A DNA stretch of 64,000 bases from Bryobacterales bacterium (GCA_965226215.1 CBDDCH010000002.1:2517228-2581227); one strand, 5' to 3'. Positions 1 to 64,000 are shown, counted from the stretch's first letter. Numbers and translations are program-made. The notes: generated by a model not told the origin, from the letters alone.

Positions 1-618
1 ATCGCTCCCCGAAATGGTCGCACCGAGCCAGGGGTCGTGTTCCGCCTGTGCAGCCCGGTAGCTGCCCTGCACTTGGAACTTGAAGAGCCGCCCGGGCCGC
101 AAGACCCGGTAAACTTCGCGAATATAGCTCTCGATGATTGCCCTGCTGGGAATGTGCTGGAAGACGACAAAGCTGAAGGCGAAGTCGTACTCCACATCCC
201 CCAGCACCGACAGGTCCGTACCGTTATTTCGGTACAGATGGACATTGGAACAATCGGCAAGCAACTCGCGTGCCCGTTCGACCATGCCACCGCTTACATC
301 AACACCATGGACTTCTCCGAACACCTTAGCCAGGGCCCGAGTCATGCGCCCGGCGCCACAACCGATCTCCAGGACGCGCATTTCTGTTGGGGGCATCTCC
401 TGAAAGATACTGTCCATGTCGTTCAGGATCAATTGGCGGACCGATTCCTCGCCTGAGGCGAAAAACTCCTCCCGGCGCCATTCGTCCTTCGAATCGTCAA
501 TATAGTGGAAAGCGTTTTCGTGCGCGCGGGCGTCCCACTCCTCCCGCATCTCCCGCTCGACGTCGCGCTCTAGGTGTGGCTTTTCGGAACTCAAATCGGT
601 CACTTCTCCACTGCGCAT
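1..618 (-). CDS. class I SAM-dependent methyltransferase (start in window, 3' end runs off the left edge)
   Basis: Not in the ORF track because it leaves the window. My reverse-complement translation from the ATG at 618 reads MRSGEVTDLSSEK...MRVLEIGCGAGRMTRALAKVFGEVHGVDVSGGMVERARELL...YRVLRPGRLFKFQVQG. This shows SAM motif I (GxGxG) and the downstream acidic motif. Plus-strand ORFs 37..456 and 134..403 are its antisense shadows. Confidence 0.7.
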   Translation of the reverse strand, partial: MRSGEVTDLSSEKPHLERDVEREMREEWDARAHENAFHYIDDSKDEWRREEFFASGEESVRQLILNDMDSIFQEMPPTEMRVLEIGCGAGRMTRALAKVFGEVHGVDVSGGMVERARELLADCSNVHLYRNNGTDLSVLGDVEYDFAFSFVVFQHIPSRAIIESYIREVYRVLRPGRLFKFQVQGSYRAAQAEHDPWLGATISGSD

Positions 619-676
619 GACCACAAGTGATGGCTGGAAAGTCTCAAGGATTGTGAATCCTTACATGGCGGCCCAC

Positions 677-1543
677 CTAGTCTTTCTTGCGACGTAGCCA
701 TCCTCCAGGATTGAAGGTCATGACCATCGCCTCCCGAGAAAAGTCTTGCTCGAAGAGATCACTGCCCCCTTCCGCCAGGAACTTGTTGACCGCCGCCATG
801 GGTCCGGGCCCGAAGTGGGGGTAGATAGGTACCGAGTCGTAATGGGTATCTTCGACCACGATGTAGCTACCGTGGCTGACCATCGGGGAATACATCCTCA
901 GCTCTTGACGAACATGATGCATGTGATGGTCGGAATCCAAAACCACCAGCACTTTCTTTCCTTTAACACGCTCTGAAATCTGAGCAACAAGATCCGGGTC
1001 AGTAGAGCCGGCGTGGAAAAATTCAACATATTGATGCCAAAGCGGTACGTGAATCGCGTCCTCCACCATATCTTGAATATCTACGGTCAGTACCCTCGAG
1101 CTTGTTAGGCCCATGCCGTTGAGCGTGTGAGCCCAGTAGAGGGCCGAACCGCCGCGCCAGGTTCCCGTCTCGATGATGAAGTCCGGTCGAATCTCATAGA
1201 TCACCTCTTGCATCATCCACAGGTCGAGAGGGTTCTTGATGATTTTTACACCCAAGAACCGCATGTTGTCCCAGATGCCGAGATCGTGGAACAGCCTCAT
1301 CAGCTCGTTCTGTTTCTTAAGACCCAGCTTCAAGTCGCGCTGCTCGATAATCTTCAGATAGCCCTTGCGGGCCAGCCGAGCTTGCTCGGTCAGATATTCC
1401 TTGGTGAATTCGTATTCCCTCAACGCTGCTGAGTGAACGATCAGGGAGCGCTCGACACCTTCCTGCGGTTGAAACGATTTATCGGTCTCGAACTCCAAGA
1501 CGACTTTGTCCGCTTGCAGCGCTTGGGCCGGTATCCTCTTCAC
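677..1543 (-). CDS. CmcI / cephalosporin-hydroxylase-family methyltransferase-like protein
   Basis: The 288-aa ORF contains ...FLGVKIIKNPLDLWMMQEVIYEIRPDFIIETGTWRGGSALYWA...VLVVLDSDHHMHHV..., the pattern I recognise from the CmcI family (PF04989-like). The reading frame stays open upstream as far as the IS256 end at 1686, so the true start is uncertain. Confidence 0.7.
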   Translation of the reverse strand: MKRIPAQALQADKVVLEFETDKSFQPQEGVERSLIVHSAALREYEFTKEYLTEQARLARKGYLKIIEQRDLKLGLKKQNELMRLFHDLGIWDNMRFLGVKIIKNPLDLWMMQEVIYEIRPDFIIETGTWRGGSALYWAHTLNGMGLTSSRVLTVDIQDMVEDAIHVPLWHQYVEFFHAGSTDPDLVAQISERVKGKKVLVVLDSDHHMHHVRQELRMYSPMVSHGSYIVVEDTHYDSVPIYPHFGPGPMAAVNKFLAEGGSDLFEQDFSREAMVMTFNPGGWLRRKKD

Positions 1544-1686
1544 AAATATGTACCGCCCGTGGTTTTCATAGGTTTCACTCCCGACCGGATGTTGGTTCGC
1601 CGTTGCCGTGAGGGTGAGGGGACTGAAGCGATCCAGGGTAACCTCGTTGGGGAGCGCGAGGTCAAGTTCCAGAGCTATAACCAGAA

Positions 1687-3070
1687 GTTGTGGATGAGCC
1701 TCTGAGGGGAGGCGGCGTATCCTGACGATTGAGGAAGCAACTCAATCGTTTTCTGGAAAGGAACAAGGAGGATACGCCATGAGTCAGTGTGAAGCTGCTG
1801 AGAGCAGCAGTCAAGTCAACCCCCAAGTCATTGATGGAAAGGAACGCTCGCCCTTGGATGAGGTGCTGCGCCAAGGAGCGCGCCAGATGCTCGTCAAGGC
1901 CGTGGAAGCCGAAGTGACCGCCTACATCGAAACGCATCAGCACGAAGTCGACCAGGACGGCCGGCGGCTGGTGGTGCGCAACGGTCACGCCCGCGAGCGC
2001 ACCATCGTCAGCGGCGTGGGTCAGCTGAAGATCCAGGCGCCGCGGGTCGACGATCGCCGAGTCGATGAGCAGGGCCGGCGCTTTCGTTTCACTTCCCAGA
2101 TCCTGCCGCCGTATCTGCGGCGCACGAAGAGTGTGGAGGAGTTGATCCCCTGGTTGTACCTGAAAGGGATCTCGACGGGCGATTTCAGCGAAGCGCTGAA
2201 GGCCTTGCTGGGGCCCGACGCTCCGGGCCTGTCGGCGACGACGGTGGTGCGTCTCAAAGACGTCTGGCGCCGCGAGTACGAGGCTTGGTCAAAGCGTGAC
2301 CTCAGCGGCCAGCGGTTTGTTTACATTTGGGCCGATGGCATCTACTCGAATGTTCGTCTGGACGATGAACGGCAGTGTTTGCTGGTTGTGATGGGAGCAC
2401 TCGAAGACGGTCGCAAGCAACTGCTGGCGGTGCACGACGGCTTTAGCGAAAGCGAACTGTCGTGGCAGGAGTTGCTGGAGGACTTGAAACGGCAGGGGCT
2501 CGAGCTGCCGCCGAAGTTGGCGGTGGGCGACGGAGCGATTGGGTTTTGGGCGGCACTGCGGAAAGTCTATCCGGCGACCGGTGAGCAACGCTGCTGGCTC
2601 CACAAGACGGCCAACGTGCTCAATAAGCTGCCGCAGAGCATGCAGGGCAAAGCCAAGCAGGCGCTGCGCGACATCTATCTTGCCGAGAGTCGGCAGACGG
2701 CGGAGGCCGCTCTGGACCGTTTCAAGAACCTATACGAGAAGAAGTTCCCCAAAGCGGTCGAGTGCCTGGAAAAAGACCGCCAAGTGCTGCTGGCTTTCTA
2801 CGACTTTCCGGCCGAGCACTGGGGGCACTTGCGGACGACGAACCCGATCGAGTCCACCTTTGCGACGGTCCGTTTGCGGCAGCGACGAACGAAGGGTTGT
2901 GGCAGCCGCGAAGCGTCGTTAACGATGGTCTTCATGCTGGCCCGCCAAGCCGAGCGCCACTGGCGACGCCTGAACGGTTCGGAAGTGATTGTTCATGTCT
3001 TAGAGGGAAAGGTTTTCAAGGATGGATTGATGGTTCAGGAAAACGCCGCCTGACCTCGCCCATCCACAAC
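1687..3070 (+). mobile_element. IS256-family insertion sequence (1384 bp)
   Basis: There are imperfect terminal inverted repeats. The left end at 1687 is GTTGTGGATGAGCC...GGCGGCGTATCCTG. The reverse complement of the right end at 3070 is GTTGTGGATGGGCG...GGCGGCGTTTTCCTG. A single mutator-type transposase gene lies inside. I could not find the 8-9 bp target duplication. Confidence 0.85.
1779..3053 (+). CDS. IS256-family (mutator-type) transposase
   Basis: The 424-aa ORF has the typical IS256 layout: ...LDEVLRQGARQMLVKAVEAEVTAYIE...YIWADGIY...LAVGDGAIGFWAAL...QRCWLHKTANVLNKLP...TTNPIESTFATVRLR... Confidence 0.9.
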   Translation: MSQCEAAESSSQVNPQVIDGKERSPLDEVLRQGARQMLVKAVEAEVTAYIETHQHEVDQDGRRLVVRNGHARERTIVSGVGQLKIQAPRVDDRRVDEQGRRFRFTSQILPPYLRRTKSVEELIPWLYLKGISTGDFSEALKALLGPDAPGLSATTVVRLKDVWRREYEAWSKRDLSGQRFVYIWADGIYSNVRLDDERQCLLVVMGALEDGRKQLLAVHDGFSESELSWQELLEDLKRQGLELPPKLAVGDGAIGFWAALRKVYPATGEQRCWLHKTANVLNKLPQSMQGKAKQALRDIYLAESRQTAEAALDRFKNLYEKKFPKAVECLEKDRQVLLAFYDFPAEHWGHLRTTNPIESTFATVRLRQRRTKGCGSREASLTMVFMLARQAERHWRRLNGSEVIVHVLEGKVFKDGLMVQENAA

Positions 3071-3362
3071 ATTTGACAATATCTCTACGACCCCAGCGCC
3101 ACCACAATAGCCCTGTGACAGCTGCCACTGTGAGCAAGACAGGGTCATAGACCCAGCCCATCGAGCACAGAAGGAAAACCGCGTTGCTTAGGCAAGCAGC
3201 TCCCAGAGCAAAGCCGAATATCCAGCTCTCGGCTCTAGTCAGAGTGGCGGCGACGCCCCCCAGTTGGGCAAGCAGAAGGCGACCCAAAAGGCACGCGGTC
3301 AAGACGGTCAGAGCCGAGCCGAACAGAATGCCGGCCACCTTGTCGAGAGCTTCTATGGGCAT
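3071..3362 (-). pseudogene. N-terminal fragment (97 codons, about 3 TM helices) of a membrane protein, cut by the IS256 element
   Basis: ORF 3000..3362 starts MPIEALDKVAGILFGSALTVLTACLLG... and runs straight into the IS256 right end at 3070. Its last 23 residues are IS-encoded. Confidence 0.5.
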
Positions 3363-3515
3363 GGTTCAGTGAAAGCGACGATGCATGCGCGACTGGCGCG
3401 TCTCGAAGTTATCGCTCTTGGGCGGCAATGGGCTGACGGGGCCGCAGGTCCACAGCGGTCGACCGCGATCGATCACCATGCCGCAATCCGATTCCGATCC
3501 GAGCGTTGGCGGCCC

Positions 3516-3913
3516 TCAGCCTGATCTCAGCTTGAGCTTTACCAGAGCCGAATACTGCGGGGTGACGTCAATGAGCCGCGGTCCCGAGGCATCATACACC
3601 ACGATGTTTTTTCGCTGGATGGCCCGTAGCGTGTCCTCCTTGCTCAAAACGTATGTTTCGACGGGTGCTGAACCCGGCTTCGGGGAAATGTGATTGTGGC
3701 CGGGCCCCAAATATACGTCGTACAGATGAACCAGCCGAAACGCTTCGTGGGCAATCGATAGATGGAAAATCATTTCCGGCACGCTGGTCAACACGATCGT
3801 CTTCGTGGGGTGAAGATTCCTCGCTTGGGAGACGTCCGAGATCAGCTGTTTAACCGAGAGACTCAACGGTTGATAGTAATTCACCTCTTGATAGGCCCTG
3901 CGAACGAGCCCCA
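3516..3913 (-). pseudogene. out-of-frame C-terminal soluble domain that probably belongs to the 3881..4969 gene
   Basis: The last ~125 residues of ORF 3516..4211 (RRAYQEVNYYQPLSLSVKQLISDV...IVVYDASGPRLIDVTPQYSALVKLKL) start exactly where the 362-aa frame stops. The N-terminal part of that 231-aa ORF is only an alternative frame of the membrane protein. Confidence 0.4.
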
Positions 3914-4969
3914 CAAGAACAACCCGAGGCACATAACCGCTGCAACGCGGTACACCTTCGTAGCTTGTACGGCCAACACAGCCGCCCAGCCACCCAGCAT
4001 GGCCAAACCGAGGGTCGGAATCACGAGATAGTAGTCCGAGCGATGCTCGCGAGCGGGCAAGTAAGGGGTGAGGCTCAACAGGAACCATGCCAGGAAGAAC
4101 AGCCCCAGGAAATTCTTTCGGCGGGCCTGATGGACTGCCACGGCCAGCAAAGGAATACCAACAAGCAGGGCGAAAACGACCGGCTCGTGGGCGGCCACCG
4201 ACGATCTCCAATAGTGCAGTAGGCTGCCCACGAAGCCCGCGGCGTCAAAATGTGGCTGGTAGACTCCTCGGCCCGCCTCCTGTACTGCCCCCCATTGCAG
4301 CCAGCCGAGCCCGGCGGAGCCAAGAAGCATCACGGAGACGTGCAGCCAATAGCGACGATAGATGAGTGCGACATAGGCGAGTAGCACGGCCGGATAGACG
4401 ACCATCATTTCGTGCGCTCCGAAACCGAGCACGAAAGTCATCCACTGCCCCCAATAGTAAACCGAGCGGCTCGTGGCGACAAAACAAAGGAAAAGCCAGA
4501 AGCCAAGCAAGAAAAAGAACGCACAAAGGATCTGATTGTAGGCCGAGGTCCAGGTTAGGCTTGTCGCCAGACCGTGGTGCAGCCCCCACAGGGAAGCCGC
4601 CACGAAGCCTGCCCATCGCTGCTTTGTCACTCGATGAGTGATCGCCGCCAGCAGCCAGAGATTCACGACGTGAGTAGCGAAAGCCAGCACGCGGTAGGGA
4701 AAGGCGTCCAAGCCAAACCATTGGTAGAAATAGTAAAAAAACAGACGTTCACTCAGAGGGCGAAACTGTCCCCAGTGTCTCGGCTCCCAGATGGCCGGCC
4801 AGAACTCCTGATCCGGCAGCGCAACCAGCAGCAACAACGAGAAGTCATCTTTGTGAAACCAAGACCACAGCCCGCGATAGTAAAGCAGCAGGCTAAGAAA
4901 GGCCGGTATCGTCCAGTAAAGAGCGGCGAAAAGGAGACGCAGTCGGGTTTTTGAGGGAACTTCGCTCAC
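3881..4969 (-). CDS. GT-C-fold membrane glycosyltransferase (ArnT/PMT, GT39-like), probably truncated by a frameshift near its 3' end
   Basis: The 362-aa polytopic ORF has an acidic KDDF motif in the first loop after TM1, followed by many aromatic-rich TM helices. Its start overlaps the stop of the upstream lipoprotein gene by 4 nt. Confidence 0.55.
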   Translation of the reverse strand: MSEVPSKTRLRLLFAALYWTIPAFLSLLLYYRGLWSWFHKDDFSLLLLVALPDQEFWPAIWEPRHWGQFRPLSERLFFYYFYQWFGLDAFPYRVLAFATHVVNLWLLAAITHRVTKQRWAGFVAASLWGLHHGLATSLTWTSAYNQILCAFFFLLGFWLFLCFVATSRSVYYWGQWMTFVLGFGAHEMMVVYPAVLLAYVALIYRRYWLHVSVMLLGSAGLGWLQWGAVQEAGRGVYQPHFDAAGFVGSLLHYWRSSVAAHEPVVFALLVGIPLLAVAVHQARRKNFLGLFFLAWFLLSLTPYLPAREHRSDYYLVIPTLGLAMLGGWAAVLAVQATKVYRVAAVMCLGLFLWGSFAGPIKR

Positions 4970-5508
4970 TTTAGGGCTACGGAAGTGGCCACCAGCCCGA
5001 GCTCGCGTGTCTCTATTTCACCGGCGGCGATCGCATTATCGAGCCGGAATTCCACTTTGGCGATCTTCTGGTCGAGCGCCTCAGCCGGCACCGGCTTGGT
5101 GAAAGTGTAGTCGCCGGGCTTGTCGAAAGTCTCGGCGCCTACCGGCACACCATTCACGGTCGCGGACAGGGTAAGAGTTTGGAGTTGTCGGATCGAAACC
5201 TCCGGCACAGTAAATCTCAGTTCAATGGTGACGGTCTCATCAGGCAGTGGCGGTGGTGGTTTCAGGGCTACCGAAAACGCCTTTTTCGTCCAACGCCAGG
5301 TACCCTGCTCTACATCGTAAAACCCTGCGAGCAACTGAACCGCCCCACGAGGGTCGGCCATATGAACCGTGGAGAGAAGCTCCGCCGGGGGCTGCGTGGG
5401 CGTAGCTGTTTCCTGCCCCGTCGGTGGATTTAATTCAGGCTCATTCTTTGGACAGGCTACGAAGAGGAGTGCCGCGGCCAGTAATGCAACAAGCACCAGT
5501 TTCCTCAT
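4966..5508 (-). CDS. lipoprotein of unknown function
   Basis: The N-terminus MRKLVLVALLAAALLFVAC is a signal peptide plus a lipobox-like Cys. The stop overlaps the start of the downstream glycosyltransferase. Confidence 0.6.
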   Translation of the reverse strand: MRKLVLVALLAAALLFVACPKNEPELNPPTGQETATPTQPPAELLSTVHMADPRGAVQLLAGFYDVEQGTWRWTKKAFSVALKPPPPLPDETVTIELRFTVPEVSIRQLQTLTLSATVNGVPVGAETFDKPGDYTFTKPVPAEALDQKIAKVEFRLDNAIAAGEIETRELGLVATSVALK

Positions 5509-5578
5509 AGGGCAACCACGATCATACTAATAGGCAAAGGGACTGGGCAAACGAGTCGGCTGGGCGCGGAGGCGAGCG

Positions 5579-6892
5579 CTACTCCAACCTCTCGCCCCCT
5601 ACATACACCGCATGGATCGCACGAGCGTTGCGGATGTCCTCGAGCGGGTTCTTGTCCAACACGATGAAATCACCCGCTTTGCCTTTCGCCAGCGTTCCCA
5701 GTTGATTCGACACGCCGAGGGCTTCGGCGGCGTTTTTCGAGAATGATTCGATCACCTGCATCGGGGTTAGCCCGGCCTCGACCATCAACTCCATCTCCCA
5801 GTGCTCGAAGAATCCTTGGAAGCGTCCCGGCGGGCCGCTGTCGGTGCCGAAGCCGATACGGACTCCGCCGTCGGCCAACGCTTTCAGGTTGCGCGCAGCA
5901 ACTTGAAATCCGTCCTTGTTGACCCCTAGCTTGGGATCTTTGGCCTGCTTGGCCCTCAATTGGGTCTTCACGCCTTCGACGACAGCCGGGCCGACAGCCA
6001 GTCGGAAGAAAGGGTCATCGAGCCAGGCGGGAGGATCGGCGTACACGAAGGTCGATTGCTCGCGGCTCAACGTCGCCGCGAGAGTCACCTTGTTCCGCTT
6101 CATCGCGGCGATCAAGGCTTCATCGACTTCGGCATCTCGAACGCTGTGCGCCAACACGTCAACCCCCGCATCGACCAGGCCCTTCGCGTCCGAGAGTTCG
6201 TAGACATGAGCCAGAACTTTCAGTCCTCGCTTGTGAGCCTGTTTGATAATGGCGGAGTAAATCGCGGGGGACAACTTGCGGAACGTATCATGCTCGTCGT
6301 CCACCCAGATTTTGACGATATCGGCGCCTTTGTCAGCCAGTTTATTCGTCCAAGCGCGAGCTTGTGCGGCGCCGGCCACTTCCAGAACGACCCCCTTCAA
6401 GCCGGGTATATGACTGGGATACCCGCCGAGGGAGGTGAATCCTTGCAGGGCCGTGAAAACCCGCGCGCCGCTTATCCTCCCCCGCCGCTGCTCATCGCGA
6501 ATTTCGAGGATCAGATCTTGGTCCACGCCCAGACTGGTCGTCGTGGTGACGCCGTAGCGGGCGTAGGTGCGAAGCTGCGCCTCGACATTCTCGCGGGTGT
6601 AGTTGTCGACGTCGCTTGTGAGGCCCCGGGTCATTCCCACGTGACCGTGCAGGTTGATGATGCCAGGGATTATCGTCTTGCCGCTCAGATCGACCACCTT
6701 GGCCAGAGCCGGAACCTTGACCTTGGAGGCTGGCCCGATGCTGCGTATCTTGCCGTTGGCCAGCACGATTGTCGCGTCAGGCTGAGGCGGCCCACCGCTC
6801 CCATCGATCAGCGTCGCATGGGTCAGAACTGTTACTTGGGCCGGTAGGGCGAGAACGGCCAACAAGCCGGCCAGCAGAAAGCGAGTCATCAT
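5579..6892 (-). CDS. secreted amidohydrolase-family metallohydrolase
   Basis: It carries the metal-binding signature ...IIPGIINLHGHVGM... and later ...VLAHS...GFGTDSG... motifs. I prefer the start at ATGATG (6892/6889), giving the signal peptide MMTRFLLAGLLAVLALPAQV, over the ORF-track start at 6946. Confidence 0.8.
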   Translation of the reverse strand: MMTRFLLAGLLAVLALPAQVTVLTHATLIDGSGGPPQPDATIVLANGKIRSIGPASKVKVPALAKVVDLSGKTIIPGIINLHGHVGMTRGLTSDVDNYTRENVEAQLRTYARYGVTTTTSLGVDQDLILEIRDEQRRGRISGARVFTALQGFTSLGGYPSHIPGLKGVVLEVAGAAQARAWTNKLADKGADIVKIWVDDEHDTFRKLSPAIYSAIIKQAHKRGLKVLAHVYELSDAKGLVDAGVDVLAHSVRDAEVDEALIAAMKRNKVTLAATLSREQSTFVYADPPAWLDDPFFRLAVGPAVVEGVKTQLRAKQAKDPKLGVNKDGFQVAARNLKALADGGVRIGFGTDSGPPGRFQGFFEHWEMELMVEAGLTPMQVIESFSKNAAEALGVSNQLGTLAKGKAGDFIVLDKNPLEDIRNARAIHAVYVGGERLE

Positions 6893-7088
6893 GTTTCTTA
6901 CTCCGCCACGAACGGGGACCACTGAGCAGCGGCTGGATTGTAGCACAACTCACTCGTTCGACCGGATGCTATGCTTCACCAGCTGACGGTCGAAGCACGC
7001 AATAAGCCCGCCAAAATTTCCGTAAGTATCTGTAAAACAAGGCGTTATTAGGAATTGGCTTTGTTTGGTAATTCTGTGGCTCGGTAGC

Positions 7089-7197
7089 CCACCGACGCGG
7101 ACGCTGGAACAGCGCCAGGTCCGCGCTACGAGCTGCCCACGGACGCGGACGCTGGAACAGCGCCAGGTCTCCGCGCTACGAGCTGTCCACGGACGCT
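7089..7197. repeat. tandem repeat, about 2.3 copies of a 47-50 bp unit, each unit containing a 10-bp-stem hairpin
   Basis: CCACCGACGCGGACGCTGGAACAGCGCCAGGTCCGCGCTACGAGCTG is followed by a near-identical copy and a partial third. Inside each unit GCGGACGCTGG..CCAGGTCCGC can pair. Confidence 0.85.
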
Positions 7198-7496
7198 ACA
7201 TGCTACTCTTGTAACCCGGCTGGTCCGACCCGTCGGATTTTTACGGATCCGACCGTCCCGCCGCACTGGAAACCAACTGTAAACCATTGATTCCCTTTGG
7301 GTTCGACGAAATTGGGTTTGTTTGGTAATTTTGTTGCCTCGTTGATTCGCGGCTTCCGACGGCCCGTGCTCGAATGGGCCCCGAATGCTTCGCGTGTACT
7401 CAATTACATTGTACCTTGCCAATCCAAGGAGGTCTTGGCGCCAATGGGGCTAAGCTGCTTTTAATGAGATACTTAGGCTGCGTGACATCCAGCCCG

Positions 7497-7790
7497 TATT
7501 TCTCATCACAGTCCGCGGTGGATGAGGCGAAAGGCCCGGCGGCCGTGACTCGCAGCGACGGTGTGTGTAGATCGCCCCAGAGTACAGCATGTCGCTAACC
7601 CGCTTTTTTCACCAGGAGCGAGTAGGGGCGGGCCACTGTGCCCGCCCAGTAGTGTCGATGTACGATCTTTTCCACAAATTCGCACTGAACAATGTGTACT
7701 GATCGGTAGTGGGCCGACACGGTGGTCGGCCCCTACGAGAACAACGGGTTTTGTGGCGAACCGGCGAAGTTTGTGAGAAAAGCGGGCTAA
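7497..7790. repeat. two abutting MITE/REP-like modules (a family-C-like fragment, then a family-A element with TIRs CCCGCTTTTTTCAC / GTGAGAAAAGCGGG)
   Basis: 7597-7790 starts ACCCGCTTTTTTCACC and ends TGTGAGAAAAGCGGGCT. Its internal block CTGAACAATGTGTACTGATCGGTA.TGGGCCGACACGGTGG.CGGCCC.TACGAGAACAACGGGTTTTGTG.CGAAC.GGCGAA.TTTGTGAGAAAAGCGGGCT recurs at 39327-39427. 7497-7596 shares GGCGAAAGGCCCG..GGCC...TGTGTAGATCGCCC with 36057-36169. Confidence 0.75.
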
Positions 7791-8011
7791 GCGGGTGCGA
7801 TGAATCGCGCCTTCGACAAGCTAAAGCTTGTCCGCACCGCCAACCAGGACAAACACGAGTGTTTGTCGCCACCGTAAACGCCACCCCAGCAGACCGGCAC
7901 TCAGGTAGCGACCGCCACTCTTGGCGGTCAAGAGATCGCGGCAAGGCGGGGCTTCGGCGGCGATCCGACACGAGGGCGCCCAGTGGGATCCCGCGGGCCG
8001 GAAAGCCGCCC

Positions 8012-9388
8012 CTATCCGCCCGCCGACTCCGGTTCCCCGGTGTTACCCCCGCCGGGCGGCAACGCTGCTGCCGCGCCGTCGCCCATCTCCAAGTTTTCGA
8101 TCTTGTCGAAACGGCTCGTGATCTTGCCGGCTGAAGTGTGTACTTTATCGACGTCTTCGTGCGCGCGTCGAATGTTCGTCGCCAGGCTGTCCATGCGCGT
8201 CTGGAAGCGCTTGAAATCCGCCCCTAGCTTGGCGAGGTGTTCTTGGATGATATTGACTTGCTCGCGTGTTGCTGCATCCTTGAGGACGGCCGCCGCCGTG
8301 GTGAGAACCGCCCAAAGAGTCGTCGGCGAAACGATCCAGACTCTTGCCCCGTGGGCCTTGTCGACGAGCTCGGGGTGGCCGGAGTGGATTTCGGCAAACA
8401 CCGCCTCGGCGGGCACGAACATGAGAGCTGCGTCGGCGGTTTCGCCCGGGATGATGTACTTGGCCGCGATGTCGTCGATGTGGGCGGTGACATCTTTGGC
8501 AAATGTTTTTCTTGCGGCCTCACGCTCCGATTGCGGTAGGTCGGTGTTAGTCATTCGGCGGAAGTTTTCCAGCGGAAATTTGGAGTCAATCGGAACATGC
8601 CCGCTGGGCTCGGGGAGAAAGAGCATGCAGTCGACGATCTTGTCATTCGACAGCTTGTGCTGCATGCGGTAGCTCCGCTCGGGCAACACATTACGAATCA
8701 GCCCTTGCAGTTGAACCTCACCAAAGGTGCCCCGGGACGTGCGATCCGCCAAGATCTCCTGCAGGCTGACGACGCTAGTCGAGAGTTCGGTGATATTCTT
8801 CTGTGCCTCGTCGATCAAGGCCAGCCTCTTTTGAACTTCGGCGAAGGTGGCCGCTGTCTTCTCGAAACCTTCGGAAAGGCGCCTGTCAACGACCCCTCCG
8901 ATTTCGAGAAGCCGCTTGTCGGTCGATTCGGTCAACCCCTCCATGCGGCGGCCCAACTGGTCGGCATGGCGCGCGAGCGCGGTAGCGACTTGGTCTTGGA
9001 CCCGGTCAGCGCTGCTTTGGAGAGTTCCTTGCAGGCTCCGATAGCTTTCGGTATGCTGCCGCTCGAGACCCTCCCTCAGCTCACCGAAGCGCTCGGAGAG
9101 GGCCTCTTGCAACTGGTGAGCCGCCTGCTGCTGGTCCTGGCGGGTATGGGAGAGCTGTTCACGCATATCTTGGTCCAAACGCCGCACGACTTCTTCGCTG
9201 TCGCGCGCTCGCCCACTCAGTTGCGCCGCCAAGGCGTCGCCGCGCTTGCCTTGCTCCTCGAGCCGGGTGTCCAGTCGGACGGAAGATCTCTCCATGTCCC
9301 GCTGACGCGTCAGTAAGTAGAAGACAAGCGCACTTACAACAAGCAGGGGGATCAGCGCGATGGCAATGATCGTCAGCTCGGTCATCAT
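8012..9388 (-). CDS. rmuC: DNA recombination protein RmuC
   Basis: It has an N-terminal TM helix, a long coiled coil, and a C-terminal RmuC nuclease-like region (...VDCMLFLPEPSGHVPIDSKFPLENFRRM...YIIPGETADAALMFVPAEAVF...). The start is set at ATGATG 9388, because codons upstream of it are part of a repeat element. Confidence 0.85.
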   Translation of the reverse strand: MMTELTIIAIALIPLLVVSALVFYLLTRQRDMERSSVRLDTRLEEQGKRGDALAAQLSGRARDSEEVVRRLDQDMREQLSHTRQDQQQAAHQLQEALSERFGELREGLERQHTESYRSLQGTLQSSADRVQDQVATALARHADQLGRRMEGLTESTDKRLLEIGGVVDRRLSEGFEKTAATFAEVQKRLALIDEAQKNITELSTSVVSLQEILADRTSRGTFGEVQLQGLIRNVLPERSYRMQHKLSNDKIVDCMLFLPEPSGHVPIDSKFPLENFRRMTNTDLPQSEREAARKTFAKDVTAHIDDIAAKYIIPGETADAALMFVPAEAVFAEIHSGHPELVDKAHGARVWIVSPTTLWAVLTTAAAVLKDAATREQVNIIQEHLAKLGADFKRFQTRMDSLATNIRRAHEDVDKVHTSAGKITSRFDKIENLEMGDGAAAALPPGGGNTGEPESAGG

Positions 9389-9397
9389 GGTACCGCG

Positions 9398-9519
9398 GAA
9401 AAATCGGGTACAGCCAGCCAATTCGCTTCAGGTTAAGTGCTTTGTTTCCAGGGCCATAACGGGAGTGAATTCGTGGCAGTCCCCGATTTTTCTCTCCCGC
9501 ACGACTTTCGCCACGGGCT
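9398..9519. repeat. 122-bp repeat element, family B, copy 1
   Basis: By eye most positions match 58358-58479. It contains an internal 18-nt inverted repeat, GAAAAATCGGGTACAGCC ... GGCAGTCCCCGATTTTTC. Confidence 0.8.
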
Positions 9520-9565
9520 GTTAGGACTGCGAGAAGAGCGGACGACTCTCGCCCTCCGCCGGGCT

Positions 9566-12500
9566 TCAATCCTCGAACAGAGTGGGACTCGGTTCCAACC
9601 GCGCGAGCAAAAATTCCCGACGACGAAGTAACTCGGAGAACGCCTCGACTTCGACCGGAGGACTGATGACGTGACCTTGTACTTCATCGCACTTCCGGCT
9701 TTGTAGAAACTTCATCTGTTCCGGCGTCTCGACTCCCTCGCCGATCACCTTCAGTTCCAGGCTATGGGCCAGCAAGATCAGTCCCGTGGCGATCGCCGCG
9801 TCAGCCGCATCGGTAGTGATTTCGCGTACGAAGCATTCGTCGATTTTCAAGGCGCTTATAGGGAAGCGACGAAGGTGCATCATCGAGGAGTAGCCTGTTC
9901 CGAAATCATCAAGCGAAATCTTGACGCCTTTGGTGTAAAGCTTGACGAGCGGCTTAATCGTCGCGTCAGCGTTGTCGAGAAGCGAGTTTTCGGTCAGCTC
10001 CAACTGAAGCAGCCAGGGGTCGAGCCCGGTGTCGACCAGCACTTCCGAGACGACGTCGAAAAAGTTGGGTTCCCGGAGTTGGCGGGGCGAGACGTTCACA
10101 CACGCGCGAATGGGAGGAAAGCCCTGGTTCTGCCAGTCCTTGGCCTGTTGGCAAACCGCCCTCAGTATCCACTCACTGATCGGAATGATCACGCCCGTCT
10201 CTTCCGCCACGGGAATGAATTCGCTGGGACGCAGCAGTCCTCTCTCGGGGTGCTGCCAGCGCAGCAGCGCCTCGCAGCCGGTAATCAAGCCCGAGGCCAG
10301 AGACACAATCGGCTGATAGTGAATGCGAAACTCTTTGCGCTCAAGCCCGCGCCGAAGAGACGTTTCCAGATGGAGCAGCTCACCGTCGCCGTTCGGCATG
10401 CCGCGATCGAAGATCTCATAACGGTCTTTGCCGAGAGCTTTCGCGCGATACATGGCCGAGTCAGCGCCACGCAAGAGGTCTTCCGCCTTTTGATGCCCGT
10501 CAGAGCTAAGTGCAATACCAATACTGGCGGCGGTGAAGACTTCCTGATCGCCAATCGTAAAGGGCTGCGATAACCCCAACTGGATCCGGTCGGCGATGCG
10601 GGTCGCTTCCTTCTCGTCTCGGAGACTCTCGAGCAAAATGGCAAACTCATCGCCGCCGAGCCGCGCGATTGTATCGCTAGGGCGCACACAGGTTTTGAGC
10701 CTCCGCGCCACCGATATCAGCAGTTGATCGCCCCCGGGATGACCCAGGCTGTCATTGACGACCTTGAAGCGGTCCAAATCAAGAAACAGCAGAGCGAACA
10801 GCTCTCCGTCGTTTTGGCGGGCCTTGCGGGTAGCGTTCTCGAGCCGGTCCATAAAGTACGTCCTATTAGCGAGGCCGGTCAGAGGATCATTAAAAGCCGC
10901 TTGCAGAAGCCTCCTTTCGGCCTGTTTGCGGGCAGTGATGTCTGTCTGGGCGCCGACCATGCGCACGGCCCGCCCGTCCTCGTCTCGAACCGCAAGACCT
11001 CGGTTCAGGACCCAGCGATAACTACCATCGGAGTGTAGGATCCGAAACTCAGCTTCGAAATGGGGAGACTGCCCTTCAAGATATTTGGCCACTCGGGCTT
11101 GGAGCGCACTGCGATCGTCCAGGTGCACACGATCGAACCAGTTCTCGGGACGATTTCCGATCTCGTCATCCGCGAATCCGAGAATGGCTTTCCAGCGGGG
11201 AGAAAATTGGATCTCGTTCTTCCGCAGATCCCAGTCCCACAGTCCGTCGTTGGCGGCCCGGGCGGTCAGATCGTATCGCTCCTGGCTCTGCTTCAGGGCA
11301 GCTTCGGTGCGGCAGCTCTCTGAGATATCGTTGACAATCGCGGTAGCCATCCAGCGATCGTCGGTGCCGGTCGCGGCACAGATGAGGTCAATGGGAAACT
11401 GCGTCCCATCTTTGCGTCGGCCGGCCTGGCGTGAGCGAAAGGATCGCGGGGATCCACCAGCGTCCCCATTTAGTTCAAGGATCGAGTCTCCCGACGAATT
11501 CTCGAAACACGAAGGCAAGAACGTTGCGATGGGGTAGTCAACAGCTTCCTCCGCCCGGTAGCCAAAGATCCTTTCTGCTCCCGGACTGAAGCGGCCGACA
11601 ATCCCCCGGCGGTCGAAAGTGATGATGCCCCCAGGGGAATGATCGGTGAGCACCTTGTTCAGCCCTTCACTCTCCCGCAACCGGCGGCCACTGACCAGGG
11701 CCCGCAGGCGCGACCTCGACCGACCCGTCTCGAGATTCCATACCACTCCGAATAACAGCACGCTGGCGGCCATCCCACCCAGCAAGATCTGAAGCGATCG
11801 GGTCGAATATCCAGCGAGGCCCAAGGCAGGACGTGAGCCGAATACCAGGGTCCAGGTCCGCCCCCCGACCTCGACTGGGATCATCTGCCGGAACCGGGTG
11901 CGCATTTCGGAGCCGCTCAAAGCCTGCGACCCGCGATGATCGTAAAGTAGCGCCGCCGGTTTGAGGTCCCGGCCATCAAATACCTGAAAGTCGAGCTGGG
12001 CCACGTGCGCCGCCACCTCCTTCATTAGCACCTTACTTCGAACAAAAGCGCCCAGCCAGCCTCGAACCGAAGACCGGCGCTGCTCGACCGTCCGCGGGGC
12101 CTCGTCTCCACGGGAAATGGGGGAAAAGGCCAGCAATCCTTGTTCCGAAGATTCCTCCTCCGCCTGCCGCCAGAGTACCGGCACGATCGTCATCGCGGCG
12201 GAATCGCGTGCTTGCTCAGCCGCCCTGCGTACGTCTTCCCAGGACGTTACCGACGACGTCAGAGGTCGCCAACCGGCCCGGCGCAACGAAGTAAGTCGAA
12301 CCGGAAAGCCCGCGCTTTGCGCCTCGCTCGGCGATCTGGAATCGGACCCCAAGCCGCTGGGGGCAAACCGCGGCTTGCCGCTTCCCCCTTTGCTGCCCGG
12401 TAGGTACTCCAAGAACGCGATGTCACCGAGTGCGGGAGACAGCTTGCCAAAATTAAATTGCCCTATGAAATCTACCCACCTGTCAGGCTGTGTCTCACCA

Positions 12501-12856
12501 AAGGTGCGGAAAGTGATTCCCAAGGCCCGCAGGGTGTCACTGTAGCGATCGACCCGGTCCAGTAAAGCGGCCTGCGTCCGCGCAACTTCCAGTTCGAAGC
12601 GTGCGCGGTCATGGGCGACCGTCTGCTCTTTCGCGGTGTACCAAGTCAGCCCCGTGGCTAGCAGTGCCGCCGCTAGCACCAACCAAGCAATGACAGGATC
12701 ACCCGCATGAGGCTCGCCACCCGCGGGTTCTCTGCCCCGACTCTCAGCTACAGCACGCCGAGCGATACGGACCGGTTCGCCCAGCAGCCGGAGATACTTC
12801 CTCCCGAGGCTGCGCAACGAGCCGGACTCTCCTCTTTGCGTCTTTTGCAAACCCAC
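9566..12856 (-). CDS. CHASE-domain sensor with two PAS domains, a GGDEF diguanylate cyclase domain and an EAL phosphodiesterase domain
   Basis: The 1096-aa ORF has an N-terminal TM helix and a periplasmic region. PAS-like blocks follow, then the GGDEF motif (ARLGGDEFAILL) and the EAL motif (CEALLRWQHPERG ... DDFGTGYSS). The start is a GTG and the exact start is uncertain. Confidence 0.9.
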   Translation of the reverse strand: MGLQKTQRGESGSLRSLGRKYLRLLGEPVRIARRAVAESRGREPAGGEPHAGDPVIAWLVLAAALLATGLTWYTAKEQTVAHDRARFELEVARTQAALLDRVDRYSDTLRALGITFRTFGETQPDRWVDFIGQFNFGKLSPALGDIAFLEYLPGSKGGSGKPRFAPSGLGSDSRSPSEAQSAGFPVRLTSLRRAGWRPLTSSVTSWEDVRRAAEQARDSAAMTIVPVLWRQAEEESSEQGLLAFSPISRGDEAPRTVEQRRSSVRGWLGAFVRSKVLMKEVAAHVAQLDFQVFDGRDLKPAALLYDHRGSQALSGSEMRTRFRQMIPVEVGGRTWTLVFGSRPALGLAGYSTRSLQILLGGMAASVLLFGVVWNLETGRSRSRLRALVSGRRLRESEGLNKVLTDHSPGGIITFDRRGIVGRFSPGAERIFGYRAEEAVDYPIATFLPSCFENSSGDSILELNGDAGGSPRSFRSRQAGRRKDGTQFPIDLICAATGTDDRWMATAIVNDISESCRTEAALKQSQERYDLTARAANDGLWDWDLRKNEIQFSPRWKAILGFADDEIGNRPENWFDRVHLDDRSALQARVAKYLEGQSPHFEAEFRILHSDGSYRWVLNRGLAVRDEDGRAVRMVGAQTDITARKQAERRLLQAAFNDPLTGLANRTYFMDRLENATRKARQNDGELFALLFLDLDRFKVVNDSLGHPGGDQLLISVARRLKTCVRPSDTIARLGGDEFAILLESLRDEKEATRIADRIQLGLSQPFTIGDQEVFTAASIGIALSSDGHQKAEDLLRGADSAMYRAKALGKDRYEIFDRGMPNGDGELLHLETSLRRGLERKEFRIHYQPIVSLASGLITGCEALLRWQHPERGLLRPSEFIPVAEETGVIIPISEWILRAVCQQAKDWQNQGFPPIRACVNVSPRQLREPNFFDVVSEVLVDTGLDPWLLQLELTENSLLDNADATIKPLVKLYTKGVKISLDDFGTGYSSMMHLRRFPISALKIDECFVREITTDAADAAIATGLILLAHSLELKVIGEGVETPEQMKFLQSRKCDEVQGHVISPPVEVEAFSELLRRREFLLARLEPSPTLFED

Positions 12857-12960
12857 GACCCATGCCTTCTTGCGAAGGCCAATATGCGCTGTTTAGCGCC
12901 TACCTTACCAGCTTGCTCCAAATTGGTTAGGTACCCTTACATAGTACTAAAATACTATGA

Positions 12961-13993
12961 AATGGGGTATCCACTTGACTCAGGTAACCCCAACATCTTG
13001 TGGTTGGGCTCACGGGGCCTCAGCGTCCCAGTCGGCGACGATCGATCGATACGGCGTTGGGTTCACGGCGACTGCCTGCTGCACAAGGCGGTAGAAGAGT
13101 TTTCCCCGGCTGCGTGAGTTGCGCCGGTTGAAGCGGAACACAAACTCGTCGAGGTAGTAGTCCAGATGCTCGTGGCTAACCGCGCCTTGGTGCGTGCCCA
13201 GCAGCCAGCGCTTGAGCAACGAGATCGCTTGGTGCACCCTCGGCAATAATTCCGAGGCCTGCTTGCGGCGGCCCGACAGAAAGACGATGCGATGCTGGTA
13301 GCCCTTCTTCTCCAGCGGCTCGTAGCCCAGCCAGCCGTCGGTGTGCACCACGCTTCCCGGCTCGACCGACTCCTCCACGAAGGGCATCAAACTGGCCGCC
13401 GATGCGTTCCGCACGCGCTGCATGCGGATCCGTCCTAGCCCGCGGCCTCTCTCTTCCGCGGCTACTGCAATCAAGGCTTTACGCTCGGTCTGCCGGCCGC
13501 TCACACCCTCTTCCTCAGCGCCCCAATAGGTCTCATCGACCTCGACTACGCCCGCCAATCGCTCCCGCCCCGGACGCACCATCGCTCGCCGCAGCTTGTG
13601 CATCCAGGTCCACGCGGTTTGATAGCTGCCCAACCCGAGAACGCGCTGCAGACCCAGCGCGCTGACCCCGTTCTTTTGCGAAGTGACGTGCCAGATCGCC
13701 CGGAACCACAGCCGCAGCGGCTTACGTGTGTCTTGGAAGATCGTGCCCGAGGTCACCGACGTCTGCCGCCCGCAGCGAGCGCATTCGAACCACACTTTGC
13801 GCACCGGCCAAGCCCGCTCATGCCCGCATCCCGGACAGCGGAAACCCTCCGGCCAGCGCAACGCGGACAGATAGTCGCGACAGGCCTCTTCGCTGGCGAA
13901 GCGTACCTCGAACTCGAGCAGGTCGCGTGGATAATCCTCCACGAAGGCGCATACTACATCTTGGGGTCACCTGAGTCAAGTGGATACCCCATT
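12961..13993 (-). mobile_element. IS1595-family insertion sequence (1033 bp) with an 8-bp target-site duplication
   Basis: The 33-bp terminal inverted repeats (AATGGGGTATCCACTTGACTCAGGTAACCCCAA versus the reverse complement of the right end) differ at one position. A direct repeat TACTATGA lies at 12953-12960 and 13994-14001. Confidence 0.9.
13010..13942 (-). CDS. IS1595-family (ISXO2-like) transposase
   Basis: It has an N-terminal zinc ribbon (CPGCGHERAW...FECARCGRQTS) and a DDE domain (VVEVDETYWG...VHTDGWLGY...). The 310-aa length is typical for the family. Confidence 0.9.
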   Translation of the reverse strand: MEDYPRDLLEFEVRFASEEACRDYLSALRWPEGFRCPGCGHERAWPVRKVWFECARCGRQTSVTSGTIFQDTRKPLRLWFRAIWHVTSQKNGVSALGLQRVLGLGSYQTAWTWMHKLRRAMVRPGRERLAGVVEVDETYWGAEEEGVSGRQTERKALIAVAAEERGRGLGRIRMQRVRNASAASLMPFVEESVEPGSVVHTDGWLGYEPLEKKGYQHRIVFLSGRRKQASELLPRVHQAISLLKRWLLGTHQGAVSHEHLDYYLDEFVFRFNRRNSRSRGKLFYRLVQQAVAVNPTPYRSIVADWDAEAP

Positions 13994-14040
13994 TACTATG
14001 AAAGTTACCCAGTGGTACAAAAAAGTACTAGGCAAAATTA

Positions 14041-14104
14041 GGGGATTGTATACGAAAGTGGCGAAGATGTCAAGCGTTTTCGCCACTTTCGTATATAATC
14101 CCCC
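14041..14104. repeat. long near-perfect inverted repeat (25-bp arms, 13-nt loop), a possible terminator or protein-binding site
   Basis: GGGGATTGTATACGAAAGTGGCGAA-gatgtcaagcgtt-TTCGCCACTTTCGTATATAATCCCC, with one mismatch in 25. On the minus strand it is followed by TAATTTT. It lies in a visibly AT-rich stretch. Confidence 0.7.
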
Positions 14105-14145
14105 AAAATTAGAGCTTCGCTCGATGTAATTTCGCCACTTGTGAT

Positions 14146-14175
14146 CCCCCCCCCCCCCCCCCCCCCCCAAAAAAA
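14146..14175. repeat. homopolymer C23 followed by A7
   Basis: Direct count gives C at 14146-14168 and A at 14169-14175. The tract is intergenic, 211 bp downstream of the SDR stop codon. Confidence 0.95.
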
Positions 14176-14385
14176 TTGCTGGGGTGTCAGTTAAGTCCTT
14201 TTGTTTCTACTTATTGCCGGCCAGCCGAGTTCCTCGGGGGTGAAGCTCGCCACTACTTCGGCTCTCGGAATCGTTCCAGCTTTGAATATTCCGTCCGGCG
14301 GGAGGCAGAACAGCTTGTGGGAGGGTGGAACTGGCCTCCCCAAAGACGGGTTTCCGGGCGGGACTCTGCCGCTGCAAGCGCGGCG

Positions 14386-15147
14386 CTACTGGGCCATCCA
14401 GCCGCCGTCGATGACAATGTCCGTCCCCGTGATGAAAGCCGCCTCGTCGGAGCAAAGAAACGCGGCCAGGGAACCGACCTCTTCCACTCGCCCCCAGCGA
14501 CCGAGGGGAACACGCGCGAGGAAGCGAGCGTTTTTTTCGGGATCTTCGATCAAGGGCTTGAGCATCTCCGTCGCGATGGGACCAGGGCTGATCCCGTTGG
14601 CGGTGATATTGTAAGGCGCCAGTTCGAGCGCCAGGCACTTGGTCAGGCCAAGCAGCCCCGCCTTGGTGGCGCTATAGGCGGTTCGATTCGGTAAAGAGAT
14701 GTGCGCCATGATGGACGTGATGTTGATGATTCGTCCGAACTTTTTCTTCCGCATACCGGGAACAAAAGTCTGGCACATCACGAACGGCGCGGTGAGGTTC
14801 GTATCAACGACCCGGTCCCAATCCTGTCGGGTGAATTCTTCAAGCGGTCTTCGGATATTGATTCCCGCGTTGTTGACCAAGATGTCACACGTGCCGAGCT
14901 TCCCACTCACCTGGCCGGCCACGCGCTCGATGGCGTTTTCGTCAGTGACATCGGCCGGGCATACCTCGACGCTGCCACCCTGTTCGCGAATCGCTGCCGC
15001 GACCTCTTGCAGCCGTCTCTGATTTCTTGCCAACAGCGCAACGGCCGCACCCGCCGCGGCAAGAGACTCCGCGATTTGCCGACCGATTCCGCTACTGGCG
15101 CCCGTGATGACAGCTACCCGACCTTCGAGAAGGGATGGACTCAACAC
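14386..15147 (-). CDS. SDR-family oxidoreductase (FabG/gluconate-5-dehydrogenase-like)
   Basis: It carries TGASSGIGR (cofactor motif), NNAG, and the YSATKAG catalytic motif. The 253-aa length fits the family. Confidence 0.85.
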   Translation of the reverse strand: MLSPSLLEGRVAVITGASSGIGRQIAESLAAAGAAVALLARNQRRLQEVAAAIREQGGSVEVCPADVTDENAIERVAGQVSGKLGTCDILVNNAGINIRRPLEEFTRQDWDRVVDTNLTAPFVMCQTFVPGMRKKKFGRIINITSIMAHISLPNRTAYSATKAGLLGLTKCLALELAPYNITANGISPGPIATEMLKPLIEDPEKNARFLARVPLGRWGRVEEVGSLAAFLCSDEAAFITGTDIVIDGGWMAQ

Positions 15148-15367
15148 AACCTCCTTGCCGGCGATGACCGAATGTATACCACAAAGCCCGGAGGCGTGCT
15201 CCGCATTGTCAAGAAGGGGCCCTCAAAGAGCGGTCCGGATCTAAAGCTGCGCGGATCGACGAGCATTGCTCCGCGGCAGGCAGCAGCTTCTACTCAGAAG
15301 CGGGGCAATTGGCGAGTGGCACGGGCTGCGGCCCTTTGAAGGGATCTCCCTGGGCTGGTGTGCTTTC

Positions 15368-15919
15368 TCATGGGCCGCAGAGCACCTTGGCCGCCAGGAT
15401 CGCGAACAGGAGGCCGAAGGCGATCAAAGTCCTCGGCTCACGGTTTCTCATGTAAAGGGAAAGGCGGAATCCGTCGGCGCCCCGGCGCTGGAACAGTTGC
15501 ACAGGCAAAAACCTCGCCACCCGCTTCTCGTAGGCGGCGTATCCATCGAAGGTCTCGCACAGGTAGCGTTCCTCCTCCTCAATGACGGGCAAGTAGAAGA
15601 GAACAAAGAACACTGCCGCGACCAGGGCGATGCCAACATGGGAACCGGCCACGGCACACCCGGCGGCTGAGATGAGTGTGCCCAGATAGAGCGGATTCCT
15701 GGTATAGGCGTAGGGACCCGAAGTCGTCAGTTCCTCATACTTGGTCAGGTGTCCGGCCGCCCAGGCTCTTAGGAGTAAACCGAGCAGCGCAATAAGACCA
15801 CCGATACCCAGCGATTGCCAAGACGGGCGGGCTATGACCAGAAACGCAACAGCGAAGACAGCGCCGGCCGGCACGCGGGTGCGAGCAGCGATTTCCGCGT
15901 ACCGCTTGGGAAAAGCCAT
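15368..15919 (-). CDS. isoprenylcysteine carboxyl / phospholipid methyltransferase-family membrane protein
   Basis: It is a polytopic protein with ...LTTSGPYAYTRNPLYLGTLISAAG... and ...EEEERYLCETFDGYAAYEKRV..., motifs typical of ICMT/PEMT-like proteins. Confidence 0.7.
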   Translation of the reverse strand: MAFPKRYAEIAARTRVPAGAVFAVAFLVIARPSWQSLGIGGLIALLGLLLRAWAAGHLTKYEELTTSGPYAYTRNPLYLGTLISAAGCAVAGSHVGIALVAAVFFVLFYLPVIEEEERYLCETFDGYAAYEKRVARFLPVQLFQRRGADGFRLSLYMRNREPRTLIAFGLLFAILAAKVLCGP

Positions 15920-15922
15920 TGC

Positions 15923-18202
15923 CTAGAACAATCGCTCCCGAGGCGCCAGGGTGCCGAACGAACCGACGTTCGCGATCGACAAGGATACCCGGATCTGATT
16001 CTCGTTGCGAATGGTCCCGATGGCAAATCGCCGCCAGCCGACACTGAAGCCGCAGCAATCGGTATTGTAGGCAACCTGGGCAATAGTGTACAGGAAGATT
16101 TTCTGCCGGTAGTCGTAAATGTTCGAGAGGGCGACATTCCAGCCGCGGCGGTTGAAGTCGCCCAGACTGACCTTGGTGAAGAGTTGGTTGCTGGGGGGCG
16201 TGACCGTGCTCGGGGTGCGCACGGCGTAGTGGCCGAAACTCGTTCGCACGAAGCGATTGATTCGGAAATCGCCGGTCACGCCGCTGTTGACCAGTTTTCC
16301 CCGCAGCGGATCGTAATCGTAACGCCATTCCAGCCCATAGCGCCAGCTCGGCCGAACGCGCATGGCGGTGGCTATGGGCGAATAACTGCGCAGTTGGTCG
16401 GCGAAGGCGAAGGGGCTGAAGTCGATCGTCGAGCGCAGTACGTTGCGCCGTCCCGGGAGCAGGGCGCCTCCGAAATCTGGGTCGAAGTAGCGCCTTTGCC
16501 AAATATCGAGGGTAAACACCTCCCGCACCTGGCCGCTTTGCTCGTTCTTGGCGAAGAAGCGGTTGGTAACCATGAACTGCGCCTCATTGGTGTTATTGGT
16601 CAGATCAAGATCGTCAAAGCGGATGACACGGTGGAAATCGTCCGCGCCATCGACGTAGCGGTAGGACAGCCTGGGTTCAATGACATGTTTCACGCGGTCC
16701 CCGAGCCATTTCGGCCCGTCATAGATACGCTGCAACGCCGGTGGTGAAATTTCAATCGAAGCCTCCCGGGTACTCCGATAGTAGTTCGCTCCGCTTAGTC
16801 GTCCCTCGGCCCGGCTTTGCCCGTAGGCAGTTTGTCGAGCGCCGAAAGTCGGCCTGAAGTGAAAACCCTTGAAGAAGAACTTGGTCGAGAGCCTGGGATA
16901 AAGATCACCCCGCTGCACGAAACGTCGCGTCTGAAACAGTGGCTGTGTGCGGCTGACCAAGCCAAAAGAGCTGTCCAGGCTGAACCACAAAGGGACCGGA
17001 CCATCAACGATGGGGCGGTCTCGGCTGTTGAACTCGACACTGGGCAGCTTGCGGACGATAATCGTGTCGCCGCGCTTGACGCTCTGGAAGTTCTCGTCGC
17101 GGGACAACTCGGTGTTGATGCTGAAGGTGGAAAAGTTCTTGGTCATAAAACCGAACGAGCGAAGCTGCGAGAATACCGCCTCGTGAAAGCTTTGTGTGAA
17201 GGCCTGCCGGAATTCCAGCGAGGTAAGGTAATTGATTTCCATCACGCCGCGAAAGCCGCCGGGCATCAGGGCGCTGCCTTGCATGGAAAACGAGCTTCCC
17301 CCTTGTTTTATCCGGCGCCCGTCGTCAAGCTTCCGCCCGCGATCCTTCACGCCATAAAAGGCGGCGTTGAAGTGACTGTTCGCCGTCGGACGGCCTCGGA
17401 CGCCGACTTGGCCGGCAATTCCGCGGTCGGTATACCACGTACCGCCGATCGTTGCGTCGTAGTTTCGATTGATGGCCCAGTAATAAGACTGCCCGAGTAC
17501 GAACCCGAATCGAGAGCTATTCCCAATGTTTGGGGTAAGAAACCCGCTCTGGCGGGGCAACCGCTCGAGCGACTTCTTGAACACAGGGAAGTAGAAAATC
17601 GGCACTTTGCGCACTCGGAAGACGCCGCGGTAAACGGTAGCGGATTTACCGGGAGTGATCGTAGTGCGAGGCGCGCGCATCGTCCACCAGGGATCTGTGG
17701 TCTCGCAATTGGTGACATACCCGTTGTGGACCGTGTAGTGGTCCGCCGTCTTGTGAACAACTTTACCGTCGATATAGAAGGGGTTGTCGGTGGTGAGCAC
17801 CCGGAAGCCGCCCTGGTTTGCGGAGGCGACCGTCCCGTGAACCCGGTAGAAAGTGCCGATTTCGGTTCGCAAATTATAGTTGAACTTCTCGGCGTGCAAG
17901 TCTTCCCGCTTCACGCTGTTGCGATAGCGCACGTTGCCGCGGGCCTCGACGTCATCCGTTTGATCGTTGTAGTCAATCTCGTCGGCCGTGAGAGTGGAGT
18001 TGTTGTAGTGGATTTCAACGTTTCCGCGCAGATATCGCATCTGGCCCAAGCTTTCTTGGCTGCGGGCGTAGATCTCCATGTCTCCAGGCTGCCTAGTCGG
18101 CCCGATCGGCTGCTGCGCAAACAGACACGTCGACCAAAGCAGGCAAAAACAGGCTAGCTGAGAAGTACGCCGCGTGGTGGATACTACGGTGCGAAAGCCC
18201 AT
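15923..18202 (-). CDS. lptD: LPS-assembly outer-membrane protein LptD (OstA family)
   Basis: The 759-aa ORF has a signal peptide and an OstA-like N-domain (YLRGNVEIHYNNSTLTADEIDYNDQTDDVEARGNVRY). A long beta-barrel-like C-terminal region ends in an aromatic residue (...RERLF). Confidence 0.8.
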   Translation of the reverse strand: MGFRTVVSTTRRTSQLACFCLLWSTCLFAQQPIGPTRQPGDMEIYARSQESLGQMRYLRGNVEIHYNNSTLTADEIDYNDQTDDVEARGNVRYRNSVKREDLHAEKFNYNLRTEIGTFYRVHGTVASANQGGFRVLTTDNPFYIDGKVVHKTADHYTVHNGYVTNCETTDPWWTMRAPRTTITPGKSATVYRGVFRVRKVPIFYFPVFKKSLERLPRQSGFLTPNIGNSSRFGFVLGQSYYWAINRNYDATIGGTWYTDRGIAGQVGVRGRPTANSHFNAAFYGVKDRGRKLDDGRRIKQGGSSFSMQGSALMPGGFRGVMEINYLTSLEFRQAFTQSFHEAVFSQLRSFGFMTKNFSTFSINTELSRDENFQSVKRGDTIIVRKLPSVEFNSRDRPIVDGPVPLWFSLDSSFGLVSRTQPLFQTRRFVQRGDLYPRLSTKFFFKGFHFRPTFGARQTAYGQSRAEGRLSGANYYRSTREASIEISPPALQRIYDGPKWLGDRVKHVIEPRLSYRYVDGADDFHRVIRFDDLDLTNNTNEAQFMVTNRFFAKNEQSGQVREVFTLDIWQRRYFDPDFGGALLPGRRNVLRSTIDFSPFAFADQLRSYSPIATAMRVRPSWRYGLEWRYDYDPLRGKLVNSGVTGDFRINRFVRTSFGHYAVRTPSTVTPPSNQLFTKVSLGDFNRRGWNVALSNIYDYRQKIFLYTIAQVAYNTDCCGFSVGWRRFAIGTIRNENQIRVSLSIANVGSFGTLAPRERLF

Positions 18203-18347
18203 AAGGGGGCGACTTTGAACGTATCATGCGGGGAAAAACGCCGCAACGAAGCTAGTGCGAGGGAATACTCTCCGAACCGCGGAGGCGCTCCCGATTCAAG
18301 ATCCCCGAAAACATTGGCAGGATAGAGCGCATGACGTCGTGGGTGAT

Positions 18348-20654
18348 CTACGCCGAATGCGTGGCGATCCCTGAGTCCAAGTTCATCTTCTGCAACAGAG
18401 CGGTGAATCGGGGGTCGGGGTGGAGCCAGTCGAACTCAGGATGGGTCTTCAGCCAGAGAAGTAGAGGACTGTGCGCCGCGAGGGCCCGCTCCAACCACTC
18501 GAAGGCCTGATCAGCGGATCGCAGGCCCGCATGGATCAAGGCGATTTGGAAAGCGACGATGTGTGCCGGCCGGGAGGGTTCCTCGAGGTCATGGAGAAGT
18601 TTCCGGGCTTGCTCAGGGCGGCCGGAGACGGCGTAGGCGTGGCCCAGAAAGCCCTCTCGCGCCGAGAGTACATCCAACTGGTCGAAAGCCGTGACGGCTT
18701 TCTCGGGATCGCCGAGTTGAAGATGTATTCTAGCTAGAAAAAAGCGGGCCCAAACAATGTTCGGCTCCAGCTCCAGCGTTTTGTGAAGCTGTTCCGCCGC
18801 CTGGTCGTATTCACGACGATGGAACAGCACCAGACCCAACCCCATGTTGATGGAGGCGGTGACAGGATCGAGGTTTAGCGCCGTCTGCGCTTCCTCGAGA
18901 GCCTCATCCAGACGTGCGGTGCCGACCAGGACGAAAACGGCACGCCAGTAGTGGGCGGTTGAATAACCGGGGTCGAGTTCGATGGCGCGCTTGAGCTCCC
19001 GGTCAGCCAGCTCCCAATTCCAACCGTAGACCACCTCGACGAAGGCCAGCGAGGCGTGTGCCTCGGGCAACATCGGATCGAGATCCAGGGCCTTGAGGGC
19101 TGCCTGCTTCGCTTGGCGCATCACCTCGCTGGGAGGATCCGGGTCGCCAATCAGCACCAATGCAACAGAGCAATCGGCCAGACCGGAATAGGCCGGAGCG
19201 TAGTGAGGGTCTTCGGCCAGCGCGAGCTCCAGGTTTTCTTTGGCCTTGCGGATGGCCTGTGGCGTTCGCTTATGCCAGTAGTAGCGGCCTCGCAGGTAAT
19301 ACTTGTAGGCCTCAACGTTTTCCGTGTACCGCCGGGCCGAAGACTTGCTCCCGCCGACGAGCTTGACTTCGAGCGTCCCCACTACGGCTTGTGAAATGTC
19401 GTCTTGAATGTCGAAGATATCTTCCATCAGGCGATCGTAGCGTTCCGACCACATCTCGTAGCCATCGGCCACGCTGCTCAATTGCACGGTGACCCGGAGC
19501 CTGTTGCCGGCGCGGCGCACGCTGCCTACGAGCACGTTATCGACCTTGAGCCTGCGGCCCAGCTCATCCAGATCCGGAGTTTTCCCCTTGAACTGAAAGG
19601 CCGAGTTGCGGGCGGCGACCCGCAGACCTTTCACCTTCGTCAGAGCGATGATGATGTCTTCGGTGATACCGTCGCTGAAGAACTCGCTTTCCTCGTCTCG
19701 GTTCATGTTGACGAACGGCAGCACGGCGATCGAGGGCGCGGCCGGCTTGGCTTCGCGCGGCGTAAGTCGCGGGGCGGAGCCAGACTCGCGACTGCGGCGC
19801 AGCGCTCGCAGGTCCGCCAGCAGATCGTCGGCGTGCTGATAGCGCTCGGCGGGGCGCTTGGCCAGGGCCTTTTCGACGATGCGCTCGAGAGCCAGGGGAA
19901 TGCCGCTCCTGAGGCTCGTCACCGAATCGGGCTCCTCGTTGGCGATCGAGTAAACAATCGCATCGGCATAGTGCCCTCGAAACGGAAGCCGGCCGGTCAG
20001 CATCTGGTAAAGCACGACCCCCAGAGACCAGAGATCCGTCCGCCTGTCAAGCGCCTCGCCGGCCGTCTGCTCGGGCGACATGTACGCCGTGGTCCCCAGG
20101 GTTAGCTCCTTGCGCGTGATCCTGCTGCTCCCGGCCAAATAAGCCAAGCCAAAGTCCATGATCACGGCCTGGCCTTTGGTCGTCAGCATGATGTCGGCGC
20201 TCTTGATATCCCGATGAACGATGTCGTTTTCGTGCGCTTCCTCCAGTCCCTGGGCCACCTGGATCACAATGTCGAGCGCCTCGCCGATGTCGAATGGCCC
20301 GTCCGCGATTCTCTGGGCTAGGTTGCGGCCCTCCAAATAAGCCATGGCAATGAAAGCCTGGCCGTCGGCTTCATCGATTTCATAGACCGTACAAATGTTG
20401 GGGTGCTGTAGCGCCGCCGCAGCCTGCGCTTCGCGCAACAGCCGCGCTCTTTCCACTTCCCCGGCAGTCGAACTCGGGGGCAGAAACTTCAGAGCCACGA
20501 TGCGCTTGAGCTTTGTATCTTCGGCCTTATACACTACGCCCATCCCGCCCTCGCCGAGCTTCCCAACGATCCTATAGTGCGAGATGGTGTGTCCGATCAC
20601 GGCTCTTCCGCGTCGAGATTTCAGGTGCCGCAGTGCGACTTCGTTGGCGCGCAA
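18348..20654 (-). CDS. Ser/Thr protein kinase with a C-terminal TolB-N-like and TPR region
   Basis: Kinase motifs are present: GEGGMGVVYKA, HRDIKSADIML, DFGLA, GTTAYMSPEQ. They are followed by ...IAVLPFVNMNRDEESEFFSDGITEDII... and TPR-like repeats. Confidence 0.9.
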   Translation of the reverse strand: MRANEVALRHLKSRRGRAVIGHTISHYRIVGKLGEGGMGVVYKAEDTKLKRIVALKFLPPSSTAGEVERARLLREAQAAAALQHPNICTVYEIDEADGQAFIAMAYLEGRNLAQRIADGPFDIGEALDIVIQVAQGLEEAHENDIVHRDIKSADIMLTTKGQAVIMDFGLAYLAGSSRITRKELTLGTTAYMSPEQTAGEALDRRTDLWSLGVVLYQMLTGRLPFRGHYADAIVYSIANEEPDSVTSLRSGIPLALERIVEKALAKRPAERYQHADDLLADLRALRRSRESGSAPRLTPREAKPAAPSIAVLPFVNMNRDEESEFFSDGITEDIIIALTKVKGLRVAARNSAFQFKGKTPDLDELGRRLKVDNVLVGSVRRAGNRLRVTVQLSSVADGYEMWSERYDRLMEDIFDIQDDISQAVVGTLEVKLVGGSKSSARRYTENVEAYKYYLRGRYYWHKRTPQAIRKAKENLELALAEDPHYAPAYSGLADCSVALVLIGDPDPPSEVMRQAKQAALKALDLDPMLPEAHASLAFVEVVYGWNWELADRELKRAIELDPGYSTAHYWRAVFVLVGTARLDEALEEAQTALNLDPVTASINMGLGLVLFHRREYDQAAEQLHKTLELEPNIVWARFFLARIHLQLGDPEKAVTAFDQLDVLSAREGFLGHAYAVSGRPEQARKLLHDLEEPSRPAHIVAFQIALIHAGLRSADQAFEWLERALAAHSPLLLWLKTHPEFDWLHPDPRFTALLQKMNLDSGIATHSA

Positions 20655-20859
20655 TCTCTACTCAGGTACGCTCGGAAAGTATATCCCACCCGGTCGCGGC
20701 GGCGCTTGGCGTAGGAAAGAAGTATGGAACGATGGTTTCCGAGGTTGGCTGCAAGATCGCCGGGGAGACCTACCCCTCACGCCGAGGCCCCGCGGCAAAC
20801 GCGCTGCGCTTGAAGCCGCATGTCATAGCGTGTGCTATCGTGGCGTTGGGAAGCAAAAG

Positions 20860-21810
20860 ATGGCAAGTGTACCCGCGGTCAAGGTGCAAGATCTCGCCTA
20901 TCGCTACGGCGAGCGGGACGCGCTGAAGGGCATAAGCTTTTTCGTCGAGCCCGGCGAAGTCTTCGGTTTGCTCGGCCCGAACGGCGGCGGCAAGACGACC
21001 CTTTTTCGGATCCTCTCCACCTTGCTGTTGCCGGCTGATGGCCAGGCCCAAGTTTTTGGCATTGACGTCGCCAAAGATCCACTAGGGGTGCGCCGCCAGA
21101 TTGGCGTTGTTTTTCAGAATCAAAGCCTCGACCGCCGACTGACAGCCGCTGAAAACCTGGTCCACCAAGGGCATCTCTATGGCCTCAGGGGTAATATTCT
21201 GCGGCATCGAATTGACCGAGTATTAGACCGGGTCGGGCTGGCCGATCGACGCAATAGTGTGGTCGAAACGCTTTCCGGCGGCATGCGCCGGCGGCTCGAG
21301 TTGGCAAAAGGGCTGCTTCACCGCCCACGACTGCTTCTGCTTGACGAGCCCGGCACGGGGGTTGACCCGGGTGCACGGCGGAGTTTCTGGGATTACCTGC
21401 AGCTATTGCGCCGCGAAGAAGGGGTGACCATTCTGCTGACAACGCATCTGCTTGACGAGGCGGACAAATGCGACCGGCTGGCAATCCTCGACGAAGGGTC
21501 TCTTGTGGCGCAGGGGACGCCAGGCGGGTTGAAAAGCGAGATCGGCGGCGAGGTCGTGATGTTGACCGCGGGTGATCCTCATGCCCTGTTGGCCGAGTTA
21601 CCCGCCGGATTGGACATCCGAGCAAACGTGGTAGACGGTGCAGTTCGATTCGAACATCCCGAAGGTTCCCAACTGGCGGCCCGACTCATGAAGGAGTTAC
21701 CGCAACAAATCGATTCGGTCACCGTTTCACGTCCCAGCCTCGAGGACGTCTTCATTCACATGACCGGTCATCGCTTCAGGCAACAAGCGGCGAACGGAGA
21801 TCAAAGGTAA
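20860..21810 (+). CDS. ABC transporter ATP-binding protein (ABC-2 exporter type)
   Basis: It carries Walker A (GPNGGGKTT), the signature LSGGMRRRLELA and Walker B (LLLLDEPGTG). The start is moved to the ATG at 20860 (MASVPAVKVQDL...), because the first 92 codons of the track ORF overlap the kinase gene region. Confidence 0.9.
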   Translation: MASVPAVKVQDLAYRYGERDALKGISFFVEPGEVFGLLGPNGGGKTTLFRILSTLLLPADGQAQVFGIDVAKDPLGVRRQIGVVFQNQSLDRRLTAAENLVHQGHLYGLRGNILRHRIDRVLDRVGLADRRNSVVETLSGGMRRRLELAKGLLHRPRLLLLDEPGTGVDPGARRSFWDYLQLLRREEGVTILLTTHLLDEADKCDRLAILDEGSLVAQGTPGGLKSEIGGEVVMLTAGDPHALLAELPAGLDIRANVVDGAVRFEHPEGSQLAARLMKELPQQIDSVTVSRPSLEDVFIHMTGHRFRQQAANGDQR

Positions 21811-21915
21811 AATTAGACAATCGCCTCCTAATCCGGACCGCCGAATTAGATTCGCGAACCGACAGGTTCCGCCGCCCCCTGGACGGGCGTCTTCCGTGAC
21901 CAAGGTTACCCGCCT

Positions 21916-22752
21916 GTGAATGCTCCCGCCATTGCCGTGCGACCGAAGGTGGAGCAAAGCCCGCCTCCGACGCCGAGTCTGTGGCTAGCTGTTGTCAGCT
22001 TGTGGGGTCGCGAGATTCGGGGCTTTTATCGCCAGCGGAGTCGAGTTGTGGGCGGATTAGCGACCCCGCTTGTGATCTGGTTGTTGCTCAGCTCGGGCTT
22101 CAGTACGTCCTTGCGGACCGGGCTAGGCGGCGACACGGGGTCGTTGGGCTTTTTCTTTCCGGGGACAGTGGTGCTGGCGGTGCTGTTCGCGGCTATTTTT
22201 TCAAACATTTCGGTGATCGAAGACAGGCGCGAAGGATTTCTGCTTTCGGTTCTGGTCGCGCCGGTCTCTCGAATGGCGTTGGTCCTCGGGAAACTCCTAG
22301 GTGCATCCACGATCGGGGCGTTTCAGGGGATCGTGCTGTTGCCACTTGCGCCGTTGATGGGGGTCCCGATCGAGCTATCGAGAATCCCGACATTACTGGC
22401 TACCATTCTGCTGCTTTCGTTCGGTCTTACGGGCTTGGGATTTTTCTTCGCTTGGTGGTTGAACTCCGTGCAAGGGTTTCACTCCGTGATGAACATCGTG
22501 CTCATGCCCATGTGGGTGCTATCGGGAGCCGTCTTCCCAGCCGAAGGCGCTTCGACCTGGGTGCAGTGGGTCATCATGGTCAACCCGGTTGCCTACGGCG
22601 TAGCGGCGCTGCGCCACTTTCTTAGCCCGGAAGGCGTCACGGCGGGGCCCGGCTTGGCGCTCTGCTTGATCGTGATGATCGCCTTTGGCGCAGCGACGCT
22701 GGCGGCCGCCTTCTTGCAGGCTTACCGCCCGTCGGCAGAGACGCTGAGTTGA
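21916..22752 (+). CDS. ABC-2-type transporter permease
   Basis: The 278-aa ORF has six hydrophobic segments and lies directly downstream of the ATPase. It uses a GTG start. Confidence 0.8.
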   Translation: MNAPAIAVRPKVEQSPPPTPSLWLAVVSLWGREIRGFYRQRSRVVGGLATPLVIWLLLSSGFSTSLRTGLGGDTGSLGFFFPGTVVLAVLFAAIFSNISVIEDRREGFLLSVLVAPVSRMALVLGKLLGASTIGAFQGIVLLPLAPLMGVPIELSRIPTLLATILLLSFGLTGLGFFFAWWLNSVQGFHSVMNIVLMPMWVLSGAVFPAEGASTWVQWVIMVNPVAYGVAALRHFLSPEGVTAGPGLALCLIVMIAFGAATLAAAFLQAYRPSAETLS

Positions 22753-22755
22753 CGA

Positions 22756-23169
22756 ATGGACGTCAGTAGCCTCCCGGCCCTCAACGCCTCCCTAAACTCG
22801 CTGAGCGCCCTGTTGCTGGGCTGTGGATACTACTTCATCCGCCGACGCGAGGTTGAGCGCCACCGATTCTGCATGGTGGCAGCGTTTGCAGTGTCGTGCT
22901 TCTTCCTCGCTTCCTATCTCCTCTACCACTACCACGCGGGTTCGGTCCCTTTCACCAAACAAGGGTGGATCCGGCCACTGTATTTCACTATCCTCATCAC
23001 GCACGTCTTCCTAGCGGCCGCCATTGTGCCTCTGGCGCTTATAACCCTGTATCGTGCGTGGAGGGAGCAATTTGATCGCCACCGCCGAATCGCACGCTGG
23101 ACGCTTCCGATTTGGATGTACGTCTCGCTGACAGGCATCGTGATCTACGGGATGCTCTACTGGCTTTAG
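22756..23169 (+). CDS. DUF420-family membrane protein
   Basis: The 137-aa ORF has 4 TM helices and the pattern ...LNASLNSLSALLL..GYYFIRRR....H...M......FL..YL.YH... that I associate with DUF420. It lies 3 nt after the permease stop. Confidence 0.65.
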   Translation: MDVSSLPALNASLNSLSALLLGCGYYFIRRREVERHRFCMVAAFAVSCFFLASYLLYHYHAGSVPFTKQGWIRPLYFTILITHVFLAAAIVPLALITLYRAWREQFDRHRRIARWTLPIWMYVSLTGIVIYGMLYWL

Positions 23170-23268
23170 CCCGCTTTTCTCACCAGGTGGCGAGGCGAAG
23201 TGCAGGCGGGCACACCATGCTGTGCCCCTACAGATCTGTAAGGCGCCTGAAGATGTAGCGGCATGTGG
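23169..23268. repeat. MITE/REP-like element fragment, family A
   Basis: It starts with the TIR AGCCCGCTTTTCTCACC. Then GCAGGCGGGCACACCATGCTGTGCCCCTACAGATCTGT..CCTGAAGATGTAGCGGCATGTGG matches the reverse complement of 39256-39320. Confidence 0.7.
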
Positions 23269-23400
23269 AGCGGGCCGCGGGCCCCGGCTGGGTTGACCTC
23301 AGGTCGAGCTCGTCAGTCGGACAGATAGGAAGCATGAAAATACGGCCCCAGTTTCCTCCGGGTCACAGTGCGGGTCTATTTCCCAAAGCAGAAAAGCGGG

Positions 23401-26400
23401 CTAGCCCCGCTCTGTGGCTCGTTGGCTCGCGGCGGCTCGCCCGTTCTCGTGGTCCGCCATTCGGACGGATACGAGTTGCGAGACGCCCGGTTGTTGCATG
23501 GTCACGCCGTAGAGGGTCTGAGCGCTTTCCATGGTCGTCTTGCTGTGCGTGATCAAGATGAATTGCGTGCGGTCGCTCATCTCGCTGACGAGACGGCTAA
23601 AGCGAGCTAGGTTGGGCTCGTCGAGCGCGGCGTCGACCTCGTCGAGCACGCAAAACGGACTGGGCTTGTACTGGAAGGTCGCCATGAGCAAGGCAACCGC
23701 GGTCAGCGATTTTTCGCCGCCGGAAAGAAGGGCAACATTCTGTAGACGCTTGCCCGGGGGAGAGGCGATGATGTCGATCCCCGAGTCGGCGGCGTTGGAT
23801 TCGTCGGTCAACTTCATCTCCGCCTGGCCGCCGCCGAATAGCGTGCGGAAAACTTCATGAAAATTCTTGTTGATTGCCTCAAAGGCATCTTGAAACTTGC
23901 GCCGCGAGACCGCGTCGATTTCAGCGATGGCCGTTTGCGTGTCGGCGATGGAGTCCACTAGATCTTTCTTTTGCGCTTCGAGAAAGTCAAGGCGCTCCTT
24001 TGCTTCCTGGAACTCCTCGAGAGCCAATACGTTGACCGGGCCGAGGCTGTCCAGTTTCGCCTTGGTCTCCTGATGCCGGGCTTCGGCCGCGGCGAGTTCC
24101 TCGTCCGCGAGGTCCGCGCTTTCGCCGTCGGATACCTCCCGGATAGGCTTCCCGATCTCGCGCCGGCATTCCTCCTCGAGGTGCTTGACCTCGGAACGGA
24201 TCTCGGCCAAACGCACGTCGATCGTGGAACGATGATCACGAATTTCATCTAAGGACGAACGCTCGACGCCGATTTGTTCCTCAGACGTCTCTACGCGACC
24301 GCGCAACTCGGCCAGAGACCCCGCAATCTCGCTCGCTTCTCGTTCAGCCTCGACGCGCCGCGTGCACTGTTGCTCGATTCGGCTTTCAAGCTCGACGTTG
24401 TCCTCGAGCAGCCGGACGCGCTCTGCTTCCGACTCTCGCATCTGGCTCGACATGGACTGCATCCGCTCGTTCTGCTCTTCGACGCGCTGCCGAGCCCGAG
24501 CGGACGAGGCGGTTGCCCCCTTGTGCCTCTCTTCGAGAGTTGCCAATTGCGTGCGTGCTTGTGTTTGTTCCTGGAGCAGGCTAGCGAGCCTTCCCTGGTT
24601 TTCGCGGATGCGCTGTTCCAAATCGGCGAGCAACTTTTCACCTTGGCCGCGCTCCGTCTCCTTCTGCTCGATCTGCCGGCTACGAGCGTCCCGATCCGCG
24701 GACGCCTCTTGTGCAGTGTGTTGCAGCCGCTCTCTTTCGACGCTCGCCACCGAGCGCTGGCGCTCACCGCGGTCAATCTCCTCATCAAGCCGGCGCAGCT
24801 CATGCTCGCCGGCCAGTAACCGTTTTTCCGTCTCCTGGCATTCGGACTTGACAGTCTCCAACTCCGTGCTTTTGTTCTCGATTTCGTCTTCAGCTCGTGA
24901 TGCCATGGCCAGGGCTTCACGAAGCGACGTCTCCGCGGCGGCGATTTTCGGCGTCAGCTCGCGGAGCTCCCGCTTGAGTGACAGGGGACCGCTCGTGCCC
25001 GGCTTGCCGCCTCGCACCGTGTGGCCGCGATAGCAAACGCCGTCCGGCAATAAGAACGAAAGGTCGGGATATTGCACCGCCAGCCGTCGAGCGGCCTCTT
25101 CGTCTTCGACCAGGTAACAGCCGCGTAGACGAGGCAGCAGGGACGACGCCGCGCCGGACAGCCCATTCGTCAGGCGAATCGAGTCGGCTAGGCGGCCGGT
25201 GACACCCGTCTCCGGCCCCAGAGCGGGAATCTCCTCCGCCAGCGAAGAGTCCGGGTGGACGAGGAACGTAACCTCGCCGTGCAGGTCTCGACGGACAAGC
25301 TGCACACCCTGCCGGGCCTCTTTCCAACTCTTGACGACCACGAACTCGAGCTCATCGCGCAGAAAATCTTCGGCAATCCTCTCGTGCTCGGAAGCGACTT
25401 CAACATAATCCGCCAGAATGCCCGTCGGATGGAAGCCTTGCTCCGCGCGCCTGTCAATGGCGGCGAAAAAGTTCTTGACACTTTCGGCGGTATAAGCGTG
25501 GTGGGAGAGAATTTCTTCCAGCGAATCACGCCTGGCCCTGGATCGAGAGAGTTCTTCCTGCAGCCGCTCGACTTGTTCGCGGCCGGTTGCGGCCTGCTCT
25601 CTGTGCGAACCGATCTGCTGCTCGATGCTCTTGCGGCGAGCCGCCAAAGCTTCGAGATTATTCCGTTCCCGTTCAACCTCTAGCTCTGCCTGCTTGCGGC
25701 GGCCGGCCAGACCCGCGATCTCCTGCTGTGCGTCCTCCTCTTCCTTCTGTAGGCCTGCGATCCGGCGTTCAGTGCCGGCAAGGAACTCCTCTAACTTCGC
25801 GACTTCATTCCGCACAGTAGCGATTTCACCAAGAAGCTGCAGCATGCCCCGGCGGCCGCGCTCCTGTTCCCGCTCGTCGTCAGCGAGGCCGGCTTGGCAT
25901 TGCTCGACGTCGGAGGTTTTTTGCATCAACGCCTGCTGGGCGATGTCTTGCCCCGCCGCCACTTGTTCCAGGGCGGCCTCCTCGGACGCCAATTCGGCCT
26001 CAAGCTGCTCGAGCCGCTCTGCAAGATAGGAGATTTGAGCCTGCCACTGTTTTTCGCGTTTTTCGTTCTCCTTGGCGGTCCCGGCCTGCTGCTCCACGCG
26101 AGAGCGCAACCGCTCGATGTTGACGACGAGCTGAGAGACCTCCTCGCGGCCGCTGGCCAGCGCCGTATCTTGGAGTTGCTGCTGCTTGCGATGCGACGTC
26201 AATTCGCTTTCGAGCTGGTGCAATCGCTCGGCCAACAAACGATTCTCGTCCTCGGCTTCGTCCGACTCCGCCGCCCAGGACCCGAGCTGCTCATCGAGAC
26301 GCCGGTATCGACCGGCCAGCAGAACGGAAAGAGTCGCTTTGAGCCGGTTCCGCAGTTCCTCGTGCCGGTGCGCTCTCGACGCTTGGCGTTTCAGCGAATT

Positions 26401-27057
26401 GACCTGCCTGGTCACCTCTTGCAGGATGTCGTTAACGCGATCGAGATTTTGGCGAGCGCTTTCGAGTTTCAACTCCGCCAGCCGTTTTTTCGTCTTGAAC
26501 CTTGTGACGCCGGCCGCTTCTTCGACAAAGGCGCGCCTGTCTACGGGGCGGGAGCTCAGGATTTGCTCGATTCTTCCTTGCTCGATGATGGCGTAGTGCT
26601 GCGGTCCCAGACCGGTGCCCATGAACAGCTCTCGGACGTCGCGCAGGCGGCAGGTCTTGCCGTTGATCAGGTATTGGCTTTCACCGGATCGAAACAGCTT
26701 GCGCGTAACGACCATCTCTTCGGGCCGCTTGGCCAAGCTTGCCGGGACACCGTTTGAGCCGGTTCCGTTTCTTTCGGCCAAATAGGCTTCCGGGTCCACC
26801 AGCGTCAAGCTGATCGAAGCCAAGCCCGAGGGTTTGCGGTCCCGCGAGCCATTGAAAATAAGGTCCTGCATGCGAGCGCCACGGAGGCTTTTGGCCGACT
26901 GTTCACCGATCACCCAACTGATAGCGTCACCGATGTTCGACTTCCCGCATCCGTTAGGGCCGACGATGGCAGCGATACCATCGCCGCTGAAGCGCAGTTC
27001 CTGACGGTCACAGAACGACTTGAAGCCAAAAAGTTCCAGTTTCTTGAGGCTTAGCAC
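23401..27057 (-). CDS. smc: chromosome segregation protein SMC
   Basis: The 1218-aa ORF has an N-terminal Walker A (GPNGCGKSN), very long coiled coils and a hinge. The C-terminus carries LSGGEKSLTAVALL and Walker B FCVLDEVDAALD. Confidence 0.95.
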   Translation of the reverse strand: MLSLKKLELFGFKSFCDRQELRFSGDGIAAIVGPNGCGKSNIGDAISWVIGEQSAKSLRGARMQDLIFNGSRDRKPSGLASISLTLVDPEAYLAERNGTGSNGVPASLAKRPEEMVVTRKLFRSGESQYLINGKTCRLRDVRELFMGTGLGPQHYAIIEQGRIEQILSSRPVDRRAFVEEAAGVTRFKTKKRLAELKLESARQNLDRVNDILQEVTRQVNSLKRQASRAHRHEELRNRLKATLSVLLAGRYRRLDEQLGSWAAESDEAEDENRLLAERLHQLESELTSHRKQQQLQDTALASGREEVSQLVVNIERLRSRVEQQAGTAKENEKREKQWQAQISYLAERLEQLEAELASEEAALEQVAAGQDIAQQALMQKTSDVEQCQAGLADDEREQERGRRGMLQLLGEIATVRNEVAKLEEFLAGTERRIAGLQKEEEDAQQEIAGLAGRRKQAELEVERERNNLEALAARRKSIEQQIGSHREQAATGREQVERLQEELSRSRARRDSLEEILSHHAYTAESVKNFFAAIDRRAEQGFHPTGILADYVEVASEHERIAEDFLRDELEFVVVKSWKEARQGVQLVRRDLHGEVTFLVHPDSSLAEEIPALGPETGVTGRLADSIRLTNGLSGAASSLLPRLRGCYLVEDEEAARRLAVQYPDLSFLLPDGVCYRGHTVRGGKPGTSGPLSLKRELRELTPKIAAAETSLREALAMASRAEDEIENKSTELETVKSECQETEKRLLAGEHELRRLDEEIDRGERQRSVASVERERLQHTAQEASADRDARSRQIEQKETERGQGEKLLADLEQRIRENQGRLASLLQEQTQARTQLATLEERHKGATASSARARQRVEEQNERMQSMSSQMRESEAERVRLLEDNVELESRIEQQCTRRVEAEREASEIAGSLAELRGRVETSEEQIGVERSSLDEIRDHRSTIDVRLAEIRSEVKHLEEECRREIGKPIREVSDGESADLADEELAAAEARHQETKAKLDSLGPVNVLALEEFQEAKERLDFLEAQKKDLVDSIADTQTAIAEIDAVSRRKFQDAFEAINKNFHEVFRTLFGGGQAEMKLTDESNAADSGIDIIASPPGKRLQNVALLSGGEKSLTAVALLMATFQYKPSPFCVLDEVDAALDEPNLARFSRLVSEMSDRTQFILITHSKTTMESAQTLYGVTMQQPGVSQLVSVRMADHENGRAAASQRATERG

Positions 27058-27294
27058 GCTCGTTCACCTTGAGGCCCGACTGGGTTCAGATAGTGCTCGT
27101 TCCAGCTTACACTGTTAGCGATCCAGTGAGTTCAAACCGGGATACGAGTCCCGCCTACGCTTGATTATAGTAACTCCGTCGAATCCCGTTGTAAAGCCCT
27201 AACAACAATATTTAGTGTTAAATCGGGCAGACCGTACAATATCTGGGGCTACGGTTCCCACGCTGACCTCCCCCGGGGCGGTACAATACTAATC

Positions 27295-28332
27295 GTGATG
27301 CTCACCCTTGGCAGCATACGATCTTGTGTCTTGACGCTGATTGTGGCCGTTACGGCTTTGCCGGTCGCCGGCCAGACCTCGCCGCATCTTTCGAACGTGC
27401 GCCAGCTTACTTTCGGAGGCCAAAACGCAGAGGCCTATTGGTCGCCCGACGGGGGCCGGCTCATCTTCCAATCCACCCCTGAGGGGAACAGCTGCGACCA
27501 GATCTACGTCATGAACGCGGACGGCTCGGGAGTCGAGCGCGTCTCGACCGGAAAAGGCGCGACCACCTGCGGATATTTTCTTCCCCACGGGAAGCGGATT
27601 ATCTACGCCTCGACTCACGCGGGCCAGGCGGACTGTCCGCCGCGCCCTGATCGCAGCGAGGGTTACGTCTGGGCCGTGCATGAAACCTACGAGCTTTACG
27701 TCGCGGATGACGACGGGAGCAACCTGCGAAAGCTCACCGAAACTCTAGGATATGACGCTGAAGCCACCGTCAACTGGAAAACCGGCCAGGTTATTTATAC
27801 CTCGAAGGCGTCCGGCGATCTCGATCTGTGGTCCATGGACCTCGACGGGGGAAATAAGCGACGGCTGACGAAAACTCTGGGCTACGACGGCGGGGCGTTC
27901 TTTTCGCCGGCCGGCGAAAAGATCGTCTGGCGAGCTCATCACCCAACCGAAGCCCCGTTGATCGAGCGCTACCGTGAGCTGTTGGCCCGGAATCTTACGG
28001 CGCCGATGAAAATGGAACTGTTTGTCGCCAACTCCGACGGCTCCGATGCGCGCCGGATCACGAACTTCGGTTGTGCCAGCTTCGCGCCGCAGTTCACCGC
28101 CGATGGCCGGCGCATCATCTTCTCCTCGAACAAGAACCGCTGCGACAGCCGCGAGTTCGAGCTTTTTCTGATTGACCTGGATGGAAACAACCTCGAGCAG
28201 GTCACCGACTTTGGAGGCTTTACGTCCTTTGCCGAGTTTTCACCCGACGGGGAAAGGCTAGTCTTCACGTCGAGCCACAACGCCAAGAGCCGTTACGAAT
28301 TCAACATCTTCGTGGCTGATTGGGAGCAGTAG
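27295..28332 (+). CDS. secreted TolB-like beta-propeller protein (PD40/WD40-like repeats)
   Basis: It has a signal peptide and repeated ...PDG.R..F.S... blocks (AYWSPDGGRLIFQS, FSPAGEKIVW, FAPQFTADGRRIIFSS, FSPDGERLVFTS). Confidence 0.8.
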   Translation: MMLTLGSIRSCVLTLIVAVTALPVAGQTSPHLSNVRQLTFGGQNAEAYWSPDGGRLIFQSTPEGNSCDQIYVMNADGSGVERVSTGKGATTCGYFLPHGKRIIYASTHAGQADCPPRPDRSEGYVWAVHETYELYVADDDGSNLRKLTETLGYDAEATVNWKTGQVIYTSKASGDLDLWSMDLDGGNKRRLTKTLGYDGGAFFSPAGEKIVWRAHHPTEAPLIERYRELLARNLTAPMKMELFVANSDGSDARRITNFGCASFAPQFTADGRRIIFSSNKNRCDSREFELFLIDLDGNNLEQVTDFGGFTSFAEFSPDGERLVFTSSHNAKSRYEFNIFVADWEQ

Positions 28333-28571
28333 CGGGCCACGCTAGAGGCGCCTGCGTCATGCAAGGACCTCCCAAGCTTGCCAAACAGAGCCGCGGGCGT
28401 AAGCACACGTCAAGGCGCGGATGAACTCTTCGATGCGACAAGCCGTTGTGCTCAACGGGCCATGGCCGCTCACTCGCGTTCGCGGCTCTGATTCGGGCAT
28501 GGCGAGGGCGTGCGTGAGCAAGAAGCTGAGCCTGGAACGCCAGTGACAGGCCAAATCCCGGTAGCGACCAC

Positions 28572-28712
28572 GGGAAAGTCGGGGGAAAGTCGGAAAGTCG
28601 GGGAAAGTCGGGGGAAAGTCGGAAAGTCGGGGAAAGTCGGGGAAAGTCGGGGAAAGTCGGGGAAAGTCGGGGAAAGTCGGGGAAAGTCGGGGAAAGTCGG
28701 GGAAAGTCGGGG
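28572..28712. repeat. tandem array of 14 GAAAGTC cores separated by G2-G5 runs (consensus unit GGGGAAAGTC)
   Basis: Direct reading. The last nine units are perfect 10-mers. ORFs 28357..28782, 28470..28841 and 28510..28986 are just translations of this array. Confidence 0.95.
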
Positions 28713-29071
28713 ACAGGCTACGACTTTCGGGAAAGCGCGTAGCCCTGCCGCGACCGTTTGTTCGTCGCCTCCGGGGACACACGTGCCAGCTATCCTCAAG
28801 AGGGGGGCCTCGCGACCGGCATCACGCACGACGAACGACAAAAAACGAAACAGACCAAATATCTCGCAACAAACCTGTAATCAATGGTTTGCGTGGTCCT
28901 TTTCTCGGTGGTCGAGAGCGGGAGCTGATCTCGCCGCTCACTCGCGCTCGCGGTTTCGAATTGCTCGTGGTGAATTGCAGCTTTGACCGCAGGCTTCCGC
29001 CTGCGGCTCTGCTGGGTGCTCGCGCCCGAGGCGGTATATCGACCGCGCAAGTCCAGGCCGCGAACGTCCGG

Positions 29072-30790
29072 TCAGCTCCAAGGGCCGAGGGGCGAAACCG
29101 ATGTCTCGCCACGCCCGGTCTGTGTCGTCACTCGGACTCGGATAGCCTCGGGATAGGAATCGGACCCATGGTAGGTGACCGTGTAGCGGGCCGAGATTTT
29201 GCGCATGAGTTCCGTGCACACCGACGCAAGCTCATCTCCGCCCTCGGTCGAGAAAAACCTGCCGCCGGTCGGGTCGGCCAGATCCGGCAGGGACCCAGTC
29301 CGAGCTTCCGCGCCGAATCCAACGACGTACAACGGAGCGGCGATGTCTCTGGCTCTGCGCACAATGTCGCTGAAGTTGGATTCGCTTCCTCGGTCCGGCC
29401 CGTCGGCGATAGCGATGACGGCCCGGCAGCCTGCACTTTGGCCGGCAACCTCTTCGAAGGCCCTCTCAACTGCATCGTGGAGTCGAGAAGACGTCCGCAT
29501 GCCCATGTGCTTGCGTTGAACAACAGCTTTAAGGAGCTTGAGGTTGTCGGTCAGGCCCACGGCGCGCTCGACATCCATGGAGAACTTTACAATGGCCACT
29601 CTATCATCGCGCCGCTTGTGGCGCAGGCTCTTGATGACCGCGGTGTTCATCTCCTGGATGGCGGAGGCAGACATGCTTCCGCTGCAATCAAGAACCCAGG
29701 CGATGGCCGCGGGATCGCATTGCTCGGGACCGAAAACCTCCTGCCCGTTGACGCTGCCGCCGTCTTCTTGGAGCTGAAAGTCCTGGTGGGATAGGCCGGC
29801 AACCGCAAAGCCTTCCGAATCCGTCACGGCAAGGTGGAGACGGCGCAGTGACGTCTCGTCAGCGACTGCATAGAGCGGCTCGATCGTGAACGCGGCGAGG
29901 CCCGCGGATTCTTGGGGGACCGCACTCGGGATCGAGCTTGCGTCGGCGGGAATTTTTCCCAAAGCTTCGTCGGCTTTGCGGCCCACTTCGCTCGCCTGAT
30001 CCCGTTGCATTCGTTTCAGCGTGGATAGGAAGCGCGTGGCCTGAGTTTCTCCCATGGCCCAAGCAGCGATAGCTCGGAAGTCGCCGTTCTGATGGCGGGC
30101 CAGCTCCTCTAATTTTTCGAAGGCTGCGTCCTCATCGATGCGGCGGTAGGCCAGGATGGCATTCGCTTGCACCCGCGGATTGGGGTCCGAGAAGGCCTCC
30201 GAAAGAACTTCCGGATCCGGCGTTCGATCAGCCATCCCCAGACCCTCAAGAGCACTGGCCCGGACCGCGGGATTCGGATCCCGCATCACATTGGCGACAA
30301 AAATTTCGTTCTGACAATGGCGCGCAAAAATCAACGCGGCGTTAGACCTCAACTCAGGGCTTCTGTCTCGCAACGAACGGATCAGAAGCGGCAGGGTTCG
30401 GTTGTTCTGAACTACTACGGCCAGCAGACGGAGGATTCTCAATGCTTGGCTTTCATGAGCGTCTTTCAACGCTCTCGCCAGCCGGACGTCGATATGATCG
30501 ACGTTGGCGTGAATAAACCTGGCCAGAAATAAGGATTCGTCGAGGGAACACAAGGAAGGGCTGAGCAGAATACCGGGGAGCATTCCTTCTTTCTCGAGCA
30601 GCCAAACGACAATCCTTGCGGCCGGGCATTGTTCCGCTGCCAGTAGATACTTGACGGCAGCCTGTTGAAAGCCCCGGCGGTCTTGGCTGAGGAGATCACC
30701 GAGCCGGTGGCCAAGGTCGCGCGGGTTGTCGTCGCCTCTCGCCAGAAGTGATGCGACTTGGTCCTCGACAAGGGTAGCTTTTTCGGTCAA
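29072..30790 (-). CDS. HEAT-repeat plus von Willebrand factor A (VWA) domain protein
   Basis: The N-terminal half has HEAT/PBS-lyase-like repeats (...DPNPAVRASALEGLG..., ...DPNPRVQANAILAY...). The C-terminal VWA domain has the MIDAS-type motif VLDCSGSMS. Confidence 0.75.
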   Translation of the reverse strand: MTEKATLVEDQVASLLARGDDNPRDLGHRLGDLLSQDRRGFQQAAVKYLLAAEQCPAARIVVWLLEKEGMLPGILLSPSLCSLDESLFLARFIHANVDHIDVRLARALKDAHESQALRILRLLAVVVQNNRTLPLLIRSLRDRSPELRSNAALIFARHCQNEIFVANVMRDPNPAVRASALEGLGMADRTPDPEVLSEAFSDPNPRVQANAILAYRRIDEDAAFEKLEELARHQNGDFRAIAAWAMGETQATRFLSTLKRMQRDQASEVGRKADEALGKIPADASSIPSAVPQESAGLAAFTIEPLYAVADETSLRRLHLAVTDSEGFAVAGLSHQDFQLQEDGGSVNGQEVFGPEQCDPAAIAWVLDCSGSMSASAIQEMNTAVIKSLRHKRRDDRVAIVKFSMDVERAVGLTDNLKLLKAVVQRKHMGMRTSSRLHDAVERAFEEVAGQSAGCRAVIAIADGPDRGSESNFSDIVRRARDIAAPLYVVGFGAEARTGSLPDLADPTGGRFFSTEGGDELASVCTELMRKISARYTVTYHGSDSYPEAIRVRVTTQTGRGETSVSPLGPWS

Positions 30791-31188
30791 GAGGAGGCCC
30801 CTCTACTTCTGTGTGTCTTATCGGATGTTTCCCCAGGGTTGTTGGACAACACTATCTATGGGTAGCGGGATCATCGACGCCACAGACCGGGCCACTGCTG
30901 AATGGCTGACCACGAACATAGCGACGTTGCTTCCGGCGGTAGCGCAGCAGTGGCGAAAGGTCCCCGGGCGCTTTTACGAAGCACGGGCAGCGGCCGGCCT
31001 GCGGGAAAATGCCGACCGTTTCAGAGTGGCTAGCGCGGCGATGTGATAAGGGGGCGAGCGGGAGGCTGGTTGGGTAGGGCTCGCAAGGTGAACGCGAGTG
31101 AGGGATGGGATAAACGTCTCAGCTTTCGATCGACTGAGCGAAGTGATGGGAGGACGGCTGGCCGCCTGGAGGGTGCGCCAAAAAACGG

Positions 31189-32416
31189 CTAGTCTTCGTT
31201 GACCAGAGAGATATCGTCGATCCACACTGTTCCGGCCAGCTTGTTGTCGAACTTACGAGAAGGCTGACGGACTAGCTGGATTTGCAGCAACCGGCTCTGT
31301 CGAGGCACAGAGAGCTTGATTTCGAGCGTTTTCCAGTCGCAAGTACCCCTGACGGTTTTCGTTCGCAGGTCGACGCGAGACTGACGTTCCGCATCGTAGA
31401 TTCGGAACCCGACTCCCTGGTCGGTCGTCAGCCCGCGGGCCCGAATGGCTGCCCGGAAGCGCATTCTGCCGGGGTTTACCACGACCTTTTGGTAAACATG
31501 TCGATAGGCAATGTTTGCTTCTCCGTCGAAGCGGACTTTCAGTGACCGAGAGCCCTCGAATGCGGTCACCACGTCCCACGAGGCGTCGGCGTGTTGGTCA
31601 GGAGTGATATTCCAATCGAGGGCAGTTCCGGTGGGTTCTTGTTCAAAGCTTGCATTGAATACACGATTTGCTTTGCGCCCTTGCTCCCGCGCCCTGTAAG
31701 CATGTTCAGCCAGCACCTTGGACGCGGCCTCGTACTGCCGAGCGCCCAGCAACCAATCGACGTAGGAGCGGAGCAAGTCCCGATTGGCGAGCGAGTTCTC
31801 CCTCAGCCAATCCCACGCAAAAGCTAGCTGAGAAAGAGACCCCGCTTCGATAAGGTGGCGGAAGTACGCTGGCGCGGCGCGACCGTCCCTGGGCATGCCG
31901 CGGCGCAAGATGTCGGCGGCGGGAATGCCCAACCTCGTGAAATTGCGGAATATTGCTTGGTCATAGTCACGGGATAAGGCTAGCGCACGGGCAGTAAGAC
32001 GTAGGGCGCGATCGATTTCGTCGTGCCCGTAGAAAAAGTTTGCGGCGCGCAACAAGATTCGGGGGGGGGGTGTTGGGCCCTCGCTCGACAGACTGTTGGT
32101 GGCAGTGGCGCGCCTCTTCAAGCCGCCCGGCGCGTGTATAGCTGTCCGCGAGGTCGCTCCAGCGGTAAGGTGAGGCGGGATCCCGCGCCAGAGCCTCTTG
32201 AAACAGCGGCCCTTGGACATGGGCTCCTTGTGGGCCGGCCCGCCACAGTTCTTGGCGGGCGCGGTGCAGCAGGATCTGGCTGTCGCACACTAGCCATTGG
32301 CACGCGATCTGCTCGAGCCGCGGGTACTTTTCAAACCAAGTGCCGACGGCGATGCTTGCCGAGGCGTAAGCTGCTACGACGAGGGCCACGCCGAGCGGTA
32401 GCCGTCTGTTCTCCAT
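31189..32416 (-). pseudogene. membrane-anchored TPR-like protein with a C-terminal carbohydrate-binding-module-like beta-sandwich, split by a frameshift in a C10 tract
   Basis: ORF 31967..32641 (real start MENRRLPLGVALVVAAYA at 32416) and ORF 31189..32220 overlap at the homopolymer at 32061-32070. The two frames read ...VERGPNTPPP / PPPRILLRAANFFYGHDEID... A single-C contraction would fuse them. Confidence 0.6.
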
Positions 32417-32873
32417 GTTGGCCTGCCCCGCGGCGAAGGCTGTTGCTCTCTCGGGCCTCGTGCCCGCCAACCGGCTCCGTGGTCTGTCCGTGACGCTACC
32501 CGAACCAGCCGCGGGCTCTCGCGCCAAAGCCTTTCTCGTTAGCTCCAATACTGTCGACTTAAACCGTGACGGAACCCACGAATCTTTCCCCGCATGACGC
32601 CGTTTGTCATGTACCGCCGCGACATGTCGGTCCCTGGACAAGCGGGATCGCTTGTCCCTACTTGAGTCGTCACAAGCTGCGGCAGTCGGGACCGGCGATC
32701 TCGGCGTTCCCCGGGTCCGACATGTTGCGGCCGGGGAGCCGCCTGGCTGCCACCCTCCGTGTCCCCAAAAACCTTTGCGCCCAACTCGGAATCCTAGGGA
32801 GTAATTCGAGCATCCTTGGCCGCTAAGTAAACGGTAACGGGGTTAGCTCCGCTCACCGCAGCAGAAATGCGCG

Positions 32874-33557
32874 CTAGGGCGAGCGTGGCGGCGGAGCTTC
32901 TTCACCTGCGGTCAGACCGACGATGGCTCCCGCAGTCCCGGCCGCACCGAGTCCGAGGACCAGCGCAACACTCTGCCCGTGACTGAGCGACCCGATCGTC
33001 CAGCCACCGCTGCTGCCGGCCGTGGCGGCTCCACCTCCTCGGTCCCTGTCGTTGTCCTGCTCCCGGCGACCGGCCGGCGGCAAGGCGTACGATCCCGCGG
33101 GAACCAAGATTGGCGCCGTGTCTCCTCCGCGAATAATCACATCGCCCCGGTGGGCGGCAACCAACTGCTTCCCATCACGATCGGCAACGACAAACCAACT
33201 TCGCCCTGCCTGCGGGTCTTTGGGCCGCGCCGTATAGTCGCCAAAGCGGACGGAGTAGTTGTCGGCTCCTACGGCGCCGCTCTCCAGACGAACGTGATCT
33301 TGGCCAAGCTGGACGTGTGAACCTTCGCGGATCTCGACGCGGGCCGCGGCGGACGATAGGACTGCTACGCCCCCCGTTTCGGTGATAATCTCATCCCCGA
33401 TGACCACAGGCCACGAAGGGACTCCCTTGGCCGGCAACGATTCTCCGCTCACGGTCACGGCGCCCGTGCTGGTGAGGGTCCCGACCGGGGATGCGGCAAC
33501 TGCGAGAGTGACGGCGACTGTCAGAAGAAGCAGAAGCTTCGGTAAACGATTCGACAT
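32874..33557 (-). CDS. secreted FecR-like domain protein with a C-terminal TM anchor
   Basis: It has a signal peptide (MSNRLPKLLLLLTVAVTLAVA) and a FecR-like pattern (...PVVIGDEIITETGGVAVLSSAAARVEIREGSHVQL...). A Gly-rich linker and a hydrophobic tail follow. An RBS GGGAGG precedes the ATG. Confidence 0.5.
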   Translation of the reverse strand: MSNRLPKLLLLLTVAVTLAVAASPVGTLTSTGAVTVSGESLPAKGVPSWPVVIGDEIITETGGVAVLSSAAARVEIREGSHVQLGQDHVRLESGAVGADNYSVRFGDYTARPKDPQAGRSWFVVADRDGKQLVAAHRGDVIIRGGDTAPILVPAGSYALPPAGRREQDNDRDRGGGAATAGSSGGWTIGSLSHGQSVALVLGLGAAGTAGAIVGLTAGEEAPPPRSP

Positions 33558-33728
33558 GGATGTAACCTCCCAGATGATTTATCGTCACGACGAGCGATTT
33601 CAATTAACCTCGCCGGCCCATCGGTGACCCGCCGACCCTCCGTCTGTACTCCGAGTCGGCCCCTATTGACGGTCGCGATCGACGTGGTCCCGCAGCGTGT
33701 TGCCGTCGGGGATCTCAGGCCGATTCAT

Positions 33729-35099
33729 TCACTGCCGAAAGGACGCTCTTCGATGCTCTGGGTTAAGCGCGGCGGCGATTCCGAGCACCCAAGCGAAAAG
33801 CATCGTGTTCGCCGGGATATAAAGATTGAAGTCCGTCAGGCTGTGGGTCAGAATGGCCGCGATCGACCCCAGACAGGCGAGAGCGAGTAGGCGCAGGCTG
33901 GGCGCCCCAGCCCCTACAGCGACGCGAAAAGCCTTCAGCGTGATCGAGGCGATCAGCATGGCGCAAATCAAAAAGCCCGCGACGCCGAACTCGGCCAGGC
34001 CCTGCAGGTAATCGTTATGGGCGTAGTTGTCGGTGACATGCGGCCACGACTTCTTGTAGCGCAAGAACGCGGACTCGTAGGTCCCCAGCCCGCAGCCCAG
34101 CAGCGGATAAGACTGAATGAGAGAGAGTGTCTCCCGCCACAGCAGAAGCCGGCCTTCGGCAACCAATCCCTCAAGCGTGGCCGCTCGTGCGTAGAGGGCG
34201 ATGAATCCGTCCGGAGTTAAGAACAGGAAGCCCGCGAGCAGCACTCCGGCGACAAGAAGCAGCGCCAACAGTCTCTTGCCGCCCCTCACTCGATCAGTGA
34301 GGCCCACGCCGGCCATCACAAACAGCGAAACCAGCCCGGCTACGAACCCCGCCCTCGAAAACGAGCAAACGATGCCCACGAAAATCAGACCGCCGAGCCC
34401 CCATAGGCCACAGGCCTTAAAAGCGGCCCCGGTTTTCGGGTGGTATTCGGGGCGAAGCTCGCGAGTGACCGCTACGGCGGCCATCAAGGCGAAAGGCATC
34501 GACATCTCGAGCAATCCAGCGAAATGGTTGTGGTTGGCGTAGGTTCCTGTCGCTCCCTGTTGGGCGCCTCCGAGCAGGTACTGCGTCAGACCCAAGGCTG
34601 CTTCCACGCCCGCTATAGCCATGATCGGGGCGGCCGCCAGCCAGCGGCGCTGATCGAAATGCCAGCTCAACTCCCGCGCCAGCAGCATCACCAGCACGCA
34701 GCCCGCGATGCGCACCGCCTGAAACAGAGTAGCCGCAGGGCTGAGGGTGATGGGGGCCCAACCGGCTCCCGGGACGACGCCGGCGAGAGCTTCGTGGACC
34801 TCCCCGCGCGCGGGCGAGAGGACGCCGAGCGCAGCCGGGGGAAGTGGGACGAGCTGAAGGAACGCGCAGCCGAGCAGCAGCGCCAGCGGCCAACGAATGC
34901 CGCGCGGGAGCGGCGGGGGCCGCCTTCTCCCAATACTCCCCCACCAGATCAGCGCCAGAACCGCCACCCCCAGCAAGCAGAGTGTCCAATCCTGCTTCAG
35001 CTTGCCGCCGGCCTGAATAACTCCGTAAGCGAGGATCGCGCCCAGCGCGGCCAAACACAGCGTGGCCCCGTGGCGCGTTAACGTCCGACGAAGAATCAC
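33729..35099 (-). CDS. O-antigen ligase / Wzy_C-family membrane protein
   Basis: The 456-aa ORF has more than 10 TM helices, with ...YANHNHFAGLLEM... and ...NYAHNDYLQGLAEFGVAGF... in the large-loop region typical of this family. Confidence 0.8.
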   Translation of the reverse strand: MILRRTLTRHGATLCLAALGAILAYGVIQAGGKLKQDWTLCLLGVAVLALIWWGSIGRRRPPPLPRGIRWPLALLLGCAFLQLVPLPPAALGVLSPARGEVHEALAGVVPGAGWAPITLSPAATLFQAVRIAGCVLVMLLARELSWHFDQRRWLAAAPIMAIAGVEAALGLTQYLLGGAQQGATGTYANHNHFAGLLEMSMPFALMAAVAVTRELRPEYHPKTGAAFKACGLWGLGGLIFVGIVCSFSRAGFVAGLVSLFVMAGVGLTDRVRGGKRLLALLLVAGVLLAGFLFLTPDGFIALYARAATLEGLVAEGRLLLWRETLSLIQSYPLLGCGLGTYESAFLRYKKSWPHVTDNYAHNDYLQGLAEFGVAGFLICAMLIASITLKAFRVAVGAGAPSLRLLALACLGSIAAILTHSLTDFNLYIPANTMLFAWVLGIAAALNPEHRRASFRQ

Positions 35100-35102
35100 G
35101 GC

Positions 35103-35941
35103 TTAGCAGGGCTCCGCCCACGAGCGGTGAACGGCCAGATAATTCGTCGCCCCGCGGAAGTACTCGAGATCTTCGTAGTATTCCTCGATCGTCACCAGGG
35201 AGCCGCCGGGACAAATCCGTTTGACCAGGAACCCGTGAAATTGCAACAGATCCCAGAAATCGTGAAAGAACGTTCGGGAATTGGTCTGTCCTGAACCGAA
35301 TCCAAACGAGAGCGCGCGAATCCGCCCCGCGGCCAGGGATCGGCGAGCGCCCCGCAGGGCGGCGAAGTCATCCCCGTCTACATCGAGTTTGAGGAAATCC
35401 ACGATTTCGATATTGCGCTGTGCGATCACTTCATCGAGGGTCACGACGGAGACCTCCTCTTCGAGTACGCGGTCGGATTGAAAGTAGCTGTCGCGCCGCG
35501 GGTGCCGCGAAGCGATCGGGGACCCGGGATGAGGGCTGTAAAGGACGGCGCGGCCCGACGTGTCCGCCACGGCCGCGCCGATCAACTCGGTGTCGGGAGT
35601 CTTCGACTCCCGAGTTCGGCCTGGCAGTGAGAAGAAGGCTCGAACTGCAAGATGCGGCAGCGGTAGCCGAGGCGTTCCCCCATGCGTCGGGACCACTCCC
35701 CGCGGTTGGCTCCCACATCGAAGAGCGTCGGATTCGGACGATGAATATGCGACGCGGCGGCGCGCACTTCTCCGTCCATATCCCAGCCGGTCCCGGCGCC
35801 TTTTCCTTGGATCATAGCTGCGTAAATCTCGAACATCGGCAGCACGCGGCGCACGGGAGTCCCCATCAACGTGCGCGCGAGAAAAGGGGCCGCCGTCTTC
35901 CCGAGCCGATTGAGCAGGCCGGGTTCGTGGGGTTTCAGCAT
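35103..35941 (-). pseudogene. FkbM-family methyltransferase, frameshifted
   Basis: The N-terminal part (MLKPHEPG...LFDVGANRGEWS...ILQFEPSSHCQAELG) lies in the frame of ORF 35582..35956. The C-terminal part (...TELIGAAVADTSGRAVLY...VDFLKLDVDGDDFAALRGA...) lies in the frame of ORF 35103..36050. An RBS GGAGG sits 8 nt before the ATG at 35941. Confidence 0.65.
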
Positions 35942-36056
35942 AGAGTTCACCTCCAAACGACAGCTTCTTGTGAAATGAGGGGCCGGCTCGGCGGGCCAGG
36001 CCGGGGACCGCTGCTGCGGGACCCACGGTGTGGCGGCACGTCGGCCGCACTATTCG

Positions 36057-36169
36057 GCATTTCTCACCACCGTCACAGCGATTGGGGCGAAAGGCCCGAT
36101 GGCCACGGCTTACGGCAACAGTTTGTGTAGATCGCCCGGGTTACGGTTCGTAGCCGGGGTGAGAAATGC
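36057..36169. repeat. 113-bp MITE-like element, family C, with TIRs GCATTTCTCAC / GTGAGAAATGC
   Basis: The terminal inverted repeats were read directly. The internal block GGCGAAAGGCCCGATGGCC...GTTTGTGTAGATCGCCC is shared with 7520-7580. It sits between the fcl stop and the FkbM gene. Confidence 0.75.
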
Positions 36170-36172
36170 GCA

Positions 36173-37135
36173 CTATCCGGCCGCGCGGGTCATCGGCTGG
36201 GGGGAACCGGCACGGTTGGCAAGGGACCAGCTGTAGGTTTGCTCGATCCCGGCTCTTAGGGGAATCTTTGGCTCCCAGCCGAGCACCGTCAAACGGGAGA
36301 CGTCGAGGAGTTTGCGCGGGGTGCCATCGGGTTTCGAGCCGTCGAAGACGATCCTGCCCCGGTAGCCAACGACTTCGCCCACCAGCTCCGCCAACTCTCG
36401 AATGCTGACATCGAAGCCTGAACCGACGTTGATGATCTCGTCCGAGTCGAAGTGGTGCATCAGGAAGACCGCTGCCGAGGCGAGGTCGTCGACGTGCAGA
36501 AATTACCGCCGGGGCGTCCCGCTTCCCCAGACGACGACTTGCGGCTCCCCGGATTCTTTCACCTCGTGGAACCTGCGCATCAAAGCCGGCAGTACATGGG
36601 AGAGCCGAAGGTCGAAATTGTCGCCGGGACCGTAGAGATTCGTTGGCATCAGGCTTATGGCATTGAAGCCGAACTGCCGCCGATACGCCTGCGCCATGAC
36701 GATGCCTGCTATTTTCGCGACCGCATACGGCCGGTTGGTGGGTTCGAGAGGGCCGTTCAGAAGCTCATCCTCCGGGATGGGCTGGCGAGCGTGTTTAGGA
36801 TAGATGCACGAAGAACCCAGGAACAACAATTTTTTGACGCCGTGGCGGTAAGCGGCGTCGATCACGTTGGTCTGGATCAGCAGATTCTCGCGGATAAAGT
36901 CGCCCCCCTCGGTATCGTTGGCCAGAATGCCTCCCACGCGAGCCGCCGCCAGGAACACGTATTCAGGCTGTTCGCTGGCGAAAAATCCGCTGACCGAGAC
37001 CGGGTCGCACAGATTCAACTCAGCCCGGCTGCGAGTGACCAGTCGCCGGCAGCCCTCCGCTTGCAGTCTTCGCAGCAACGCAGACCCCACCAGGCCACGG
37101 TGGCCGGCGACATAGATACGGCTGCCGCTATGCAC
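36173..37135 (-). pseudogene. fcl: GDP-L-fucose synthase (GDP-4-keto-6-deoxymannose 3,5-epimerase/4-reductase) with an in-frame TAA
   Basis: ORFs 36503..37135 and 36173..36460 are in the same frame and are separated only by a TAA at 36503-36505. The junction reads [28 protein letters not shown], whereas family members normally have ...PRREFLHVDD... The N-terminus [14 protein letters not shown] is the Rossmann motif. Confidence 0.8.
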
Positions 37136-38174
37136 AACTCAGCCCGTGGGCGGCGACGGCATGGCCGGCATCTTTCAGCAGGCGCTCTCGTCGAGCGGCC
37201 TCCAGATCATGTTCGACCATCATGCGAACCAACTCAGGGAAACGGATCTTAGGGCGCCAACCGAGTCGAGCACGCGCCTTCGAGGCGTCTCCGATTAGGA
37301 CGTCGACCTCGGCCGGACGCATGTAGCGAGGATCGATCTCGACGACGTCCCGCCACTCGATGTCCAGACAGCGGGCGGCCTCGTCGAGAAACTCTCGGAC
37401 CGAGAATGCTTCTCCCGTCGCGATCACGTAATCGTCCGGCTCAGATTGCTGCAGGATCAGCCACATGGCCTCAACGTAGTCCGCGGCGTGGCCCCAATCG
37501 CGGCGTGCCTCGAGATTGCCGAGGTAAAGCTTTTGCTCGAGCCCTAGTTTGATGCGAGTCAGAGCCCGGGTTATCTTACGCGTCACGAACGTCTCCCCAC
37601 GCAACGGTGACTCGTGGTTGAACAGGATGCCGTTGGCTACGAAAAGGTCGTACGCCTCGCGGTAGTTCAACGCGTACCAGTAGCCCGCGACCTTGCTCAC
37701 GGCGTAGGGACTGCGCGGATGGAAAGGCGTTCGCTCGTTCTGCGGCGGCGCCGCCGATCCGAACATTTCCGACGAACCCGCCTGGTAGAAACGCACTTCC
37801 CGCCCGGTTGCCGCGATGTGATCGCGAAGGGCTTCGAGCAGTCTCAACGTTCCCGTGGCCACGACGTCGGCCGTGTATTGAGGTTGTTCGAACGAGACCA
37901 TGACATGTGACTGCGCCCCGAGATTGTAGACTTCCTCAGGCCGGGTCCTCTCCAGCAGCCGGCGCAAGGCAGCGCCGTCGGTCAAATCGCCATGGTGAAG
38001 GAAGAGGCGCGAAGTGGAATCGTGTGGATCCTCGTAAATATCGTCGATTCGCTCCGTGTTGAATGTGCTCGACCGCCGCATCATGCCGTGCACTTCATAG
38101 CCTTTGTCGAGTAGGAATCGGGCTAGGTACGACCCGTCTTGACCGGTGATGCCGGTGATGAAAGCTCGTCTCAT
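37128..38174 (-). CDS. gmd: GDP-mannose 4,6-dehydratase
   Basis: [30 protein letters not shown]...HLGDLTD...YAVSKV... is a classic Gmd sequence. The start is set at the ATG at 38174. It overlaps the fcl start by 8 nt. Confidence 0.9.
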
Positions 38175-38247
38175 AACTTGGTTTTGGACTCCGTTTTGCA
38201 AGCTGCAACGCCTAGCCCTAGCCCGAACCCATTGCTCCTCGTCAGAC

Positions 38248-39138
38248 CTAGGTGACTTGCCCCCGCCCTGTACCAACAGCGTGGTCTTGCCCCTGCACCT
38301 TTGCCCTCGGTGAGTCATCGTCGAACCAGCCCATAAGCTGTAGCCCCCACATCACAAGGAAAAGTGGGTTGAACGCCACGTAGCGCTTCCAAAGCCGTCG
38401 GGGCTCCATCAGCAGTCGAAAGAACCACTCGAGGCCCGCTTGCTGCATCCACCGAGGCGCCTGGCGTCGCGCGCCGGCGTGGAAGTCAAATGCCGCGCCG
38501 ACACCTACCATGACAACGCCGGGCAAACAGTGGCGGTGCTCCGCGATCCAGCGTTCCTGGCGCGGCGCGCCGATGCCGACGAAGACGATGTCGGCGGCGG
38601 AGCCCAGAATCAACTCCACCAAAGCCCGGTCCTCCTGCCGGCTCAGCGGGCGAAAGGGCGGACAGTAGGTGCCGGCAATCGTCAACCGGGGGAACAACCG
38701 CTTCAAGCGCTCCGAAAGTCGAGGCATCGTCTCCTCGCGGCCGCCGTAGAGAAAGATGCGATGTCCCAGTCGCTCAGCCTGACGGCACATCTCGAGCATG
38801 AGGTCAGGCCCGTAGACCATTCCCTGCCGCAGTACGCCGAAAGACCGCAAGGCCCAAGCCAGCGGCATCCCATCCGGGGTAGCCACGTCAGCGCTGTTGA
38901 GCAGAGCTTTGAATTCCGGCTCGAAGACACCCGTCATGACGGAATGAACCGTACAGACGAAAACGGCCCGCCCCGGCGCCTGGCCGCGGAGACCGCCCGG
39001 ACCGCCGTTCGCCCGGCGTTTCTCTTCCACCCAGCGCCGGCACAGCGAGAGCACCTGCTCGTAGTTCGTCGCACTAATCCCGACCCCCAAGACCGAGCGC
39101 TTGGGTGGTGAACCCGGTCGCAGACCGTATTTGCTCAT
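38248..39138 (-). CDS. WecB/TagA/CpsF-family glycosyltransferase
   Basis: ...[15 protein letters not shown]...[11 protein letters not shown]...[14 protein letters not shown]...IFLYGG...[15 protein letters not shown]... matches the family pattern (GT26). Confidence 0.8.
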
Positions 39139-39255
39139 CGCCGACTCCGCGATTTACCTTGCCGCCAAACGTCGCGTCAGGGTGCTGTTGACAGACCACG
39201 GACCCCAAAACACGAACTGCCGGCCGCTTTGGAGGAGGTCGGCCGGAGGCCCACG

Positions 39256-39427
39256 CCACATGCCGCTACATCTTCAGGTACCCAACAGATCCGTAGGGGC
39301 ACAGCATGCTGTGCCCGCCTGCCCTGAACAATGTGTACTGATCGGTAATGGGCCGACACGGTGGCCGGCCCTTACGAGAACAACGGGTTTTGTGACGAAC
39401 TGGCGAAATTTGTGAGAAAAGCGGGCT
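39256..39427. repeat. MITE/REP-like element, family A, lacking one terminus
   Basis: The right end is TTTGTGAGAAAAGCGGGCT. 39327-39427 matches 7686-7790, and 39256-39320 matches the reverse complement of 23200-23268. Confidence 0.75.
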
Positions 39428-39539
39428 GGGCGACCGTCGCAACGGGCGGGCGGTGACTTTCCCCATCCCGAGTGTCACCGCTCTAACCTGTGCTTCTCAC
39501 CAAGGATTTCGTAGGAACAGGCGTTCAGATGAATCCGCC

Positions 39540-40790
39540 TCAGGCGGCTACCCCGGCTGGTCCGTAAGACTGCAACGGGGCAGGTAGGTGATTGCCACGT
39601 CTCTCAATGGCAAACCGATAGATCTCCATCAGCATCCGGAAATTGCGAGCCGGTGTGTACTTCGCTAGGTACTCCCGCCGCGCGCCCAGGCCTAGGCTGT
39701 CAGCCAGGGTTTTGTCGCTGAGGACAAGCTTGAGAGACTGTCCCAGGGCCGCGACGTCGTCGGCGGGAAACTTGATCCCGGTTCGCCCATCCTCGATGAG
39801 CTCGCCCAGAGCGCCCAGATCGGAAACAACAGAGGGACGTCCACAGGCGAGCGCTTCGGCGACCGTCCTGCCGAAAGTTTCGAACCAGAGTGAAGGGGCC
39901 ACCAACGCTCTCGCGGCGCCCAGCAGCTCATGTACATCCTCGGTTGGTCTTCGTCCCATGAACGTCACAGCGGCAGCGGACAGACCTAGTTCCGCGGCCT
40001 TCCTCTCGAGCTTGGCTCTTTCGGGCCCATCGCCGACGATCAGCAACCGGCCAAGATTCGAAAGATTAGCCAGGGCCCAAGCTTCCAACAGCAGCCCCAG
40101 TCCCTTCTCCTGAGACAATCGGCCCACGTAGAGAATGCAGTCCGACGACGAGGGCGGGCGGTTCGGTTCACCAGGGTCGTCGAGAAAGTTGGGCTTGACG
40201 AAGATGCGCCCCGCCGGCAGCCTGCCGGCAATGAACTTCGAACGCGAGTGTTCTGTCGAGGCGATGAAGGCGTCGACATCTCGTTCCCAGGTGCCCCGGC
40301 GGCGGTTGAACCAGATCATTTGCGACACGGCGGCGGAAGCGGCCGCCGAGTCGCGGTAACAGCGACGCACGACGCCCCGCCAGGGAAGTTTCCCCAGACA
40401 GTCCTCGCAAACCCGCGCCTGGCGCAAGAACAGAGCGTTCGTACACAGCAGCCTGAAGTTGCGCAGAGCCTGAACCGTGGGAACTCCCGCGCGGTGACAG
40501 GCGTCGTGAACCGAAGGACTAAGTTTCATCCAGAAATTCTGGACGTGTGCAACGTCGGGGCTATGCTTCTTGCAAAGTTGCGAGATTTCTTCGTGTGACC
40601 TTCGTGACCAGGCAGCTCCCAGGGCCAGCCGGAGGCTCCCGGCCACACCCGAGCCCGGGGGGACCTCGTTGTCAAACCGTTGATCGATGACTTCGATCCC
40701 ATGGGCGCGCAGGTTGTCTACTTCGGCGCTTACCGAAAGATCTTCGCCACCGGGTTGGCGGTAGCGATTGTGCAGCATGAGCACCCTCAC
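39540..40790 (-). CDS. glycosyltransferase family 4 (GT-B, RfaB-like)
   Basis: ...RVLMLHNRYRQPGGED... lies at the N-terminus and the C-terminal ...GRLSQEKG...ALVAPSLWFETFGRTVAEALACGRPSVVSDLG... contains the EX7E region. The start is assigned to the GTG at 40790, which overlaps the upstream stop as GTGA. Confidence 0.8.
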   Translation of the reverse strand: MRVLMLHNRYRQPGGEDLSVSAEVDNLRAHGIEVIDQRFDNEVPPGSGVAGSLRLALGAAWSRRSHEEISQLCKKHSPDVAHVQNFWMKLSPSVHDACHRAGVPTVQALRNFRLLCTNALFLRQARVCEDCLGKLPWRGVVRRCYRDSAAASAAVSQMIWFNRRRGTWERDVDAFIASTEHSRSKFIAGRLPAGRIFVKPNFLDDPGEPNRPPSSSDCILYVGRLSQEKGLGLLLEAWALANLSNLGRLLIVGDGPERAKLERKAAELGLSAAAVTFMGRRPTEDVHELLGAARALVAPSLWFETFGRTVAEALACGRPSVVSDLGALGELIEDGRTGIKFPADDVAALGQSLKLVLSDKTLADSLGLGARREYLAKYTPARNFRMLMEIYRFAIERRGNHLPAPLQSYGPAGVAA

Positions 40791-42241
40791 GATGCAGCCG
40801 CCTGTTGAACCATGGTCCGCATCGTCCGGGCCGGCGAAGCTCCTCCGACGGCCGATGCTTCGTGTCGGGTGGGAAAGGCCAGCGAGCGCCCCCAGGCGAA
40901 ACCCAGTGCGAACCAGAACCAAACACCAAGAACCGGCCCTTCCATGAGCACCCCGACCGAGCTGTTGCCCCAGGTGGCCGTCAGCATCAGCAGCCAGAAC
41001 GCCAACTCCTCGCGGCGCTCGGGCGAGTAGGCATGGCCGCGCACCCCGCCGCGCCAGACGTGCCTAAACAAGCCGCCGAAACCGATGGCCAACACCAGGG
41101 CCCACAGCGAGCCACCCACGATTCCCGTCCGCGCGAAGACCGTCATATTGATGTTGTGCGGAGAGCGGACCGGCCAGGCTTCATGCTCATTGCCGAGCAG
41201 ATAGGGATTGTAGACTCCCAAACTCTCGCCGAAGCCCAAACCGAAGGCCGGGTTTCGGCGCATGACCTCCCCGACAAGCTCCTTCCACCACAGCATCCTC
41301 CAGTAAGCGGTACCTTGCGGGGAAAACGGATTCGCTTCCGCGAATCGCCCCAGATGCATCGCCTCCGCCAAATGAGGTCTCACTAGGACGGCGGCCAGCA
41401 GCGCGGTACCCCCCAGGGCAGCCACCCAGAACATGCGCGTCGAAAAGCGGATCGGGAGTCCTTTTGCCAGTCCTAGCGCTAGAACTACGACGGCGCCCAG
41501 CAGCAAGCCAAACTTGGCGCCCCGTAATTGACTCAGCGCCAGCAGAGCTACACCAAGCAACGCGACGAATACGAACACTTTTCGCCAATGACGGTATCGA
41601 TCAGGGGGCCGGAGGAAGAGCACGATGACCGCCCCTAACCCCATGTTCTGCATGACGTCGTGGCCGGAGTGGGAAAGCAGGTTCGTGCCGCGCCAAGGAA
41701 GTTCCGGGCCCAGCTCGGCAAGCCTGCCGCCGGAGAGCAAGTTCGCCGACTCCCACACAAGCGCCAGCACCCAGAAGACGCAGAGTATCTTCCAGACTCT
41801 GGAGCCCAGCGCCTGCCGCCTCGCTAGATTGAGGCCCACGAAGTAAAAGGCCGCGTAGTAGCAAATCGCCGCATCGCGCGCCGCATCCAGACCCCAACTC
41901 GCAACCGACTTTGCCGCCAGGGCTGCTCCCAACAACATGTACGCCAAGATGAGAAAAGACAGCAGCCGGCCGTGTCGAGACCGTAATCCAAGGGTGCCCT
42001 GGTGTCCGATGACCCACAGCAGGGAAACCACGAGTACAACCTCTCCCCAATAGATGGGCGGATATCCCAGATACGTCGGCCCCTTGCCGATAATCGTGAT
42101 CGCTCCCAAGTAGACGAGTAGGAAGGCAACCGGTTTCGGCAAACGGGCGTGGGCGGCGTTTCGACCCGCAAGGATTCCCAACAGGCCCTCCCGGCGAGAG
42201 CGTGGCCGAACCAACGGCGGCGCCAGTGATGTCGTGCTCAT
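40787..42241 (-). CDS. O-antigen polymerase/ligase-like (Wzy-type) polytopic membrane protein
   Basis: The 484-aa ORF has about 11-12 hydrophobic segments and a large loop. It lies between GT2 and GT4 genes. This is a family-level call only. Confidence 0.6.
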   Translation of the reverse strand: MSTTSLAPPLVRPRSRREGLLGILAGRNAAHARLPKPVAFLLVYLGAITIIGKGPTYLGYPPIYWGEVVLVVSLLWVIGHQGTLGLRSRHGRLLSFLILAYMLLGAALAAKSVASWGLDAARDAAICYYAAFYFVGLNLARRQALGSRVWKILCVFWVLALVWESANLLSGGRLAELGPELPWRGTNLLSHSGHDVMQNMGLGAVIVLFLRPPDRYRHWRKVFVFVALLGVALLALSQLRGAKFGLLLGAVVVLALGLAKGLPIRFSTRMFWVAALGGTALLAAVLVRPHLAEAMHLGRFAEANPFSPQGTAYWRMLWWKELVGEVMRRNPAFGLGFGESLGVYNPYLLGNEHEAWPVRSPHNINMTVFARTGIVGGSLWALVLAIGFGGLFRHVWRGGVRGHAYSPERREELAFWLLMLTATWGNSSVGVLMEGPVLGVWFWFALGFAWGRSLAFPTRHEASAVGGASPARTMRTMVQQAAAS

Positions 42242-42269
42242 TTTCCTATTTTCAAAGCAGAAGAACGGC

Positions 42270-43040
42270 CTAGAAGTAGCACCCCGTAACGGCTTTCCAG
42301 CTCACGCGAGCGCTGCGGGCGAGGAAGCGCTTGGCCAGCCGCGCTGCCTCGGAATCGTCTCCGACGTAGCGGCGGGAGATTTCCCGGTATCCGCGAGCCA
42401 CCTCGGAGCGCAGACGGGCGCTTTTCGTCTCCGGGTGCATCCGCATTCGCGACCAGCACCGCCGCCGATGGTGCATCTTCGTTACCTCGGAAAAACGCAG
42501 CCACAGCTCTCCGTCCATGCAAATGTCGAGATCGGGGTCGAGACCGCCCACCTGTTCGTAAAGGTCCCGCCGCCAGAAGGTAGACGGCTGCGGAATGTAG
42601 TTGAACGTGTAGAGCCAAATCCAACGCTGAAACCCGACCGTCTTAAAAAAGCGGATTCGCCTGCCTTCGATGTCAACGAAGGTCGCGTCCCCGTAGACCG
42701 CCCTAGTCTCGGGCTGAGAAGCGAAGATCCGGCCGACTTCCCACAACGTCCCCGGCTCCCAGACGTCGTCGGCGCACAGCCAGCAAAGCACGTCCCCCGA
42801 CGCCCGCCCAAATCCCTGAATGAGAGCGTCCGTCTGGCCTCGATCGGGCCGGCTTACCCAATAAGCAAGCTGATCGGAATAACGGCGGATGATGTCGGCG
42901 CTGCCGTCTGTCGATCCACCGTCCATAACGATGTATTCCAAATTAGGGTAGTCCTGGTAAAGCACGCTCTGGATCGTCTCTTCCAGAAACCGTCCCTGGT
43001 TGAAAGAAGGGGTAACAACCGTGATTCGGGGCAACTGCAT
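42270..43040 (-). CDS. glycosyltransferase family 2
   Basis: MQLPRITVVTPSFNQGRFLEETIQSVLYQDYPNLEYIVMDGGSTDGS...DRGQTDALIQGF...CADDVWEPG. The start is set at the ATG at 43040. Confidence 0.85.
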   Translation of the reverse strand: MQLPRITVVTPSFNQGRFLEETIQSVLYQDYPNLEYIVMDGGSTDGSADIIRRYSDQLAYWVSRPDRGQTDALIQGFGRASGDVLCWLCADDVWEPGTLWEVGRIFASQPETRAVYGDATFVDIEGRRIRFFKTVGFQRWIWLYTFNYIPQPSTFWRRDLYEQVGGLDPDLDICMDGELWLRFSEVTKMHHRRRCWSRMRMHPETKSARLRSEVARGYREISRRYVGDDSEAARLAKRFLARSARVSWKAVTGCYF

Positions 43041-43056
43041 TCGATTACGCCTGTTG

Positions 43057-43572
43057 CTAGCCGGAAACATCCCCATGCCAGTCAACCAAGCCCGTACCGG
43101 TGTAATGCCCCAAGCTGGGCAGATCGATTTTCGGGTGCCGGATCTCACGCCAAATCTGAAGCATGTTCCACAAGCGGATGTCGTCGAGGACCAGCAACGT
43201 GTTTTTCCTTACGCCGAGGGATTCGAAGTTAGACAGCAGGCGTCTCTCGAAAACCCCGTCCTTGGGTCCGTCAATGAAGATCAACTCCGCCGAGCGAAAC
43301 AAATCGGCGCGATTTTCGACGGCTTGTCAAGAGCCGAAATCGCGGACAACCTGCGCCAGTCGTCCCGCAGCGAAATCCGAGTCGCGCAGGAAGGTCCCTT
43401 CGACGGCGTCCCACCTCTTGACATCAACCGTCGTCAGCGACGCCCCGGGGGGCAGCGCGGCCAGCATGGCCAGGGCGCTCAAGCCCCGGTCCGTGGCTCG
43501 CGGAAAGTGAATCGGCGGCGTCAGTGCGTCTGCGGATAGCGCCCGCGTCGTAGTGACAAAGGGTTTCCGCAT
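43057..43572 (-). pseudogene. small Methyltransf_24-like (class I methyltransferase fold) protein interrupted by an in-frame TGA
   Basis: ORFs 43327..43572 and 43057..43302 are in the same frame. The junction reads ...RLAQVVRDFGS*QAVENRADLFRSAELIFIDGPKDGVFERRLL..., with the TGA at 43327-43329. The second half resembles the '..D.IFIDG.H......' block of this family. The SAM motif I is degenerate. Confidence 0.45.
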
Positions 43573-43576
43573 CGGC

Positions 43577-44659
43577 CTACGAGGTCACTCTCGAAGATTG
43601 CGTCATCGCGGCAACCCGAGGGCGACTGTTTACGGCTTCGAGCAGAGAAAGGAATCCCGCCTCAGTGTCGGGATAAACGATCCGGCCTTCCCCATGCTGA
43701 TCGAGCCACTGCCGAATCCTCCCGGGGGTGGCGGAGTCGCGGAAGCCTACCAGGTTGACTAGCGAAACGCTCGGGCTGCCGCTCGCCACCGCCGTTCGCG
43801 CCAGAGCCAGCGAGTCCACCCCGACCCGGACGTCAAACTGCTCCAGATCGAGAAATTCCGCCGGCACGCCGGCCGGAAGCAGGCGAACATTCATTCGCTC
43901 CAGAAATCCCGGATGCCCTAGACGCGGATGAGGCTTGATGTAGACGCGGAAACCTTGGCGCAGCAAGCAATCCACCATCCAGCGAAACGACTCGCGGGAA
44001 TCTCGGAGGAATCCCACCTCCTCGTCATCCCACACAAACAATAGGGCGGCAGGCCCCGCGGTCGAACGGGTCCGGAATCGATACCGTTCGACGACATGCG
44101 GATCGATGTGGGGCTCAATCAGTTTGATCCCGAAGCGCTCGTGCGGCAACACGGCGTAGATGGCGCCGTCGAGTTCTTCGCGAACGCAAAACGCGAAACC
44201 AACGCCGGTGATGAATTTCAGCAAACTCCATTTCGCCCAGGTCTTCGGACCCCATCGGGTGAGTTGCGGGTCCCGCAACCGGTAGTGATCGGCCAGAAAA
44301 ACCGGGCAGCGTCTCGCCAAGCGCGAGACGAAGCAGCTGGTCGTTACATCCATCAGGGGCGTGAAGAAGTAAGCTTCGCCCGGGACAGCCTGAAAGTGAG
44401 CACGGTAGGTTGCTTGCAACCGACTCCTGACTCGAACGATCGCCCGAGGAGTTTTGGGAAACGAAGTGAACCCGTCGTCCAGCAAGCTCACCACGGCTCC
44501 GTCAAGCGGCAGGCCGCGAACAAACTCGTAAATGGATCTCGCCCGCACGAACAACTCCACGGGTTTTCCCCGCCGATGCTTGTCGTCGTAGATCGACAGC
44601 GCAAACGGCAGATCGGCCGGCGCCTGCACGAAAATCGCGGCGGTTCGAGGTTTACTCAT
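43577..44659 (-). CDS. hypothetical protein, possibly a capsule-polysaccharide-type / sialyltransferase-like glycosyltransferase
   Basis: The ORF has 360 aa from the ATG at 44659, or 390 aa from 44749. I recognise no confident family. The block ...ALLFVWDDEEVGFLRDSRESF...GFRVYIKPHPRLGHP... resembles the 'acidic stretch then K-x-H-P' arrangement of capsule polymerases, KpsC/S-like enzymes and bacterial sialyltransferases. Confidence 0.35.
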   Translation of the reverse strand: MSKPRTAAIFVQAPADLPFALSIYDDKHRRGKPVELFVRARSIYEFVRGLPLDGAVVSLLDDGFTSFPKTPRAIVRVRSRLQATYRAHFQAVPGEAYFFTPLMDVTTSCFVSRLARRCPVFLADHYRLRDPQLTRWGPKTWAKWSLLKFITGVGFAFCVREELDGAIYAVLPHERFGIKLIEPHIDPHVVERYRFRTRSTAGPAALLFVWDDEEVGFLRDSRESFRWMVDCLLRQGFRVYIKPHPRLGHPGFLERMNVRLLPAGVPAEFLDLEQFDVRVGVDSLALARTAVASGSPSVSLVNLVGFRDSATPGRIRQWLDQHGEGRIVYPDTEAGFLSLLEAVNSRPRVAAMTQSSRVTS

Positions 44660-44780
44660 GGGCGGAAGGTCGACTCCCGGCGGGAAAGATACTCGGCGAG
44701 TCACTCTGCGACTTGCGCTTGACTGAGCGTCACCGTCGCGTGCAACCAAGCTCGCCCTGTGGGGCGCGGAAACAGATTCC

Positions 44781-45010
44781 TCACCAGCAGCTCCGCCCGC
44801 CGTCGATGACGAGGTTGGTCCCGGTCATATAAGAAGAAGCGTCGGAAACCAAAAAAACGATGGCGGCTTTGTATTCGTCTTGGCCGGCCATCCGCCCAAG
44901 CGGAATCAACCCGCTCAGGCGCCGGATAAACGCAGGGTCTTGCCCTTGAAAGACGCCGCCCGGAGAAATGGCGTTGACCCTAACTCCACGCTCGGCCCAA
45001 TACGTGGCTA
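44781..45010 (-). pseudogene. SDR-family oxidoreductase, C-terminal part (gene split by IS630 copy 1)
   Basis: It reads ...ATYWAERGVRVNAISPGGVFQGQ...GRMAGQDEYKAAIVFLVSDASSYMTGTNLVIDGG. It joins 46164..46865 perfectly once the IS and one TA are removed (LGLTRYL|ATYWAE). Confidence 0.85.
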
Positions 45011-46163
45011 GTGTAGTGCCACTAACGGTTCTGGACAATGGCGTGGGTTTTGGCGGCGCGCTCGACTTTGGCGAGGATATCTTGTGCCGGAGCTGTCCAG
45101 ACAAAGGGCTTGGCCGCTTGGTTACTCGCTTCCAGGTACTCGTGGATGGCGGCCTCGAGTTCGGGAACACTGCGGAACACGCCGCGGCGGATGCGCTTCT
45201 GTGTCAGCTCGCGGAACCAGCGCTCGACGAGATTGAGCCAAGAAGAAGACGTGGGAATGAAGTGAAAGTGGAAGCGGGGGTGCTTCGCGAGCCACTTCTT
45301 CACCTGCTCATGCTTATGCGTGGAGTAGTTGTCCACGATCAGATGCAGCTCCAGCGCCGGTGGCGTTTCGCGATCGATCTTGCGTAGGAATTTGAGGAAT
45401 TCCTGGTACCGATGTCGCGGCAGACACTCCCCGATCACCTGGCCGTCGAGCACATTGAAGGCGGCGAACAGCGTCGTTGTGCCATGTCGTTTGAAGTCGT
45501 GGGTCATGGTGCCGGCGTGACCCTTTTTCAGGGGCAGTCCCGGCTGGCTGCGGTCTAAGGCCTGGATCTGGCTTTTCTCATCGACGCTGAGCACCAGCGC
45601 GTGCTCGGGCGGATTCAAGTACAGCCCGACCACGTCGCGGAGTTTCTCGACGAACTGCTTGTCGCGGCTGAGCTTGAAAGTTTCGAGGCGATGGGGCTGC
45701 AGTCCGTGCGCTTTCCAGACGCGCTGGATGGCCATCTTGGAGACGCCCAAGTGCTTGGCGAGGGTGCGGGTGCTCCAATGCGTGGCCGCCCGGGGCTTCT
45801 CGTGAAGCGTTGTATCGAGGATGCATTGGACGAATTCAGCGGAGAGCGCCGGTTTGCGTCCGGGGCGCGTCCGATCGCGGAGTCCGTCGAGGCCGGACTG
45901 GGCGAAGCGCTTTCGCCACAGGATGACGGTCTTGCGGTTGACGCCGAGTTCGCGGGCCATGGCGTGGTTCGCCAACCCCTGCGCACAGCGCAAAACAATG
46001 TGCGCTCGCAAGACCATTTTCTGCGTCGTATTGCGGCCTCGAACGAGGCGACGAAGAGCGTTTCGCTGCGGAGCGGTGAGGGCTAGAGCGTCAGCGGATG
46101 GCCACATAAACCATCCTACCGCGAAAAGGGTGTTATTGTACAGCTATTTATGTGGCACTACAC
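45011..46163 (-). mobile_element. IS630-family insertion sequence, copy 1 (1153 bp, intact transposase)
   Basis: It has 12-bp TIRs (GTGTAGTGCCAC / GTGGCACTACAC). It is flanked by TA at 45009-45010 and 46164-46165. Confidence 0.95.
45022..46107 (-). CDS. IS630-family transposase (HTH plus DDE domains), intact
   Basis: The 361-aa ORF reads MWPSADALALTAPQRNALRRLVRGRNT...GRKPALSAEF...[46 protein letters not shown]...[18 protein letters not shown]... Confidence 0.9.
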   Translation of the reverse strand: MWPSADALALTAPQRNALRRLVRGRNTTQKMVLRAHIVLRCAQGLANHAMARELGVNRKTVILWRKRFAQSGLDGLRDRTRPGRKPALSAEFVQCILDTTLHEKPRAATHWSTRTLAKHLGVSKMAIQRVWKAHGLQPHRLETFKLSRDKQFVEKLRDVVGLYLNPPEHALVLSVDEKSQIQALDRSQPGLPLKKGHAGTMTHDFKRHGTTTLFAAFNVLDGQVIGECLPRHRYQEFLKFLRKIDRETPPALELHLIVDNYSTHKHEQVKKWLAKHPRFHFHFIPTSSSWLNLVERWFRELTQKRIRRGVFRSVPELEAAIHEYLEASNQAAKPFVWTAPAQDILAKVERAAKTHAIVQNR

Positions 46164-46865
46164 TAGGTAGCGGGTTAGCCCGAGAAGTCCGGCCTTGGCG
46201 ACGCAATAGCTCACCGGTTTTACCGGCTGCGCGTGCTCCTCAAGACCGGCTTGCCGATAAATCCGCTGATCCGGTCCGAGAATGCCCATGTCGGAGGCGA
46301 TGTTCAAGATCACACCGTGGCCGCGACGGGCCATCTCGGCCCCGAAAACCTGACTGGCGAAGAACGCTCCGGTCAGGCTGACCTCGAGGTGGCGATGCCA
46401 CACCTCGGCGGGGAAGTTTTCCAGCCTACCCGAAGCACCGTTTGTCAGCCCGTTGGCGCCGACTTTCGGATCACAAGCGGCGTTGTTGATCAAGATGTCG
46501 ACTTTCCCGAAACGCTCGCGCGTCGCGGCAAGCGCCTCGACAAGCGAGTTGCGGTCGGTGACATCCCCGGCAACTCCCAACGTATCGGCGTTAAAAGCAG
46601 CCGCGGTCTCCTCGGCCCGGCGCCGGGCTTTCTCCGCGTCAAGATCGAGCAACACCGGGTGGCCGCCCAGCTCGGCAATCGCTTCGGCGTGCTTGACGCC
46701 CAACAGCCCCGCTCCACCCGTGATCACCGCTACCCGCCCGCTCAAGTCAAACGCGGCTTTGACCGAACGAGCGGCCTCCCGAGGGAACGGCGGCGGCCGC
46801 AGCGCTTCCGATGAATCAACCGGATCAACGATCCGCTCGGTCGTGTTGCTGGGATTCCCCGTCAT
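46164..46865 (-). pseudogene. SDR-family oxidoreductase, N-terminal part (gene split by IS630 copy 1)
   Basis: It starts MTGNPSNTTERIV... (ATG at 46865) and continues ...VAVITGGAGLLGVKHAEA...NNAA...YCVAKAGLLGLTRYL. It then runs into the IS end. Confidence 0.85.
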
Positions 46866-46953
46866 CCTAATTTGTCCTTGTTTATCCCGGCTTATCCCGC
46901 GGGAGCCGCCGCTTCCCGTTCGGGCTTGCCTTCGTATCGTGGACGAGACCATT

Positions 46954-47733
46954 TCAACAGAACGATCGCGTCTGTCCGCCATCGACCACCCAACAGGCGC
47001 CGGTTACAAACGAAGCTCTTTCCGAGGCCAAAAAAACCGCCGTGTCGGCGATCTCCCGCGGCGCGCCAAAGCGCTTAAGAGGGACCTCGCGTTGAATGTA
47101 GTCTTTGAAGAACTCCCGTCTCTCGGCCAGCTTTCTCTCCCACGAGCCGCCGGGAAACAGAACGTTCCCCGGCGCCACCGCGTTGACGCGGACACCGTGG
47201 GGCCCGGCCAGACGCGAGAGGCTTTTGACGGCTCTCTGCAGCGCGGCCTTCGCCGCGCTATAGGGAGCCGGCGCGCCGATCGCCTCCGAGCCGGCGATCG
47301 AAGAGACCATCACCAGGCTGCCGCGTTGCTCTTCCAGCATACGGGCGAGCGCTTCGGTGGCCAGCACCATGCCACCCAACAGATTCGCGTTCAACGCTGC
47401 CTGCCAGTCTTCGCGACTCAGCTGCCAACCGGCCGGCGCGGTTCCGTTTCCGACGTTCGCCACCACGATGTCCAATCTCCCGAAGGCGGCCGTCGTTCGC
47501 TCCAACGCCTCCTGGACGCCGCGCAGCTCGGTCATATCGCCCTGTACAGCCAGGACTCGCTGCTCGCCGGCCGGGGCTCCCAGTCCTCGAGCCGCCTCTT
47601 CGAGGCAGCACGGGTCACGACCGGTGACGACCACCCTGGCTCCTTCAGCCAGAAAAGCGCGTGCGATCGCCAGTCCGATACCGCGGCTCGATCCGGCGAT
47701 GAATGCGACGCTGTCGCGAAGGCCTAGATCCAT
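46954..47733 (-). CDS. SDR-family oxidoreductase
   Basis: The motifs are AFIAGSSRGIGLAIA, ...VANVG..., and YSAAKAALQ. The ORF has 259 aa. Confidence 0.85.
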   Translation of the reverse strand: MDLGLRDSVAFIAGSSRGIGLAIARAFLAEGARVVVTGRDPCCLEEAARGLGAPAGEQRVLAVQGDMTELRGVQEALERTTAAFGRLDIVVANVGNGTAPAGWQLSREDWQAALNANLLGGMVLATEALARMLEEQRGSLVMVSSIAGSEAIGAPAPYSAAKAALQRAVKSLSRLAGPHGVRVNAVAPGNVLFPGGSWERKLAERREFFKDYIQREVPLKRFGAPREIADTAVFLASERASFVTGACWVVDGGQTRSFC

Positions 47734-48623
47734 GGGCTTGCTTTTCGGCGGGGGGTCGCCGCGACGGTCGCCCGCGCGGCAGCCTGGAAGCGTTCCTCGA
47801 CGAAACGCCGGTTTCCGGCTGCCAAGTCGACTTCGCTCAGAATCTCATCACGCGCGGCTTGGAGAATGAAGGGCCCCGGGAAGCCGATCTCCGCCAACAG
47901 GCGAAAGCAGGCCCCAAAATCGGCGGCGCCGGTGTCCAGGGGAACGGTCCCGCCTCCCCTCAGACGGTCCTTGATATGGACGCTGCCGAGCCAAGGTCCC
48001 AACAGGGGCAGCTCTCGCTGCGGGTCATAGCCCAGCGAAGCGCTGTTCCCCGTGTCATAGTTGGCCCGCACCAACGTGTGGTCGGCCGCGGCGAGCAGCG
48101 CGGCGAACTCGTCGGGGGGCAGATCCGTCTCCAGGTGGATCTCAACTTCCGCCTGCTCGGCGACGGGGATGACTTCTTGGAGTACGGCCAACAGCCCCTC
48201 GACTTCTCTAGCGGATCGAAGGGACGAAGAATCGACAAAGGGCAACACGACATGTCGGGCGCCGAGGCGGCCAACCCGTGTCAATAGCCATCGAAGGTGC
48301 TCGACCACAGGACCCTGTGGAAATCCGTCATCTCCAACGAGGCGCTCGTTCATGTAGTAGTCGGCGCAGACCGACCCCACGGTGACGCCGGAACCCTTGG
48401 CCAGCGCCTGCACTTCCTCGATGCCGTGATCGCTTCCCAGCGGGTTGAAAGCCGCGGTCTCGGCCTCGTAGATCCACTCGATCGAGGCCAGCTCCGCCTT
48501 CTGAGCCCGAGAAAACTCTTTGCGCCATGATCGTTTCGGAAACGACTGAATGCGGCCGTCCTCGGGCAGGGACAGTCGGCCTTGCATGATGCCGATCTCG
48601 GGGAGCGTCAGCGCATCACTCAT
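47724..48623 (-). CDS. sugar phosphate isomerase/epimerase (xylose-isomerase-like TIM barrel)
   Basis: The 299-aa ORF has the pattern ...IEWIYE...VCADYYM...HVVLPFVD...IHLETD...ANYDTGNSASLGY...VHIKDR..., typical of AP_endonuc_2 / hexulose-type TIM barrels. Confidence 0.7.
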   Translation of the reverse strand: MSDALTLPEIGIMQGRLSLPEDGRIQSFPKRSWRKEFSRAQKAELASIEWIYEAETAAFNPLGSDHGIEEVQALAKGSGVTVGSVCADYYMNERLVGDDGFPQGPVVEHLRWLLTRVGRLGARHVVLPFVDSSSLRSAREVEGLLAVLQEVIPVAEQAEVEIHLETDLPPDEFAALLAAADHTLVRANYDTGNSASLGYDPQRELPLLGPWLGSVHIKDRLRGGGTVPLDTGAADFGACFRLLAEIGFPGPFILQAARDEILSEVDLAAGNRRFVEERFQAAARATVAATPRRKASPWI

Positions 48624-49189
48624 TGGCGAGCCTCCCGTGGAAGGTCGTCGCCCGAACCGTTGGCAGATTGGCCGCCGCCGCTCCGCTGAGCCTCGACAAC
48701 ATAGAAGGTTCTGACTACGCTATCGACCCATTGGGGCGCACTGTCGGTGTAGCGATCGCGGACGACGCGGGTCTGGAATCCGCGGCTTTCGAGATACCCC
48801 AGCACGGTCGGGAAGCTGTAGCGGTTGTTGAATTTGAGGTGCGTCGTCCGGTATTCGGCGACCGGCGAGGGGATGCTGTGAATCTGTTCGCTCTCGCCGA
48901 GAAACGTGCGCAGCAGGAGGGTCTTCCGAGCACCGTCGGCGAGGTGCTTGAGGGCCGGCATGAGACTGGGCAGATGCTCCAACATGGCGCTTGCGATGAC
49001 GATGTCGGCCGTTTTCGGTGGAGGAGCCTCCACAATGTCGTGCTCGATGAACTCGACGCCGTCCGCGCCGGCAAACCACTGGCGAGCGATCTCGAGGTAG
49101 GCCGGTTCAAACTCAACTCCGGTGTAGGAGATTCCAAACGCCTCAAAAGCTCGACAGGCATAGCCGGTCGCGCAGCCGACATCGAGCAA
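48620..49189 (-). CDS. class I SAM-dependent methyltransferase (start codon unclear)
   Basis: It contains LLDVGCATGYACRAFEAFGISYTGVEFEP...IVIASAMLEHLP... The track start is a TTG placed right at motif I. The frame is open for 43 more codons upstream (EISFTEITGSAYTELLEKRLAGEAPELTWLGQFRDILRPQLRQGVS) without an ATG or GTG. Confidence 0.65.
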   Translation of the reverse strand: MLDVGCATGYACRAFEAFGISYTGVEFEPAYLEIARQWFAGADGVEFIEHDIVEAPPPKTADIVIASAMLEHLPSLMPALKHLADGARKTLLLRTFLGESEQIHSIPSPVAEYRTTHLKFNNRYSFPTVLGYLESRGFQTRVVRDRYTDSAPQWVDSVVRTFYVVEAQRSGGGQSANGSGDDLPREARQ

Positions 49190-49463
49190 GCTGACCCCCT
49201 GCCGAAGCTGAGGCCGCAGGATGTCTCGAAACTGCCCCAGCCAAGTCAGCTCGGGCGCCTCTCCCGCGAGCCGTTTCTCTAATAGCTCGGTGTAGGCCGA
49301 GCCGGTGATTTCGGTGAAACTAATTTCTTAGACGGTTGCCCGCGTCTTAGATCGTTGCCGGCTCAAAGAGTCGCCCTCTCGCGATGGGGAAACGCGTGCC
49401 TCTTCGAGAAGGTCGGCTGCCTTCCGGAAACCCCCGAACAGGCGTCGGCCCGCGCCCCCCCCC

Positions 49464-49919
49464 TCAGCTTGCCGCCGATGCGGGTCTGCCCGTCACTTCA
49501 ACCAGCTCCACCGGCGTGCCGTCGGGGTCTTTGCAGAACGTCACTTTCGCGTAGCCGTCTAGAGACTCTTGCGGCGCGGCGTGGAAGGGCACGCCCGCCG
49601 CGGCCAACCGGCGCCGAACCTCCTCCAGGTCGTCGACCGTAAAGGCGACGTGCGAGGGGCCGATGGCGTAGATCTCGCGCTCGAGACCCCGGCGGCAACG
49701 GTGCGAGTCGAATTCGAGCAGCTCGACCAGCGCCGCCTCGCCTTCGCTCGCCATCTTGACCGTCTTCACACGAACATTGTCGAGCGCCAGCATGTTGTCG
49801 ATGTAGTCGCCCGACTCGTTCATCGATCGCACCACGCTTAAACCCAACAGGTCGCGATAAAACCGCAGCGACCGCTCCATGTCGCCGACGACAATGCCGA
49901 AGTGGCGGATTCGGGTCAC
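49464..49919 (-). CDS. VOC-family (glyoxalase/bleomycin-resistance/dioxygenase fold) protein
   Basis: Only the last 151 residues of the 378-aa track ORF look real (VTRIRHFGIVVGDMERSLRFYRDLLGL...GPSHVAFTVDDLEEVRRRL...DPDGTPVELVE). The GTG start at 49919 overlaps the upstream TGA as GTGA. Confidence 0.75.
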   Translation of the reverse strand: MTRIRHFGIVVGDMERSLRFYRDLLGLSVVRSMNESGDYIDNMLALDNVRVKTVKMASEGEAALVELLEFDSHRCRRGLEREIYAIGPSHVAFTVDDLEEVRRRLAAAGVPFHAAPQESLDGYAKVTFCKDPDGTPVELVEVTGRPASAAS

Positions 49920-51307
49920 GAGCCCGCCCCCGAACCGACGACGGCCTCGATCGACTCTTCGAGAACCTGAAGGCCTTCTTCCAAAGCTTCCTCGGTGATC
50001 ACCAGCGGCGGCGCCAGCTTGATCGACTCCCGTCCGGTGTGGACGACGAGCAAGCCGCGGCGCATGGCTTCTTCTGAAATCTAGGTCGCCGACTCCGCCC
50101 CCGAACGGCCCGGGGCGTCTCCCAGGTGGAGGGCGGCCACGAGTCCCTTCCCGAATACGTAACTGATATGCGCCGGAAACCGCTCCCGAATGTCCTCCAA
50201 CCGCTGCTGGAGCCGTTCGCCCAACACAGCCGCGTTTTCGATCAGACCGTCCTCGAGAAGCGCCTTCAGGTTCGCCAGACCAGCGGCGCATGCCAAGGGA
50301 TTGGCCGAATGCGTCGAGCTCATCGAGCCGACCTCGGGCAGGTCCATCACCTCCCGGCTGCCGAGAACCACAGACAGCGGAAAGCCCGAGGAGACCCCTT
50401 TGCCGCAACAGAGCAGATCTGCTCCCACGCCGTAGTGCATGTAGCCGAAAAGCTTGCCCGTCCTGCCGAAGCCCGACTGCATTTCGTCGAAGGCAACCAG
50501 CATGTCGTGGCGGTCGGCAAACTCCCGGACGGCGCGGACAAACCGCTCCGGATAAAACAACGCCCCCCAGCCTTGGAAAGTCTCGAGCATGAAACCACAC
50601 AGGTCCCGGCCGGGGTCGAGTCGCTTCTCCTCGACGAGAGCCGCCATCGATCGCTCGAAATAGCTTTCCGGATCGAGCAGGGCCTCGACCCGCCAGGGAT
50701 AGGGGAAGGGCAGGTGATGAATGTTCGGGTCGCTGTAGCCGATCCAGTTCTTTTGCCCGGGATGGAAGCTCATCATCTGGGCGCCCAGGGTCCGCCCGTG
50801 CCAGTTGCCTTCAAAAGTAATGACGCCCCCACGCCGCTTGCCGGCCTCTTGACCTTGCATGCGCATCAGCTTCAGGGCGCACTCGGTCGCTTCCGTGCCC
50901 GCCGACAGCAGAAAGGCCTTCTCGAAGCCCGCCGGCGTGACCTCGATCAGATAGCGCAGGTAGTCCGCCCGGATTTTCGTCGCGTAGTTATAGGAGTGAA
51001 GCAGGGGCTTGGCCAACTGCTCGCCGACGGCTTGGACGACGCGAGGGTTGGCGTGCCCGGCGTTGGCGACGAAGATGGTCGACGTGAAGTCGATCCAGGT
51101 GTTGCCCCACGCGTCATGAACTTGAAAACCCTCGGCGCGGTCCCAGACGACGGGCAGCTGCCCGTGCATGGCCCTGGACTCGTAGCGCGCCAGATCGTCC
51201 AAGATGGGCTGGGCCTGGGGAACGGGAATCGGAGTCCGAATCCGCCGAAACTTCGTTTCGATCCCAGTAGGGGCGGTTTTGGCGAGTGATGAAGATGTTG
51301 TAGCCAT
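49916..51307 (-). pseudogene. class-III (PLP, fold-type I) aminotransferase with an in-frame TAG
   Basis: ...AGTEATECALKLMR...FDEMQSGFGRTGKLF...CCGKGVSSGFPLS...STHSANPLACAA... is class III. The ORF stops at a TAG at 50081-50083. The same frame continues with ISEEAMRRGLLVVHTGRESIKLAPPLVITEEALEEGLQVLEESIEAV, the canonical C-terminal strand-helix of the family, up to a TGA at 49916. Confidence 0.8.
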
Positions 51308-51552
51308 ATTGTTCTCTTTCCCGGCGCGTGCTTTGCCGGCGTGGAATCCCCCGGAAGCGTCCGAGTAATTGTGAAAGGGTCTGCCCAGTAGACCGTCTCG
51401 GACAAGACTTTATGATCGTCCTGGCGCCGTGGCGGAAGGTGTGGGCTGGGATGTGGCGCACGCATTCTTTCGTGCTGTGTCGCCATTCGTGGCGACATGT
51501 CCCTGGGGTGAACCCCTCCGCTGAGACAATCGGCGGTAGCGACACTCGCCGT

Positions 51553-52626
51553 TCAATGGTTTTTCCTTCTCCCCATAGCCTCTTCTGTTCTAGCATGGTC
51601 CTCGGCGGGTGAAGCGGAGGCGGGCTCTGGTGGAGACCAACCCGCCGAGGAATAGCCGGCCGGAGACTCATCGAAACGATGGTTCGGGGAGCCGGCTGCG
51701 GTCGGCTTCTCGTTCAGCAACCCCTTCCCATCGGATCGATAGATCTCCTGCTGCCTAAAAAAACTCATCGTCGCTCCGGCGCAAGCCGCCTTCGTCCCGG
51801 CGGCCCGCTCGAACTCCTCGGGGGGCCGATAGCCCAGCGCCGAATGCAGACGGCAGCGGTTGTAGTAGCGCTCGATGAAGTCCTCGATGTTCGCGCGCAG
51901 GTGGTCGAGATCCTGATAATCGTTGGCGTAGATCTCCTCCCGCTTGAGCGTCTTGATGAAGCTCTCACAACTGGCATTGTCGTAGGGGTTCGCCGGCCGA
52001 CTCATGCTGGGGATCGCTTGCTGGCGGCGCAAGCTCCTCACGTAGGCGCCGGAAGCGTACTGCACACCGCGATCGGAGTGATGGACCAGGCCGGGCGGCG
52101 GTTGCCGTTCGGCCATCGCCTGCTCCAGTGCCGCCAGCGGCAAGCGGGCGGCCAGCGTTCTCTCCAGCGCCCAGCCCACCACCTTCCGCGAGTAGGCGTC
52201 CAAGACCACGGCCAGATAAACGAACTCGGCCTTCAGCCGGATGTGGGTGATGTCGGCCACCCACAGCTGATTGATCCCGGTCAGCTTGATGCGGGCGGCT
52301 AGGTTGAGGTAAACCTCCAGCGGATGATCGGCCTCCGTGGTGGCCACGAACGCCCGGGGTTGGACCCCGAGCAACCCGTCCTGGCGCATGATCCGCGCCA
52401 CGCGCTTGTGGTTCACCACCATCCCCCGCCGGCGGAGTTCCGCCGCGACCCTGCGGTAGCCATAGCGTCGCCGATGTTCGAGGGCAACCTCCTGGATCGC
52501 CGACCGCACTTCCATGTCTTCTTCCAGCGGCATCTGCTCTTTGAATGACCGATAGAAACCAGCCCGGCTCACTGGGGCCAGCCGGCACATCCGCTCGACA
52601 CTCAGTCTGCCTTGCAGCGGCATCAA
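51553..52626 (-). CDS. IS3-family transposase OrfB (DDE integrase core)
   Basis: ...NQLWVADITHIRL...YLAVVLDAYSRKVVGWAL...VHHSDRGVQYAS...PYDNASCESFIKTLKREE... is the rve/DDE domain. The frame is open upstream to about 52730, consistent with an OrfAB fusion. Confidence 0.9.
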   Translation of the reverse strand: MMPLQGRLSVERMCRLAPVSRAGFYRSFKEQMPLEEDMEVRSAIQEVALEHRRRYGYRRVAAELRRRGMVVNHKRVARIMRQDGLLGVQPRAFVATTEADHPLEVYLNLAARIKLTGINQLWVADITHIRLKAEFVYLAVVLDAYSRKVVGWALERTLAARLPLAALEQAMAERQPPPGLVHHSDRGVQYASGAYVRSLRRQQAIPSMSRPANPYDNASCESFIKTLKREEIYANDYQDLDHLRANIEDFIERYYNRCRLHSALGYRPPEEFERAAGTKAACAGATMSFFRQQEIYRSDGKGLLNEKPTAAGSPNHRFDESPAGYSSAGWSPPEPASASPAEDHARTEEAMGRRKNH

Positions 52627-52970
52627 CTCCCGGATTTGGTCGTAGACGCCTTCTCGCCACAGCTGCCGCTGCCGTGGCGTCGAGCCTCGATTTTTTCGAA
52701 GGCGCCTTTGAAAAAATCCACTTCCAGCGTCTTATCCCCCAACAGACGCTGCAACGCGCGGATCTCCTGGCGCAGTTCCCGCTCGCGGGAGGCGACCGGC
52801 GGACCGGGCCCCTCCTCCGTCGGCTCCATCCGATTTCGCCACCTGTACAGCAGCCCTCGGTGAATCCCCAGCTCCTTCGACAGCGCTGTCACGCTCTGGC
52901 AGCTTTTCAGCCGCTCCAGTGCCATCTTCCGGTATTCTTCGGGAAACTTGTAAACTCGTCTCTTGCCCAC
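52623..52970 (-). CDS. IS3-family transposase OrfA (HTH)
   Basis: The 115-aa ORF reads ...EEYRKMALERLKSCQSVTALSKELGIHRGLLYRWR..., followed by a leucine-zipper-like region. A candidate -1 slippery heptamer T TTT TTC lies in the orfA frame at 52710-52716 (minus strand). An A6 run lies 12 nt downstream. Confidence 0.85.
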   Translation of the reverse strand: MGKRRVYKFPEEYRKMALERLKSCQSVTALSKELGIHRGLLYRWRNRMEPTEEGPGPPVASRERELRQEIRALQRLLGDKTLEVDFFKGAFEKIEARRHGSGSCGEKASTTKSGS

Positions 52971-53201
52971 TCGCAGTTCCTTTCCCGGCTAAAGTGTCGC
53001 TATCACGACTGTCTCATTTTGGGGGTTCACTCCATCTCGTTGGTGCGCTGGCCCTTCTGCCGGCCGATGGGATGCCGGCAAGAATGGCAACACAATGCCG
53101 GCAAGAATGCCGGCACAGCACGCTGACAGCGTGCGCCACGTCGCTTTCGAGCCCGACATTTCCGAATCCATAGTCAACTCGTCTCGACGACAGTCCGGCT
53201 A

Positions 53202-54354
53202 GTGTAGTGCCACTAACGGTTCTGGACAATGGCGTGGGTTTTGGCGGCGCGCTCGACTTTGGCGAGGATATCTTGTGCCGGAGCTGTCCAGACAAAGGGC
53301 TTGGCCGCTTGGTTGCTCGCTTCCAGGTACTCGTGGATGGCGGCCTCGAGTTCGGGAACACTGCGGAACACGCCGCGGCGGATGCGCTTCTGTGTCAGCT
53401 CGCGGAACCAGCGCTCGACGAGATTGAGCCAAGAAGAAGACGTGGGAATGAAGTGAAAGTGGAAGCGGGGGTGCTTCGCGAGCCACTTCTTCACCTGCTC
53501 ATGCTTATGCGTGGAGTAGTTGTCCACGATCAGATGCAGCTCCAGCGCCGGTGGCGTTTCGCGATCGATCTTGCGTAGGAATTTGAGGAATTCCTGGTGC
53601 CGATGTCGCGGCAGACACTCCCCGATCACCTGGCCGTCGAGCACATTGAAGGCGGCGAACAGCGTCGTTGTGCCATGTCGTTTGAAGTCGTGGGTCATGG
53701 TGCCGGCGCGACCCTTTTTCAGGGGCAGTCCCGGCTAGCTGCGGTCTAAGGCCTGGATCTGGCTTTTCTCATCGACGCTGAGCACCAGCGCGTGCTCGGG
53801 CGGATTCAAGTACAGCCCGACCACGTCGCGGAGTTTCTCGACGAACTGCTTGTCGCGGCTGAGCTTGAAAGTTTCGAGGCGATGGGGCTGCAGTCCGTGC
53901 GCTTTCCAGACGCGCTGGATGGCCATCTTGGAGACGCCCAAGTGCTTGGCGAGGGTGCGGGTGCTCCAATGCGTGGCCGCCCGGGGCTTCTCGTGAAGCG
54001 TTGTATCGAGGATGCATTGGACGAATTCAGCGGAGAGCGCCGGTTTGCGTCCGGGGCGCGTCCGATCGCGGAGTCCGTCGAGGCCGGACTGGGCGAAGCG
54101 CTTTCGCCACAGGATGACGGTCTTGCGGTTGACGCCGAGTTCGCGGGCCATGGCGTGGTTCGCCAACCCCTGCGCACAGCGCAAAACAATGTGCGCTCGC
54201 AAGACCATTTTCTGCGTCGTATTGCGGCCTCGAACGAGGCGACGAAGAGCGTTTCGCTGCGGAGCGGTGAGGGCTAGAGCGTCAGCGGATGGCCACATAA
54301 ACCATCCTATCGCGAAAAGGGTGTTATTGTACAGCTATTTATGTGGCACTACAC
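53202..54354 (-). mobile_element. IS630-family insertion sequence, copy 2 (1153 bp, amber-interrupted transposase)
   Basis: It has the same TIRs as copy 1 and is flanked by TA at 53200-53201 and 54355-54356. It sits exactly at the stop codon of the cytidylyltransferase gene. Confidence 0.95.
53213..54298 (-). pseudogene. IS630 transposase split by a TAG (HTH part 53735..54298, DDE part 53213..53698)
   Basis: It reads ...[20 protein letters not shown]..., where copy 1 has ...[15 protein letters not shown]... The TAG is at 53735-53737, against CAG in copy 1. Confidence 0.9.
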
Positions 54355-55238
54355 TAGGAAGCCGACTCCGCCACCAGCGGCTGGGGGAGGTTTTCGGCTA
54401 GACACGCCTCTAAGGGGTTGTCGTCTCGCTGTATTCGATACTCCAGGTAGTCGAAGTCCTCCTCGGTATCGACCTCGACGCTAAACGGCGTCAGGAAGCC
54501 AAGAATCCGCGGGCCGTGGACGATGTTGGTGCGGCGAACAAAGTCGGTCTTGACGACGTCGACATAGCCGTTCGGATGATAGGCGGGCGGAAAGGCCTGA
54601 CGCGGCAGATTGTGGTAATCGGGTCGCGGGTCGTCGGGGAAAAGGCCGGTCAGAAAACCGTCCTCGACACGGAACATCTTCTCCGGCGGCTCGGCGACCT
54701 GGTGCGCGGAACGCAGCGACGTGGCTTCGTCGCGGCCTGCTATCAGATCAATGGCGGAATCGATGAGTGCGCCCTCCCTCAGCGGAGTGGTGGGCCGCAA
54801 GTGAACGAGCATGGCAGGCTCGGCGTGGTCGTGTTGTTGAAACCAATCGAGCGCGTGGCGGATGAAATCCATGTCGGCCGAGGTGTCCTGGGCTAGCTCG
54901 GGCGGTCGCAGAAAAGGCGCCTCCGCCCCGTAGGCTCGCGCGATGTCGGCGATCTCCGGGCTGTCGGTGGATACGATCACGCGATCGATGTTATGGCACC
55001 GGCGGGCGACCACAATCGAGTAGGCGATCAGAGGATGCCCTCCAACCAGCCGGATATTCTTCCTCGGCACTCCTTTTGAGCCGCCCCGGGCGGGTATGAT
55101 GGCGTAGACCTTTTCACGTTTCAAGAACGAATCCTCCGTCGATTTTGGGGCGCTGACCCGATGGCTCATGGCGCGGCGAGCCACGCAAGCCGCTCCTCGG
55201 ACGGCCACGGAACGCTTCTTCCACTTGTCGGCGTTCAC
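54354..55238 (-). CDS. acylneuraminate (nonulosonate) cytidylyltransferase-family protein (NeuA/CMP-sugar synthetase-like)
   Basis: ...VYAIIPARGGSKGVPRKNIRLVGGHPLIAYSI...IVSTDS...LRPTTPLR... are motifs of the CMP-NeuAc/CMP-Kdo synthetase fold. The start may instead be M24 (55169). The native TAG stop coincides with the IS630 target TA. Confidence 0.8.
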   Translation of the reverse strand: MNADKWKKRSVAVRGAACVARRAMSHRVSAPKSTEDSFLKREKVYAIIPARGGSKGVPRKNIRLVGGHPLIAYSIVVARRCHNIDRVIVSTDSPEIADIARAYGAEAPFLRPPELAQDTSADMDFIRHALDWFQQHDHAEPAMLVHLRPTTPLREGALIDSAIDLIAGRDEATSLRSAHQVAEPPEKMFRVEDGFLTGLFPDDPRPDYHNLPRQAFPPAYHPNGYVDVVKTDFVRRTNIVHGPRILGFLTPFSVEVDTEEDFDYLEYRIQRDDNPLEACLAENLPQPLVAESAS

Positions 55239-55267
55239 CGCCTTGCCGTCGATGTCAAAACAGGAAG

Positions 55268-56203
55268 TCAGGGCAGCTTCCCGGCCGTGGCAAGGGCGAC
55301 CTCGGCGGACGATTCCAGATAGTAGCGGAGCTTGTGGGCATTCGCCTCTTCCGCCGTCGTGATCCGCTTGACTCCGTCCCCGAGCACCACCGGAATCGAT
55401 CGGATGTAGGCCACCGTCAACTCCAGGCCCCGCTTTTCGAGCGACGCCGCTTGATCGCTGCCGTACATCGCTCGGTCGAGCGTGATGTGGCGCTCGACGG
55501 CCACCGCGCCCATCATGGCCGCTAGAACTCCGGGGATCATGGTCGGTTCATGTCCGCTGTATCCCACCGGGCACGGGTAGCGCCGGCGGAGTTCTTCGAT
55601 CAAGCGGAGGTTCAGCGTCGCCTCCGGAGCCGGATACTCGCCGACACAGTGCATCAGCACAAGCGGACAGCCTCTGGCTCGAAAGATGTCCACGGCTCGA
55701 TCAATGGCCTCGTAGGTGCTCATCGCCGTCGAAATAAAGGTCACCTTTTGCTCCTCGGCCACCGTCTCGAGCAGCTCTCGGTGCCCGATCATGGCCGAAG
55801 CGATCTTGTTGTAGCTCAGCTCGTACTGCCGCAGGAACTCTTGGCTCCCGACGTCCCAGGCCGAGGCAAACCACTCGATGCCGACCTGGCGGCAATAAGC
55901 GTCGATTTCGTCATATTCGTCCTTGCCGAATTCCAACGCTTGTTTTTGGTCGCGCTGCGTCGTCCCCCAAGGGCTTTCGCGCGGCGAGTCGAGAAGCGCG
56001 GCGGGGTAGACGACGTCAATTGTCCTTTTTTGAAACTTGACCGCGTCGCAGTCGGCCTGTTTGGCCATATCAATCAATCGCTTGGCGAGGTCGACATCGC
56101 CGTTGTGATTGATGCCGATCTCCGCGATGACAAACACTGGTTTCGCAATCGGCCACGGCGGCCCCTGCCTCAGATCGTCTCTATCGCGGAAGTTCTCGAT
56201 CAT
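55268..56203 (-). CDS. neuB: N-acetylneuraminate (nonulosonate) synthase-family protein, NeuB TIM-barrel domain only
   Basis: ...PVFVIAEIGINHNGDVDLAKRLIDMAKQADCDAVKFQKR...YNKIASAMI...VLMHCVGEYPAP...NLRLIEELRRRYPCPVGYSGHE...AVAVERHITLDRA..DQAASLE... The ORF has 311 aa and ends shortly after the barrel, so I see no SAF/antifreeze-like C-terminal domain. An RBS GGGAG precedes the ATG. Confidence 0.85.
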   Translation of the reverse strand: MIENFRDRDDLRQGPPWPIAKPVFVIAEIGINHNGDVDLAKRLIDMAKQADCDAVKFQKRTIDVVYPAALLDSPRESPWGTTQRDQKQALEFGKDEYDEIDAYCRQVGIEWFASAWDVGSQEFLRQYELSYNKIASAMIGHRELLETVAEEQKVTFISTAMSTYEAIDRAVDIFRARGCPLVLMHCVGEYPAPEATLNLRLIEELRRRYPCPVGYSGHEPTMIPGVLAAMMGAVAVERHITLDRAMYGSDQAASLEKRGLELTVAYIRSIPVVLGDGVKRITTAEEANAHKLRYYLESSAEVALATAGKLP

Positions 56204-56247
56204 GTTGTAATCTCCCTTAAAAGTCGAGTTGACCCTCTATCTGCCTA

Positions 56248-57400
56248 GTGTAGTGCCACATAAATAGCTGTACAATAACACCCTTTTCGCGATAGGATGG
56301 TTTATGTGGCCATCCGCTGACGCTCTAGCCCTCACCGCTCCGCAGCGAAACGCTCTTCGTCGCCTCGTTCGAGGCCGCAATACGACGCAGAAAATGGTCT
56401 TGCGAGCGCACATTGTTTTGCGCTGTGCGCAGGGGTTGGCGAACCACGCCATGGCCCGCGAACTCGGCGTCAACCGCAAGACCGTCATCCTGTGGCGAAA
56501 GCGCTTCGCCCAGTCCGGCCTCGACGGACTCCGCGATCGGACGCGCCCCGGACGCAAACCGGCGCTCTCCGCTGAATTCGTCCAATGCATCCTCGATACA
56601 ACGCTTCACGAGAAGCCCCGGGCGGCCACGCATTGGAGCACCCGCACCATCGCCAAGCACTTGGGCGTCTCCAAGATGGCCATCCAGCGCGTCTGGAAAG
56701 CGCACGGACTGCAGCCCCATCGCCTCGAAACTTTCAAGCTCAGCCGCGACAAGCAGTTCGTCGAGAAACTCCGCGACGTGGTCGGGCTGTACTTGAATCC
56801 GCCCGAGCACGCGCTGGTGCTCAGCGTCGATGAGAAAAGCCAGATCCAGGCCTTAGACCGCAGCTAGCCGGGACTGCCCCTGAAAAAGGGTCGCGCCGGC
56901 ACCATGACCCACGACTTCAAACGACATGGCACAACGACGCTGTTCGCCGCCTTCAATGTGCTCGACGGCCAGGTGATCGGGGAGTGTCTGCCGCGACATC
57001 GGCACCAGGAATTCCTCAAATTCCTACGCAAGATCGATCGCGAAACGCCACCGGCGCTGGAGCTGCATCTGATCGTGGACAACTACTCCACGCATAAGCA
57101 TGAGCAGGTGAAGAAGTGGCTCGCGAAGCACCCCCGCTTCCACTTTCACTTCATTCCCACGTCTTCTTCTTGGCTCAATCTCGTCGAGCGCTGGTTCCGC
57201 GAGCTGACACAGAAGCGCATCCGCCGCGGCGTGTTCCGCAGTGTTCCCGAACTCGAGGCCGCCATCCACGAGTACCTGGAAGCGAGCAACCAAGCGGCCA
57301 AGCCCTTTGTCTGGACAGCTCCGGCACAAGATATCCTCGCCAAAGTCGAGCGCGCCGCCAAAACCCACGCCATTGTCCAGAACCGTTAGTGGCACTACGC
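56248..57400 (+). mobile_element. IS630-family insertion sequence, copy 3 (1153 bp, amber-interrupted transposase, inverted relative to copy 2)
   Basis: The left TIR is GTGTAGTGCCAC. The right TIR is GTGGCACTACGC, with one mismatch. It is flanked by TA at 56246-56247 and 57401-57402. Confidence 0.95.
56304..57389 (+). pseudogene. IS630 transposase split by the same TAG as copy 2
   Basis: The TAG is at 56865-56867. It shares the R (versus H) and H (versus Y) substitutions of copy 2, and it has one private L->I change (STRTIAKHLG). Confidence 0.9.
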
Positions 57401-58313
57401 TAGGATGGGCGACCGCCCAGAGAGTGTCCGAGCGTCCGGCGCGGATCAGGGCCTCGGCATAACTGGCATCTACAGCGTCAGGCAAGGTGGAGTCGTAAAA
57501 CCCCTGTCCGCCGGGTTCGCCGGTGAGCATCCAGCGGATGTGATTACTTAGGTCGTAGCGCTGCACGCCGCGGATCTCGGCCCCAAAACCGGAGCGATCG
57601 AGCGTGCGCTTGAGCGTGTCTGATGAAAAGTACAGAAGATGCGCTTTTTGGTAGTAGAAGCGCTGGCAGGCGGGAATCTGATAGAGGCTCACCAGCGCGT
57701 CGTCCAGGTTCGGGACCTCGATGACGACCTTGGCCCCAGCTCGAAGCGACTTCGGCAGCGATCGCAGGAAAGCCAGTGGATCAGGCAGGTGTTCCAATAC
57801 GTGAAACATCACCACAAGATCAAAGGTGGCTTGCTGTTGTCGGAGGGCGCCCAGTTCGCTCACGACGGACAGCCCGAGCCGCCCTTCGATCCAGGTTCTC
57901 GACTCGCGGTCAGGTTCCACGCCTTGGAGCTGCTCCACGTAGGGGCGAACCGCATCCAGGAACGCTCCCGAGCCGCAACCGATCTCGAGCACCCGGACAT
58001 CGGGGGCCAGCAGCGCACGCAGACGCTCGACCCGTCTCCGAGCCTCCGGTAGGTCCTCCAGGTAGCGCTTCTCGACAGGGAGCTCTCCATAGTCTTCGCG
58101 GTAGCTGGTTTCGTAGTAGCGGGCGAGGTCATCGGCAGGGGGCCTGGGCCACAAAAACACCAACCCGCAGGCGCCGCAACGTCTCACTTCAGCTTCGGGA
58201 GCATGCCGGGCGCCTTTTTGCACCAACGCGCTCTCGGACGATCCACAGATCGGGCAGTCCGGCAGTCGATCTTCGAGCGCACCCGCCTGTGCTTGTTCTG
58301 TCACGGCTTCCAC
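57401..58313 (-). pseudogene. class I SAM-dependent methyltransferase with an N-terminal zinc ribbon; the last about 10 codons are replaced by the IS630 copy 3 insertion
   Basis: It carries CPICGS...CGACG, then VLEIGCGSGAFLD...DLVVMFHVLEHLPDP. The track ORF (57024..58313) continues 126 codons into the antisense strand of the IS. Removing the IS and one TA restores ...LWAVAHPRQIEGQLDF*. Confidence 0.8.
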
Positions 58314-58357
58314 AGCGTGTTTTCTCCCTGGCAGCCCATGGTAGAAGTGAAGGTCGC

Positions 58358-58479
58358 GAAAAATCGGGTACAGCCAGCCAATTCGCTTAAGGCTAAATGC
58401 TTTGTTTCTTGGGTCATGACGGGAAGCGGATTGGTGGCAGTCCCCATTTTTCGCTCCTGCATGACTTTCGCCACGGGCT
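58358..58479. repeat. 122-bp repeat element, family B, copy 2
   Basis: It has the same length and orientation as 9398-9519. It lies 45 nt upstream of the methyltransferase start codon. Confidence 0.8.
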
Positions 58480-58553
58480 AGCGGGCCTCGAAGGAGGAAC
58501 CCGGCCCAGCGTCCGTGGCAACTCGGGGAACCCGGCCTCTGCGATTCAGGAAG

Positions 58554-59843
58554 TCAGCGGGAGATGGACGGGGCGGCGGTCGGGGCGGAATAGGGCCGGT
58601 CCGGCGCTTCCTTCGCTTCATTGCGGTCGGACCTGAGGATTTCCTCGTAGAGATCCTTCGCTTGCCGCGCTTTCCGACGCCAGCCGAGAAGACTCCGCAC
58701 ACGCTGTTGCGCGGCCTCTCCGAGGCGGCGGCATCGCTCGGGGTCGGCGGACAGCGATTGAATGGCCGCCGCCAACTCGACCTCAACCTGCTCGGGAAAG
58801 TGGGGGAAAATCCTCATGCCCGAATCGGCGGCGACCATCTCTGCCGGGCCGCCCCAATCGAGAACAATCACCGCCAGTCCGGCCGCCATGCCTTCGAGAA
58901 CGACCGTTCCCGAGGTTTCGACCAGGCTCGTAAAAACCAGTGCATGGGCTTCGGCAAAGGCCTCGCGAACCCGGGCGTCGGAGACGTGCCCGCTGAATGT
59001 CGTGCACTCGGCAAGGTCCAAGCGGGTGGCTAAGGCCTGCCAGCGGGAGCGCTCCCTACCGTCGCCGACGATCGTCACCCGCGGGCGTTCGGGTCTCTCG
59101 ATCCGTGCCAGCGCGTGAAGCAGCAAGGGCAAACCTTTCCAGGCCGCCATCTCGCTGATCCACAGCAGACGAAACGGCTCCCGCGGACTGCGCTTTTTTC
59201 GAGCCAAGGTCTGCCCGCCCGGTTCGCACCCCACGCCCAACATCAGCCGGCCCTTCGACCGAGAAACGTGCGGCAGTATCGTCTTTGTCGCCGTATTGGC
59301 GATGAGAATCACCGCCGCGCGGCGGCAGCTCAAGCGCAAGAAGGGATCAAGCCTGGAAAGCGACTGCCAAACGCGCCGCCAGGCCTGAAAGAGCCTTCCC
59401 CGCACCCCCAGCAGCCCGCCGAACCCGGGCGGAGGGTTTTGCCCTCCTCCCACCGGGCCCCAAACGAAGGGTATGTCGAGCTTCCAGAGAAACGAAGGAA
59501 CGCGCCACGAACCGTAGGTAACGTGGTGTGAAATGTCGAACGGTCTCTCACGATGGAGCTTGGCGGCGAGCCGATAGGCTTGCCACTGCCAAGCGTAGTA
59601 GAGCAGCCAACCCAGCCCCAGGCGACCGGCCACTCCCGCTGGGACAAGTTCCGGCACGAAATGGAAAACGGGCGACCCACCGGGTTCCGGACCGGACCCG
59701 CTTTCGATCGAGGGGCGGTTTCTGGCCGCCGTGAGCACGTGAACCTCGCCATGACGCGACAATGACCGAGCCCAGTTCCAACCCAAGGCAGGCTCCGAGC
59801 CTCGATCCGGCCGACAGGCGTAAGCCGAAAGTAGAATCCTCAT
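58554..59843 (-). CDS. glycosyltransferase family 4 (GT-B)
   Basis: It starts MRILLSAYACRPDRGSEPALGWNWA... (ATG at 59843). The C-terminal ...ALVFTSLVETSGTVVLEGMAAGLAVIVLDWGGP... is the EX7E-type motif. Confidence 0.8.
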   Translation of the reverse strand: MRILLSAYACRPDRGSEPALGWNWARSLSRHGEVHVLTAARNRPSIESGSGPEPGGSPVFHFVPELVPAGVAGRLGLGWLLYYAWQWQAYRLAAKLHRERPFDISHHVTYGSWRVPSFLWKLDIPFVWGPVGGGQNPPPGFGGLLGVRGRLFQAWRRVWQSLSRLDPFLRLSCRRAAVILIANTATKTILPHVSRSKGRLMLGVGCEPGGQTLARKKRSPREPFRLLWISEMAAWKGLPLLLHALARIERPERPRVTIVGDGRERSRWQALATRLDLAECTTFSGHVSDARVREAFAEAHALVFTSLVETSGTVVLEGMAAGLAVIVLDWGGPAEMVAADSGMRIFPHFPEQVEVELAAAIQSLSADPERCRRLGEAAQQRVRSLLGWRRKARQAKDLYEEILRSDRNEAKEAPDRPYSAPTAAPSISR

Positions 59844-59928
59844 GGTTGAAAGTGGCGAGACGCAACCATCTTGGCTCTCAGCCCGCAACCGTTTCCCTTT
59901 TTGACGCCTGGGCTAGGATCCCGCGAGC

Positions 59929-61167
59929 TCAAAAACCGGTCGCAATAAGCGCCAGAAGGTCTCCCATCACGCGGCCGCCGACTGCCCAGTCAAGTCCCGC
60001 CCAACCCGTCAGCCCTGCTGTTAGAAGGACCGTCACGACGCCTACGGGAATACTCACAAACAGCATCACGTCCGGCCGCTTCAGGGCGTTCAGCACCAGC
60101 GTCGGCATCACCCGAAGTCCAAGCAGCACATAGACCAGCACCCACAGCGTCACAATCGCCCCTGCCCCCTCGTACTTTTCAGCGAACAGCAGGCCGAGCC
60201 AAAACTCAGGAACCGCCAAAACGATCAGCCCGTAGGCCAAAAATGGCGCGCTCCACAGTGGCAGTAGTCGTTTGAGGAAATTCCTCAGATGCCTGGCGCC
60301 CTGGCGCTGGTAGAGTCGAACGGCGCGCGGATCGAGCACTTTCGGCACCCCAAGCCAAAGAATTTGAAGCGGCGCCAACACCAGCCTTGCCGCTTCCACC
60401 ATGCCAACTCCCGCTGGCCCCTTGAGGCCTCCAATGGCCCACAAACTGGCCTGCCCGGCCAGCAGGGTTCCGAACTGATTGCCCAGCTTCCAGCGGGCAA
60501 ACTGCCAGGTTTTGAGCAGATCCCGGCGGGCCCCAGGAATGCGACGTGTCAGATCGCGGCGAATCTGCCACAGTCCGACGACTGTGCCGGCCAATGAGAC
60601 AATTGCCATGACGAGGAAAACGTTGCGTGCACTCAGCCACACGGCCGTTAGTGCCTCTCCAGCGCCGCTCGCGCTTTGCCCGCTGAGCTTCCAGAGCAAA
60701 ATCACTCCCCCGAGCTGCGCCACGGAATAGAAAAGGTTGTTGGAGAACGCCTCGGCGGCGCGCAGGCGGGTATAGAGCACTTGGCGGCAGAACTCCCTGG
60801 CCTGTACGAGGGGGAGAGCCGCCGACATGGCCCACAAGACCGGTCGCAGATCGTCTCCCAGGCCAAGCCACCCCAGCGGCACCGCGGCCGCAAGCGCTGC
60901 CAGCAAGATCCCCAACAGGACTTGCGCCAGGGCCAACGTGGTCGCATAGCTCTTCCAATCCTCCCCGTCGCGCCCCGCGCCGAGAACCGTCATCGGCCCC
61001 GTCACCAGCGCTCCCTGCAGACCGCTGCCCGCCAGCAGCACCGATGAGGCCAGCACGTAAGCACCGAATTGTTGGGGGGTGCATAACCTGGCTAGTAACA
61101 GCGATGTCAGAAAGTTCGTCGCGCTCTGGGCGATCGCGAACGGCAGTCGGCTTCCCAGCTCAGCCAT
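59929..61167 (-). CDS. polysaccharide flippase (Wzx-like, MOP superfamily)
   Basis: The ORF of about 412 aa has about 12-14 TM helices, starts MAELGSRLPFAIAQSATNFLTSLLLARL... and sits in a glycan locus. The start at 61167 overlaps the upstream FkbM gene end by 8 nt. Confidence 0.7.
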   Translation of the reverse strand: MAELGSRLPFAIAQSATNFLTSLLLARLCTPQQFGAYVLASSVLLAGSGLQGALVTGPMTVLGAGRDGEDWKSYATTLALAQVLLGILLAALAAAVPLGWLGLGDDLRPVLWAMSAALPLVQAREFCRQVLYTRLRAAEAFSNNLFYSVAQLGGVILLWKLSGQSASGAGEALTAVWLSARNVFLVMAIVSLAGTVVGLWQIRRDLTRRIPGARRDLLKTWQFARWKLGNQFGTLLAGQASLWAIGGLKGPAGVGMVEAARLVLAPLQILWLGVPKVLDPRAVRLYQRQGARHLRNFLKRLLPLWSAPFLAYGLIVLAVPEFWLGLLFAEKYEGAGAIVTLWVLVYVLLGLRVMPTLVLNALKRPDVMLFVSIPVGVVTVLLTAGLTGWAGLDWAVGGRVMGDLLALIATGF

Positions 61168-62185
61168 GGGCTCTTGGCGAACTGGCTCTCGCGCACAGAC
61201 CGTTTCCCCGTGGCTCAACGGCTAGGGCTGGTGTTCGCCCTTCCGGATGCAGCGCAACGACGTTCATGGTCCGCGCGGGCCAAACAGCCAACGGCGACAA
61301 AATGCCTTTTGGCCGCAGGGAGAAGAAACGATAACCGAGCTTCGCCAACGCTTGCCAAGCACCGTCGGGAGCCAGGCCGAGCCGTCGCGCTCCGCCGGGG
61401 TTCATCTCGAAGAGGATAGTCGGCCGGCTGCGGCTGAGAATTGCCCTGCCGCCTTCCAGGACGAGTTCCTCCGCCCCTTCGACATCCATCTTCAGGAGGT
61501 CGAGGCGAGTGATTCCCTGCTGTTCAGCAACGGTGTCTAGGGTTATGGTTCTCGTTCGCTCCCAGAATCCTTCCGCGTTGTTCCCACTCCCCAGCGAATA
61601 GCTGACGGGACGGTTTTCATGGTGAAAAAGCCGCGCCACGCCATCTAGCTCCGACAGGGCTGACCGGAAACAACGCACATTGTTGGGTAGATTGAGTTTG
61701 ATGTTTCTCTCCAGCACGGAAAACGACTCTCGACCGGGCTCGAAGGCCAACACGCTTCCGCCCGCGCCGACGAGTTTTGCCGCCGCTACCGCGTAAATGC
61801 CGCAACTGGCGCCGGCGTCAACGACAACGTCGCCGGGCGCGATGAACCGATCGAGATAGCGGCTTTCGATCTCGTAGTCCTCCCGCGCCATGAAGATCAT
61901 CGTCGTGCCCGCCCCTCCCCACTCGGCCGGCAACAGAAACTGAGCTTGCCAGCGGGGCAGCTCGATCACCGCCGGCCACGAGAGAAGGCAGCGCAACCGC
62001 CAGGCGACGAGCCGCAGCAGGCAACGGGCCGGGGCGCGCCGGAATCCAGCGTGGTCCCAGGGAACGCGGCAAACGATGGCTCGCGCCCTTCTGAACAAAC
62101 GCAGGCAGCCGGAGGTCGCCGGCGGCTGCGCTCGCGTGCCGTCTCGTTCTCTGACCGGCGCAACGGCGGCGGAACTTCTCAGCAT
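61160..62185 (-). CDS. FkbM-family methyltransferase
   Basis: ...VVVDAGASCGIYAVAAAKL...VLAFEPGRESFSVLERN...ALSELDGVARLF...DLLKMDVEGAEELVLEGG... The start is set at the ATG at 62185 (MLRSS...), just at the stop of the upstream gene. Confidence 0.75.
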   Translation of the reverse strand: MLRSSAAVAPVRERDGTRAQPPATSGCLRLFRRARAIVCRVPWDHAGFRRAPARCLLRLVAWRLRCLLSWPAVIELPRWQAQFLLPAEWGGAGTTMIFMAREDYEIESRYLDRFIAPGDVVVDAGASCGIYAVAAAKLVGAGGSVLAFEPGRESFSVLERNIKLNLPNNVRCFRSALSELDGVARLFHHENRPVSYSLGSGNNAEGFWERTRTITLDTVAEQQGITRLDLLKMDVEGAEELVLEGGRAILSRSRPTILFEMNPGGARRLGLAPDGAWQALAKLGYRFFSLRPKGILSPLAVWPARTMNVVALHPEGRTPALAVEPRGNGLCARASSPRAHG

Positions 62186-63765
62186 GCTCCTCGTCCTGTG
62201 AGTACGACCAAGGGAGTCTCGATCAGAATCCTCAGGTCCAGCCCGAATGACCAGTTGCGGATATATCGAATGTCGAGGTCCACCCACTTCTCAAAGGGCA
62301 GCTCGCTGCGCCCGCTGATCTGCCACAACCCAGTGATTCCCGGCGCCACGCGCGAGCGCTGCTCGGTCCAGACCGCGAAGTCTTTGCTTTGTCCGTCGAG
62401 TTCGAGGTCCTCGGTGGGAAGAGGACGCGGCCCGACCAAGCTCATCTGGCCAAGCAGAACGTTGACGAACTGGGGCAGCTCGTCCAAGCTATAGCGGCGC
62501 ATGAATCGGCCCAGTGGCGTCACCCGAGGGTCGTTGCGGATCTTAAAGACGTGGCCGGTTTTCTCGTTCCGCCCCGCTACGCGCCGGCGTTCGTTTTGCC
62601 CGTGATACATGGATCGAAACTTCAAGAAAACAAAGTGGCGGCCGCCACGGCCCACGCGAGGCGCCTTGTAGAGCACCGGTCCGGGGGAGCTGAGCTTGAT
62701 GAGAATCGCCAGCCCGACCAACAGCGGAGATAGAGCGATCAGCAGCAGTCCGGCGGCCACGATGTCGAAAGCGCGCTTGAGCCACTCTTGGCCGCGTGTG
62801 AATGAAGCCCCTCGCAGCTCGAGCAGATGCAGGCCGTAGAGCTCGCTGAGAGAAACTTGCGCACTCGGCCCCAGCGACGGAAAAGCGCGACTGGCGACGA
62901 CGCCCATGCGCTTGGCCGTGCCGGCGCACTCCTCCATCTGCCGCTCCGTCAGATGCCCATCGGCGATAATCAGCCGGTCCAAACCATGACGATTAATCAG
63001 TGCGGCGAGGTCCGGGAGGCGGCCCAACACCGGAACCGGATTGCCTAGGTCCTCCGCGGAAACTGCCGGCGGCAGGATGACGCCCGAAACGGCTAGGCCG
63101 CTCCCGCCCGCACTCCGCAGGCGGTCGACCAGCCCCCTGGCTCGAGCACCCGCTCCTACCACCGCTACTCGTTCCGGCGCCGGCCATCTTCGTTCGATCA
63201 GGACGGCGGCCACCAGCGCTAGGTAGTGCGCCGCCGCCATCATCAGAAAGCTCAGCGGCGCAAAAAGCAGAACAAACGAGCGCGACAGGTGCGCCCCCAC
63301 CTGGCGCGAGAAGAACGTGACGATGATGGTAAGTGCGCCGGCTACGATGGCCGATTCGGCAGCTCTAGCCAGGCTAGCGGAAGCCGTCGACAAACCACGG
63401 GAGCTGTAAAGGCCGCGGTAGGCGGCGGCCAGCATCCAAAGGATGATGACCGCCGACAGCGGAGGCGCCGCCGCCAAAAGTTGCGCCCGGGTCAGTGCAA
63501 TCGGCATCCAGGGATTCAGCACGGCGCGCAACTCGAAAGTGGCGGACCAGGCCGCCCCCACGGCCAGCGTGTCTAAAACAAGCTGCAGCAGGCGGTAGCG
63601 GTGACGATAGAAGACGTGCGCTAGAACTAAGGGCTTCGTCTCTGCTTCCATCGACGCCGTGTGCGTGCTCGCGTAAGGCACACGGGCCGTTTCGACACTC
63701 GCTTGCGGCATAAGGGTTGGGAGGAAACCGTGAGATCTAGCTGAGCAGGCAGCGGGTCGTGGCAA
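62179..63765 (-). CDS. exopolysaccharide polyprenyl-phosphate glycosyl-1-phosphate transferase (WbaP/WcaJ-type initiating enzyme)
   Basis: It has N-terminal TM helices and a central Rossmann-like region. The C-terminal Bac_transf domain reads KRAFDIVAAGLLLIALSPLL...LYKAPRVGRGGRHFVFLKFRSM...DELPQFVNVLLGQMSLVGPRP. The start is uncertain (M1, M19 or M39). Confidence 0.85.
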   Translation of the reverse strand: MPRPAACSARSHGFLPTLMPQASVETARVPYASTHTASMEAETKPLVLAHVFYRHRYRLLQLVLDTLAVGAAWSATFELRAVLNPWMPIALTRAQLLAAAPPLSAVIILWMLAAAYRGLYSSRGLSTASASLARAAESAIVAGALTIIVTFFSRQVGAHLSRSFVLLFAPLSFLMMAAAHYLALVAAVLIERRWPAPERVAVVGAGARARGLVDRLRSAGGSGLAVSGVILPPAVSAEDLGNPVPVLGRLPDLAALINRHGLDRLIIADGHLTERQMEECAGTAKRMGVVASRAFPSLGPSAQVSLSELYGLHLLELRGASFTRGQEWLKRAFDIVAAGLLLIALSPLLVGLAILIKLSSPGPVLYKAPRVGRGGRHFVFLKFRSMYHGQNERRRVAGRNEKTGHVFKIRNDPRVTPLGRFMRRYSLDELPQFVNVLLGQMSLVGPRPLPTEDLELDGQSKDFAVWTEQRSRVAPGITGLWQISGRSELPFEKWVDLDIRYIRNWSFGLDLRILIETPLVVLTGRGAC

Positions 63766-63808
63766 GTCGAACCGCGCTGTCCGCGAGTCGAGTCTTGTGA
63801 CTTACCGG

Positions 63809-64000
63809 CTAAGAGGGTTGCGCACTCGGCTGTTCTTCTTTTTCGGCGTAGTAGTACTCGTAATAGTCGTTGTCGTAGTAGCCGTAACCGTTGGCTTTCG
63901 GGTTCCAGGAGTTCAGAACGGTCCCCAGCACGCGGGTGCCGTCTTCGAGGAATCGCTCCGAGGCCGCTTTGGCGGTGCCCCGGGTTGTCTGCCCCGCCCG
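63809..64000 (-). CDS. polysaccharide co-polymerase tyrosine autokinase, C-terminal tail only (the rest lies beyond the right edge)
   Basis: My reverse-complement translation reads ...ERFLEDGTRVLGTVLNSWNPKANGYGYYDNDYYEYYYAEKEEQPSAQPS*. The Tyr-rich tail is typical of Wzc/EpsB-type BY-kinases. The stop is a TAG at 63809-63811. Confidence 0.6.
   Translation of the reverse strand, partial: RAGQTTRGTAKAASERFLEDGTRVLGTVLNSWNPKANGYGYYDNDYYEYYYAEKEEQPSAQPS

What the first reader, a model, noticed from the sequence alone, without database searches (positions are those of the whole stretch)
53202..57400. Nonulosonic-acid genes (neuB plus cytidylyltransferase) bracketed by two inverted near-identical IS630 copies: a potential invertible or excisable cassette
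Two 1153-bp IS630 copies (53202-54354 minus, 56248-57400 plus) face each other across exactly two genes, the NeuB-family synthase and the CMP-sugar synthetase. Each copy is flanked by TA.

Deleting copy 3 plus one TA restores the upstream methyltransferase C-terminus (...AVAHPRQIEGQLDF, TAA). This stop lies 13 nt before the neuB ATG, with a GGGAG RBS between them. Deleting copy 2 leaves the native TAG of the cytidylyltransferase. Both copies are therefore simple insertions into a pre-existing MT-neuB-neuA operon.

The outcome is a 1.9-kb segment between 1.15-kb inverted repeats. That is an ideal substrate for RecA-mediated inversion, which would turn neuB/neuA antisense to the operon. This would act as an ON/OFF switch for sialic-acid-like decoration.

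Copy 1 (45011-46163) has the same orientation as copy 2. Recombination between these two would delete the 7-kb aminotransferase/VOC/SDR module.
Basis: partly seen in the sequence, partly recalled or inferred. Interest (0 to 1): 0.7.

Follow-up and report, generated by a model that had tools for sequence, protein, structure and literature searches.

The report
IS630 copies chopping a sugar operon
Three copies of one jumping gene (an IS630-family insertion sequence) have landed in a surface-polysaccharide gene cluster of a soil Acidobacterium, and two of them face each other across two sugar-activation genes; the layout is real, but it looks like ordinary damage to a decaying gene cluster, not a purpose-built genetic switch.

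Summary
There are three 1153-bp IS630-family copies at 45011-46163 (-), 53202-54354 (-) and 56248-57400 (+). Each sits in a CTAG site with TA duplicated. The last two are inverted around a NeuB-family gene and a CTP_transf_3 cytidylyltransferase gene.

Four metagenome contigs, 99.2-99.9% identical, carry the empty site wherever they reach one of the three positions. With the ISs removed in silico, the window aligns colinearly with one of them over 17.6 kb.

The ON/OFF inversion switch has no support and is unlikely as a function:
- Copies 2 and 3 share a private nonsense mutation in the transposase.
- The cassette has the same orientation as the empty-site alleles.
- Both private SNPs of copy 3 are still in copy 3.
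- neuB/neuA are only the first two genes of a seven-gene NeuB-to-SDR operon (plus interspersed genes) that is colinear across phyla. In this strain it also carries an IS3 element, an IS630-split SDR, two nonsense mutations and a lost start codon.

Best reading: IS-driven erosion of a dispensable glycan locus in a Bryobacterales strain. RecA-mediated inversion or deletion is physically possible, but it is a generic by-product. Low novelty.

The parts
56248..57400 (+). IS630-family copy 3 (1153 bp). The transposase ORF 56304-57389 is broken by an in-frame TAG at 56865-56867 (Q188*). Private changes at IS position 402 (L115I) and position 1152 (second-last base of the outer terminal repeat). TA at 56246-56247 and 57401-57402. 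Inserted in the CCT-AGG codons (P-R) that begin 10 codons before the stop of the methyltransferase gene.
   Evidence: empty site in L001-L004
53202..54354 (-). IS630-family copy 2 (1153 bp). The transposase ORF 53213-54298 is broken by the same TAG (53735-53737). TA at 53200-53201 and 54355-54356. It is inserted in the CTAG that contains the TAG stop of the cytidylyltransferase gene.
   Evidence: empty site in L002, L003 and L004 (L001 has an unrelated IS4-like insertion about 55 bp upstream)
45011..46163 (-). IS630-family copy 1 (1153 bp). Intact 361-aa transposase ORF 45022-46107 with D176, D259 and E295. TA at 45009-45010 and 46164-46165. It splits the 309-aa SDR gene: N-terminal part 46164-46865, C-terminal part 44781-45010.
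   Evidence: empty site in L002/L003
55268..56203 (-). NeuB-family synthase, 311 aa, no SAF domain. The protein is identical in L001-L004.
   Evidence: Pfam PF03102 207.7 bits. NCBIfam NeuB_NnaB 220 bits against a cut-off of 399.65, PseI 162 against 340. Best PDB relative 6ncs, 290 aa. Exact-protein look-up.
54354..55184 (-). CTP_transf_3 cytidylyltransferase, 276 aa by the gene call in L002-L004. Two window-private amino-acid changes (S13P, Y276S).
57401..58313 (-). Class-I SAM methyltransferase, first 304 codons. The ORF now runs on into copy 3 to 57024 (429-aa fusion). The displaced last 9 codons plus TAA lie at 56217-56245, followed by the 13-nt GGGAG spacer before the neuB ATG.
51553..52970 (-). 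IS3-family element between the cytidylyltransferase and aminotransferase genes (orfA 52623-52970, orfB 51553-52626; element ends not mapped). It is shared with L001-L003, so it is older than the IS630 insertions.
46164..51307 (-). Rest of the conserved module. Class-III aminotransferase (from 51307; E409* at 50081-50083, against 463 aa in relatives). VOC/glyoxalase (49464-49919). Methyltransferase with its start codon lost (ATG to ATT at 49322). Xylose-isomerase-like TIM barrel (47724-48623). SDR (46954-47733). N-terminal part of the split SDR.

Best explanation
The window is a chromosomal piece of an uncultured Bryobacterales (Acidobacteriota) strain. About 30 kb of it is a Wzx/Wzy-type exopolysaccharide locus, all on the minus strand.

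What the element is. It is a classical IS630-family insertion sequence of 1153 bp. It has 12-bp perfect terminal repeats, a DDE transposase, a CTAG target and a TA duplication. It has inserted three times in this locus.

Relationship of the copies. Copies 2 and 3 are sisters. They share a private nonsense mutation (Q188*) that removes two of the three catalytic residues. So one was copied from the other over 1.9 kb using transposase supplied in trans (for example by copy 1), or the two were homogenised by gene conversion.

Nature of the arrangement. The inverted arrangement around neuB/neuA is an accidental 'pseudo-composite' structure made in situ. It is not an imported transposon and not an evolved switch.

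Likely consequence (inferred). The three IS630 copies and an older IS3 element cut the cluster into four pieces. That cluster is built around a core operon, NeuB-cytidylyltransferase-aminotransferase-VOC-TIM barrel-SDR-SDR, that is colinear across phyla; here it is preceded and interrupted by methyltransferase genes. Copy 3 ends translation of the methyltransferase inside the IS, about 820 nt upstream of neuB, so translational coupling is lost and polarity is likely. Copy 1 destroys the last SDR.

Added damage. The same strain carries window-private nonsense mutations in the aminotransferase and the Wzx-like gene and a lost start codon in a methyltransferase. Together this means the glycan pathway is being lost or is under relaxed selection in this strain.

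Recombination. Homologous recombination between copies 2 and 3 (inversion) or copies 1 and 2 (8.2-kb deletion) can be expected at some low rate, as for any repeated IS. It would be a further step of erosion, not regulation.

Shown: the anatomy, the empty sites, the shared nonsense mutation, the private inactivating mutations and the conserved operon. Inferred: polarity, loss of function and the route by which copies 2 and 3 became sisters.
For: - Exact boundaries and TA/CTAG flanks for 3/3 copies in the window and 8/8 including copies in L005 and L085-L088.
- NCBIfam IS630 transposase equivalog: 285 bits against a cut-off of 100.
- Empty sites wherever L001-L004 reach one of the three positions, and a colinear alignment of the IS-less reconstruction with L003 (17,580 bp, 99.755%, one 2-nt gap).
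- The Q188* mutation (IS position 618 C>T) occurs only in copies 2 and 3 among 8 copies compared.
- The order NeuB-(X)-CTPtr-AT3-VOC-TIM-SDR-SDR is kept in Bryobacterales, Riflebacteria, Alphaproteobacteria, Desulfovibrionaceae and Methanoregula.
- Window-private changes: 21 substitutions in 17.6 kb. In host genes they split 14 non-synonymous to 4 synonymous. They include Wzx-like W413*, aminotransferase E409* and methyltransferase M1I, polarised with L001-L004 and outgroup L006.
- The same locus is an IS and deletion hot spot in relatives. L001 has an extra IS4-like element. L006 has two copies of another IS between NeuB and the cytidylyltransferase. L005 has a 9.5-kb deletion of the module and a 96.9%-identical IS630 copy 860 bp away.
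- At least 6 IS copies of 4 families lie in the 64-kb window.
Against: - No expression data, so polarity and loss of function are inferred.
- NeuB is 100% identical to the relatives, and both insertions that bracket it spare the neuB and neuA reading frames. Copy 2 even preserves the stop codon. Three further CTAG sites inside the cassette (54398, 54893, 55522) were not hit. This could hint at selection to keep the two genes, but with 5 candidate sites the chance of this pattern is about 1 in 10.
- The private substitutions have an unusual 10:11 transition:transversion ratio. The window's reads are not available, so some 'inactivating' substitutions could be assembly errors.
- Low-frequency inversion in the population cannot be excluded.
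Confidence: 0.8

Rival explanations
1. The two inverted IS630 copies act as a RecA-dependent invertible cassette. It flips neuB/neuA between sense (ON) and antisense (OFF) and so gives phase-variable surface glycan decoration.
For: - The two arms are 1153 bp and 99.8% identical, in inverted orientation, 1893 bp apart. That is a good substrate for homologous recombination.
- The sharing of a private nonsense mutation by the two copies could reflect gene conversion between them, that is, actual recombination.
- Both insertions spare the neuB and neuA coding sequences.
- There is a precedent for IS-mediated, RecA-dependent phase variation in Burkholderia thailandensis (PMC9946442).
Against: - The window and all four related contigs have the same cassette orientation.
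- Both private SNPs of copy 3 (positions 402 and 1152) are still in copy 3. So no odd number of crossovers has fallen in the 750 bp between them since they arose.
- The partner genes of the conserved operon are already broken in this strain, so the switch would have little to switch.
- neuB/neuA are already separated from the upstream operon by 1.15 kb of IS in the antisense orientation.
- No promoter-like site was found at the IS ends.
- The insertions are absent from every close relative found, so the structure is not conserved.
Confidence: 0.07
2. The 4199-bp unit 53202-57400 is a composite (compound) transposon of the Tn10/Tn5 type. It carries, or can carry, neuB-neuA as cargo.
For: - Two IS copies in inverted orientation flank the cargo, and the whole unit is flanked by TA.
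- An IS630-associated composite transposon that inserts at TA in CTAG has been made experimentally. I know this only from the title of Tenzen & Ohtsubo 1991, listed in the references of PMC2170065.
- An intact transposase is available in trans from copy 1.
Against: - The cargo is in its ancestral place. MT-neuB-neuA is contiguous in the empty-site alleles, and the methyltransferase reading frame is restored across copy 3. So the unit did not arrive as a transposon.
- Both flanking transposase genes carry Q188*.
- The outer terminal repeat of copy 3 has a private mutation at its second-last base.
- No second copy of the unit was found in any collection.
Confidence: 0.05
3. The arrangement is an assembly artefact: a repeat-induced misjoin, or a chimera of co-existing strains in a metagenome assembly.
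For: - The window's own proteins (MT-IS fusion, 361-aa transposase, private-allele cytidylyltransferase) are not on record elsewhere.
- All close relatives lack the insertions.
- The transition:transversion ratio of the private substitutions is odd.
Against: - Each copy has its own private SNPs, exact 1153-bp boundaries and a correct TA duplication at a CTAG site. The flanks match the empty sites base for base. A misassembly would not create target-site duplications.
Confidence: 0.03

Closest known systems
IS630 of Shigella sonnei and ISY100 of Synechocystis (IS630/Tc1/mariner family)
   Same: - About 1.15 kb with a single DDE transposase that has N-terminal HTH domains.
- Short terminal inverted repeats.
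- Insertion at TA with TA duplication, here always inside CTAG. That is the preference named in the titles of Tenzen et al. 1990/1991, cited in PMC2170065.
- NCBIfam IS630 equivalog 285 bits.
   Different: - It is a new element from Bryobacterales. No ISfinder comparison was possible.
- Two of the three copies are non-autonomous (Q188*).
Composite transposons with inverted IS arms (Tn10/IS10, Tn5/IS50)
   Same: Two copies of one IS in inverted orientation flank a short cargo segment. The central segment of such structures can invert by homologous recombination between the arms (own knowledge).
   Different: Here the cargo is native to the site and the arms arrived separately. Both arm transposases are broken. 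There is no sign that the unit ever moved.
IS-mediated variation of surface polysaccharides: IS1301 in siaA of Neisseria meningitidis, and ISAba13 in itrA of Acinetobacter baumannii
   Same: An IS sits in a capsule, sialic-acid or polysaccharide locus and alters surface glycan expression. IS elements are common in such loci (PMC9038732).
   Different: Those cases work by insertion and precise excision of a single IS, and reversion was shown experimentally. Here nothing reversible has been observed, and several non-IS inactivating mutations accompany the insertions.
IS2-like, RecA-dependent bet-hedging duplication in Burkholderia thailandensis (PMC9946442)
   Same: IS copies serve only as homology for RecA, and the transposase is not needed.
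   Different: That system uses direct repeats and the duplication and resolution of 208.6 kb. Mixed genotypes and phenotypes were demonstrated. Here the repeats are inverted, the segment is 1.9 kb, and there are no population data.

Membership tests
IS630 family insertion sequence | Transposase of the IS630/DDE_3 type | tested here: met
   NF033545 transpos_IS630: 285 bits against a cut-off of 100. Pfam DDE_3 plus HTH_23/29/32. D176, D259 and E295 are present in copy 1 by inspection.
IS630 family insertion sequence | TA target-site duplication, with CTAG preference for IS630 proper | tested here: met
   C-TA-[IS]-TA-G at 3/3 window copies and 8/8 copies overall. Empty sites carry a single CTAG.
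IS630 family insertion sequence | Terminal inverted repeats and a size of about 1.1-1.2 kb | tested here: met
   1153 bp. The ends are GTGTAGTGCCAC / GTGGCACTACAC, 12 bp perfect and then partly matching.
IS630 family insertion sequence | Autonomous cut-and-paste activity | not testable with these tools
   The copy 1 ORF is intact. Copies 2 and 3 carry Q188* and cannot be autonomous.
Composite (compound) transposon | The unit transposed as a whole: cargo foreign to the site, duplication flanking the whole unit only | tested here: not met
   The cargo is syntenic and contiguous with its flanks in L001-L004. Each IS has its own TA duplication.
Composite (compound) transposon | At least one arm supplies a working transposase | tested here: not met
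   Both arms carry the Q188* nonsense mutation.
Programmed DNA-inversion switch (fimS/hin/Bacteroides invertible-promoter type) | Dedicated site-specific recombinase gene next to short inverted repeats that flank a promoter or gene segment | tested here: not met
   No serine or tyrosine recombinase was found among the ORFs of the locus scanned with Pfam. The inverted repeats are whole IS copies.
Programmed DNA-inversion switch / IS-mediated RecA-dependent phase variation | Both arrangements coexist in a population | not testable with these tools
   Only the ancestral orientation was seen, in the window plus 4 related contigs. No other contig of the window's lineage is on record. Inner IS-cargo junctions do not change on inversion, so reads spanning 1.15 kb are needed.
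Nonulosonic-acid (sialic, pseudaminic or legionaminic acid) synthase NeuB/PseI/LegI | NeuB catalytic (TIM-barrel) domain | tested here: met
   PF03102: 207.7 bits against a cut-off of 22.1, full profile 1-241.
Nonulosonic-acid (sialic, pseudaminic or legionaminic acid) synthase NeuB/PseI/LegI | Reaches the equivalog score of a characterised subfamily, and has the C-terminal SAF domain | tested here: not met
   NeuB_NnaB 220.3 against 399.65. PseI 162.4 against 340.25. The match ends at profile position 278/329. The protein is 311 aa with no SAF hit. The closest solved structure is the short 290-aa 6ncs.
Nonulosonic-acid (sialic, pseudaminic or legionaminic acid) synthase NeuB/PseI/LegI | Canonical precursor genes nearby (NeuC, or PseB/C/H/G, or LegB/C/H/G) | tested here: not met
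   None was found among the ORFs of the window scanned with Pfam or NCBIfam. The conserved partners are instead a class-III aminotransferase, a VOC protein, a xylose-isomerase-like TIM barrel and two SDRs.
CMP-nonulosonate synthetase (NeuA/PseF) | CTP_transf_3 domain, and equivalog score | tested here: inconclusive
   The Pfam domain is met (74.3 bits against 22.6). The PseF equivalog is not reached (129.1 against 205.7).

The most novel reading that the evidence does not exclude
The most novel reading not excluded is this. The inverted IS630 pair does flip at a measurable rate in the natural population. Together with deletion between copies 1 and 2, this would generate standing heterogeneity in an unusual CMP-activated ulosonic-acid decoration of an uncultured soil Acidobacterium. 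It would be an IS-borne, RecA-dependent phase-variation device made from two defective IS copies.
Probability: 0.06. Interest if true: 0.45.

Novelty: new member of a known kind. Interest (0 to 1): 0.2.

Why it matters
As it stands, the finding is a clean, well-documented example of something familiar. IS elements accumulate in a bacterial surface-polysaccharide locus and break it up, and the empty-site alleles survive in the same natural population.

Its value is mainly descriptive:
- It defines a new CTAG-specific IS630-family element in Bryobacterales.
- It shows strain-level IS polymorphism in soil Acidobacteria from metagenome assemblies.
- It shows two sister, non-autonomous copies 1.9 kb apart, which points to a local hop in trans or to gene conversion.

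If inversion were shown to occur and to matter, it would add a second example of IS-homology-driven phase variation, after B. thailandensis. The accompanying pseudogenes make this unlikely.

The more interesting lead is a side observation. The short, SAF-less NeuB belongs to a seven-gene operon (NeuB, cytidylyltransferase, class-III aminotransferase, VOC, TIM barrel, two SDRs) that is conserved from Acidobacteria to methanogenic archaea. I could not find a description of its product.

Tried and rejected
1. Other contigs of the window's own lineage. I searched by exact protein for the MT-IS fusion, the 361-aa transposase, the 187-aa transposase fragment and the private-allele cytidylyltransferase. 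None is on record. The 161-aa fragment found only unrelated insertion sites.

2. Close relatives in other collections. JGI metagenome contigs have none closer than 75% NeuB identity. GTDB species representatives have none closer than 92%. No further alleles were available to test orientation.

3. A short-junction search for an inverted allele. I rejected this before running it. Recombination inside the IS leaves both IS-cargo junctions unchanged, so only sequence that spans the whole 1.15-kb IS is informative.

4. Promoter and terminator scan of 52.9-58.5 kb. It found nothing above shuffled expectation and nothing at the IS ends. By eye, a weak outward TTGTAC-17-TACACT match (8/12) exists at the inner IS end. 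It is not evidence.

5. A housekeeping-gene control for the excess of non-synonymous private substitutions. It failed. The WecG look-up gave only a 3.7-kb contig and the IS1595 transposase gave none. Relaxed selection therefore cannot be formally separated from assembly error.

6. A literature search for the NeuB/TIM/SDR/aminotransferase module. It found no description.

7. Tenzen & Ohtsubo 1991 could not be read. Only its title, from a reference list, is used.

Full report
**1. Observation**

The repeat finder reports inverted arms 53199-54361 / 56241-57403 (1163 nt) and a direct repeat between 45006 and 53197. Base-by-base comparison places three 1153-bp copies at 45011-46163 (-), 53202-54354 (-) and 56248-57400 (+). 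Each is bounded by GTGTAGTGCCAC...GTGGCACTACAC and flanked by TA within C-TA-G.

Copies 2 and 3 differ at two positions (IS positions 402 and 1152). Copy 1 differs from copy 2 at five positions.

**2. The element**

The 361-aa ORF of copy 1 matches the NCBIfam IS630 transposase equivalog (285 bits, cut-off 100). It also matches Pfam DDE_3 plus HTH domains. D176, D259 and E295 are present.

Five further copies, 96.9-99.7% identical, occur in related contigs: L005, L087, L088, and L085/L086, where an IS21 has landed inside the element. All sit in CTAG with TA on both sides, so 8 of 8 sites fit. This is the classical behaviour of IS630. TA duplication and cut-and-paste transposition were shown for ISY100 in PMC2170065. 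The CTAG preference is named in the Tenzen et al. titles cited there.

In copies 2 and 3 a C>T change at IS position 618 turns Q188 into TAG. This lies after the first catalytic Asp and before the other two catalytic residues. None of the other six copies has this mutation. Copies 2 and 3 are therefore sister, non-autonomous copies. Two routes could explain this:
- a local hop over 1.9 kb, driven by transposase supplied in trans;
- gene conversion between the two copies.

Copy 3 also has a private change in the second-last base of its outer terminal repeat.

**3. Simple insertions, proven by empty sites**

An exact-protein look-up of the NeuB-family protein returned four ENA metagenome contigs (L001-L004). 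In them a 313-aa methyltransferase, NeuB and a 276-279-aa cytidylyltransferase are contiguous, with no IS630.

BLAST of these contigs against the window breaks exactly at the IS ends, with a 4-5-nt overlap at the single CTAG. I removed each IS plus one TA in silico. The window then aligns with L003 in one piece: 17,580 bp, 99.755% identity, one 2-nt gap.

- The methyltransferase C-terminus is ...AVAHPRQIEGQLDF.
- Its TAA lies 13 nt before the neuB ATG, with GGGAG between them.
- The TAG stop of the cytidylyltransferase is part of the CTAG target of copy 2 and is preserved.
- Copy 1 splits a 309-aa SDR gene.

The cassette in the window has the same orientation as in the empty-site alleles.

**4. 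What the bracketed genes are**

The organism is a Bryobacterales (Acidobacteriota) bacterium. The best species-representative genomes have 91-92% NeuB identity.

The 311-aa protein has a full Pfam NeuB domain but no SAF domain. It scores well below the NCBIfam cut-offs for NeuB_NnaB and PseI. The cytidylyltransferase is PseF-like but below that cut-off. The closest solved structure is a short 290-aa NeuB-family protein, 6ncs.

No NeuC, PseB/C/H/G or LegB/C/H/G genes were found among the ORFs of the window that I scanned.

Homologues of this short NeuB in 160 loci from many phyla co-occur with five other gene types:
- the cytidylyltransferase;
- a class-III aminotransferase;
- a VOC protein;
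- a xylose-isomerase-like TIM barrel;
- two SDRs.

The order NeuB-(X)-CTPtr-AT3-VOC-TIM-SDR-SDR is colinear in Bryobacterales, Riflebacteria, Alphaproteobacteria, Desulfovibrionaceae and Methanoregula. neuB/neuA are therefore the first two genes of a conserved seven-gene operon (plus interspersed genes) whose product is unknown. 'Sialic-acid-like' is only a family-level label.

**5. State of the locus in this strain**

In the window this operon is cut by IS630 copy 3, copy 2, an older IS3 element shared with L001-L003, and copy 1.

I polarised the differences with L001-L004 and outgroup L006. The window has 21 private substitutions in 17.6 kb. In host genes, 14 are non-synonymous and 4 synonymous. 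They include:
- W413* in the Wzx-like gene (59929);
- E409* in the aminotransferase (50083);
- ATG>ATT at the start of a methyltransferase (49322).

An N:S ratio near the neutral expectation, plus three inactivating point mutations and three IS insertions, all private to this strain, indicates erosion of the locus. There is a caveat: I could not obtain a housekeeping-gene control, so assembly error cannot be excluded.

Relatives show the same instability:
- L001 has an extra IS4-like insertion after the cytidylyltransferase.
- L006 has two copies of another IS between NeuB and the cytidylyltransferase.
- L005 has lost 9.5 kb, from mid-cytidylyltransferase to the next glycosyltransferase, and has an IS630 copy 860 bp away.

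The 64-kb window itself carries at least six IS copies of four families.

**6. The switch hypothesis**

Recombination between 1.15-kb, 99.8%-identical inverted repeats is physically expected at a low rate. IS homology can drive RecA-dependent phase variation, as shown in B. thailandensis (PMC9946442).

Here, however, several points count against a switch:
- No alternative arrangement is on record, and the window's lineage is not represented elsewhere.
- The orientation is ancestral.
- Both private SNPs of copy 3 are still in cis, so no odd crossover has fallen in the 750 bp between them.
- The insertions are not conserved in any relative.
- No recombinase or promoter feature accompanies them.
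- The downstream partner genes are already broken, so flipping neuB/neuA would have little to regulate.

The composite-transposon reading fails as well. The cargo is native to the site and both arm transposases are dead. An assembly artefact is unlikely because each copy has its own SNPs and a correct target duplication.

**7. Verdict**

The finding is a new member of a known kind: an IS630-family element forming an in-situ pseudo-composite structure in a decaying polysaccharide locus. Interest is low (0.2).

Known analogues for IS effects on surface glycans are IS1301/siaA and ISAba13/itrA (PMC9038732). The decisive test is long-read mapping across 44.5-58.5 kb.

Noticed in passing
window 46164-56203; loci L013, L014, L019, L023, L046 and others: The short, SAF-less NeuB belongs to a colinear operon, NeuB-(X)-cytidylyltransferase-class III aminotransferase-VOC-xylose-isomerase-like TIM barrel-SDR-SDR. 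The operon is conserved from Acidobacteria to Riflebacteria, Proteobacteria and Methanoregula (archaea). It has none of the canonical Neu/Pse/Leg precursor genes. I found no description of its product. It may make an undescribed CMP-activated ulosonic acid.
   Followed up: partly
window 59929, 50083, 49322 (and 18 more private substitutions between 43119 and 63788): Window-private nonsense mutations in the Wzx-like flippase gene and the aminotransferase, and a lost start codon in a methyltransferase. N:S among the private changes is 14:4, and transitions:transversions are 10:11, with many G>T and C>A changes. This indicates relaxed selection, a mutator signature or assembly error. These could not be separated.
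   Followed up: partly
window 53735-53737 and 56865-56867: Copies 2 and 3 share a private TAG (Q188*) that is absent from copy 1 and from five other copies in the population. This implies trans-mobilisation of a dead copy over 1.9 kb, or gene conversion between the inverted copies.
   Followed up: yes
window 54358: A window-private substitution (TAC>TCC, Y276S, the last codon of the cytidylyltransferase) lies immediately next to the CTAG target of copy 2. It may be chance, or a trace of an earlier event at the site.
   Followed up: no
L085 1785-5497 and L086 1784-5497: In two other contigs the same IS630 element is itself split by an IS21-family element (Mu-transposase_C_2 plus IstB), at slightly different positions (IS position about 610 against about 599). 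These are nested IS insertions in the same population.
   Followed up: no
L006 11892-16029; L005 11385-13399; L001 11901-13232: The same locus in relatives carries other mobile-element damage. L006 has two direct copies of a 389-aa-transposase IS around a 355-aa gene, between NeuB and the cytidylyltransferase. L005 has a clean 9.5-kb deletion of the module with an IS630 copy 860 bp away. L001 has an IS4-like insertion.
   Followed up: partly
window 12959-13993 versus L001-L003 301-1335: A 1035-bp IS1595-family element (transposase 13010-13942) is 99.6-99.8% identical to a copy that sits just upstream of the Wzz/tyrosine-kinase gene of the EPS locus in L001-L003. In the window it lies about 50 kb away. 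The window ends before the corresponding EPS position, so presence there could not be checked.
   Followed up: no
window 9394-9519 versus L001-L003 8880-9004: A segment of about 125 nt in the GT4-methyltransferase intergenic region of the EPS locus has an 87%-identical inverted copy at window 9394-9519, within the 3' end of the RmuC ORF (8012-9421) and the short spacer before the GGDEF/EAL gene (9566-12856). It may be a small dispersed repeat or a MITE-like element.
   Followed up: no
window 1779-3053: An IS256-family (Transposase_mut) gene of 424 aa. Together with IS1595, IS3 and IS630 x3, it gives at least six IS copies in 64 kb, so this genome is IS-rich.
   Followed up: no
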